Source: Achromatium sp. WMS2 (GTDB taxonomy: Bacteria; Pseudomonadota; Gammaproteobacteria; Chromatiales; Chromatiaceae). From it: DNA of 47,002 bases. The stretch is from contig JXSN01000001.1 in the NCBI GenBank assembly GCA_001276605.1, positions 1-47,002 on the forward strand. The letters run 5' to 3'. This document shows, one piece after another, positions 1 through 47,002 of the stretch. The notes under the pieces are model-generated. The model was given only the letters and a program-made list of their open reading frames with translations, was not told the origin of the DNA and did no database searches. Positions within the stretch are counted from its first letter, which is position 1, and every line of letters begins with the position of its first letter. A program made the translations under genes and the position numbers.

Positions 1-157
<157 letters not shown>

Positions 158-339
158 TTACTTTGGTTGGGGGGATGATAAGGTTAAAATGAAGTTATGT
201 GATAGTTATAGCATAAAATACTAATAGAAAATAGTAGTCTGCTCTGGTTGGGAGCAGAACTTATTGATTTGGTATTAGTCCATTTAATGCTGATCAAAGT
301 CTATGCTTAAGTAGGGAAAAATCCGAGTTGATTATAGGG

Positions 340-1573
<1,234 letters not shown>

Positions 1574-1944
1574 AGTGATTGCAATTTCAATTCCTAAATT
1601 TAAATTTTTAGCTATTCGTTTAGTTGATTATACTCTTATACAATGGAGAACAAAAGCTCAGAGAATATGATTTCTGGCAAACTGATAATTATAATAAGCA
1701 TTTAACTTGGATAAATACTTGTATTTTAAAATAAAGCCCGTTTAAAGTAAAACAGCAATTACTGATGTTGCATTGGTTGAGACCTGAGAGGACCTGATGA
1801 TATGAGGTTCCAAAGACCAATAGCTGATTTTTAATATGGTTGAATATTCAGGTATTCCGTCGGTATTACGATGACCACCGTCATAATCAATTTTATTATG
1901 GTAAAATTTAGCAGGTATGCTATTAAGTCATGAACCTGGTCAGG

Positions 1945-2520
1945 TTACAATTGAATTGGAGCTGAGATTTTTTGGGATTGAAATACCTTAAATTGGCTAT
2001 TTTGACGCCAACCTTTAGCTGGCAAATTGGCTTTGCGTGCTAGGTGATCCAGGGTTTCCTCCAAATCCCAACCTTGTTCCATGGGTACATCTGCTAAAAA
2101 AACCGCTGTATGTTTATTACTCTCTAAAATGATGCCATCCTGTCCTAAACGAATATCCTGATATGAGGCTATGGTTTCGGGCGGTGTAAGAATACTAACT
2201 TCAACCTCTAGTGCGGTTAATTCATGCATACGTATCGGTAGAAAGCGCGGATCATGCCGAGATGCGTTAACAGCATTTTCCATGACCGCTTGATATGCTG
2301 GCTTAACTGGTAAAATATAACCGATACATCCGCGGAGGTCCTTGTTGATCCTTAGGGTTACAAAAGCACCACATAACTTTTCCATATTAGCTGGGATTAT
2401 ACCGGCTAAGGGGCGGAGTAATTTCCAGGATAATTCACTATTACTGCGCACAACTGCCTCGATGGTGCGGGAGGCTAAGGTATGCAAAAAATTCATATCA
2501 CTTGCAGAAAATTTATCCAT
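1945..2520 (-). CDS. AMMECR1-domain protein (AmmeMemoRadiSam system protein A-like)
   Basis: 191 aa with the LRGCIGY signature of AMMECR1 plus HDPRF. It lies directly downstream of a MEMO1-family gene. Confidence 0.8.
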   Translation of the reverse strand: MDKFSASDMNFLHTLASRTIEAVVRSNSELSWKLLRPLAGIIPANMEKLCGAFVTLRINKDLRGCIGYILPVKPAYQAVMENAVNASRHDPRFLPIRMHELTALEVEVSILTPPETIASYQDIRLGQDGIILESNKHTAVFLADVPMEQGWDLEETLDHLARKANLPAKGWRQNSQFKVFQSQKISAPIQL

Positions 2521-2582
2521 AATCTTACTCCTAAAAATTAGGTTAAATAGCTTGTATCAATATTTGACATACATGCAAGAGA

Positions 2583-3494
2583 CTAATGAAAACTAATGCT
2601 GGCATAACTTACAGAATTGGTATATTCCTTAGTTAATTCCCCTGAAGTAGTGTATTTATGCAATGTACCCTGAGTATTGGATTGTAATAGATGTAACAAA
2701 ATTGCCATAGGGTTGATACCACAAGCAGTAATTTTGGTAGATTCAGAATAAAATTCAAATTGTTTGATATTATTAGCAATTAATGCTTGGATCAAACCAT
2801 CATCAAGTTTCTTGAGGCGTTCAGCTATTTTGGAATCAGCTGCAAACGGTAAATAGCCAAACCTAGGTCCATAGTGGGTAAAATCGCTAGATACCACAAT
2901 TAAAGTGCTGGTATCAGCTAAAGGTTGCAACAGCTCGGCTATCATCTTAGCATCATCATGTTGTAAATAACCAACTAATATTGGTAATAGTTGCCAACCA
3001 GGGGTTAGGGTAATCTGCAGAAACGGCAGTTGCATTTCAATGCAGTGTTCCTGGATATGAACCTTGGGATCGGCATTTACTATTGGAGAGCGATACAATT
3101 CGGTAACAGCTGGTTGATCTACAGGAATTAGCCCCAGAGGCGTTGCAAAAGCACTGTAAGGTCCTATAGATAGGCCGTTAAACCTGCCGTAGTGAGCTGG
3201 GCCCAGGATTATTACACGTTTAAAGGTAAGTCCCCGTAAATTTTTATATACCGCACCGGCAGTAATACCGCTGTAAGTGTAACCAGCATGTGGTGATATC
3301 AGGGCACGAATGGGACCAGGGGTTGTGACTGTGGGAACGGTTGTAAGTAAATTGGTAAGATAATTGGTTAGACGGTGGGGATCGTTAGGATACCAGCTGC
3401 CGGCTACAGCGGCTGGTCTTACGTTCGCGGAGGTAGTCCTATTGCTGATCATGTCGATACGCACTGCCAGAATGGTAGTTGGCGCTCCTTGCAA
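2583..3494 (-). CDS. MEMO1-family protein (AmmeMemoRadiSam system protein B-like)
   Basis: Motifs AGSWYP, SPHAGYTYSG, HCIEMQLPFL and SSDFTHYG match the MEMO/dioxygenase-B-like family. The codon at 3494 is TTG; the ATG at 3452 (MISNRTT...) is the more likely start. Confidence 0.8.
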   Translation of the reverse strand: MQGAPTTILAVRIDMISNRTTSANVRPAAVAGSWYPNDPHRLTNYLTNLLTTVPTVTTPGPIRALISPHAGYTYSGITAGAVYKNLRGLTFKRVIILGPAHYGRFNGLSIGPYSAFATPLGLIPVDQPAVTELYRSPIVNADPKVHIQEHCIEMQLPFLQITLTPGWQLLPILVGYLQHDDAKMIAELLQPLADTSTLIVVSSDFTHYGPRFGYLPFAADSKIAERLKKLDDGLIQALIANNIKQFEFYSESTKITACGINPMAILLHLLQSNTQGTLHKYTTSGELTKEYTNSVSYASISFH

Positions 3495-3730
3495 AATTTA
3501 TGGTTTATCAAATCAACATTGTGTTTGCATATCAGCCTAATTATAGACCTTAAATTTATTGGTGATAGCTAATTATTCCTGATAGATCGAATGCTAAACG
3601 GCTATAATGATTATACCATGTATTAAGAGTTATGTTATACCACTAAAGAAGTCTTTGTGCAACTTAACAGCAAAAAATTTAATGATTGTAAACCTTAGGA
3701 CGTATTAATATACAATATTATTATGCCTAT

Positions 3731-3814
3731 GTGCTTGTGGGGATGCAGGAGTATCCCCAGCTGCGTTCCCACGCTGGAGTGTTGGAACTAGCAATAGCCA
3801 TGCTATTACGCTAG
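3731..3814. repeat. REP/MITE-like composite palindromic element (family copy 1)
   Basis: GC hairpin ggggat-N8-atcccc (3739-3758), core gcgttcccacgctggag (3763-3779) and a second palindrome ctagc...gctag. The reverse complement aligns with the copy at 10798-10885. Confidence 0.7.
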
Positions 3815-4327
3815 ATTAATCGCACCTACGGTCTTGTTGCTAAGCTGGAACAAAGGAGTGACTGGAAACTTGCTGGTGGATATTAGAAAAGCTTTGGTGT
3901 TGGGTAGGGCCTGTTTGCTTTTAAACTCATCGATTGTGGCGGTTGTTGGGGCCGTTAACTTGTTATAGTGTTGGTGTATATGATTTTTATATGTAACAAG
4001 CTTTTTAATTTGATTAAATAGTATCAAAGTGTTACATTCTATGCAGCATGTTGCAGGGTTGGAGATTGGCGTGAAGGTTCTATGTTGCTGATTACCTTGC
4101 AATATTATTTTGAATCATGCTATAACCATATGAACTTGCTGATGCTTTTTGAGAAGGCATTACACCTACAAAAGCTAAATGATTTTTTGTTCAATAAAAT
4201 CAAGGAAAAATGTCTAAGCTGGCTCTCAAAAAAAGATATGGTAAAACAACCTAGCTTTTGGGCATTTTTTTAAGATTGATTTTTGCGTTGTGACCTATTG
4301 ATTTGTAAGGGCGAAAAATGGGGGTAA

Positions 4328-4428
4328 GGGGTCGAACGTTTTCCCTGCATGAGAAGGGATTAAGACTAGGTTAAATCCGTTAATTGCCATTTCTGGGTTT
4401 GAACGTTTTCCCTGTATGAGAAGGGATT
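4328..4428. repeat. Two-copy CRISPR-like direct repeat (about 34 nt repeat, about 33 nt spacer)
   Basis: 4328-4361 and 4395-4428 are 31/34 identical (ggg[g/t]t[c/t]gaacgttttccctg[c/t]atgagaagggatt). The period is 67 nt. Each copy has an internal 5-bp stem tccct/aggga. Only two copies are present and there are no cas genes in the window. Confidence 0.4.
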
Positions 4429-4470
4429 CGGGGGGCGCAGGGGCGCCCCGGGCTGCGTTCCTAAGTTGGG
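4429..4470. repeat. REP-like element, partial copy
   Basis: GC hairpin ggggcgc-N-gcgcccc followed by ggctgcgttcc, matching the hairpin plus agctgcgttccc layout at 3741-3770. It abuts the second CRISPR-like repeat. Confidence 0.5.
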
Positions 4471-4841
4471 TTTTGGGCGTGATTAACTTTATGCGAATAG
4501 CGTGCTTGGGAGCTATAAATATACAAAGTTTTTGGCTGTATTCTAATGCCGTGAGCAGAAAACATCATAATCACATGAGTTACAAGTAGTGACTGCAACA
4601 CATGATTTAGCCTATAAAGAAACTGTTTTCGCACCCAGAAATGGTAATTGACCTAATTGATGGTTAGGTAAAGGCAGATTGGGTAAACCAGTTGGACTTT
4701 TTTACTTTAGAACTGATGATTTAAGAGAACGCGAAGATGACGTGATTTGGCGGGTACGCTTTGGCGAAAGTTGGTTTAGACGCTTTTTAAATATCCCAAT
4801 TTAAAATTATCCTGTCATGACTTAGGTCTTATTCCTACTCA

Positions 4842-4868
4842 GTCCGAAAATATATTAGTTTTTCGGAC
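4842..4868 (-). terminator. Hairpin downstream of fur (weak terminator candidate)
   Basis: 9-bp stem gtccgaaaa/ttttcggac with a 9-nt loop, 56 nt past the fur stop. There is no clear U-tract on the minus-strand transcript. Confidence 0.3.
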
Positions 4869-4923
4869 CGCAATATAGGTAGTAAATAATCATATCTAGT
4901 TCCTGAGCATGCGCGAGTATATC

Positions 4924-5391
4924 CTAGGTTGCAGGTTTGGTGTGGAAGATCGAATTTAATTCGTGCCTGTATGGGCAAGTTTCTGGGGTTTTGCATGTTC
5001 CAAAAATGTACAAAGTGTGGCCAGTAAGCTCTAGACCCTGCTTGGAAGCAACCTCTCTTTGCAAGCGTTCTATATCGTTGTTCACAAATTCAATAATACG
5101 TCCACAATTCACACAAACTATGTGATCATGGTGACTATGTGTACTAAGTTCAAAAAACGAGGTATTACTCTCAAACTGGTGCTTAATTACTAGCCCGGCT
5201 TGTTCAAACTGCGCTAAAACCCTATATATGGTAGCAATACCAATGCTATGACCACGTTCCAATAGTAACTGGTATAATCCTTCGGCACTAAGATGACGTT
5301 GTGGATTGCGTTCTAAAATTTCTAAGATCAAAGTTCGGGGTAAGGTACTACGCAGTCCGGCCTGTTTCAGCATAATCTGTTTATCTTCCAC
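4924..5391 (-). CDS. fur: Ferric uptake regulator (Fur family)
   Basis: 155 aa with a winged-helix N-terminus and the metal-site motifs HHDHIVCVNCGRIIEF plus a C-terminal CxxxxC. It is adjacent to the feo genes. Confidence 0.88.
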   Translation of the reverse strand: MEDKQIMLKQAGLRSTLPRTLILEILERNPQRHLSAEGLYQLLLERGHSIGIATIYRVLAQFEQAGLVIKHQFESNTSFFELSTHSHHDHIVCVNCGRIIEFVNNDIERLQREVASKQGLELTGHTLYIFGTCKTPETCPYRHELNSIFHTKPAT

Positions 5392-5492
5392 TGTTTGTCC
5401 CCAAAACTTTTAGAATTTATAGATTAGCAGTCTTATCACTTTTAGTTATTGGTTTTATACCTTAAAAGTAATAATATATGTCAATCCTAACC

Positions 5493-5717
5493 TTAATCTT
5501 GCCATCGAAAAACCTCCACAGGATCCCCAGCATTGCAGGTGTTACTATTGCAACCGCTACATTTAGCAGTACGCTGAATGGTAACTTTACCTTTACGTAC
5601 CCATACATCTAGCATCCCGCGGGTGGTTGCAAGATCCATGGATACAGAAGCTGCTATTTCACCTAGAGTTGCTACACGCCGTTCAACTAAGTAATTTTTT
5701 ATATCAATTAATCCCAT
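5493..5717 (-). CDS. feoC: FeoC-like ferrous iron transport protein C / small winged-helix regulator
   Basis: 74 aa with N-terminal IKNYL..RRVATLGEIA and a Cys cluster CSGCNSNTC. It lies downstream of feoB. Confidence 0.7.
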   Translation of the reverse strand: MGLIDIKNYLVERRVATLGEIAASVSMDLATTRGMLDVWVRKGKVTIQRTAKCSGCNSNTCNAGDPVEVFRWQD

Positions 5718-5882
5718 AACAGCAATACCTCTCCCAAATTGCGCGCCAAAAGATGGAAAAATACATATTTACTGATTTTAAACGGTCAAATCTAACATCA
5801 TCGGCATTGGAACTTCATGGCATTAGGATAAATAAGCTCCTGTTTAAACCAAGTTTATTCAGTCTATAAACCATATATGCAG

Positions 5883-8201
5883 TTACTTTACAGCTACAGC
5901 TGTACGTATGCCCATCCACCTCATGACGTACAAACCCAAAACAAAACCAGATATTATTATTATCACCCATATCAGGGATTGACTTGGATGATTGCCGAAG
6001 GTAGCCAACTGATAGTACATGGTAGCTGTTCCGTAACCCAATCCAGTAGACCAAATGCTAACAAACGCAGCCCAATTCCAACCAGCTTCTCGATAAATTG
6101 CTCCTAACACTGCCACACAAGGAAAATACAGTAAAATCAATAATAAGTAAGCAAACGCACCAATAGTTCCATCGAAAGCTTTAGCCATGAATCCAAAAGT
6201 TCCTGCATTGACATCCTGAGAATTAAGATTTGTCCTCCCATGCTCAATGTCTTGGGGGTAGAAATTAAGGACGTTTACAATAGACATACCTAGCTTGTGC
6301 AAATTATTAGGTATAGTAATAATAGCCCCGATTATGGCTGCTGACAAATCAAAATCTTTAAATTTAACCGTAGCTGATTTTAATTGGTGTTCTTTAACAT
6401 TATTTTGTTGTGAATATAACGTATCTAAAGATCCCACCACTGCTTCTTTAGCTAAAATTCCCGAAACAATCCCTACAGCAGCTGGCCAATTATCCGATTT
6501 TAAGCCCATGGGCATAAACACGGGCACCATAAGTCTGCCTACCGCTGCAAGTATAGAATTCCTACTATTATGTGGTCCAAAACTTCCATCAGTACCTAAA
6601 CTGCTTAGCAAGTTTAGTATAAGTACCATGGGAATAATAATGCGTCCAGCTTTGAATATAAAGCTTTTAAGGCGCTCCCAAGCATGCATTAGCATACTAT
6701 TGAGGGTTGGAATATGATAAGCTGGTAATTCCATCACAAAGGGTGCTCCTGAGCCCGGCAGCAAAGTCCTTTGTAAAATTAATGCTGTAACTATGGCAAC
6801 CATTATGCCTATGAGGTAAAGTAAAAACACCATATTTTGCCCGTTGGTGGGGAAGAAGGCTGCGGCAAACAAAGCATATACTGGCAATCTAGCGCCACAG
6901 GACATAAATGGTGACATGGCCATTGCTACCATGCGATCTCTGTGATTTTCCAAAGTCCTAGTGGCCATGATGGCTGGAACATTACAACCAAAACCCACAA
7001 TTAACGGAATAAATGTTTTGCCAGGTAAACCTATGGTGCGCATCAGACGATCCATGACGAAAGCTGCCCTAGCCATATAACCCGAATCTTCGAGAAAAGA
7101 TAAAAATAGAAATAAAAATCCAATTATGGGAATAAACGTTGCTACAGTCTGTATACCACTGCCTATGCCATCCGTAATTAATACATTAAACCACTGGGGT
7201 GTGCCAATATTATACAACACATAACCTAATCCATCTACTAAAAATGCTCCAAGGAATTGATCGAAGAAATCGACGAAGGCTCCTCCTATATTTATGGTAA
7301 ATAAGAACATGGCATATATCACCATAAAAAATATTGGTATTCCTAACCAGCGGTTTAAAATTATTTGATCTAACCATTTAGTTAAATTGCGGGCAGTTTC
7401 GGTACCGCGTTTAACCACTTGGCGCGAAATTTCGCCAATAAATTGATAGCGAGCATCAGCTATTAGTATATCTAGCTCCTCGCCTAATGTTGTTTCTATA
7501 CGCCGGCGCAGTACTATTGCCAGATTCTTAGATTGTGGATCGGAATATTCAATAGTTGCATCATCCCCTTCCAATAATTTTAGGGCCAACCATGTTTTGG
7601 GTAAATTACCCATAGATCCTACTATTTTGGATAATTCTGTAACAGCTTGGGTAATAACCTCTGGATACTGTACCTGTAGTAAAGGTTTAGGTTCAAAAAT
7701 ATTAGTTATTACATTTTTAAGTTCTTGTAATCCATTGTTAGTATTAGCATTCGTAAGAACTACAGGACATCCTAATAAGTTGGATAATTTTTTATATTCT
7801 AAAAAAATACCTTTTTGCGCAGCTATATCCAACATATTTAAAACTAGAATGATCGGTATCCCAAGCTCCAGCAATTGCGTAGTCAAATATAGATTACGTT
7901 CTAGGTTAGCTGCATCCACGATATTAACTATTAAATCCGCAGCGTTAGACAGTATGTAATCGTGAGTGACCTTTTGATCCAGAGGTGTAGCATCAGCAAT
8001 GGAATCCATGGCATATACGCCGGGCAAATCAACTACATGAATACTTTTTTGGTTATGCGAATAATATCCAGATTTACGCTCCACCGTGACCCCAGGCCAA
8101 TTACCAACAGTTTGCCTAGCACCGGTTAGGGCATTAAATAATGTTGTTTTACCACAGTTTGGATTCCCAACTAGGGCTATGGTTAAATCATGTTTGGTCA
8201 T
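5883..8201 (-). CDS. feoB: Ferrous iron transporter FeoB
   Basis: 772 aa. The N-terminal G-domain has GNPNCGKTTLFNALTG and DLPG, followed by a polytopic membrane domain. Confidence 0.93.
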   Translation of the reverse strand: MTKHDLTIALVGNPNCGKTTLFNALTGARQTVGNWPGVTVERKSGYYSHNQKSIHVVDLPGVYAMDSIADATPLDQKVTHDYILSNAADLIVNIVDAANLERNLYLTTQLLELGIPIILVLNMLDIAAQKGIFLEYKKLSNLLGCPVVLTNANTNNGLQELKNVITNIFEPKPLLQVQYPEVITQAVTELSKIVGSMGNLPKTWLALKLLEGDDATIEYSDPQSKNLAIVLRRRIETTLGEELDILIADARYQFIGEISRQVVKRGTETARNLTKWLDQIILNRWLGIPIFFMVIYAMFLFTINIGGAFVDFFDQFLGAFLVDGLGYVLYNIGTPQWFNVLITDGIGSGIQTVATFIPIIGFLFLFLSFLEDSGYMARAAFVMDRLMRTIGLPGKTFIPLIVGFGCNVPAIMATRTLENHRDRMVAMAMSPFMSCGARLPVYALFAAAFFPTNGQNMVFLLYLIGIMVAIVTALILQRTLLPGSGAPFVMELPAYHIPTLNSMLMHAWERLKSFIFKAGRIIIPMVLILNLLSSLGTDGSFGPHNSRNSILAAVGRLMVPVFMPMGLKSDNWPAAVGIVSGILAKEAVVGSLDTLYSQQNNVKEHQLKSATVKFKDFDLSAAIIGAIITIPNNLHKLGMSIVNVLNFYPQDIEHGRTNLNSQDVNAGTFGFMAKAFDGTIGAFAYLLLILLYFPCVAVLGAIYREAGWNWAAFVSIWSTGLGYGTATMYYQLATFGNHPSQSLIWVIIIISGFVLGLYVMRWMGIRTAVAVK

Positions 8202-8320
8202 AAAACTCAGCTCACATAGTTATAAAACTTATTAATTGTTAGGTATATAAATTAGTTATTGCATATTATCTAGATAAACATCATAGAATTGGTGTTCAAA
8301 AATTCTAATGTCAATATTTT

Positions 8321-8704
8321 CTATTGTGGCCAATATAAACAAATACGATCGCCATTTTGAAACCGGTATACATCGACATTAATCCCGCCTGGCCGACATT
8401 GCTCCTGCCGATTTTTTATGACAAACTTTCTCATGGTATCTCCGTTAGCATTAACCAAGCGCAAAACTTTAGGTTCAGAACTTGAGTAAACAAAGTCCTT
8501 ACCATTGGCCCTAAAAGCTACCCAAGTTATACCCTGATTCGTACCACTGCCGGTAATTAAACAAATATCAGTAAATTCACGCTTACCAAATTTTAAATCA
8601 CAACCCAGAACTTGTGGGCCATTATCAAAAGCAAGAGATGTGGTGCTTATACAAATAAAAATAGCAAACCGAGTTAGATTAATAGTGTTGTACATGGTTG
8701 GCAT
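8321..8704 (-). CDS. Hypothetical small secreted protein (4 Cys in the mature part)
   Basis: 127 aa with an N-terminal hydrophobic signal-like segment (FAIFICISTTSLAF). No recognisable family. It occupies the slot upstream of feoB where feoA is usually found but does not look like FeoA. Confidence 0.5.
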   Translation of the reverse strand: MPTMYNTINLTRFAIFICISTTSLAFDNGPQVLGCDLKFGKREFTDICLITGSGTNQGITWVAFRANGKDFVYSSSEPKVLRLVNANGDTMRKFVIKNRQEQCRPGGINVDVYRFQNGDRICLYWPQ

Positions 8705-9040
8705 TCAAATTCCAAATAAATTCAATATTTTTAGGTATCAATCATGTGACGGTATTCAATTCCTTAAAGAAATAAATTTTTTGATCCATTCCATTTTGCT
8801 TCTTCCAAAAGCTTCTATCGATTCCCAGACATCTGCTCCAGTTATACATGCGCATACCACAAGCGATATAATATCCATTAAATAATGTAATTTACTGCGT
8901 TATTGTATGGATCTTCGATTCCTGAAAAAATACCTTATAAATTCAGGTGACATAATCCAATCAAAACTTTGCTAATTTAAATTAATTTTAAAGTAGGTAC
9001 ATCCATTATGCTGTATACAGGAATTTTTTGATGCGGTTGC

Positions 9041-9127
9041 CTTGCGCTGGAGTGTAGGAAAGATCAAGCGTCTTTGGGTGGAAGGCGCAAGCTCCCAGGT
9101 AGGAACGATCAAAGACAAAGATTCCTC
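9041..9127. repeat. REP-like element (degenerate family copy)
   Basis: 7-bp inverted repeat cttgcgc/gcgcaag (9041-9047 / 9085-9091). It contains gcgctggagtgtaggaa and ctcccaggtaggaacg, both related to the family core in opposite orientations. Confidence 0.5.
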
Positions 9128-9235
9128 ACCAAATCAATAATGACCTGATGACGATAGTATCGTGCTTTGTTACGTTAAAATAAATATTGTCAATACTCAA
9201 GTTGGTTGTATGGAACCTGCAGAATGGATCATTGA

Positions 9236-10534
9236 CTATTGGCGTTTACCAATTGGTTGATAGGTACGTAAAGTGTGGCCAAGGTACACTTGGCGGGGTC
9301 TGCCGATACGTTGTTCGGGGTCCTCCATCATCTCTAGCCAATGGGTCATCCAGCCTACGCTACGGGCAATTGCAAACATGGCGGTAAACATACTTACAGG
9401 AATGCCGAGGGCACGGTAAATGATACCGGAATAAAAATCCACGTTAGGGTAAAGTTTGCGTTCTACAAAGTACTCATCCTGCAGGGCGATCTCTTCTAAG
9501 CGTAAAGCTAATTCAAACAATGGATTATTGGTATCGGCTAGCTCGTTAAGGACGCGATGACACACTTCGCGCAGGATTTTAGCCCTGGGATCGTAATGTT
9601 TGTACACCCGATGCCCAAATCCCATAAGCCGAAATGGGTCATCTTTGTCTTTAGCTTTGTTAATATAGGTTTCAATATGTTCGACGCTACCTATGTGTTC
9701 CAGCATGTTTAGTACCTCTTCATTGGCCCCCCCGTGGGCTTTGCCCCAAAGAGAGGTAATACCAGCGGCGATACAGGCGTAGGGGTTGGCACCGGAGCTA
9801 GCTGCTAGGCGTACGGTGGAGGTACTGGCGTTTTGTTCGTGGTCGGCATGGAGTATGAACAGCAAATTCATGGCCTTCTCGGCTAACCTACTAACCCTAT
9901 ACTGTTCACAGGGGGTAGCAAACATCATGTGGAGAAAATTTTCCACATAGCGCATGTCGTAGCGTGGGTAAATAAAAGGCTCACCCCGTGTGTGTTTATA
10001 GGCAGCAGCGGCAATTGTCGGTAATTTTGCTATGACTCGATGGGCAGCCAGTTCCCGTTGTTCTGGGGTGCTTAGATCCAAGGTATCATGGTAAAAGGCA
10101 GATAGACTCCCCACTACGCCTATAAGCATGGCCATGGGATGGGCGTTATGGTGAAAGCCGTTAAAGAAGTTTTTGAGGGCTTCGTTGATTAGGCCATGGT
10201 GGGTGATGCTGCGTTCAAATTTGGTTAACACAGTTTCAGTTGGCAATTCACCGTACAGTAGTAAGTAGCACACCTCCAAAAAGCTGGCTTTAGCTGCTAA
10301 GTCTTCGATAGGGTAACCGCGATAGCGGAGAATACCAGCTTCGCCATCGATATAAGTGATAGAACTTGAGCAGCTTGCGGTAGCGACAAATCCTGGGTCG
10401 TAGGTAAATAGGCCAAATTCTTTGTAGAGGCCGGAGACATCGACAGCGGCAGGTCCTATGGTACTGTCCCGTACTGGTAGATTTACGGAGCGCCCGCTAA
10501 TCGGGTCTGTGAGTAGCATGGTTTTGGCGTTCAT
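9236..10534 (-). CDS. gltA: Citrate synthase (type II)
   Basis: Motifs [18 protein letters not shown] and YDPGF..TASC. The ORF opens with TTG at 10543; the ATG at 10534 (MNAKT...) is preferred. Confidence 0.93.
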
Positions 10535-10710
10535 GATTAGCAATCCGTTGTGTGTAGGTTATGTACTATACCACTCCTTGCGTGGTATGCATCCTAATTT
10601 TAATGCTTAGATTAGGGTCTGATTTTTACTGTTACCAGCTCGTTCATTTCTATGTTCTAGTGTATAAATATAGTTAAAAGAAATTTATATTGATTATTCC
10701 TACTTTAATA

Positions 10711-10885
10711 TGTAGGAACGCGGCTATAATTCTAATACTTATCGTTCCTATGTTTCGGCGTCCGCACAAAAATAAAGATTGATCGCTTTATACACCGTGT
10801 AGAAACACAGCCAAAACTCTAATACTGGTCGTTTCTATGCTCCGGCGTGGGAACGCATCCGGGGACGCTCCCCACAAGAACGGTT
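10711..10885. repeat. Two tandem REP/MITE-like composite elements (period 87 nt)
   Basis: Unit 1 (10711-10797) has the hairpin taggaacg-N22-cgttccta and a degenerate core. Unit 2 (10798-10885) has the hairpin tagaaac-N-gtttcta, the core ctccggcgtgggaacgc (10840-10856) and the GC hairpin gggga-cgc-tcccc. Both apical loops carry tctaatac. Confidence 0.75.
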
Positions 10886-10942
10886 TACGCTGTTACTCTT
10901 CTAAAGTTTAGCAGAAACCAGCGACAAGTATAGGTCTAATTT

Positions 10943-13564
10943 TTACTTAGGATCCTTAACGGTTGTATCCGCAGGCACAGAATCTTCCTGGGATTTTGGC
11001 ACCGCATTATTCTCTGGTTTAGAAGCTGTCGATACCGATGGTTGAATTACAGGGGCTTGATTTTGCTGTATTTGGACCTGAGTTGGCTGCATTTCCAGTT
11101 GTTGCTGACTTGGATTGGGTGACACAGGCTCCGGATCCGGCGGCGTTGTAGTTTGATCCGGTTGCGGTTCAGGAGCCTGAACTTTAGTCAGGGCCGACTT
11201 TAGGTCTGATTGCGTTAATTTAGCATTAAAATAATCAATAAACAATTCAGCTTGGTGCTTGTGAGTAGGCTCCAAGTTGGTCAATATGGTACGCTGTGTA
11301 GACCAAAAGTCCCAAACGGCGGTACTTTCTGCTGGCCCTTGTTCTATAGCTTGCCATAGTTGCACATATTCTTGTTGTTGAGGATTAGCCAACCAAGAGT
11401 AAAAGCGCACTATGGAGTATTCTTCGGCACCAGGTTGAACCAGGGTCAAGGCCTTGGTCAGGCGGGTATGAAACCGGGTCAGGTCTTTTTGAATTAAAGC
11501 TAATTCTAGGTCATTAACAACTAAGTCTAGATTGTCCGGATCTTTTTGGAGACCAATGACGTGAATGGTTTGGGCTTGAGTTAAATCGCCTGACCACCAC
11601 CAACCAGTTGCTAGTTTAGCCAGTTGTGAAGAATCTAGCTCGTCTTGTTTCGCAGTAACTTGTGTTAATTGGGTACGGGCCTCTTCTGGTATAATTTGAT
11701 CCCGGTGATCCAGAGCTAGTTTTACGCCCAGGTTGAGTTGACCCAAGATGTTATCTTGTGCCGCGGCTTTGCGGTACCAGGATATGGCTTGTTTGGAATC
11801 GGCGGTTACACCTAGGCCGTATTCGTACAACATGCCTATGAAGTTCTGGGCTGTAGCACTGTCTTGATCGGCAGCTAATTGGTACCAGTGCATGGCTTGT
11901 GCGTAATTTTGTTCTACGCCCTGACCATTTTGATATAGGGTGCCAATTAGGGTCTGGGCGAGGGTGCTGCCCTCATTAGCGGCTTGTCGGTACCAATTCA
12001 TGGCGGCGGCGTAATCTTGGGTAACACCTAGGCCTTTGTGATATAAAAGTCCAAGGTTTACTTGAGCATTGGTATGGCCTTGGTCGGCGGCCTTTTGATA
12101 CCATTTGCGGGCCTTGTTGTAGTTTTGCGAGATACCATAACCATTTTCATAGAGGAAGCCGATGTTAAACTGGGCTTGTTTATTATTTTTCGCAGCAGAC
12201 TTGCGGAACCAATGCATGGCCTTTTGGTAATCTTGGTCAACTCCGGAACCTTCTTGATAGAGTTCACCAATCTTGAGTAGTGCCACTGGGTCGTCTTGTT
12301 TGGCTGCCTTTTGGTACCATTCCATAGCCTTATTGTAGTCCTTTGACACACCTAGACCGGTTTGGTAAAGGAGCCCGACGTTTCTTTGAGAGTCAGCATC
12401 ACCATTTAGCGCCGCCTTGTGGTACCAATTGAAGGCCTGCGTATAGTCTTGGTCGACACCAAAGCCGTTGAGGTATAGCTGACCTATATTGAATTGCGCA
12501 GATGGGTAATCTTGGGCAGCCGCTTTTTGATACCAGAGCATAGCCTGTGGATAGTCTTGAGGGACGCCTTTCCCATGTTGATATAGGGTACCGATGGCAT
12601 TTTGGGCTGCTGCTTGATTTTGGCTGGCGGCTTTTTGGAGCCAACGCATGGCCTCGGTGTAATCTTCAGCGACGGCATAGCCGTTGTAATACATGGCGCC
12701 AATTAGGTATTGGGCATCAGCGTTATTGGCTGCGGCTGCTTGGCTGTACCAATATAGGGCGGCTTTGGGATCGGGATATACACTCCAGCCTTTAACAAAT
12801 ATTTTGCCTAAATTATACAGCAGGTTACTGTCGTTACTAAAGGCCTCAATGATGCGATTCTGGAGTCGGCGTTGATCATGGGTATTAGCGCGTTGCCAAA
12901 CTCTAGCTATTACCCGGCCTAGCTCTATTTCCAGTCCCATACCATAGTCATTCAAAAAGGCATTAAGTTTGGCGTCCTTGGCAGACAATGGGCTCCGATT
13001 TACTAGTGCGGATATGGCGGTTTCTGCGGCTGAATCTGGATCATTTAGGACTAATTGGGCATTAGCAAGCTCGCTTTGGTAGGCTAATTTTAGGGCATGG
13101 TCACTGGAGCTATTTACGGCGGCTTGGAAATATTGCAGAGCCGTTTGTGCACTTTTATTGCTTATTACTACAGTGTCATCCAGAGTTTCGGGGAGTTGTT
13201 TGCTTTTAGCTAGATACACGCGCCCCAGTAAAGCCATGAAGCGAGCGGCTTCTCGAACTTCCGTGGGAATTGGTTCGATAAGGGCTATAGCTTGGGCATA
13301 GTGCTCCAGTTTGAAGTGTGATGAAGCTAAAAAGTAGAGTATGTCTTCGCCAGAAGTGGATAGATCTGGATTAGCCGCATGCAGGGCTTCAAGTTCGGTT
13401 AGGGCTTGTGCGTATTTTCCATCTTTATAGTGTTGGATAGCTAGATCAATAGGAACTACCGGGGATTCAGCTATTACTGGTTGTAACCAGCCTATGGTTA
13501 TGGTAACCAGGGCTATGCATAAGTATCCAGATATCCTATGCCGAAGGTGGGTGTAGTTGTTCAT
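10943..13564 (-). CDS. Secreted Sel1-like repeat (SLR/TPR) protein with a Pro/Gln-rich C-terminal tail
   Basis: 873 aa with an N-terminal signal-like segment (LCIALVTITIGWLQPVIA). About 10 consecutive 36-aa units fit AQ..LG.LY..G.GV.QDY..A..WY.KAA. The last 90 aa or so are P/Q/T-rich. Confidence 0.85.
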   Translation of the reverse strand: MNNYTHLRHRISGYLCIALVTITIGWLQPVIAESPVVPIDLAIQHYKDGKYAQALTELEALHAANPDLSTSGEDILYFLASSHFKLEHYAQAIALIEPIPTEVREAARFMALLGRVYLAKSKQLPETLDDTVVISNKSAQTALQYFQAAVNSSSDHALKLAYQSELANAQLVLNDPDSAAETAISALVNRSPLSAKDAKLNAFLNDYGMGLEIELGRVIARVWQRANTHDQRRLQNRIIEAFSNDSNLLYNLGKIFVKGWSVYPDPKAALYWYSQAAAANNADAQYLIGAMYYNGYAVAEDYTEAMRWLQKAASQNQAAAQNAIGTLYQHGKGVPQDYPQAMLWYQKAAAQDYPSAQFNIGQLYLNGFGVDQDYTQAFNWYHKAALNGDADSQRNVGLLYQTGLGVSKDYNKAMEWYQKAAKQDDPVALLKIGELYQEGSGVDQDYQKAMHWFRKSAAKNNKQAQFNIGFLYENGYGISQNYNKARKWYQKAADQGHTNAQVNLGLLYHKGLGVTQDYAAAMNWYRQAANEGSTLAQTLIGTLYQNGQGVEQNYAQAMHWYQLAADQDSATAQNFIGMLYEYGLGVTADSKQAISWYRKAAAQDNILGQLNLGVKLALDHRDQIIPEEARTQLTQVTAKQDELDSSQLAKLATGWWWSGDLTQAQTIHVIGLQKDPDNLDLVVNDLELALIQKDLTRFHTRLTKALTLVQPGAEEYSIVRFYSWLANPQQQEYVQLWQAIEQGPAESTAVWDFWSTQRTILTNLEPTHKHQAELFIDYFNAKLTQSDLKSALTKVQAPEPQPDQTTTPPDPEPVSPNPSQQQLEMQPTQVQIQQNQAPVIQPSVSTASKPENNAVPKSQEDSVPADTTVKDPK

Positions 13565-13853
13565 AGGTAACTAAATTACTCCTCGGGTATGGCCTGATAT
13601 GGTATTGCGGTATGAGAATATAAAATTGTCAGTTCACATATCATATTGAGGCAAAAGTAAAAGGTTTGGGCAGCAACCAATAGCCTAGGTTTTACTGCCA
13701 GTGTGGTTTACTCAAATTACATTAGATTGATTACTCTAAATGAGTTATGTATCGAGTTTAGCAATAGCATGCTTTTAGTATATTAGCATGAATTTTGAGT
13801 TTTATCTTTAGGATATGAGGGTAATAATTCTCAAAAAGCTGTTTGGGACCGAA

Positions 13854-15986
13854 TCATGGATTGGTTAGCCTGGTTATGTGGAAGCTGATATGGTCGGAAT
13901 GACCTTTGGCATCCAGTACTGCTAGGTTCACAGCACCGTCGATATTCGGGGTCCACAGTAGGGTTTGGTTTTGGAGTTGAGCCGCGGTAGGGCGACCGTT
14001 TACCAACAGATACAGTGGCTCTTGTCCACCTGCAACCTCTATGTGGATAGGTGTATTGGCATTGGATGCTAGTTCTAACGTTGAACCAGGGGTGGGGTAG
14101 AGGATTTTAGGACCACGGCTTGAGGGCAGGTGTTTAAATTTTGGGATTATTGGAATTTCGAAATGGCGTAATTTTACTGGTAATTCAGTATTTTGCACTT
14201 GCAATACGTTGGGTGGTATTGGAATTAAGAGTGGATGTAATTGTATTGGTTGCAATAGGGCAAAGATTTCTAGCAATATAGGAACGGCAGAGTGCAATCC
14301 AGAGAGGTTGGTGGTGTAACCATTATCAGGACGTCCTAACCATACTGCTACTGTGTGATTGGCGTCGTAACCCATAGCCCAGGCGTCGCGAAAACCGTAT
14401 GAAGTACCGGTTTTAAAGGCTAGGCGGCGGTTATTGGCAGTAAAACCAGTGGGAGGTTGCGCATCTGCCAATATATCTGTTACGTACCAAGTTGCAGTTG
14501 CGGATAACACATTAATATGGGTTAGGGTTTCTGGTGTAATATTGGTATTAGATTGTAAAAATTGCAGTTCTCGCATTGTACCGGCGTTGGCAAGGCTGGC
14601 GTACAGTCGGACTAGATCCTCCATTCTAATCCCAACTCCGCCTAGGGCTATAGCTAGATTAGGGCGGGTGCGATTTAATGGTAAATGCAGTTTAGTTCCG
14701 GCTGCGTTGAGTCTGGATACCAAGTAATTGGAACCTAGACGATTAAGAATTTTAATCGCTGGAATGTTGCGGGAGGTCCACAGGGCCTCGCGCACGCGAA
14801 TTTCACCATGATAACGGTGGTCGAAATTGCCAGGTGCATAGTTGCGCACCGGACCAGGGCGGTCAAAAATTAGGGTTTCAGGGTGGATAAGATCACGGTC
14901 AAAGGCTAGGCCATAGATAAAGGGTTTGATGGTTGATCCTGGTGAGCGTATGGCACGCGCCATATTGATTTGTCCAGGATAGGTTTTAGAGAGAAAGTTG
15001 CTGGAACCTATGTAAGTTTGCACTTGCCAAGTGTGATTATCCAATATAATAGCTGCCAAAGTAACGCCTGGAGTTTGTTGGTGTTGGCGGTGTCTCAGGA
15101 TAGTTTCTACCTTGCGCTGTAGAACCAGGTCTATGGTAGTTGCAATCCGCTGAGCATTGGGGTTAATGTGGCGTAATCTATCACTTAAATGGGGTGCTAA
15201 CCTTGGAGTAGGGATCCGATGGCTGGGGATGGGAATAGCTAGAGTGCGGGTCGCATCTTGGGGGCTAATTGCGCCTGAGGTCATCAGGCGTTGTAACACT
15301 TTGGCGCGTCCTGAGATGGCGTATTTGTGGATACGGTCAGGCCGTCGTGATTCCGGGGCTTGGGGAATGGCAATGAGAAGTGCTATTTCGGCTAGGGTTA
15401 GGAATTTGGGATCCTTGTCGAAATAAAATAAGCTTGCGGCACGTATCCCTTGAATGTTACCGCCATACGGGGCTAGAGTGAGGTATAGGGCTAGGATTTG
15501 TTGCTTAGATAGAGCGGTTTCCAGGCGGATTGCATTGTATATTTCTATGAGTTTCGAACTAATAGTGCGGGGACGCGGTTGTAGCAGGCGCACTGTTTGC
15601 ATAGTTATAGTAGAGGCGCCAGATACCAACCGGCCCGTGGTAAGAACTTGTCCAATAGCCCTAAATATCGCTGTTATGTCGACACCTATGTGTTGGTAAA
15701 AATTTTTATCTTCGTAGCTAAGTAGTAATTCTATAAAGTGTGGATCTAGATCCTCTAGTCGAGCTGGTAGACGCCAGTAGCCGTCCTTGGTCGTGTATAA
15801 ACGCAATAATTTACCTGATTTATCTAGTATTTCTACCGAATAGTCCAGATTAGTTGCTGGGAGTGGTAGCCACCAGTTGGCCATTAGTACGAGTATAAAA
15901 ATAATTGGGGTAGCATAAAAAATTACTCGTCTTAAGTGTCTAAATTTTACAAATAAAATCCTAATAGTTTGATTTTTAAGGAACAT
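13854..15986 (-). CDS. pbpC: Penicillin-binding protein 1C (bifunctional glycosyltransferase/transpeptidase)
   Basis: 710 aa with an N-terminal TM anchor, the GT51 motifs EDKNFYQHIGVD and RLETALSK, the transpeptidase motif SPGSTIKP (SxxK), and a C-terminal PBP1C-type extension. Confidence 0.85.
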   Translation of the reverse strand: MFLKNQTIRILFVKFRHLRRVIFYATPIIFILVLMANWWLPLPATNLDYSVEILDKSGKLLRLYTTKDGYWRLPARLEDLDPHFIELLLSYEDKNFYQHIGVDITAIFRAIGQVLTTGRLVSGASTITMQTVRLLQPRPRTISSKLIEIYNAIRLETALSKQQILALYLTLAPYGGNIQGIRAASLFYFDKDPKFLTLAEIALLIAIPQAPESRRPDRIHKYAISGRAKVLQRLMTSGAISPQDATRTLAIPIPSHRIPTPRLAPHLSDRLRHINPNAQRIATTIDLVLQRKVETILRHRQHQQTPGVTLAAIILDNHTWQVQTYIGSSNFLSKTYPGQINMARAIRSPGSTIKPFIYGLAFDRDLIHPETLIFDRPGPVRNYAPGNFDHRYHGEIRVREALWTSRNIPAIKILNRLGSNYLVSRLNAAGTKLHLPLNRTRPNLAIALGGVGIRMEDLVRLYASLANAGTMRELQFLQSNTNITPETLTHINVLSATATWYVTDILADAQPPTGFTANNRRLAFKTGTSYGFRDAWAMGYDANHTVAVWLGRPDNGYTTNLSGLHSAVPILLEIFALLQPIQLHPLLIPIPPNVLQVQNTELPVKLRHFEIPIIPKFKHLPSSRGPKILYPTPGSTLELASNANTPIHIEVAGGQEPLYLLVNGRPTAAQLQNQTLLWTPNIDGAVNLAVLDAKGHSDHISFHITRLTNP

Positions 15987-16119
15987 TAATATTAGTTTTT
16001 AATTTTTTAGATTTATAACGAATTTACGAAAATATTGCTGTAGATCAATTTATTTATCGGTGAATGATGTAATAATGTTAACAATAGCTTAACAAATATT
16101 GTTAAAGGAGTTTATTAAT

Positions 16120-16653
16120 ATGCAGAGGAGAAGTTTTATTTTTGGTGCTTTGGCAACGGCTGCGGTATCAGTACCAAAAGTTTCCACCGCGACAGTCAGT
16201 TTTTTTGCGCCCACTAAGCTGTGTTTGTATCATACTCATACTAACGAGTTCATCGAGGTCGAGTATTCTAAGTGGGGCGGCCTCCTTGATTCTTCCTTAA
16301 ATAGATTAAACTATTTCCTTAGGGATTATCGCACGGATCAGACTAAACCTATGGATCCACAGCTGTTTGACATCCTGTATGAGCTGCAAAAGTATAGCCA
16401 TAATGATCGTGGAGTATTCGAAATTGTCAGTGCCTACAGATCCCCAGAAACCAATTCGATGCTGCGCAGGCACAGTAAGGGCGTGGCCCGTCAAAGCTTG
16501 CATCAGTACGGCCAGGCTTTGGACATTCGGTTGCGTGGTACTTCCATATCTCAGGTCCACAGGTTGGCCATGGATATCCAGGCCGGCGGGGTTGGATATT
16601 ATCCACGTGCTAATTTCGTGCATGTTGATACTGGAAGTGTTCGTAACTGGTAA
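16120..16653 (+). CDS. YcbK/MepK-like peptidase M15A (DUF882) with twin-arginine signal
   Basis: AAGGAG at 16105-16110 sits 9 nt before the ATG at 16120. The N-terminus MQRRSFIFGALATAA is Tat-like. Zinc-ligand-type motifs HQYGQALD and FVHVD are present. 177 aa, similar in size to E. coli MepK. Confidence 0.8.
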   Translation: MQRRSFIFGALATAAVSVPKVSTATVSFFAPTKLCLYHTHTNEFIEVEYSKWGGLLDSSLNRLNYFLRDYRTDQTKPMDPQLFDILYELQKYSHNDRGVFEIVSAYRSPETNSMLRRHSKGVARQSLHQYGQALDIRLRGTSISQVHRLAMDIQAGGVGYYPRANFVHVDTGSVRNW

Positions 16654-16703
16654 CCACTGGGTTTACCTAAAGATTTTAGTCTTTAGATAGATTCTAGCAG
16701 TGT

Positions 16704-16754
16704 GGTTCGATACCCGGCAACCATTCTAATAGCATGGTTTGAGAGTATCGAACC
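16704..16754. terminator. Long imperfect hairpin between convergent genes (REP-family hairpin, likely bidirectional terminator)
   Basis: Outer 10-bp stem ggttcgatac/gtatcgaacc, inner 6-bp stem aaccat/atggtt, and apical loop tctaatagc, which resembles the tctaatac loop of the 10711-10885 elements. Confidence 0.5.
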
Positions 16755-16763
16755 GGTAGTCAT

Positions 16764-18674
16764 TTATTGAGCAGGTGCATTATCAGCTACTGGCTGGACT
16801 TCTACGTCTACAACCGGTTTGTTTTTAGCAGCCTGTTCTAGGGCATTACCTAGTGGTTTGTCGTAGCCATATATGTCAGGATAGTATGCTAGGCGTCCGT
16901 TTGGTTGTAGGACAGTAGTTTCGTAGTTCAGGTAGATGGGAACCGATTTGGCTAAAGGGGTAAATTGATGCGTTTTCTTGGCAATAACTGAGTTAACTTT
17001 GCTCTGATCCCAGCCTTCTTGACCATTTAACAGGTGCGTTGCTAACCGCGCTGGATTCTGTAGTCTGATACAACCATGGCTCAGGGCACGGTTGGCTCTC
17101 GCGAATAACCCTTTGCTTTGGGTGCCATGTAGGTATACTGCAAATTTATTGGGAAAAATAAATTTAGCCTCACCCAGTACGTTACGACCGCCCGGTTTTT
17201 GCCGCAAGCGCAGGGTGCCATTCCATAATCCAGCCAACGCACCACTATTTACTGGTACACGCGTGCCGTCGCTTCTTACAACTTCATAGTTGCGAGAGGC
17301 AACATATCCTGGATTAGACTTTATTATTTTGTACATTTCACGGCGTAGAATAGAAGTTGGTACATTCCAGTATGGGGTAAATTCTATAGTTTTTAACCGG
17401 CTATGTACCAATGGAGTGCGATAGCGAGAACCGGTTTTGCCCACGATAACGTTCATTTCTAATGCGGTGCGATACCAACCACTGTCATCGCGTTCCAGGG
17501 CATAAAGTCTAAATGCTGGAATATTTATCATAATTGCTTGATCACCTAGATCATCAGGCATCCAGCGCCAGCGTTCTAAGGCAATTAAAAGGCGTTGCAG
17601 GGTTTTACCTGTGGCTTTTTGCCTAGCATTTTTGGCCTGAGGATTGTTGATGTTGGCCATGGTATTGGGACCAATGACTCCATCTACGGATAAGCCACGC
17701 CGTTGTTGCAGCTTTTTAACGCCAGTAACCAAGGCATCGGTGTATGTATTGTTTAGGGTACCGGTATCAAAATCTTTAGGCAAATCCCCCAAAGTCTTTA
17801 AATATTCAGCTAGCTGTGCTGCTTGATCGTAAGGTTCCCCAGGGCGCACTACCCGGCGGGTTAGCGTGAATGGAGTAGGAGGCTTGGGATCAGTTGGTGT
17901 TTGCTTGGGACTTATTTGATCTAAAATATGTCTATATGGTCTAGACTTGGGCTCCAAAGCATCCAGATCAGCGGCTATGTTCTGGGAATTAGACAGCTGT
18001 AGTACGAAGGTAGCTAAGTCTAGTTGTTTGGCAGAAAAATCTAGTACGAATCCCAAGGTGCGGGGATCAACTTGTCCAACTCGCATATCCGATATGTAGC
18101 GCATAACAGTAGTGCTCAACGCCAAATCACGGCACACTCGCTGGGGACCGGGGGTAGACGTTTGCAGTAGGTTAATCCAATCTACTCCTACATAAGCTGC
18201 TGGGGTCAAGGCTTTGGTATCAGCTTGAGCTAGATATTTAAGTAACGCCGTGGCTTGGGGGGTTACAGTGCTATTTTTTAGCCACAACGGGGTACTATTC
18301 ATAAGCTCATACATGCGGACCACAGCTCCCTTGGTGGGGGCAGGGGGCGTATTAGTCTCAGTTCCGGTAGTGGCGGCGGCAGCGGCAGCGGCTGGAGGCT
18401 TGTCAGCTCGTAATTTCACGGTAGCCAGCTTTTTGCACTCAGCAGGCAAGATAGCCGTTGGATCCGGCGGCGGCTCTGGTGTTTTATCCGCTGTAGCATC
18501 GGGCGTGGTGGTTTCGCTCTCCACCATATCTTCGGCAGCCGTACCTTCGATCGCGTTGGTGACAGGGGGGGCACTCCAAGCACTGCCTGTCATTAGTATT
18601 AATAACCAAAATATCAGATTGATTGATGGTTTACGGATGATACGCAATATCAAATTGGCATTCATGGTAATCAT
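16764..18674 (-). CDS. ldtD: YcbB/LdtD-like L,D-transpeptidase (PG-binding + YkuD domains)
   Basis: 636 aa with a signal peptide, a low-complexity P/A/T-rich insert, a PG-binding-like segment (LQQRRGLSVDGVIGPNT) and the YkuD catalytic motif HGTQ...SHGCIRL. Confidence 0.85.
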   Translation of the reverse strand: MITMNANLILRIIRKPSINLIFWLLILMTGSAWSAPPVTNAIEGTAAEDMVESETTTPDATADKTPEPPPDPTAILPAECKKLATVKLRADKPPAAAAAAATTGTETNTPPAPTKGAVVRMYELMNSTPLWLKNSTVTPQATALLKYLAQADTKALTPAAYVGVDWINLLQTSTPGPQRVCRDLALSTTVMRYISDMRVGQVDPRTLGFVLDFSAKQLDLATFVLQLSNSQNIAADLDALEPKSRPYRHILDQISPKQTPTDPKPPTPFTLTRRVVRPGEPYDQAAQLAEYLKTLGDLPKDFDTGTLNNTYTDALVTGVKKLQQRRGLSVDGVIGPNTMANINNPQAKNARQKATGKTLQRLLIALERWRWMPDDLGDQAIMINIPAFRLYALERDDSGWYRTALEMNVIVGKTGSRYRTPLVHSRLKTIEFTPYWNVPTSILRREMYKIIKSNPGYVASRNYEVVRSDGTRVPVNSGALAGLWNGTLRLRQKPGGRNVLGEAKFIFPNKFAVYLHGTQSKGLFARANRALSHGCIRLQNPARLATHLLNGQEGWDQSKVNSVIAKKTHQFTPLAKSVPIYLNYETTVLQPNGRLAYYPDIYGYDKPLGNALEQAAKNKPVVDVEVQPVADNAPAQ

Positions 18675-18713
18675 AGGTAAAATTGTATTATGCTAGAAAT
18701 AATTAATTTATTG

Positions 18714-19028
18714 TTATGAATTTTCGATGTTTAGATCCGGATCCCATCCTGCACTGCGGGCCGCGGCTATGGCTTGAGTATAGATGCGCTGATGACGTTC
18801 TCGCAGTACCGGCGGTAGATTGGACACTAGGTGGCCATAGGGCTCCCAAGCGGCGCTAACCTTGTCGTACAGGCTTTCGAGCCCCTGGGTAGTCCAGCCG
18901 GTGCAGTCTTCGCTTTCGTCAAGAAGACCAAATACCCAAGCATCGCGAATGATGTTGCCAGTAGGTCCCATTCCGGCGTAGGGAGCTACCTTAAGTCCAG
19001 TGTAAATTTTGGTTTTAGACATTGTCAT
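18714..19028 (-). CDS. Hypothetical protein (about 104 aa)
   Basis: The ORF opens at GTG 19151, but ATG codons at 19028 and 19022 (MTMSKTKIY...) are more plausible starts. No recognisable motif. It ends 39 nt upstream of the ldtD-like gene on the same strand. Confidence 0.45.
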   Translation of the reverse strand: MTMSKTKIYTGLKVAPYAGMGPTGNIIRDAWVFGLLDESEDCTGWTTQGLESLYDKVSAAWEPYGHLVSNLPPVLRERHQRIYTQAIAAARSAGWDPDLNIENS

Positions 19029-19160
19029 GTAACCGTCATTATAGTGAATACTTATGTGATATGTAAATTGTGGAGCGTATTTATTTGGAGATTTTTTTTG
19101 ATAACTAGCACTTTTTGGGATTATTTGTGAATTGTAGCCGTGTAGCCGCACGATAGCGGC

Positions 19161-20117
19161 CTACTTGCGACCTCGGGGATTTTTAAGCAGCCTTAATTCC
19201 TCATTGTCTATATTGTTGTTATATCGAGAGTCAGTCACCAATCTCAGCCGTGCCCGCACGCTCCTGCGCATGGCTGTATGGTACCCTACTGTGGCCGCAA
19301 ACAACGTAAGTAAATTTACAAAGTGCCGGTTTTTTCCCAATTTTGGATCAGATAGTTTAAGCTTGGCATTGTAGCCTAGGCTAATCAGGTGGCCGTCGAT
19401 ATCACCTATTTTAACACCATCGGCCTTGACTATAAAGTCTGCACTTATTGAGGTCCATTTGCGCTCTATGGTCACATAACGCGGCTGCTTCTCGGTCTCA
19501 TCAAAAAACATACAACTATACACTGCCGGCGGGCGTAAGGTCCGATGCATCTGGTTAATTGTGAGCACATATTCATAATCAGCTAGGATAACTGCAAAGG
19601 ATAACAACGCCCGCTTGGACCCCATGGAATGTTGAATTTCCCTAGAGATTATTTGTTCTATGGTACCCAGCCAGCGAATGCGCTCAGTACTAGCTTTAAA
19701 CAACTTGAGTACCAGCCGGCGCTTGGCTAGACTAGCGCTATTGGAGTCTAAATTGGGTATAGAGGATAAATCTGTGGTGGCACCAGTAGCTGCGGCAGTT
19801 TGGTGTTGCTCTAGCCTAGTTCGCAATTGGCTAGCCTGATCCTTGGGGAGCAACCTTAGCAATTTTTTCAGCTCCTTAGGATCCGGATTCCAGGTATCAG
19901 CTCGAATTCCTACAGAGTAGGATTTTTCCCAATTCCCAGTTTGGTCCTCAGGTGCTGATACCACTCCGCATACGTCCATATTGGTGCCAAATTGCCTATC
20001 ATCCGCTGTTTTGAGGCGTTGTAGTAAATCAATGTTAGTTGGATGTACGTTGCTAAAAGCCCACATATCCACATAACGTTCGGCAACAGGTGGAAGAGTC
20101 TTTGCGGTTTTGAGCAT
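19161..20117 (-). CDS. Hypothetical protein (318 aa)
   Basis: Long ORF with no family recognised. It has an Ala/Thr/Ser-rich linker near aa 108-135. The C-terminal strand-rich region followed by a hydrophobic helix (FVNLLTLFAATVGY) is only faintly reminiscent of tubby/LOR-like folds. Confidence 0.55.
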   Translation of the reverse strand: MLKTAKTLPPVAERYVDMWAFSNVHPTNIDLLQRLKTADDRQFGTNMDVCGVVSAPEDQTGNWEKSYSVGIRADTWNPDPKELKKLLRLLPKDQASQLRTRLEQHQTAAATGATTDLSSIPNLDSNSASLAKRRLVLKLFKASTERIRWLGTIEQIISREIQHSMGSKRALLSFAVILADYEYVLTINQMHRTLRPPAVYSCMFFDETEKQPRYVTIERKWTSISADFIVKADGVKIGDIDGHLISLGYNAKLKLSDPKLGKNRHFVNLLTLFAATVGYHTAMRRSVRARLRLVTDSRYNNNIDNEELRLLKNPRGRK

Positions 20118-20175
20118 TCTAAGTAACCAATATTATGTTAAAGATTAGCGAGATTTAGTTTGTTAATACGCCAAC

Positions 20176-20574
20176 TTAGGGTGCTCCAGTCGGTAAACTG
20201 TGCATTGCAGCTTGCAGGCGTGCTTTAACTTGGGTTGCTATGGGGGGAATCTGAGGATTATCTACTAATTTTAGTACGGCCTCCGGATCCATGAAACTCA
20301 CCTGTACTAGGCCCTCACCTATGGATCTCACCACCACATTGCACGGCAATAGTAGACCAATTTCTGGTTCCACGGCTAAGGATTGATTCGCAAAGGTAGG
20401 ATTACAGGCCCCCAGTATGGTATAAGCCGGTATATCAATATCCAATCTAGTCTTGAATGTTGCTTGTACGTCGATGTGGCTTAAAATACCAAATCCTTGT
20501 TGTTTTAAAGCCCCTGTCACCAAAGCAAGAGCTTGGTTATAATCTGATTTAATCGTAGTTGCAAAGCCGTACAT
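20176..20574 (-). CDS. DUF302-family protein
   Basis: 132 aa. The pattern FGILSHIDVQATF...YTILGACNP....LLPCNVVV is typical of DUF302. Confidence 0.7.
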   Translation of the reverse strand: MYGFATTIKSDYNQALALVTGALKQQGFGILSHIDVQATFKTRLDIDIPAYTILGACNPTFANQSLAVEPEIGLLLPCNVVVRSIGEGLVQVSFMDPEAVLKLVDNPQIPPIATQVKARLQAAMHSLPTGAP

Positions 20575-20858
20575 AGGTAGGTTATGCCTCTGAAGAGTTG
20601 TTTTAAAAGCCGTATTTTATACTGGATACACTCAATGTTCAAAACTATAAAAGATACTGTTTTTTAAATGTCTTTAGTTACATGGAGTTACATGCATTTT
20701 ATGATTTTATAATATATCAAATTCACAAAGCCATATTAAAGCAATTGAAATATACAACCTACTAAAGATCAACAAATAAATACTTTTGTGGAATTACTCC
20801 ATGCTTAATGCTTTTAAGCACTGATGGTATAATTAGTGCATATGTCAATACGCCTTAA

Positions 20859-21908
20859 TTACTCAGCATCTGGAACAGCGATGGGATCACTTACCTTAAT
20901 ATTCATGTATTTATCCATTAAAATTAGGCGTTTGTGCATTGCCGGCGTAACATGTAGTACGTTTTCCGCATCTAAAAGCGCGGCCAGTTCTATACCCATG
21001 GTGGCGGCTACTTTGGTCCATAATTCAGGGCCGGCGACAAATATAGCGTAAGCAGCAGCATCCGCACTCACGGCATTGTTGTGAATTACAGTTACGGCTC
21101 TACTGCCAGTCGCTGGAAATCCGGTGCGTGGGTCCAGTATTTCATGGTAATGCTTTCTTTTACTTATAAAATTACGCTCATGATTGCCTAGGGTTACTAT
21201 GCCCTCATCGCCCTTAACATCCAAAGCTGCAAAAATACCCCCACCTTCCGGCCGATGAATAAATATGCGCCAGGGTTGGCCGTCTTTATCTCCTATAACC
21301 CTAATGGCCGCGCCAAATTCGATAATCGCGTTGTTGATCCCTAACTCCTGTAAACGGGAGGCAGCCAGATCGACCCCATATCCATGTAATAAACCAGTAA
21401 AATTCAGTTGTACAAAAGGGTTGTTACTGCGCAGCAAGATCCAATCTTGGTCTAAATCCCTAATTTTAGGATGCCTATACAGCAATGCATTGATAGCGGT
21501 TGCAGGAGGTACGGGGTGATTTCCAACGTGCGGCGAACTAAAACCCCATAAATTTAAGATAGCACCTATAGCTGGATCGAAGAGTCCACCGCTACTGGTG
21601 GCAAATCTCTGCCCCAGGCCTAATAATGGCAATAACGAAGGTGGCATAGCGAACGCCTTACCTGTGGGCAGTAGCTTGTTAACGAGATCCAGGTCTCCAC
21701 CTCCCCCAACGCGCCAATTTTGGTCTAAAAAATTAAAATCATCTTCGACCACTTCTGTAGCCAACTGTCCCGTGTCCTCGTCAATACCTATTATGCTAAG
21801 TTCCACTTGGCCACCGGCAGTATCAATTCGACTGTTAAATACGGGTTGCACTAATTTGCAACTAACAAGTAATGCGCTCAGAAGTAGCGCACACCAAATG
21901 CGTTTCAT
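20859..21908 (-). CDS. apbE: FAD:protein FMN transferase (ApbE family) lipoprotein
   Basis: 349 aa with the lipobox LLVSC and ApbE-like segments (GYGVD, AIFVAGPE). Its start overlaps the gshB stop by 4 nt. Confidence 0.78.
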   Translation of the reverse strand: MKRIWCALLLSALLVSCKLVQPVFNSRIDTAGGQVELSIIGIDEDTGQLATEVVEDDFNFLDQNWRVGGGGDLDLVNKLLPTGKAFAMPPSLLPLLGLGQRFATSSGGLFDPAIGAILNLWGFSSPHVGNHPVPPATAINALLYRHPKIRDLDQDWILLRSNNPFVQLNFTGLLHGYGVDLAASRLQELGINNAIIEFGAAIRVIGDKDGQPWRIFIHRPEGGGIFAALDVKGDEGIVTLGNHERNFISKRKHYHEILDPRTGFPATGSRAVTVIHNNAVSADAAAYAIFVAGPELWTKVAATMGIELAALLDAENVLHVTPAMHKRLILMDKYMNIKVSDPIAVPDAE

Positions 21909-22858
21909 CTTTGGGTTAACCTATGTTCACAGGCTGTTAAAAACTGGCTAGCAATGTCTAAATCAAATATTTTATCTAGTTCTCTAATGCAGGTGGGACT
22001 AGTAACGTTGATTTCAGTAAGATAATCACCTATTACATCTAATCCAGCAAATAGGATGCCTTTGTTCCTAAGTGTGGAACCCACTTGTTCAGCAATCCAG
22101 AAGTCTTTGGAGCTAAGAGGTATACCTTTACCAGTTGCGCCAGCAACCAAATTGCCCCTAGTTTCACCATGCGCTGGTATGCGAGCAAGGGCGTAGGGTA
22201 TAGGCTCACCGTTTACCATCAAGATCCGTTTGTCACCTGCGGAAATTTCTGGAATAAAACGCTGGGCCATGACAAAACGTTTCTCATTCTGGGTCATTAC
22301 CTCTATGATAACACTTAGATTAGGGTCCGATGCTTGCAATCTAAAGACTGATGCCCCACCCATGGCATCTAAAGGTTTAATAATGATGTCCTGATGCATT
22401 TGATAGAAGTTACGTAGGTCAGCGGTCCTTTTAGTAACCAAAGTTGGAGGACAGCACTGCGGAAATTGCAAGGCAAATAATTTTTCATTGGCATCGCGTA
22501 GACTTTGGGGACTATTAACCACCAATACACCTAGGGCCACTGCCTGGTCTAGTATATAAGTAGTTACTAAATATTCCAAGTCAAAAGGCGGGTCTTTGCG
22601 CATTAAGATTATATCAAGTGAGCTTAAAGACTTCAGGCGAGCTGGGCCTAAGTGGTACCATTGTTCTGGATTATCAGCAACCTTTAGGGGGCGCATCCAA
22701 CCTAGAGGGTCTCGCTGTTGTAAACTTAGGTCCGATTGCTCCATGTAGCTGAGATACCAACCTCGGCGTTGGGCCGCCAACAGCATGGCAAATGTACTAT
22801 CCTTATGGATCTTGATTGTTCCTATGGGATCCATTATTACCCCAAGCCGAACCTGCAT
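21905..22858 (-). CDS. gshB: Glutathione synthetase
   Basis: From the ATG at 22858 the protein starts MQVRLGVIMDPIGTIKIHKDSTFAMLLAAQRRGW, colinear with the E. coli GshB N-terminus, and is 317 aa. The longer ORF to 22936 adds a non-homologous hydrophobic leader. Confidence 0.9.
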   Translation of the reverse strand: MQVRLGVIMDPIGTIKIHKDSTFAMLLAAQRRGWYLSYMEQSDLSLQQRDPLGWMRPLKVADNPEQWYHLGPARLKSLSSLDIILMRKDPPFDLEYLVTTYILDQAVALGVLVVNSPQSLRDANEKLFALQFPQCCPPTLVTKRTADLRNFYQMHQDIIIKPLDAMGGASVFRLQASDPNLSVIIEVMTQNEKRFVMAQRFIPEISAGDKRILMVNGEPIPYALARIPAHGETRGNLVAGATGKGIPLSSKDFWIAEQVGSTLRNKGILFAGLDVIGDYLTEINVTSPTCIRELDKIFDLDIASQFLTACEHRLTQR

Positions 22859-23059
22859 TTGTTTAGTCCTTAGGTGTATTGGTGTATTTAGGATAGTGAA
22901 AATGGTATAAAATAGCAGCAACCAAACTAACTCCAAACCTACCCTAGTAACAAATATTTAACTAACTTTTGGGCTGAATAAACTTAGATAAAACAGCATA
23001 ATTATTTAATTATATTGCGGTTTTATAATTCCACCGCAGCTAAAAGGGGATAAACTAAT

Positions 23060-24592
23060 ATGCTAGCCGCTGTGCATAGTAATGCTAACACCGTTTTTAT
23101 TTTTCTCACCATCCTATTATGGTCAATTGGAGCCTACCCTGACACTGATGATCCCCCGCAACGTCCAACACCTTTGAGTAGCGTTTCTGGTTTAACACCG
23201 AACGAGATTGTACTAGGATCGGTACTGCCTTTGGATGGCCCAAGTAAAAATATTGGGAATCACTTGCAGCTAGGACTTGAAAAATCCCTGGCTGGACAAA
23301 TGGTGGGCAATCGCAAAATACGTATCGTGTATGCAGATGACATCTACGAACCAATTTTAACCAAAATCAAGGTCAACCGGCTGTTAGACCATGGCATATT
23401 TGCCATGATAGGTAATGTTGGTACCCCTACCGCAGCGGTCACCTTGCCCATTTTGGAAGGACATAATATCCCAGCAATAGGATTTTTAACTGGTGCCAGC
23501 CTGCTACGTAATGGTAGAGGCATGATTCTAAACTATCGGGCTAGCTATGCTAGTGAAGTTTCCGCTTTGATGACTGCTGCCATGGCCGCTGGGATTAAGC
23601 CAGAACAAATATGCGCCTATGTACAGGACGATAGCTACGGCAAAGAAATTATTTTCAGTATGCAACAAGAGCTGTTACGAGTTAAAGCACCTGCTATGGT
23701 AACTGACGGTATTGCAGCACTTCTGGATGGTAGCGGCGACGATTGGTTGATTAACCCTGGCTCTTATGATACCACACCGGTAAATGAAAATGGCCCAGTC
23801 GGTGTGCATACACGTGATTTGCTAGGAAGTGCGTCCGGTTATAACTCATTAAAACAGTGGGAAAGTAAGACTAAGTATCGCTGTGCAATGGTACTAGCCG
23901 CTGGAACCTACGCCAATATTGCTAGATTTGTGCACGATACCCGGGATAAAGGCGAAAAATGGATTGTTGCATCCATATCCTTCACCGGTGCGCATGAATT
24001 ACTTGCTGCTATAGAAAATCTAGTAAAAATCCATAGATCGCCAACTGAGCAAAGACCAACAGAGTGGATTAGTAACGTAGTTATGTCGCAGGTTACACCA
24101 GATTTAGATTCCAACTTACCTCTGGTACGAGCTGCCAAGCACGCTCTCGGTGCAGACTTCAATTTCATATCTCTAGAAGGCTACATAGTAGGCAAAATGG
24201 CACTAAAATTACTACAACTTACTCCTGAACCCTTAACCCAGGTTGCCCTCATAGAACAAGCCCGACGTACCAGTTTTGATCTTGAAGGCTTAAAAATTAA
24301 TTTTACACGCGACGGTTATCAAGGATCAAATTTAATTACTATAATTGAGCTTACGGAATCTGGATATAAATTGATGACTATCAAGGATTGGCAAGCCATG
24401 TTAGCCACAAACACCGTTCCCCAACTTAGATCCGATGTACCAATAACGGCGACGGTAGCAGCATTAATACCACCACACGCCAATACTGAACCCAACAATG
24501 TCGCCCCAGATATTACCGCCACCAACACAGTGGTGGCACCTAGTCGTAAAAATCGTGGTGATCGGAGCAGAAGAGCCAGAGGCAGAAAATGA
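23060..24592 (+). CDS. Periplasmic ligand-binding protein, type I (LivK/Peripla_BP_6-like) with an Arg-rich C-terminal tail
   Basis: 510 aa with a signal-like N-terminus. Motifs include LGSVLPLDGPS, GNVGTPTA and a YVQDDSYGKE-type pattern. The last 15 aa are RKNRGDRSRRARGRK. The stop overlaps the MCP start (ATGA at 24589-24592). Confidence 0.7.
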   Translation: MLAAVHSNANTVFIFLTILLWSIGAYPDTDDPPQRPTPLSSVSGLTPNEIVLGSVLPLDGPSKNIGNHLQLGLEKSLAGQMVGNRKIRIVYADDIYEPILTKIKVNRLLDHGIFAMIGNVGTPTAAVTLPILEGHNIPAIGFLTGASLLRNGRGMILNYRASYASEVSALMTAAMAAGIKPEQICAYVQDDSYGKEIIFSMQQELLRVKAPAMVTDGIAALLDGSGDDWLINPGSYDTTPVNENGPVGVHTRDLLGSASGYNSLKQWESKTKYRCAMVLAAGTYANIARFVHDTRDKGEKWIVASISFTGAHELLAAIENLVKIHRSPTEQRPTEWISNVVMSQVTPDLDSNLPLVRAAKHALGADFNFISLEGYIVGKMALKLLQLTPEPLTQVALIEQARRTSFDLEGLKINFTRDGYQGSNLITIIELTESGYKLMTIKDWQAMLATNTVPQLRSDVPITATVAALIPPHANTEPNNVAPDITATNTVVAPSRKNRGDRSRRARGRK

Positions 24593-26685
24593 GTTTACTT
24601 CCAAGACTAACCATTAATCACCGGCTATTACTAGTATTTACCGCAGTGTTAGCTGGCTTTGTGGCTATGGTGGTTTCCTACAACCAACTCCTTGAGGTAG
24701 AGCACAAAAACGCTACCCTAATAGCCAGTGCCAACACCTTTGGTAACCTAATCTCTGATCTGACTGAAATTACCAACGAAGTCACCCGCGAGGAAAAATC
24801 TTTTCTACTTACCAAAGACATCAGGCATGCTGAAGATTTTTTTGATGAGGATTCATTTTATGCCTACAAAAATACCTTAAAAAAGTTAGATGCCATGTTA
24901 ACCCAAGCTGAAATCAAGGGTTTATTAAAATTAACCCAAGACGCTTGGGAGGCCTATGGAGATGCATTTGATCGCACCCTCAATGCCCAAGTACTATTGG
25001 GATCGGATAGATCCAGCGGTGCCTATGGCAACCTATCAGCAGCAGCCAACATTGCTGAGCAAAACATCCAAGCTACCAATCACACTCAACTTATGTTGGC
25101 GTTTTTAACTATGCGGCGTTATGAAAAAGACTTTTTGGCTACTAACAACGGGGATAACCTAATTTTATCCAAAACAGCTCAGGCCCAATTTTCCACCCTG
25201 CTAGAACAAACTAAACTTCCAAATCAGCAACAAGATGCTATAGAACACGCTTTGGCCTTGTACTTAAGTAGCTTTGAGACCATAGTCAATGCTATGTATA
25301 GATTTACAGCTAGTGTTGAAGATATCGAAACTAAATTTCAAATTGTTAGTAATTTTAACAAAGCTTTGGAAACTCAACGCATCGTGATGATCGAAAATAG
25401 CATAAAAGATGCTGAACTTGCAGAATCCAATGTTACCAAAACCATTAATCTCATAATGCTAACTTCTAGCATTATAATAACCTTGATGTTATTTTTGCTA
25501 GCCTCCACCCTAAGACGCTCACTAGGTAAATTGCAGGACACAGTGCAAAAAGTTTCCAAAGGTAATCTCGATGCCCGTGCCAACTTGCAAACTGAAGACG
25601 AACTTGGGGTTTTGGGGGCCGCATTTGATAATTTATTAGATGAAAAAATAGCAATCATCCGCCGCGCAGAGTTTGAAAACGAAACTCTTAATAGCTCAAT
25701 TATCTCCATTATTGAGACCGTGGCGCGTATGAGCCAAAAAGATCTCACTGTCAAAGCAATAGTGGCTGAAGACATAACCGGCACTATCTCCGATGCTTTA
25801 AACCTCATGGTTAGTGAAACTGGTGATGTATTAGCACAAATACGCTCCGTGGCCCAAGCCGTAGGCCAAGCCGCCGGTGCTGTATACGATCAGGCCGAAA
25901 CTGTGAACGAGGTAGCATCCCAAGAGCGGCGTTTAGTGCAAAAAAGCGCCGAAGGCCTACATAGCGCGGGCCAAGCTTTGAGTAAGTTAGCCCAAAATGC
26001 CAAAGATGCCAATAATAAAGCTGATACTGCAATGTCCAAAACTAAACAGGCACTCTCAGCGGTTAATTCCAGCATCCAGGGTATCGATAAAATTCGCGAC
26101 ATAATTCGTGAAACAGAAAAACGAATTAAACGCTTAGGGGAGCGTTCCCAAGAAATTACCGGCGTAGTTAATCTAATTAACGCTATTGCTGAACGTACCC
26201 ACATTTTAGCCCTCAACGCCAGTATGCACGCCGCCTCAGCCGGTGAAGCTGGACGGGGTTTTGCAGTCGTAGCCGATGAAGTGCAAAGATTAGCAGAAAG
26301 TTCGCAAAAAGCAACATCTGACATTTCAGCTATGGTACATGCCATTCGCGAAGAAACAGCAGATGCCCTAGAAACTATGAATCGACTCATAGTACAGGTA
26401 GCCGAAGGTACGCGTCAGGCTCAAGATGCTGGGCATAAAATGCACGAAACAGAAATTACTACTGAAAATTTGGTTAAAGCAGTGCAAGAAATGGCTGAAG
26501 GGGCTGATAAACAGGCTCAAAGTGCTTTAGATCTTAGGAAACAATCCCAAATTATCGTGAGAAGCACCGAGCAAACCAATCAAGAGTTAAAAGAGCAATC
26601 AACTTATACCGTCAGACTAATGGAATACGCTAACACTTTACGCGAATCAGTCTCGATATTTAAACTTCCCAACACCAGCAAATAA
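24589..26685 (+). CDS. Methyl-accepting chemotaxis protein (TM - about 260-aa helical periplasmic domain - TM - HAMP - MA domain)
   Basis: 698 aa. A HAMP domain follows TM2 (INLIMLTSSIIITLMLFLLAS). The signalling hairpin is ERTHILALNASMHAASAGEAGRGFAVVADEVQRLAESS. Confidence 0.88.
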   Translation: MSLLPRLTINHRLLLVFTAVLAGFVAMVVSYNQLLEVEHKNATLIASANTFGNLISDLTEITNEVTREEKSFLLTKDIRHAEDFFDEDSFYAYKNTLKKLDAMLTQAEIKGLLKLTQDAWEAYGDAFDRTLNAQVLLGSDRSSGAYGNLSAAANIAEQNIQATNHTQLMLAFLTMRRYEKDFLATNNGDNLILSKTAQAQFSTLLEQTKLPNQQQDAIEHALALYLSSFETIVNAMYRFTASVEDIETKFQIVSNFNKALETQRIVMIENSIKDAELAESNVTKTINLIMLTSSIIITLMLFLLASTLRRSLGKLQDTVQKVSKGNLDARANLQTEDELGVLGAAFDNLLDEKIAIIRRAEFENETLNSSIISIIETVARMSQKDLTVKAIVAEDITGTISDALNLMVSETGDVLAQIRSVAQAVGQAAGAVYDQAETVNEVASQERRLVQKSAEGLHSAGQALSKLAQNAKDANNKADTAMSKTKQALSAVNSSIQGIDKIRDIIRETEKRIKRLGERSQEITGVVNLINAIAERTHILALNASMHAASAGEAGRGFAVVADEVQRLAESSQKATSDISAMVHAIREETADALETMNRLIVQVAEGTRQAQDAGHKMHETEITTENLVKAVQEMAEGADKQAQSALDLRKQSQIIVRSTEQTNQELKEQSTYTVRLMEYANTLRESVSIFKLPNTSK

Positions 26686-26790
26686 GTTCGAGGGCATTAA
26701 ACCACATGGTTATCTCATCGTGAACAGGAATGGATTGCTGATAATCCATAGTGAGGTTGCTTATAACTTATGAGTAAATAGTTACAATAT

Positions 26791-29040
26791 ATGAATTTAT
26801 TTGATTCGCAGCAAAATATAGAACAATTACCACTAAAGGATTTTGCCGAAAAAGCCTATCTAGACTACTCCATGTATGTCATACTAGACCGGGCACTACC
26901 ACGCATAGGCGACGGCCTAAAACCAGTGCAACGGCGCATCTTATACGCCATGTCCGAACTTGGATTATCTGCTATAAGTAAACATAAAAAATCAGCCCGC
27001 ACCGTAGGTGACGTCTTAGGTAAATTTCACCCCCATGGAGACAGTGCATGTTATGAATCCATGGTATTAATGGCTCAAGCTTTTTCCTACCGCTACCCAC
27101 TGATTGACGGCCAAGGCAATTGGGGATCTCCAGACGATCCCAAATCCTTTGCAGCCATGCGTTATACTGAAGCCAGGCTTACCCCCTATGCAAGTTTATT
27201 GCTCAGTGAATTAGTTTTAGGCACCGTAGATTGGGTGTTAAATTTTGATGGAACTTTACAAGAACCTGCTATCCTACCAGCACGCTTACCAAATATCTTA
27301 CTAAATGGCACAACCGGAATTGCGGTAGGAATGGCAACAGACATTCCACCCCACAATTTAGCCGAAGTGATTCAAGCCTGCGTTCTGCTACTAAATAATC
27401 CACAAGCATCGTTAGCAGAGGTCTGCAATATAATATTAGGACCGGATTTTCCAACTAAATCTGAGCTTATAACACCAATATCTGATTTACAAGAAATCTA
27501 TCGGACTGGCACCGGAAGTGTTAAACTACGAGCATGTTGGGAACTAGAGCAAGGGGATATAGTTATCAACTCTCTGCCATATCAAGTTTCTGGCAGTAAA
27601 GTTATAGAACAAATTGCTAGCCAAATGCAAACCAAAAAATTGCCCGGGCTCGAAGACTTAAGGGACGAGTCTGATCACGAAAATCCGACCCGCCTGGTTT
27701 TAGTCCTACGCTCTAATCGGGTCGAAGCTACTCGCTTAATGTCACACCTATTTGCCACTACCGATTTGGAGCGTAGCTATCGAGTAAACATGAATTTAAT
27801 CGGATTAAACGGCAAACCCAAGGTTATGGACCTGCGTAGTTTGCTATTAGAATGGCTGGATTTCCGCGTAACCACGGTTCGACGCCGTTTACAACACCGT
27901 CTAGATCAAGTCTTAGCTCGATTGCACATTCTAGATGGTATGCTCATAGCCTACCTTAATCTAGATGAAGTAATTGCAATAATCCGTAATGAAGACGACC
28001 CAGGCATAGTTTTAACCAATCGTTTTGCGTTAAGTCAACATCAAGTAGAGTCTATTTTAAATCTAAAATTACGTTATTTAGCTAAATTGGAAGAAATCAA
28101 AATTCGCAGTGAGCAAAAATCTCTCGCCGAAGAACAACGCCGTCTTGAGGTACTATTAAAATCAGAATCTAAGCTTAAAAATTTGATTATTAAAGAATTA
28201 ACCAGCGATGCCGCTAAATATTCCGACGCCAGACGTTCGACCCTAGTAACTGCCGCCACCCCGGCTGAATCCTTTGAGACACCAAGCGTTATCAGCTCTG
28301 AACCAATAACTGTAGTATTATCCTCTAAAGGTTGGATTAGAGCGGCTAAAGGCCATGATATAGACCCAGAATCCCTCAGCTACAAGGCTGGCGATGAGTA
28401 TTTATGTATGGCTAAATTGCGCAGTCAGGATCAGGCCATATTATTTGATAACACCGGACGTAGCTACACACTACCTGTATCCAACCTACCATCAGCCCGC
28501 GGCCAAGGCGAACCCCTGACTGGACGTTTTACACCACCGGAAAACGCCAACTTCATCTCCGTGCTGGGTGGTAAACCTGAACAGTGGTACCTGATAGCTT
28601 CAGACGCTGGCTACGGATTTCTATTACAACAATCTGATTTAATAGCTAAAAATAAGACTGGTAAAATAGTACTGACGCTCCCCAAAGCCGCTCAAGCTTT
28701 GCCGCCCATCCCCGTGTCAAACCTGGAAAATAGCCAAATCGCCGCTGTTACCAGTGCCGGCCGTTTGCTGCTATTCCCGTTAGCAGAATTACCGCGCATT
28801 ACAAAAGGTAAAGGCAATAAAATTATCCATATAGCCACCCCAAAAGCCGCTAACCGTGAGTTATTAATGACTGTTTTAGCAATAATTCCATATAATTGCG
28901 ATCTTAGTTTGTTAGTAGATAGTAAACATTTTATACTTAAAGCCAATGATTTAGATATATATCAAGGAAAACGCGGTCAACCTGGTAAGTTACTGCCTAA
29001 AGGATTACAAAAAGTACAATCCGTTACAGCAATCATTTAG
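26791..29040 (+). CDS. parC: DNA topoisomerase IV subunit A
   Basis: 749 aa with [29 protein letters not shown] and the catalytic AAMRYTE motif. The size and lack of a GyrA box favour ParC over GyrA. Confidence 0.88.
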
Positions 29041-29211
29041 CATCGTGCTTATTATCACGAACTGCTGTCATTATTGTTATTATATATATGATAATCCTAG
29101 ATAAAATAGTTACTTTATTGTAAATAGTAATGCCCCGTTAGACGTTCTATAAACCGTCATAAAGTTTGAGTAGACTACGTTACTACTATCAAAAACAAAG
29201 AAACCAATGAT

Positions 29212-30078
29212 ATGACAGCTATTGCAAGCGAAAATACAATTGATGGCATGGAAATTCCAGGCCCTGCTCTCGCTCTGGAATCCTATATGGTATCCGGTAC
29301 CGTAGGCGAAGTAACCGTACCTAATCCACGTATACGCGCACAACACGTAAACGTATGGTATGGACAAAAACATGCCATAAAAAACGTAAGTTTAGACCTT
29401 GGAACCAACAATGTGCTATCCATGATAGGTCCCTCAGGGTGCGGTAAATCAACATTTTTACGGTGCCTAAACCGCATGAATGATACTATAGCAAACTGTA
29501 AGATCGAAGGCACCATCCAGTTGGACGGTAAGGATATATATCACAACGATATGGATCCAGTGGCGCTAAGAGTGCGCGTAGGCATGGTATTCCAAAAACC
29601 CAACCCCTTTCCAAAATCCATATTTGAAAATGTAGCCTATGGTCCACGCATTCACGGTCTTGCCACAAGTAAGAGTCATTTAGAAGAAATTGTGGAAACT
29701 AGCCTGCGTAAAGCTGGACTCTGGACCGAAGTTAAGGATTACTTACAACAACCTGGGACTGGTCTATCAGGCGGACAACAGCAACGTCTATGTATTGCTC
29801 GTGCAATTGCGGTATCACCAGAAGTAATCCTGATGGATGAGCCCTGCTCGGCACTTGATCCCATAGCTACCGCCAAGATAGAGGAACTAATCGATGAGTT
29901 GCGAGCCAACTATAGTATTGGCATTGTAACCCATTCCATGCAACAGGCAGCCAGAGTTTCGCAACGTACCGCCTATTTTCACTTAGGACATTTAGTAGAA
30001 GTTGGAGAAACTGGACAAATATTTACCAATCCACGTCATAGATTGACCGAAGATTATATTACCGGACGATTTGGTTAA
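29212..30078 (+). CDS. pstB: Phosphate ABC transporter ATP-binding protein
   Basis: Walker [10 protein letters not shown], signature LSGGQQQRL and Walker B ILMDEP, with PstB-type ends (VWYG..HA.KNV, YITGRFG). The start may be an internal Met; the N-terminus is about 25 aa longer than in E. coli. Confidence 0.88.
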
Positions 30079-30124
30079 ATACTTACGTACACTAAGTCTA
30101 CAATTGATTTTAGGCAAAATTTAA

Positions 30125-30856
30125 ATGACAACCACAGATATTACACAAGGACACACCGTAGCATCATTCAGTGAAGATTTATCTCGCTTACGTGGCTTAG
30201 TCCTAGAGCTTGGCAACTTGGTAAAAGAGCAAGTATCCAAGGCTGTACTAGCTCTCACCAATGGGGACACAGCTTTAGCGCGCACGGTAGTAGAAAAAGG
30301 CCACTATACCCATGAGCTAGATTTAAGAGTTAGCGAAGAAATACTACAGGTATTAGCTTTACGCCAACCGGTTGCGACTGATTTACGCTTGGTCTTAGCC
30401 CTATCCAAGTGTGTTCATGAGCTTGTAGCCGTTGGATCCAAAGCAAAAAAAATCGCGGCCTTTGCCATTCAGCTGCATACCGATTTTGATAGAGAACCCA
30501 GCAAAAAATTTCTAGTTCACGTTCAACACATGTACGAATGGGCTGGATCTATGTTAGAACGTAGTCTATATGCTTTAACCACTATTGATAGCCAAAAAGC
30601 CATAACCGTGGTACGTGATGATGACAAGCTTGATTTAAGTTTTGATTCGGGAATTAGACATTTAGTCACTTTTATGTTAGAAAACCCCGCAACTATTACT
30701 CGCGCCCTAGATATGATTTTTATGCTAAAATCTCTCGAAAGGGTTGGTGATCACGCTTGCCACATAGCGGAGCAAGTAGTGTTTATTGAGCAGGGCCGCG
30801 ATGTCAGATATTTACATCCAGACGTATTAGAGGTTAATATAAGTACCAAGACATAA
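30125..30856 (+). CDS. phoU: Phosphate signalling complex protein PhoU
   Basis: 243 aa with a duplicated helical PhoU repeat, ending in ...LERVGDHACHIAEQVVF. It lies immediately downstream of pstB. Confidence 0.88.
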   Translation: MTTTDITQGHTVASFSEDLSRLRGLVLELGNLVKEQVSKAVLALTNGDTALARTVVEKGHYTHELDLRVSEEILQVLALRQPVATDLRLVLALSKCVHELVAVGSKAKKIAAFAIQLHTDFDREPSKKFLVHVQHMYEWAGSMLERSLYALTTIDSQKAITVVRDDDKLDLSFDSGIRHLVTFMLENPATITRALDMIFMLKSLERVGDHACHIAEQVVFIEQGRDVRYLHPDVLEVNISTKT

Positions 30857-31079
30857 ACCAGTCAATCAGAAGACATATACTTTAAATCCATTGATAATCA
30901 AGTTAATACCAGTTTACCTTCTGAGTGGAGGAGACTGAAAGTACGCTATTTGGTTTTAGTGGCACCGAGAAATTTGTTGTGGCATAATGATCTGGATAGA
31001 GTACATATGGGACCATATTCGTATTAATTTTTACCACAATATAATATAGTTTAGCATACGCATGTATGTTTAGTTATGG

Positions 31080-32114
31080 GTGTTGGATAATCAGATAATG
31101 TTTAATTTCATCTCTAAAAGGCGTGGCCGCTCCAGGATACGTAGTCCGGGGCGCATTGACAGCAACGCGGCCAATTGGCTTAGACCTTGTTACGATGAGT
31201 TAGTCTGGAAACTGGAATTAATTGATGTTGCCAATGTATTTGACGCCGATGCTTTGTGGGATATTCGGCATACTGGAGGTAAACGTGGTTGTCAGATCGT
31301 CGAATTAGACAGCAAAAGGGCCGAGCGGCGCCTGTGCCTAGCCTTGCAAGATCATCGCAATTACAAAAGTACTCAAAACATATTTGCTTCAGGCAGTTAT
31401 CATGAAAATAGGTGTTTTACTGATATCATAATGTGCATATCTCATTTAGATTGGAATCGCGACCTAAATGAGCACGATGGCAATAACATTAAACAGGTAA
31501 TCAGCAATCTTTGTTGGCATCACATGCAAGATTTTAGGGGTAGTCTACCCCCTAAACGTCCACCTCGCTACCTAATTCGCCCCGATACCAGCGTAGCACC
31601 TAACCATGTGGTGTTTTGGTTTGGAGCTGGAATTTACCTCCCAGCCATGCATGAACACCCCAAACTGCATATTACCACTAAAATTGATAAGATGCTACAA
31701 AAAGTAATTTGGGCTTCAGGATTTTGTGCCTACGGTGTTACAGACAACAATGAACATTATGATACAGTAACCAGCATTGTACATGAATTTACTAGATCTA
31801 TGGGATTTTACTCTGACCAGTATGGAATGCTTCTGACTCCACACAACCAAGGTCCAATACCCATCGCAACCTGGCAGGCAGGTACAGGCAGTTATCTGTT
31901 CATTCGACGCTCCGATGCCAATGAACTGGTAGCTGAAACTGGAAGCAATTCCGGTTTTAAGGCCTGGTATTATCGTAAACTTGGAACCGCATGGTACTTG
32001 GGCATAAGCCCAAATCCAGAAAATACTGATCAAGAATTTTCTATAGTATTGGATTATTTACATGCAGCAAAGGACAATACTGACAGGGATAAAACCCTGC
32101 TAGGTGGCGCTTAA
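31080..32114 (+). CDS. Hypothetical protein (344 aa, Cys/His/Trp-rich, basic N-terminus)
   Basis: Long ORF with a GTG at 31080 and an ATG at 31098. No family recognised, and no TM segment or signal peptide evident. Confidence 0.55.
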   Translation: MLDNQIMFNFISKRRGRSRIRSPGRIDSNAANWLRPCYDELVWKLELIDVANVFDADALWDIRHTGGKRGCQIVELDSKRAERRLCLALQDHRNYKSTQNIFASGSYHENRCFTDIIMCISHLDWNRDLNEHDGNNIKQVISNLCWHHMQDFRGSLPPKRPPRYLIRPDTSVAPNHVVFWFGAGIYLPAMHEHPKLHITTKIDKMLQKVIWASGFCAYGVTDNNEHYDTVTSIVHEFTRSMGFYSDQYGMLLTPHNQGPIPIATWQAGTGSYLFIRRSDANELVAETGSNSGFKAWYYRKLGTAWYLGISPNPENTDQEFSIVLDYLHAAKDNTDRDKTLLGGA

Positions 32115-32118
32115 AGCT

Positions 32119-32155
32119 GTATCCAACCCAATTTCCCAACTATTGGGTTGGATAC
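32119..32155. terminator. Perfect 14-bp-stem hairpin between convergent genes
   Basis: gtatccaacccaat (32119-32132) / attgggttggatac (32142-32155) with a 9-nt loop. It starts 5 nt after the stop of the 344-aa ORF and lies 79 nt beyond the cysM stop. There is no U-tract. Confidence 0.5.
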
Positions 32156-32233
32156 GGAATGGTATGTCTGAGTTACTCACCATGATTTGGGATCAAACCT
32201 TAAGTCTACATAGTATAAATTTTTAGACTAAGC

Positions 32234-33121
32234 TTAAAATACACCTGTAGACAAATAACGATCACCGCGATCGCAGATAATACATACTACAACCGCCTGT
32301 TCTAGCTGGGGCAATATTTCTAAGGCCGCTGCCACTGCTCCGCCTGAGGATATTCCAGCACAAATACCTTCTTTTGCAGCCATCATCCGGGTAGTTTGTT
32401 CCGCTGCTTGTTGCGTTACATCAATAATACGATCTATTCTACCAGGATCGTAAATTTTGGGTAAGTATTCCGGCGGCCAGCGTCTAATCCCAGGTATGCT
32501 AGCACCCTCAGCCGGTTGTACCCCTATAATTTGTATCGATGGATTTTTAGCCTTTAAATATTGAGATACCCCCATGATAGTGCCAGTAGTTCCCATAGCA
32601 CTGATAAAATGGGTAATCTGGCCTTGGGTTTCCTGCCAAATTTCCGGTCCCGTACCCTCAAAATGCGCTCGTGGATTATCCGGATTAGAAAACTGATCCA
32701 GTATTTTACCAACTCCAGCAGCCGCCAGTTCTTTAGCCCTATCAATAGCACCTTCCATACCCGCGGCTTGAGGCGTAAGCTCGAACTCAGCACCATAAGC
32801 TCGCATAAGCGCACGGCGTTCTAAGCTCATATTTTCCGGCATAACCAGACGCATTTTATAGCCCTTAATGGCTGCCGCCATGGCCAAAGCTATGCCAGTA
32901 TTGCCACTAGTAGCCTCTATTAGGGTATCACCGGGAGATATTTCTTGGCGAGCTTCTGCATAGTGGATCATACTAAAGGCTGGGCGATCTTTTACCGAAC
33001 CTGCTGGATTGTTACCTTCAAGTTTCACCAAAAGTTGATTTTTATTGTTTTCAACAACACGCTGTAATCTTACCAGCGGAGTATTTCCAATACAGGTAGC
33101 TATAGTGGGTAAATTTTGCAT
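32234..33121 (-). CDS. cysM: Cysteine synthase B (O-acetylserine sulfhydrylase)
   Basis: 295 aa. IGNTPLVRLQR...KLEGNNPAGSVKDR (PLP lysine) and EATSGNTGIALAM are colinear with E. coli CysM. Confidence 0.88.
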   Translation of the reverse strand: MQNLPTIATCIGNTPLVRLQRVVENNKNQLLVKLEGNNPAGSVKDRPAFSMIHYAEARQEISPGDTLIEATSGNTGIALAMAAAIKGYKMRLVMPENMSLERRALMRAYGAEFELTPQAAGMEGAIDRAKELAAAGVGKILDQFSNPDNPRAHFEGTGPEIWQETQGQITHFISAMGTTGTIMGVSQYLKAKNPSIQIIGVQPAEGASIPGIRRWPPEYLPKIYDPGRIDRIIDVTQQAAEQTTRMMAAKEGICAGISSGGAVAAALEILPQLEQAVVVCIICDRGDRYLSTGVF

Positions 33122-33158
33122 GGGCGGAAATCGTTCTTTAGAGAATACCAGTAGTTCA

Positions 33159-33177
33159 ACCGCCCTAAATTAGGGCG
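33159..33177 (-). terminator. Short GC hairpin downstream of trxB
   Basis: ccgcccta-N3-tagggcgg lies 15 nt past the trxB stop. It has a weak U-tract and lies inside the cysM upstream region. Confidence 0.3.
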
Positions 33178-33191
33178 GGACTGATCCACAC

Positions 33192-34157
<966 letters not shown>

Positions 34158-34241
34158 TTAAGCAATTAAGTATTAGGAATCTTATATGGCGATTTAACAG
34201 CAATATCAGTAAAGTGCCACTACTAACGATTAAACTTGCTC

Positions 34242-34270
34242 ACAAGGTGGTCAAATAAATACCACCTTGT
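34242..34270 (-). terminator. Hairpin downstream of topA
   Basis: 10-bp stem acaaggtggt/accaccttgt with a 9-nt loop, 37 nt past the topA stop. There is no strong U-tract. Confidence 0.4.
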
Positions 34271-34306
34271 AGGAGAACAGCGTACATATACTTTCAGGGG
34301 AAAGTA

Positions 34307-36586
34307 CTAGTTGGATGAAGTAACCTCAACTTTAAAACCGCAACCCTTTTGTGGGCAAGCTTTTTCCTCAATCCCTTTTCTCTTGTTAAAACCCAAGGTC
34401 AATATCGGCCAATTACATTTGGGGCATGGCTCGGCTATAGGCTGCTTATTGACAGCATATTTGCATTTCGGGTAAGTGGCGCAAGAATAAAATACCCGCC
34501 CGCCTCTAGATTTACGCTCTAGCAAGTTTCCACCATTGCATTGAGGACATACTACTCCTGAATCCTTGGGTTTTTCCAATGGTTCCAGATATTTACACTT
34601 AGGATAACCAGAACAACCAATAAAGTTATTATAACGTCCCTGTTTAGTGATTAAAGGCGCGCCGCACTGTGGACAATCACGTCCTACCGGTGGTAACTCA
34701 ACTTCCGGCTGTGCATCTTTATCCAAATTTCTAGTGTAATCGCAACTTGGATAGCCAGTACAGCCAATAAAGCGTCCGCGTCTACCAAGACGTTTGGACA
34801 ATGTTTTACCACATTTAGGACACAGTTCTTCGGTAGCCTCCTGGGTTACCTCGCTACGACTTACGTTGCTATCAGTTAAGTTGATTTGGGATTTAAATGG
34901 GTCCCAAAATTGTGACAGCAGGGGAATCCACTCGGTCTCGCCGCGCGATATCGCATCCAGATCGTCCTCCAACTTGGCAGTAAAGGCATAGTCAACGTAC
35001 TGAGTAAAATGTTGAGTAAGAAATTTATTGACTACGTCACCTACATCAGTTGGAATAAAACGCTTACTCTCTAATTTTGCATATTCACGCTCTTGTAACG
35101 TAGAAATAATGCTGGCGTAAGTCGACGGTCGGCCAATACCATGCTCCTCCAAGGTGCGGACCAGACTTGCCTCTGTATACCGCGGCGGCGGTTCAGTAAA
35201 GTGCTGTAGAGTTCGCAGGTCGTTTAATGGCAATTTATCACCACTGTTTAGTGCTGGTAGCATCGTTTCAGTATCGTTATCCGTAGCATCATCCTGACCT
35301 TCCAAATAAACCTGCATAAAACCAGGATTAGCTACGGTAGAGCCATTGGAGCGCAAGGTATTGTCGGAACCGGCACTGAAGTCAACAGTAACAATACTCA
35401 ATATGGCCGGATTCATTTGCGATGCAATAGTTCGCTTCCAGATCAATTCATACAGTTTTAATTGATCTTTGGTCAAATGTGGAGCAACATCAGCTGGCGT
35501 TCTTAGGGCCGAGGTTGGACGAATGGCCTCATGAGCCTCTTGGGCATTTTTAGCCTTAGTTTTAAACACATTAGGCTTGGACGGTATCTCTTTAGGTCCA
35601 TAACGCTGACTGATGAAGTTGCGGATTTCGGTTACCGCATCCTGAGCTAATACCACCGAATCAGTACGCATATAGGTAATTAGGCCTACCGCATCGCTAC
35701 CAATTTCAATACCCTCGTATAGCTGTTGCGCTATCTGCATGGTACGTTTAGTGGTAAAACTAAGTTTCCGGGCGGCTTCCTGTTGCAAAGTAGAAGTAGT
35801 AAAAGGCGCCGCTGGTTGACGTTTACGCTGTTTGCGCTCGATTTTTACCACTGTCAAGTAGCCTTGAGCCGCGGTTAGGACGGTGTTCTTAGCCGCCTCA
35901 GCTTGCGCACTAGTGGTAATGCTAAACTGACTAAGACGCTTTTGATCCAGGTGAGTTAGCTTGGCAATAAAAGCCTGATCATCCCTAGTGGTATCAGCCT
36001 CTATGGTCCAATATTCACGTGTTTTAAAAGCATTTATTTCCTGTTCACGCTCAACTATCAGGCGCAGGGCTGGGCTTTGCACTCGACCAGCTGAAAGACC
36101 TTGGCGCACCTTTTTCCATAATAGCGGTGATAGATTAAATCCAACTAAATAATCTAAGGCACGTCTAGCTTGTTGGGCATTGATCAGTGCTGTAGACAAA
36201 GTTCGAGGATTATTAATGGCTTCCTGAACAGCTTTCTGGGTTATTTCGTGAAAAGCTACACGGTGTACTTGCTTATCCGAAAGTAACTTTTGGCCATTCA
36301 GCAACTCATACAGGTGCCAGGCTATGGCCTCCCCCTCTCGATCCGGGTCAGTGGCTAAGTATAGGCTTTGGGCATCTTTTAGCTTCTTGATTATGGCTTG
36401 GACGTGACGTGCGTTTCTTTCTATCTCTTGATAGTTCATACGAAAGGCATCATCAGGATCTACGGCACCAGCTTTCGGTATCAGATCGCGGACGTGGCCA
36501 TAGGAGGCAAGGACTTCAAAATCGGAGCCCAAGTATTTCTTTATAGTTTTAGCTTTTGCTGGAGATTCTACGACAACCAAATGCAT
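34307..36586 (-). CDS. topA: DNA topoisomerase I
   Basis: 759 aa with the Toprim N-terminus LVVVESPAKAKTI, the catalytic region GLITYMRTDS, and four C-terminal CxxC...CxxxxC zinc ribbons. Confidence 0.93.
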   Translation of the reverse strand: MHLVVVESPAKAKTIKKYLGSDFEVLASYGHVRDLIPKAGAVDPDDAFRMNYQEIERNARHVQAIIKKLKDAQSLYLATDPDREGEAIAWHLYELLNGQKLLSDKQVHRVAFHEITQKAVQEAINNPRTLSTALINAQQARRALDYLVGFNLSPLLWKKVRQGLSAGRVQSPALRLIVEREQEINAFKTREYWTIEADTTRDDQAFIAKLTHLDQKRLSQFSITTSAQAEAAKNTVLTAAQGYLTVVKIERKQRKRQPAAPFTTSTLQQEAARKLSFTTKRTMQIAQQLYEGIEIGSDAVGLITYMRTDSVVLAQDAVTEIRNFISQRYGPKEIPSKPNVFKTKAKNAQEAHEAIRPTSALRTPADVAPHLTKDQLKLYELIWKRTIASQMNPAILSIVTVDFSAGSDNTLRSNGSTVANPGFMQVYLEGQDDATDNDTETMLPALNSGDKLPLNDLRTLQHFTEPPPRYTEASLVRTLEEHGIGRPSTYASIISTLQEREYAKLESKRFIPTDVGDVVNKFLTQHFTQYVDYAFTAKLEDDLDAISRGETEWIPLLSQFWDPFKSQINLTDSNVSRSEVTQEATEELCPKCGKTLSKRLGRRGRFIGCTGYPSCDYTRNLDKDAQPEVELPPVGRDCPQCGAPLITKQGRYNNFIGCSGYPKCKYLEPLEKPKDSGVVCPQCNGGNLLERKSRGGRVFYSCATYPKCKYAVNKQPIAEPCPKCNWPILTLGFNKRKGIEEKACPQKGCGFKVEVTSSN

Positions 36587-36673
36587 CTTCTTTGGAACCA
36601 GGTAACTGGAGTAATGGACAATACTATAGCAATAATAGACTTAGTAATACATTGTCAAGCTCCAGCTGAGATT

Positions 36674-39463
36674 TTATTTGCGTTGCAATAGGGTGGCAAT
36701 CTGTTCCGCCGGCATCGGGCGCCCGTACAAGTATCCTTGACCATAGTCACAGTTTTCGCCTTTGAGAAACTCTTGTTGCTCCTCAGTTTCAACACCCTCC
36801 GCGACCACCTGTTTACCTAAACGGTGCGCCATGGCAATTACTGCCGAAACTAGGGCCGCATCCTGTTGATGATTGGTAACCTCTTGTACAAACGAGCAAT
36901 CTAGTTTAACCACTTGCATCGGCAGTTGGCGTAGTACACTTAGGGACGAATATCCAGTACCAAAGTCATCAATAGATAATCCAATGCCCAGTTCTGCAAA
37001 AGTTCTCAATATGGTAAGAGCCTCGTTCATATTGGTCATAATCATGCTTTCGGTAAGTTCCAAACCCAACAACTCAGGATTAACCTTGTTCTCAGCAAGT
37101 GATTTTTCAACTGTAGCCACTATATTACATTCTCTAAGCTGAGCTGCTGAAAGATTTACTGAAGTTTGAACTGGTACTAATCCAGCCTGTTGCCATTTGT
37201 CAAGTTGTCGACAGGCGGTGTTAAGAACCCAATTGCCAACGGCACCGATTAATCCAATGTTTTCCAACAGTGGTATAAAAGGCCCAATACTAATTACACC
37301 TTTTATGGGATGCTGCCAGCGGAGTAAGGCTTCGAGACCGATTAATTCGTTAGTTTTGAGATCAATCTGTGGTTGGTAAAATAATAGAAATTGCTCGTTT
37401 TCCAAGGCCTCGCGTAATTGGCGTTCTGTATCCAATTTGTTGGTTAATTGCGAGCTTAAATCTGGTCGATACAAACAAATTTGATTTAAACCCTGTTCTT
37501 TGGCATAGTGCATTGCAGTATCCGCATATTTTAGCAAGACCTCGGGATCAGATCCATCCTTAGGAAATAGGCTAATACCAATGCTAGCGGTTATATACAT
37601 AACATGCTCTTGTAGATAAAAGGGAGCACTGAATATACGCAAGATTTTTTGAGCTATGACCTCAATTACCGCATTTGTTTTTAGACATTCTAATATCAAA
37701 GTAAATTCGTCACTCCCCATACGTGCTACGGTATCATCTTTACGCACTACATCCTGCAAGCGCGCGCTGGTTTCCTGTAAGAGTTGATCACCCAAATTAT
37801 GACCTAGGGAGTCGTTGATAGTTTTGAAGCGATCCAGATCCAAAAATAGTATTGCAACGATAGTTTCAGAAAGGTTAGCGCGAGTCAGAGCTTGTGTGAG
37901 TTTATCCAAAAACAACATGCGATTAGGTAAACCAGTTAGGGCATCATGATATACCATGTGTAACATCGCTTCTTCAGTAATTTTGCGATCGGTAACATCA
38001 TCAAGCATCAGCAGAGATCCACGTTGGCCTTCCCAATCAATCTCGGTTATATGCAATCTAGCCACACCGCGTTGTTTGTGGGGACGTATGATGTCAATTT
38101 CCTTCTTGCGCTGCACCGTAGTTAAATCTAATGTGGAGCTAGATAAACTATCGATATTTTGGCCTAATAAACTGCTAGCTGCATGATTAGCAAACAAAAC
38201 TTTTCCAGCAGTGTCCGCTACTATGATACCCGTATGATGTTTCATCACCACTTCGCGTAGGCTATTGTGGCTTAGGAGTAAAGCGTGTTCCATACGCTTG
38301 TATTCAGATAAGTTTTGAGCTACACACACCCGGCTCCCAGGCAAGCCTAGGATCGGGCTTGAAGACATAAGCACTGGAATTGAAGAACCATTACGATCGA
38401 TGAAACGGCGTTCAACTTCGTGCACCTTCCCTTTGTGTTCTAAACCAAGGCAAATTTGATCGGTAACTGAGTCGACTGATAAAATTTTTTTAAACGTTTG
38501 CCCTAACAGCTCTTGTTCGCTATATCCAAGTAACGAGCATGCTGCTGGGTTAACGGCCCGAATTAAACCTTCCTGATCTATAACAAATAAGGCATTTAGC
38601 ATAGAGTCCATAATGCTGCTGACGAATTTGCGTGATACCATAGTGCGTCTCAAGCCTATGGCCATCTCGTTCATGGCCATCGCCAACATCCCTAGCTCAT
38701 CTTGGTAAATTACCGGTATTCTAGTGTCTACATCTCCAATAGTTATGCGTTTTACAGCAATAGATAGTTCATTTATCGGTTTTATGATCCTATAGTAAAT
38801 TAATAAATATAAACCGAGTGTAAATATAGATAAAGTAAGAATATCTGCTATTAGGTTGCGGTACAATGCCTTTTCAATACGTTTACGTATTTCTTGAAAA
38901 TCAGTAGTAAGCCTCAATATTCCTATAACATTATCTTGAATATAACCATGACAGGAACGGCAGGGTTCGCTTAAGGTGATTGGAAGTAAATGAGTAAATT
39001 GGCCTTGTGTAATTTCCGATATATCAACGTGTTGGCCAGCTACGGCCTTCACCAATGCCACAGGATCGATGTCTTTAGGGCGGGTTAAAGGTGTTGATTC
39101 ACGACTAAAACGCTGAGTGCCAATAAAATCATTCACTTTGTTTACAGTATCAAGATCATGCAATGCCTCATAGCCATCATTACGTAAAATTTGCACTATT
39201 TTTATTTCTGGATCTCTCCTAATACGCTCTAGCCAGTCTTTAACTAGGTGAATATTGCCAGCTAACATCAAACTTTCTAGGCTTGAAAGTATCATTCTAG
39301 CTGCCGTTTCAGCACGTTTTTGCTCTTGTCGCATTAGCAAATCTTTTTGTTCGTACATTTGCAGCAATAACGCGATACTACCTAAAATTATCAAGCTAAT
39401 CCCTATACTAAAGGACATCCAAAATCCTAGGCCGTGTTTGTTATTAAGCGCTAGTTTGTTCAT
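36674..39463 (-). CDS. Membrane sensor protein: periplasmic CXXCH domain - HAMP - 2x PAS - GGDEF (GSDEF) - EAL
   Basis: 929 aa with TM1 at aa 13-35, a periplasmic domain carrying CRSCH (aa 168-172), TM2 near aa 203-225, HAMP, and PAS segments. The GGDEF domain has HDALTGLPNR and RKDD-N5-GSDEF. The EAL domain has EALLRW, ELTES, DDFGTGYSS and EGVET. Confidence 0.88.
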   Translation of the reverse strand: MNKLALNNKHGLGFWMSFSIGISLIILGSIALLLQMYEQKDLLMRQEQKRAETAARMILSSLESLMLAGNIHLVKDWLERIRRDPEIKIVQILRNDGYEALHDLDTVNKVNDFIGTQRFSRESTPLTRPKDIDPVALVKAVAGQHVDISEITQGQFTHLLPITLSEPCRSCHGYIQDNVIGILRLTTDFQEIRKRIEKALYRNLIADILTLSIFTLGLYLLIYYRIIKPINELSIAVKRITIGDVDTRIPVIYQDELGMLAMAMNEMAIGLRRTMVSRKFVSSIMDSMLNALFVIDQEGLIRAVNPAACSLLGYSEQELLGQTFKKILSVDSVTDQICLGLEHKGKVHEVERRFIDRNGSSIPVLMSSSPILGLPGSRVCVAQNLSEYKRMEHALLLSHNSLREVVMKHHTGIIVADTAGKVLFANHAASSLLGQNIDSLSSSTLDLTTVQRKKEIDIIRPHKQRGVARLHITEIDWEGQRGSLLMLDDVTDRKITEEAMLHMVYHDALTGLPNRMLFLDKLTQALTRANLSETIVAILFLDLDRFKTINDSLGHNLGDQLLQETSARLQDVVRKDDTVARMGSDEFTLILECLKTNAVIEVIAQKILRIFSAPFYLQEHVMYITASIGISLFPKDGSDPEVLLKYADTAMHYAKEQGLNQICLYRPDLSSQLTNKLDTERQLREALENEQFLLFYQPQIDLKTNELIGLEALLRWQHPIKGVISIGPFIPLLENIGLIGAVGNWVLNTACRQLDKWQQAGLVPVQTSVNLSAAQLRECNIVATVEKSLAENKVNPELLGLELTESMIMTNMNEALTILRTFAELGIGLSIDDFGTGYSSLSVLRQLPMQVVKLDCSFVQEVTNHQQDAALVSAVIAMAHRLGKQVVAEGVETEEQQEFLKGENCDYGQGYLYGRPMPAEQIATLLQRK

Positions 39464-39585
39464 ATAGTGTGTTATGTGCAGTACTTAGCGTTGCGTACCA
39501 GCAGCAATCCTTAATTTGTATAGATTAAGCATCACATTAATACCAAAGTGTAATTTTTACTAGATGCGTAACTATTTATATATAT

Positions 39586-41628
39586 TTAGCTGCTTACTGT
39601 ACTAACATTACCATCTTGATCGCAAGTGACCCGGTTCACAATCTGCAAACATTGCGCTGTATGAGTAGGGGATATGGTAACTGGTTGCGGGTATTCTAAT
39701 TTGCATTGAGGTACCATTTGAGGACAACGCGGATGGAAGTGGCAACCCGATGGTGGATTGGCTGGTGAAGGTAAATCCCCTTCGAGGCGGATAGGCGCAG
39801 GTTTACCAGTGCTATCTATCACTGGCACCGCGGACAACAGGGCCCTGGTATAGGGATGTTGTGGATTTTCTAAAACTTCGTTGGCTAATCCATGCTCTAC
39901 AATGCGCCCTAAATACATAACCGCCACTTCATGGGCTAAATAAGCAACTACAGAAATATTATGTGTGATAAAAAGGTAAGATAGGCCCAGTTTCACCTGC
40001 AAGTCTTTTAATAAATTAAGAATTTGTGCTTGTACTGAAACATCCAAAGCACTAGTTGGTTCATCACATACAATGAGCTTAGGACTAACTGCTAAAGCCC
40101 TAGCAATACAGATGCGCTGCCGTTGCCCCCCGGAAAATTCATGCGGATAACGTTGCGCCGCAGTTTCAGTTAATCCCACCTGTTGTAACAGTTGTTGGAC
40201 CTTAAGGCGCCGCTCGTTTTTATTCTTACCTATGCCTTGGGATACAAGACCTTCGGCTACTATGTCCTCAACCAACATTCGTGGATTCATAGAAGAAAAT
40301 GGATCTTGAAAAATTATTTGCAAATTACGGCGCAACGGTCGTAATTGGGACGCGGTTAATTTGGTTAATTCCTGATCAGCAAAGGTGATAGAACCTGCGG
40401 TGGGACGAATTAATTGTAAGATAGCTTTGCCGACTGTAGTTTTTCCACAACCAGATTCACCAACCAATGCCACAGTTTGGCCGGTTTTTACCGTCAACGA
40501 CACTCCATCTACAGCTTTGACTTGACCGCGGGTAGCCTGCAATAATCCACTGCGAATTGGGAAATATACGCGCAAATCATTTACTGCTAATATCGGTTCA
40601 ACTTTAGCTTGTTTAACAACATCTTGTATCGGATTCCTAAGTGTTTGAGTTTGCTTATCCTGTTGAGACCACAGATGACAGCGCACCCCCCCATCTGCAT
40701 GTGTGCTCCAAGCTGGCAATTGCTCGTGGCATATTGTTTGCGTTAATTCGCAACGTTCAGCAAAACGACACCCCATGAATTTACTGTTTAACGGTGGTAC
40801 AATACCCCGGATTACAGCTAAAGGTTGATCGCGTTTGCTAGCATCGGGTAAGGCGGCAAATAGTTTGCGGCTGTATGGGTGAAATGGGGATTTAAAAAAT
40901 TGGTCGCAAGCTGCCTGTTCAACTATTTGTCCGGCATACATAACCGCCAAACGATCTGCTGTTTCCGCGACTACTCCTAAATCATGGGTGATAAGTAACA
41001 CCGCCATGCCTATTTCACGCTGCAAATCTTTCAATAAGCGTAACACTTGGGCTTGAATAGTTACATCCAGTGCGGTAGTCGGTTCATCGGCTATCAATAA
41101 TTGAGGCTTACCAGCTAGAGCCATGGCAATCATAATACGCTGTTTCATTCCACCAGATAACTGATGTGGATATTCGTGCAGCCGCCGTTGCGCATCCGGA
41201 ATTCCCACCGCATCCAGCAACTCTAAAACCCGCAATTTATTGTTTTTGTCACCTCGATTATCATGTAATTCTACCGCCTCGATAATTTGCTTGCCCACTG
41301 TCATTACAGGGTTAAGGGAGGTTTGGGGTTCCTGAAAGATCATAGCCATGCGTCCGCCACGCATGCGACGCATATCGCGCTCTGGAAGATCTAGTATATC
41401 TACCCCGTTTCCAAGTATTATGTTGCCTTGCACTATGCGGCCTGATGGCGGTAATAGGCGCATTAATGACAAAGCCGTCATAGATTTACCACAACCTGAT
41501 TCACCTAATAAAGCAAAAGTTTCGCCCGGTTGTAGGGTCAAGTCGACTCCGTCTACCACCCGTGCCGGTGGATTGGTCGTACTTAATTGTGTGGTTAAAT
41601 TTTTGATTTGTAATATAGGATTGGACAT
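39586..41628 (-). CDS. Fused double ABC-type ATPase of the oligopeptide/dipeptide/nickel (DppD-DppF/YejF/GsiA-like) class
   Basis: 680 aa with two Walker A sites (GESGCGKS twice) and two signatures (LSGGMKQR, FSGGQRQR). Each half is followed by an oligo_HPY-type tail (HPYSRKL / HPYTRALL) and a Cys motif. No permease or binding-protein gene is adjacent. Confidence 0.85.
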   Translation of the reverse strand: MSNPILQIKNLTTQLSTTNPPARVVDGVDLTLQPGETFALLGESGCGKSMTALSLMRLLPPSGRIVQGNIILGNGVDILDLPERDMRRMRGGRMAMIFQEPQTSLNPVMTVGKQIIEAVELHDNRGDKNNKLRVLELLDAVGIPDAQRRLHEYPHQLSGGMKQRIMIAMALAGKPQLLIADEPTTALDVTIQAQVLRLLKDLQREIGMAVLLITHDLGVVAETADRLAVMYAGQIVEQAACDQFFKSPFHPYSRKLFAALPDASKRDQPLAVIRGIVPPLNSKFMGCRFAERCELTQTICHEQLPAWSTHADGGVRCHLWSQQDKQTQTLRNPIQDVVKQAKVEPILAVNDLRVYFPIRSGLLQATRGQVKAVDGVSLTVKTGQTVALVGESGCGKTTVGKAILQLIRPTAGSITFADQELTKLTASQLRPLRRNLQIIFQDPFSSMNPRMLVEDIVAEGLVSQGIGKNKNERRLKVQQLLQQVGLTETAAQRYPHEFSGGQRQRICIARALAVSPKLIVCDEPTSALDVSVQAQILNLLKDLQVKLGLSYLFITHNISVVAYLAHEVAVMYLGRIVEHGLANEVLENPQHPYTRALLSAVPVIDSTGKPAPIRLEGDLPSPANPPSGCHFHPRCPQMVPQCKLEYPQPVTISPTHTAQCLQIVNRVTCDQDGNVSTVSS

Positions 41629-41699
41629 AATGGTCCTAATATTGGGTAAATAACTTTAAAAAATATATTTCAGCAAATAAAATTATGCAGCAATTTAAC

Positions 41700-42092
41700 T
41701 TATAGCTGTGCTACAGTATCACGGATTAATTCCAGAGACGGAGGTTTTTGAATAAAGGCATTGGCACCCAATTTTTTGCACAGTTCCCTATCGTCTGGAT
41801 TGACTGACGAGGTAATAACTATGACAGGAATCGCCTTAGTATCGGTTCTTTTTTTAATCTCTTGTAGGATATCATACCCATTAATCCCCGGCATATTCAG
41901 ATCAAGAAATATAAGGAGGTGATCGGGGCGTTTTTGCACCTCACTAAATAAAAAGTTCCAGGCATCACTGCTGCGCTTCATAACCATAATGGGATTTCTC
42001 ACCCCCATTTCACGCAGAAATATTTCGATTAAGCGAGCCTGAGCGCGATTATCCTCGACAATCAAAATATTTAGGTCGTTAAGTATATGCAT
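41700..42092 (-). CDS. Single-domain response regulator (CheY-like receiver)
   Basis: GGAGG sits 5 nt before the ATG at 42092. The protein reads MHILNDLNILIVEDN...LIFLDLNMPGINGYD...VIVITSS and has no output domain. The longer ORF to 42122 lacks an RBS. Confidence 0.88.
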   Translation of the reverse strand: MHILNDLNILIVEDNRAQARLIEIFLREMGVRNPIMVMKRSSDAWNFLFSEVQKRPDHLLIFLDLNMPGINGYDILQEIKKRTDTKAIPVIVITSSVNPDDRELCKKLGANAFIQKPPSLELIRDTVAQL

Positions 42093-42240
42093 AATGCCTC
42101 CAGCCGACGCGTATATTTCCAAGATCTTGCTCTTAGGTACGATTAAAGTAGCGTAATCGCACGTTTTTTTATTAACGCCAACTTGGATTAGGCTTAATGA
42201 TTATCGTTACGCTTATCCAAAAAGAATTTTAAGGAAATAA

Positions 42241-44112
42241 CTACGCAGCTTCTAACTTGTGTAACCGTAGTGTAAAAAAGAAAGTACTTCCGGATCCGGA
42301 CTGAGTTTTAACCCAAATGCGTCCACCATGTTGCTCAATGATATGTTTGCATATGGCCAAACCAGCTCCCGTACCAGGATAAGTATCTTTAGCATGAAGC
42401 TTTTTAAACATCAAAAAAATTTGCCCAGTAAGACCTGGATCAAAACCAATGCCATTATCACTTATTGATATAACACATTCATTACTCGTTACTTCTACTC
42501 CAATATGCACGCGTGGAACAACATTTTTTTGAGCGTATTTGATTGCATTATCCAGAATATTAGTAAATACAAATTCTATCAAATGGCAGTCGATATATGC
42601 TGCTGGTAGAGGATCTTTACTAATGATAGTACCAGTGGCCGAAATCCTTTCTTGAATGTTTGCAAGTGCTATGTTCAAGGGAATATCTAGAGCAGTTATT
42701 ACATAATCACCTGGTTTAGAGCCAATTTTAGCATATATCAACATATCTCGCGTCATTTCCTTCATATTTTGCACGCTTTCCTGAATAAAATCAATGAATT
42801 CATTTGCATCCTTATCCAACTGCTCCCGATAATGACTATTCAGCAGTTGTAAATAAGGCTGTATAACATCCAGAGGTTCATTAAGATCGTGCGAAGCGAT
42901 ATAAGCAAATTGGCGTAATTCTTCATTATAAAGCTTAAGTGCAGCATTTTTTTCTGCTAAAATATCCTTACTTTTACTTAATTCCGTAGTCATGGCTTTG
43001 GCTAATTCCTCAGCCCGTTTTTGCTGCCTAGATATGGAACCGATTATAACAAATAACAGCAAATCAACTACCATTCCGCCAATAGCAACTAACATTGGTT
43101 GCCCAGATTCTACGGGAGAAATATAGGACGGGTATGAAAAAAGCCTTAAGGTCCAGGTATGACCACCAAATACCAAAGGTTCGGTGGTTAAGAAATCCGG
43201 CTTTGGATTTGAAAAAACAGCATTAGTATCACTTTTATACAACAAATGTTCGGAATTAATGCTCTTGCCATCAAAGATTTCAAAACCAACATCTGCCATT
43301 CCTACTCCCAATATCCCTTGCATTAAATCTTTGATTCGAAATGGACTATACACTACACCATACCAAGAATTGCGGCGCTCGGCCACAGTTTCAAGGGGAG
43401 AGTTTTCTGTATACAGTGGCAAGTACATAAGAAAACCTTGTTGGATATCAGTTTCAGTTTCTTGGACTAATGTCACCATACCAGAAACAGCCATTAGACC
43501 AGTATCCCGAGCGCGCTCCATTGCCAACCGACGTACTGGGTTCGAAAACATGTCATAACCAAAAGCGCGTTGATTACGAAAATCAAAGGGTTCTAAATAA
43601 ATAATTGCAGTATACACAGCCCGGTTTCCTTCTGGATATATGCGATAATTATGAAAACCTTGGCTGCGAATGGCATTATTATGGACCTCTACGTCTTCGG
43701 GCTGTACCACCAGGCTATGCCCTATGCCCTGAATTCCAGGAAAATAGCGATCAATATTTAATGTATTGACATAGATATGCCATTGATCACGGCTAACATG
43801 CCCGTGATTGGCTTGAAAAAAGCCAACACCGCCGCGTAATACAGATTCGTATTCCAACATGCGCCTATTAATAGCATTTTTAATATCCGTAGACTCAAAC
43901 TTAAATCGATCCGCAGCCCTGGCCAGCATAGCTTGATTGGAAATACTCCAGGCTATCGCTGTCAATATGGTAGAAACAATCAAAATAATCCAAGCCGCGG
44001 CCGGATGATTTAACATTCGCAAACATGCACATCCTACATTATAAATACCGGTAATTATCTGCTGTACTGAAATAATTATTGAATATATTGACAGTATTGT
44101 ATGTTTATACAC
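42241..44112 (-). CDS. CHASE-domain sensor histidine kinase
   Basis: TM - CHASE (FGYDMFSNPVRRLAMERARDTG...VTLVQE) - TM - HisKA (ASHDLNEPL) - HATPase (GTGAGLAICK). The GTG at 44112 lies 1 nt after the upstream kinase stop; the alternative ATG at 44016 (MLNHPAAAW...) directly precedes TM1. Confidence 0.85.
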   Translation of the reverse strand: MYKHTILSIYSIIISVQQIITGIYNVGCACLRMLNHPAAAWIILIVSTILTAIAWSISNQAMLARAADRFKFESTDIKNAINRRMLEYESVLRGGVGFFQANHGHVSRDQWHIYVNTLNIDRYFPGIQGIGHSLVVQPEDVEVHNNAIRSQGFHNYRIYPEGNRAVYTAIIYLEPFDFRNQRAFGYDMFSNPVRRLAMERARDTGLMAVSGMVTLVQETETDIQQGFLMYLPLYTENSPLETVAERRNSWYGVVYSPFRIKDLMQGILGVGMADVGFEIFDGKSINSEHLLYKSDTNAVFSNPKPDFLTTEPLVFGGHTWTLRLFSYPSYISPVESGQPMLVAIGGMVVDLLLFVIIGSISRQQKRAEELAKAMTTELSKSKDILAEKNAALKLYNEELRQFAYIASHDLNEPLDVIQPYLQLLNSHYREQLDKDANEFIDFIQESVQNMKEMTRDMLIYAKIGSKPGDYVITALDIPLNIALANIQERISATGTIISKDPLPAAYIDCHLIEFVFTNILDNAIKYAQKNVVPRVHIGVEVTSNECVISISDNGIGFDPGLTGQIFLMFKKLHAKDTYPGTGAGLAICKHIIEQHGGRIWVKTQSGSGSTFFFTLRLHKLEAA

Positions 44113-44113
44113 T

Positions 44114-46606
44114 TTAAGCTGCCATTAGGGTAAAAAAGAATGTTGTACCCTGCCCCACGGTGCTTTCTAACCAGATAGTACCTCCGTGCCGCTCCACGAT
44201 TCGCTTACATAGTGCCAAACCAATACCTGTCCCCTCATATTCTTCAACATCATGTAATCTTTGAAATATAGCGAATATTTTTTCAAAAAAACGCGATTCA
44301 ATCCCAATACCATTATCCTGAACAGCAAAATGCCACAACTTCTTGAGTTTTTGTACACGAATATTGATGCGGGGGGCTTGTGTTTTATTGCGATACTTAA
44401 TTGCATTGCTTAAGATATTTTGAAATAAATGAATTAGTTGACCACGATCACCCAGCACAATTGGCCACTCATCTGGCATGGTCATGGTAGTTTTACTCTC
44501 TTCAATAGCCAAAACCAAATTCTCAATAGCCACATGAATAATTTCATAGCTATTAACCGGTAGTAAATGTTTGCCTTTGGTATTAATACGTGAAAAATCC
44601 ACTAAATCACGAATCATACACGACATGTGTTGGGTGCCGTCCGTAATAAACTCCATAAATTCTTGCGATTCACCATCAAATTTTCCCTGATTACGCTGAG
44701 CAAGTAGGTTGGCAAAGCTAGTTATCGTGCGTACTGGCTCTTGCAAATCGTGGGAGATAGTATACACAAAACGTTGCAATTCCTTGTTAGATTCCATAAG
44801 TGCCGCTTCTATCTGTTTACGAGAACTAATATTTTCCTTTACCGCAACAAAATGTGTGATTTTATTTGCAGAGTTTCTAAGAGGAGATATTGATATAGAT
44901 TCCCAGAATAATGTGCCATCTTTAGCTTTATTATGCAGCTCACCACGCCATACTTTTCCAGACAAAATGGTGTACCATAATTCCTCGTATGTAAACTGGG
45001 GCATTGTGCCAGATTTTAAAATACGCGGATTTTGACCAATTGCTTCTTTTATACTATACCCAGTTACTTCGGTAAACCTCGAATTAACATACTCAATAGC
45101 ACCTTTGCAATCAGTTATTACCACAGATGATGGATTCTGTTCGATAGCAGTTAAAAATTTGCGTAGCTCGGCTTCCAACGCCAGACGTTGCGTAATATCC
45201 CTAAATACTACCACGGCCCCTATAATTTGATCATCGTCTACAACCGGCGCACTAGTGTATTCCACAGGAAAATAACTACCATCTTTGCGCCAAAATATAT
45301 CATCGGCTGAATGGTGAACTTCGCCATCCTCAATAGAAATGTAAATAGGACATTGCATACGAGGATATGGAGTACCATCCGCCCTGGAGTGGTGCAAAAT
45401 ATCATGCTGATCTTGCCCATACAAGTCAGTAATTTCCCATCCCGTCATGCGTACAGTAGCATTATTTGCAAAAGTCGTAATTCCGTTTCTATCTAATCCA
45501 TAAATACCATCTCCTGCAAAATTAAGAATTAATTCATTATATTTTTTCACATATTCTAGTTCAGAAGTACGTTCATTCACTAATTCTTTTAAAATAACGC
45601 TGCGTCCAGATACTATCAACACAAAAATTCCGGTTATACCTGTTAAAAGCAAGCCTACTACAAGTATAAGCCATGCACTTGCTGAACGATTGGCGTAAAA
45701 ATATATTTGATTGGCATTTACCTCAAGACGCCATTCTCTTTGTGCAAAAGGAATATATAAGGAGTAATTTAGTTGAATATTATAATCAAATAAACGTGTA
45801 GTCTGTGTAGGAAGCTTTTGGCGTACTCCACTGGGTGAACTTACAAATAATATTTGTTTATTTGAGGGATCAGTATAATCAATTAGTTGATAATACAGCT
45901 CTTTAGTATTCATATATGATATAATTTCATTCAGAATGATTTTCTCGCGCAACACCGCCACTAAGTAGCCTTTTAGATTACGCCGACGTTCTGCCACCGT
46001 ATTATGCAACCGTCCGTGTTGATACAATGGTAGAAAGACTAAAATTCCAAACTGGTCGCCAGTTTCTTGAACTAAGCGCAACTTACCCGTGGCCACAGCT
46101 TTGTCACTATCTCGTGCTTGCTCTAAAGCATTAGATCTTTGCAGTTGCGAGGCAACATCATAGCCCAAAGCTGCTTTGTTCTCTTGGTATGGCTCTATAT
46201 ATTGAACCGGAACATACTTAGGACGTGCGGTAGCCAGCGCAAGCTGACCATTTTGATCTATTTGTTTGATATGAAAGTCGGGCAAGTTTATTTGGCGCAT
46301 GCTATCTTCAAACGCCGCACGTTGATCCGCAGTTATTAATGGATTCCAGGATAAAGCGGATAAACTTGGGAAATAAATTGATAGTCTAGAAGCAAAAATG
46401 CGAAATTCATCTTGGCTTACATGTTGGGAAGCGTCAAAAAAACTCCTTAAAGAATGCAGAGCTTCGACAACATGCGAGTAGAGAGAATGTTCAATTTGTG
46501 ATCTTAAAATTGTAATATGCTGTTCCAAGCGTAGCCTTAAATCTTTGCGTTCCCAAGCTAGGCTACTAGCTGTCATGATAATTGTGATAGACAGAACCAC
46601 TATCAA
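44114..46606 (-). CDS. CHASE - PAS - PAS sensor histidine kinase; 5' end interrupted by the fold-back junction
   Basis: CHASE (LGYDVASQLQRSNALEQARDS...LRLVQE), TM, two PAS modules, HisKA (ISHDLQEPV) and HATPase (GTGIGLALCK). The called TTG start at 46606 sits 20 nt inside the junction at 46626/46627, so the true N-terminus is probably longer. Confidence 0.8.
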   Translation of the reverse strand: MIVVLSITIIMTASSLAWERKDLRLRLEQHITILRSQIEHSLYSHVVEALHSLRSFFDASQHVSQDEFRIFASRLSIYFPSLSALSWNPLITADQRAAFEDSMRQINLPDFHIKQIDQNGQLALATARPKYVPVQYIEPYQENKAALGYDVASQLQRSNALEQARDSDKAVATGKLRLVQETGDQFGILVFLPLYQHGRLHNTVAERRRNLKGYLVAVLREKIILNEIISYMNTKELYYQLIDYTDPSNKQILFVSSPSGVRQKLPTQTTRLFDYNIQLNYSLYIPFAQREWRLEVNANQIYFYANRSASAWLILVVGLLLTGITGIFVLIVSGRSVILKELVNERTSELEYVKKYNELILNFAGDGIYGLDRNGITTFANNATVRMTGWEITDLYGQDQHDILHHSRADGTPYPRMQCPIYISIEDGEVHHSADDIFWRKDGSYFPVEYTSAPVVDDDQIIGAVVVFRDITQRLALEAELRKFLTAIEQNPSSVVITDCKGAIEYVNSRFTEVTGYSIKEAIGQNPRILKSGTMPQFTYEELWYTILSGKVWRGELHNKAKDGTLFWESISISPLRNSANKITHFVAVKENISSRKQIEAALMESNKELQRFVYTISHDLQEPVRTITSFANLLAQRNQGKFDGESQEFMEFITDGTQHMSCMIRDLVDFSRINTKGKHLLPVNSYEIIHVAIENLVLAIEESKTTMTMPDEWPIVLGDRGQLIHLFQNILSNAIKYRNKTQAPRINIRVQKLKKLWHFAVQDNGIGIESRFFEKIFAIFQRLHDVEEYEGTGIGLALCKRIVERHGGTIWLESTVGQGTTFFFTLMAA

Positions 46607-46626
46607 AGGTGCAGATACGGTAAATT
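46459..46626. repeat. Left arm of a perfect 168-bp inverted repeat
   Basis: Exact reverse complement of 46835-47002, checked base by base. Confidence 0.95.
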
Positions 46627-47002
46627 CTGAGCTTTTTTGCTTGGGGTATAGGCAGCTGTATTATTAATGCCACTGTTGGAGCCTTGATTTTACTCATTGC
46701 CGGTAGCATTCCGCAACAAAATTTTATCCTTAATTTTGCCATGTGGTGGATTGGAGATGCCACCGGCGTGTTTATTTTTACCCCATTGACCCTAGTCTGG
46801 TTGCTACGATCCCACGTCGCGTGGCAAGGCAGACAATTTACCGTATCTGCACCTTTGATAGTGGTTCTGTCTATCACAATTATCATGACAGCTAGTAGCC
46901 TAGCTTGGGAACGCAAAGATTTAAGGCTACGCTTGGAACAGCATATTACAATTTTAAGATCACAAATTGAACATTCTCTCTACTCGCATGTTGTCGAAGC
47001 TC
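46624..47002 (+). pseudogene. 5'-truncated, inverted second copy of the kinase 5' region (MASE1-like C-terminal segment + TM + start of CHASE), open to the window end
   Basis: The open + frame after TAA (46621-46623) reads ILSFFAWGIGSCIINATVGALILLIAGSIPQQNFILNFAMWWIGDATGVFIFTPLTLVWLLRSHVAWQGRQFTVSAPLIVVLSITIIMTASSLAWERKDLRLRLEQHITILRSQIEHSLYSHVVEA. It has no start codon of its own before the repeat. Confidence 0.6.
46835..47002. repeat. Right arm of the perfect inverted repeat (cut by the window end)
   Basis: Exact reverse complement of 46459-46626. Confidence 0.95.

Follow-up and report, generated by a model that had tools for sequence, protein, structure and literature searches.

A perfect inverted repeat at the end of the longest contig in the single-cell genome of Achromatium sp. 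WMS2 is probably an inverted chimera from multiple displacement amplification

The sequence analyzed here (the window) is the longest contig, 47,002 bp, of the single-cell draft genome of Achromatium sp. WMS2 (Mansor et al. 2015, PMC4530308), and its GC content of 42.6% compares with the 43% listed for WMS2 in the same publication. The contig carries chromosomal housekeeping genes. Its right end is occupied by a fold-back, i.e., two inverted arms around a short spacer, which has as neighbors genes for a CHASE kinase, a response regulator, an ABC ATPase, and a GGDEF-EAL protein. The WMS2 genome was obtained by phi29 multiple displacement amplification (MDA), MiSeq sequencing, and assembly with IDBA-UD, with k raised by 2 at each step to a maximum of 201 (PMC4530308). 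For comparison, we used the independent Logan assembly (k=31) of the same run, SRR1771715. The features at the two ends of the contig are as follows (window coordinates).

200..203, no strand: left side of a second inverted junction, located in the atpB-atpE spacer; Logan contig SRR1771715_2343 alone carries it, the deposited contig does not
1470..1473, no strand: partner side of the second inverted junction, coinciding with the end of Logan contig SRR1771715_721 (window 1470-4172)
44114..46626, minus strand: body of a sensor histidine kinase gene (transmembrane helix before CHASE, then CHASE, PAS, PAS, HisKA, and HATPase_c), native, its 5' side truncated by the junction at 46626
46459..46626, minus strand: left arm; it matches 46835-47002 exactly in reverse complement and represents, in its native place, the 168 nt that follow the spacer (FTVSAPLIVVLSITIIMTASSLAWERKDLRLRLEQ...HVVEA)
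46626..46627, no strand: sole non-native (chimeric) junction, marked by stop codons on both strands at the join, the end of a k=31 contig at 46626, and branching in a toy graph
46627..46834, plus strand: spacer, 69 codons for the C-terminal part of MASE1 that natively lie upstream in the kinase gene, here flipped with respect to the gene body on its left
46835..47002, plus strand: right arm, the duplicate of the arm, with a native connection to the spacer; it stops at the contig end

An exact fold-back had been claimed for these arms by a reading of the sequence alone, and our recomputation gave identity at all 168 positions between 46459-46626 and the reverse complement of 46835-47002. A perfect inverted repeat of this length cannot have arisen by chance. 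A repeat finder returned the same pair of arms, or 177 nt at 98% if they are extended 9 nt inward. Complementarity inward of the arms is at chance level, with a mismatch at the first base and 5 of the first 9 bases matching. The spacer between the arms (46627-46834) measures 208 nt, and no further copy of the arm was detected within the 47,002-nt window. On the left, the arm runs on unbroken into the rest of the kinase gene in both the deposited and the Logan assemblies. On the right it is cut at position 47002, as had been remarked before; since the window is the entire contig, this edge is a true contig terminus.

Only one of the two boundaries of the spacer is out of place. Over 46627-47002 the plus-strand frame is open throughout and reads ...NFAMWWIGDATGVFIFTPL...GRQ|FTVSAPLIVVLSITII..., and the alignment of homologues shows that the RQ|F motif is kept across 46834|46835. 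Because homologues are conserved across this boundary, it is native. The minus-strand kinase frame, by contrast, meets stop codons immediately upstream of 46626. There, the arm end ...GGTAAATT abuts the spacer start CTGAGC..., while the native next base would be G (GTCTGCC...). In the deposited contig ...GGTAAATT directly precedes CTGAGCTTTTTTGCTTGGGGTATAGGCAGC, and the 40-mer spanning the join (window 46607-46646) is AGGTGCAGATACGGTAAATTCTGAGCTTTTTTGCTTGGGG. Thus, 46626|46627 is the single non-native join, connecting positions 208 nt apart on opposite strands, that is, an inverted join of less than 10 kb, as for MDA inverted chimeras. On the minus strand, the native locus is shown to consist of U (the missing N-terminal codons of MASE1), S (46627-46834 reversed), A (the arm), and the rest of the kinase. 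The sequence-only reading had taken the spacer for the natural 5' continuation of the kinase gene, attached to the minus-strand copy the wrong way round, and both points hold, given the conserved RQF, a MASE1 profile match running into CHASE, and the stops directly upstream of 46626.

The affected gene belongs to the MASE1-CHASE sensor histidine kinases. The spacer matches positions 113-183 of the 299 in the Pfam MASE1 profile and continues into CHASE. The native sequence can be restored by joining window 1-46626 to the reverse complement of 46627-46834, which yields a 5'-incomplete gene of 906 codons with the order MASE1-CHASE-PAS-PAS-HisKA-HATPase. In the reconstructed 906-aa protein, CHASE scored 165 bits, PAS 95.6, HATPase_c 94, and HisKA 38 against Pfam. 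MASE1, partial and restricted to profile positions 113-183, reached 30.2 against a gathering cutoff of 29.8, so that MASE1, CHASE, HisKA, and HATPase_c all exceeded their Pfam gathering scores. Remote homologues at 25 to 41% identity share this N-terminal MASE1-CHASE architecture. By tblastn, their residues ~126-170 match 46654-46788, and by alignment and tblastn, the preceding ~125 N-terminal MASE1 residues are encoded nowhere in the window. Compared with such kinases, the deposited gene is therefore deprived of the first part of MASE1, with ~125 residues off the contig and 69 present but flipped. An ordinary gene start at 46606, which had been named beforehand as the sign of a native arrangement, is absent: the TTG at this position lies inside a transmembrane helix with no Shine-Dalgarno upstream, and the protein starting from it falls ~195 N-terminal residues short of its homologues. 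Exact searches with four start-codon variants of the kinase found no match in the protein collection; one possibility is that the gene was treated as a pseudogene in the record.

Inverted repeats flanking a short segment are also what a programmed invertible segment would present, in this case a site-specific inversion switch toggling the 5' end of the kinase. This reading is effectively refuted, as there is no recombinase or invertase nearby, each arm consists of ordinary coding sequence over at least 168 nt and is not a short recombination site, and neither orientation of the spacer completes the gene, because the N-terminal part of MASE1 is absent. A hairpin telomere of a linear replicon was considered as well and rejected, since the 208-nt center is not palindromic but in-frame kinase coding sequence and the contig has chromosomal housekeeping genes.

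We looked for the missing upstream sequence and for an intact counterpart of the locus. The first 30 nt of the spacer gave 0 exact matches in the genome contig collection, from which the source contig itself is absent, and this exact spacer search provided no neighboring contig with the U-S arrangement. Comparison of the reconstructed N-terminal 461 aa to metagenome and genome contigs returned only remote homologues (27 to 41% identity) and no orthologous locus. The protein homologue search found no close orthologue, with a best identity of 34%, and no U-S protein in the protein collection. A contig carrying U and overlapping the spacer by k-1 would have appeared in the latter search, and for one lacking this overlap no adjacency to the spacer could be established. 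Rfam and tRNA scans of the whole window were negative. As for the loop unitig expected at this fold-back, 268 nt long, no complete open reading frame of at least 30 aa fits inside it.

The independent assembly bears on the origin of the join. Logan contig L020 is identical (100%) to window 40618-46626 and stops exactly at the junction base, 46626. With Logan breaks found about once per 5 kb, the odds of coincidence at this exact base are roughly 2 in 10,000. In a toy de Bruijn graph, position 46626 had an out-degree of 2 (C/G) only when the fold-back k-mers were included, while the native-only model ran on. Together, the k=31 break and the toy graph indicate that the junction k-mers were in the reads, and hence that the junction was present in the amplified DNA and was not invented by the assembler, a conclusion drawn from assembled contigs and the graph model. 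De Bruijn assemblers cannot create junction k-mers absent from the reads. This weighs against the idea that the sample contained no chimeric molecule and that IDBA-UD made the mis-join computationally, through hairpin traversal or local assembly. So does the position of the break in the independent assembly, built with another k: it falls exactly where a chimeric and a native continuation part, and such a break requires reads of both kinds. We consider such a mis-join highly improbable, even if it would fit the position at the contig end and an arm equal to k-1 for a plausible k. What these two properties do indicate is that the behavior of the assembler shaped the visible feature. In the toy graph with k=169, an undocumented value that we infer, the contig runs out of new k-mers precisely at 47002.

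The reading that we favor, with a probability of about 0.8, is that the fold-back is an inverted chimera generated during phi29 MDA of the single WMS2 cell and carried into the contig end by the assembler. A nascent strand copying the antisense strand (rest'-A'-S') would have come off its template where S begins (first base), and its 3' end might then have re-primed 208 nt behind itself on a same-sense strand, at the S/A boundary. Extension would have given rest'-A'-S'|A-rest, the reverse complement of which is the rest'-A'|S-A of the contig. Once amplified, the chimeric molecule would have dominated local coverage, leaving the true upstream U underrepresented. IDBA-UD would then have taken the chimeric edge through S into the arm, halting after k-1 = 168 bases because all k-mers beyond that point had already been used as their reverse complements. 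If it stopped at k-1, the arm length and the zero divergence between the arms reflect the assembly, not a duplication. IDBA-UD did choose the chimeric path over the native U-S path, which implies that the native link was weak or absent in the reads, although a real rearrangement predicts the same.

Inverted chimeras of MDA form with short complementarity, 2 to 21 nt, at the priming site. At 46626|46627, the first inward base is mismatched, and a proper scoring of microhomology at this join needs the native U. The sister junction in the WMS2 library (see below) has 4 nt. In other respects, the fold-back resembles the inverted chimeras described by Lasken and Stockwell (2007, BMC Biotechnol 7:19) and Lu et al. 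(2023, PMC9984789), in which two segments of one locus are likewise joined in inverted orientation in phi29-amplified DNA; the WMS2 template was itself amplified in this way from one cell. Among MDA chimeras, 85% are inverted, mostly between segments less than 10 kb apart (PMC1855051). The distances of inverted chimeras peak at 250 to 300 nt (PMC9984789), so that the 208 nt found here is near the reported mode and well below 10 kb. A difference is that typical MDA junctions are rare reads that are filtered out, whereas this one was abundant enough to be built into the deposited contig and to interrupt a second, independent assembly. Palindromic MDA reads are pervasive (PMC13265396), and fold-back contig ends from amplified DNA show the same terminal inverted repeat, derived from an inverted chimeric path in the graph with the second arm truncated where k-mers repeat. 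Those reports concern mainly long or whole-palindromic reads, while the WMS2 case is a short-read IDBA-UD contig with a unique loop of 208 nt. The strand switch could also have taken place after MDA, at library construction, for instance by snap-back self-priming in end repair or by ligation of fragments from the same locus. The resulting A'-S-A topology would be no different, single-stranded DNA abounds in hyperbranched MDA product, and our data do not separate the step at which the strand was switched. However, a library-step junction is a one-off molecule, with a k-mer abundance normally too low to survive error removal by two assemblers, while one formed during MDA is amplified again, and we regard a library origin as very unlikely. 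Fold-back ends in assemblies of amplified DNA are reportedly dealt with by Nurk et al. in 2013, in connection with the single-cell mode of SPAdes.

A second inverted junction was found at the other end of the contig. In the Logan contig that carries it (L021), positions 1-1300 match window 200-1499 in reverse complement, followed, from 1297 to 1326, by window 1470-1499 in forward orientation. The two segments thus share a 4-nt overlap or microhomology, ATCA, around a loop of ~1.27 kb, with the same topology as the fold-back at 46626|46627. This junction coexists with the native atpB-atpE adjacency, which is retained in the deposited contig.

The main biological alternative is a genuine fold-back inverted duplication or inversion breakpoint, produced by in vivo template switching or recombination on some or all of the ~300 chromosome copies of the hyperpolyploid cell and truncating the kinase. 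Achromatium cells are reported to contain ~300 nonidentical chromosomes with rearranged synteny (PMC7947748), which gives a true structural variant a non-trivial prior. The junction was physically in the sequenced DNA, as judged from the Logan break and the toy graph, the assembler found no stronger native path, and the protein collection lacked a U-S protein, all of which a real rearrangement would accommodate. Natural fold-backs from template switching during replication also have an identical A'-S-A topology and a short unique spacer. Nevertheless, they persist in unamplified DNA, their arms diverge, and they are not tied to contig ends, and the context in WMS2 points to an artifact: the DNA was amplified by MDA, which yields exactly such a topology at such distances, the arms show zero divergence and lie at a contig terminus, and another inverted junction is found, beside its native counterpart, at the opposite end of the contig. 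Moreover, both copies of the gene would be nonfunctional, because ~125 N-terminal codons are missing, and no transposase or recombinase adjoins the repeat. We therefore regard a genuine duplication as unlikely, and a variant present on a subset of the ~300 chromosomes of the one cell, with the junction at the other end as a second such event, as quite unlikely too. If true, it would show directly that template switching during replication had made the chromosomes within one cell structurally heterozygous, and a real junction would provide a concrete example for the debated intracellular genome heterogeneity of Achromatium. The sequence-only reading had offered either a genuine inverted duplication or a chimera of amplification or assembly, leaning toward the artifact. 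That preference is now backed by the MDA of one cell, the true contig end, the independent break at the junction base, and the second junction, with the duplication retained at the low probability just given.

Rather than a biological feature, the fold-back is almost certainly an error at one end of a publicly deposited contig, and its value is mainly one of curation: the last 376 bp of the longest contig in this public Achromatium single-cell assembly are chimeric. The kinase should be annotated as 5' incomplete, its true 5' extension being the reverse complement of 46627-46834. In screens of WMS2 or other MDA assemblies for structural variants, inverted repeats, or "terminal repeats," such ends are false positives. 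An artifact of this type can be diagnosed without reads, by an independent small-k assembly from the same run that breaks at the junction base together with an arm length of k-1.

At its right end the contig JXSN01000001.1 folds back on itself, and the elements involved are the following.

46459-46626, left arm (A')
46627-46834, spacer (S), 208 nt
46835-47002, right arm (A)
44114-46606, minus strand, sensor histidine kinase ORF

The arms, described in the sequence-only reading as exact reverse complements, were confirmed as such at 168 of 168 positions on recomputation, and a repeat finder agreed. No further copy of the arm was found elsewhere in the 47-kb window. The spacer shows no self-complementarity, with a mismatch at the first inward base and matches at chance level thereafter. 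To the question of whether the contig terminates here, the answer is positive, as the window is the entire 47,002-bp contig and the right arm ends at its true end. This is the longest contig of WMS2 (Mansor et al. 2015, Table 2), an organism listed under Thiotrichales, and its GC content is 42.6%, against the 43% given there for WMS2. Its gene content is that of an ordinary chromosome (atpB, feoB, citrate synthase, a class A PBP, gshB, parC, topA, and signalling proteins).

Spacer and right arm form one open plus-strand frame, as had been claimed (no stop in 46627-47002). A kinase of 906 residues was reconstructed from the plus-strand reading of the spacer followed by the minus-strand reading of the gene body; it has partial MASE1, CHASE, two PAS, HisKA, and HATPase_c domains, in that order. 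The MASE1 match, which covers profile positions 113-183 of 299 (30.2 bits), lies in the spacer and runs into CHASE, an architecture also present in remote homologues. Since these homologues align unbroken where spacer and arm meet (RRRQ-FSV of the remote MASE1-CHASE homologue P0001, for instance, lies opposite GRQ-FTV here), the join 46834/46835 is native, and the spacer proves to be the natural 5' continuation of the kinase, as proposed from the sequence alone. The join 46626/46627 is non-native. A TAA codon precedes it on the plus strand and stop codons in the kinase frame lie just upstream of the arm on the minus strand, bearing out the wrong orientation of the spacer relative to the minus-strand copy. 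The candidate start at 46606 is not an ordinary one, being a TTG inside the pre-CHASE transmembrane helix with no ribosome-binding site. Homologues extend ~125 MASE1 residues farther upstream than the spacer start; by tblastn, their residues ~126 to 170 matched 46654-46788 and residues 1 to 125 matched nothing in the window. The absent N-terminal residues, together with the stops, therefore indicate a single chimeric junction, with the native sequence upstream of S missing. No close orthologue was found (best identities of 34% in the protein collection, 41% in JGI metagenome contigs, and 34% in GTDB genomes), and the first 30 nt of the spacer had no match in the genome contig collection.

Directly downstream of the affected kinase, with one base between them, lies a second CHASE-HisKA-HATPase sensor kinase (42241-44112, minus strand), and a 140-aa response regulator is also found downstream, within 41700-44112. 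Together these form a tandem CHASE-kinase signalling cluster, and no close homologue of either kinase turned up in the searched collections.

Mansor et al. 2015 (Front Microbiol 6:822; PMC4530308) cite the reads (run SRR1771715); they picked single Achromatium cells by hand, used phi29 multiple displacement amplification (MDA), sequenced by MiSeq with 25 nt trimmed from reads, and assembled with IDBA-UD using k steps of two up to 201. In Logan, an independent k=31 assembly of this run, contig SRR1771715_264 (6,009 bp) is 100% identical to window 40618-46626 and ends precisely at 46626, beyond which the chimeric (C) and native (G) continuations part. A toy de Bruijn graph at k=31 reproduced this end, with an out-degree of 2 (C/G), when the fold-back k-mers were present; with the native arrangement alone the unitig continued past 46626. 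With ~9 Logan breaks over the 47-kb window, the odds of one falling by coincidence on that exact base are ~2 in 10,000. The junction is therefore physically present in the sequenced DNA, which makes a purely computational join unlikely.

A second fold-back adjoins the left end, so that an inverted junction is found next to each end of this contig. In Logan contig SRR1771715_2343 (1,326 bp), window 200-1499 comes first, reverse-complemented, and 1470-1499 follows in the forward direction; the two parts have 4 nt, ATCA, in common at the join (200-203 and 1470-1473). SRR1771715_721, spanning 1470-4172, terminates exactly at 1470. The topology is the same A'-S-A, with a loop of ~1.27 kb. As the deposited contig retains the native path here (after atpB, atpE begins within window 1-199, as read from the sequence), both joins coexist in the read set, and the library therefore contains inverted junctions of this kind at high relative abundance. 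The two fold-backs would fit an amplified region with coverage collapsing beyond both fold-back points.

The length and perfect identity of the arms can be attributed to the assembler. The deposited contig has no 169-mer reverse-complementary to an earlier one, and at k=167 or 168 the first revisited k-mer begins at 46835, so the contig ends at its last novel 169-mer and the arm measures k-1. The odd k series used (step 2, reaching 201) contains 169, although Mansor et al. 2015 do not give the final k and this value is our inference. On that value, arm length and zero divergence would be the product of walking through a hairpin loop, uninformative on the age of any duplication.

We consider the right-end fold-back to be an inverted chimera from MDA that IDBA-UD carried into the contig end, with a probability of roughly 0.8. 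In 10.9 Mb of MDA reads from single E. coli cells, Lasken and Stockwell (2007; PMC1855051) counted 495 chimeras, 85% of them inverted and most joining segments <10 kb apart; 76.8% of junctions, and 93.5% of the inverted ones <10 kb, showed complementarity of 2 nt or more. A 2023 review (PMC9984789) places the mode of inverted-chimera distance at 250 to 300 nt. The distances here, 208 nt and ~1.27 kb, and the 4-nt overlap at the left junction are typical values. A genuine inverted duplication is conceivable in a hyperpolyploid organism with ~300 differing chromosomes and reported rearrangements (PMC7947748), and the native link upstream of S is evidently weak in the data. However, the topology is a known product of the amplification method used, inverted and native joins occur side by side at the left end, the feature sits at a contig terminus, both kinase copies would be left truncated, and the neighbourhood has no mobile element or recombinase; we regard it as improbable. 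A chimera made at the library step and a purely computational join are each highly improbable, and an invertase switch is close to negligible.

The single inverted junction at the right end, present in MDA-amplified DNA, could have arisen if a nascent strand copying rest'-A'-S' (rest, the kinase gene body beyond the arm; prime, reverse complement) came off its template at the first base of S and re-primed 208 nt behind itself on a like-sense strand, at the S/A boundary, extension then giving rest'-A'-S' joined to A-rest. IDBA-UD would have taken the chimeric edge because this product had presumably out-amplified the native region. The artefact, one of the origins offered by the sequence-only reading, is thus supported by amplification method, sister junction, contig terminus, and independent break at 46626, and we class the fold-back, at the end of a contig in a public single-cell genome, among the known artefacts of laboratory work and assembly. 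Repair would consist of joining window 1-46626 to the reverse complement of 46627-46834 and annotating the kinase as 5'-incomplete. The case has some value for curation and screening methods.

More k=31 Logan breaks occur where IDBA-UD assembled through, at 4172, 8930, 14999-15028, 18885-18903, 39097, and 40618. The two checked, 39097 and 40618, showed no repeated 31-mer in the window. Any of these breaks may mark a further chimeric junction, a branch between alleles, or a repeat lying elsewhere in the genome.

The whole 47-kb chromosomal window contains no tRNA genes and no Rfam families at gathering threshold. An unusually long 1.4-kb stretch without an ORF of at least 150 aa (3495-4923), with no Rfam match, holds two 34-nt direct repeats (4328-4361 and 4395-4428; 67 nt apart, 91% identity), each with an internal TTCCCT...AGGGA hairpin, and a GC-rich palindrome follows the pair. 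The layout is similar to that of a CRISPR remnant with two repeats or of a REP/MITE-like element. An imperfect inverted pair (3748-3796 and 10823-10871; 49 nt, 76%) shares the core GCGTTCCCACGC...GGAGC, to which the motif GCTGCGTTCC at 4453-4462 is similar, and the three may belong to a dispersed family of short intergenic repeats. The ORF at 10943-13564 (minus strand) encodes an 873-aa Sel1-repeat protein, with a 108-nt period at 11754-12703 in at least 8 DNA copies of 60 to 72% identity. Over 14.8 kb, the deposited contig and Logan differ at one base, 31784 (minus strand, A in the contig versus G in Logan), within an unannotated 344-aa ORF (31080-32114), which could reflect allelic heterogeneity within a polyploid cell or an amplification error.
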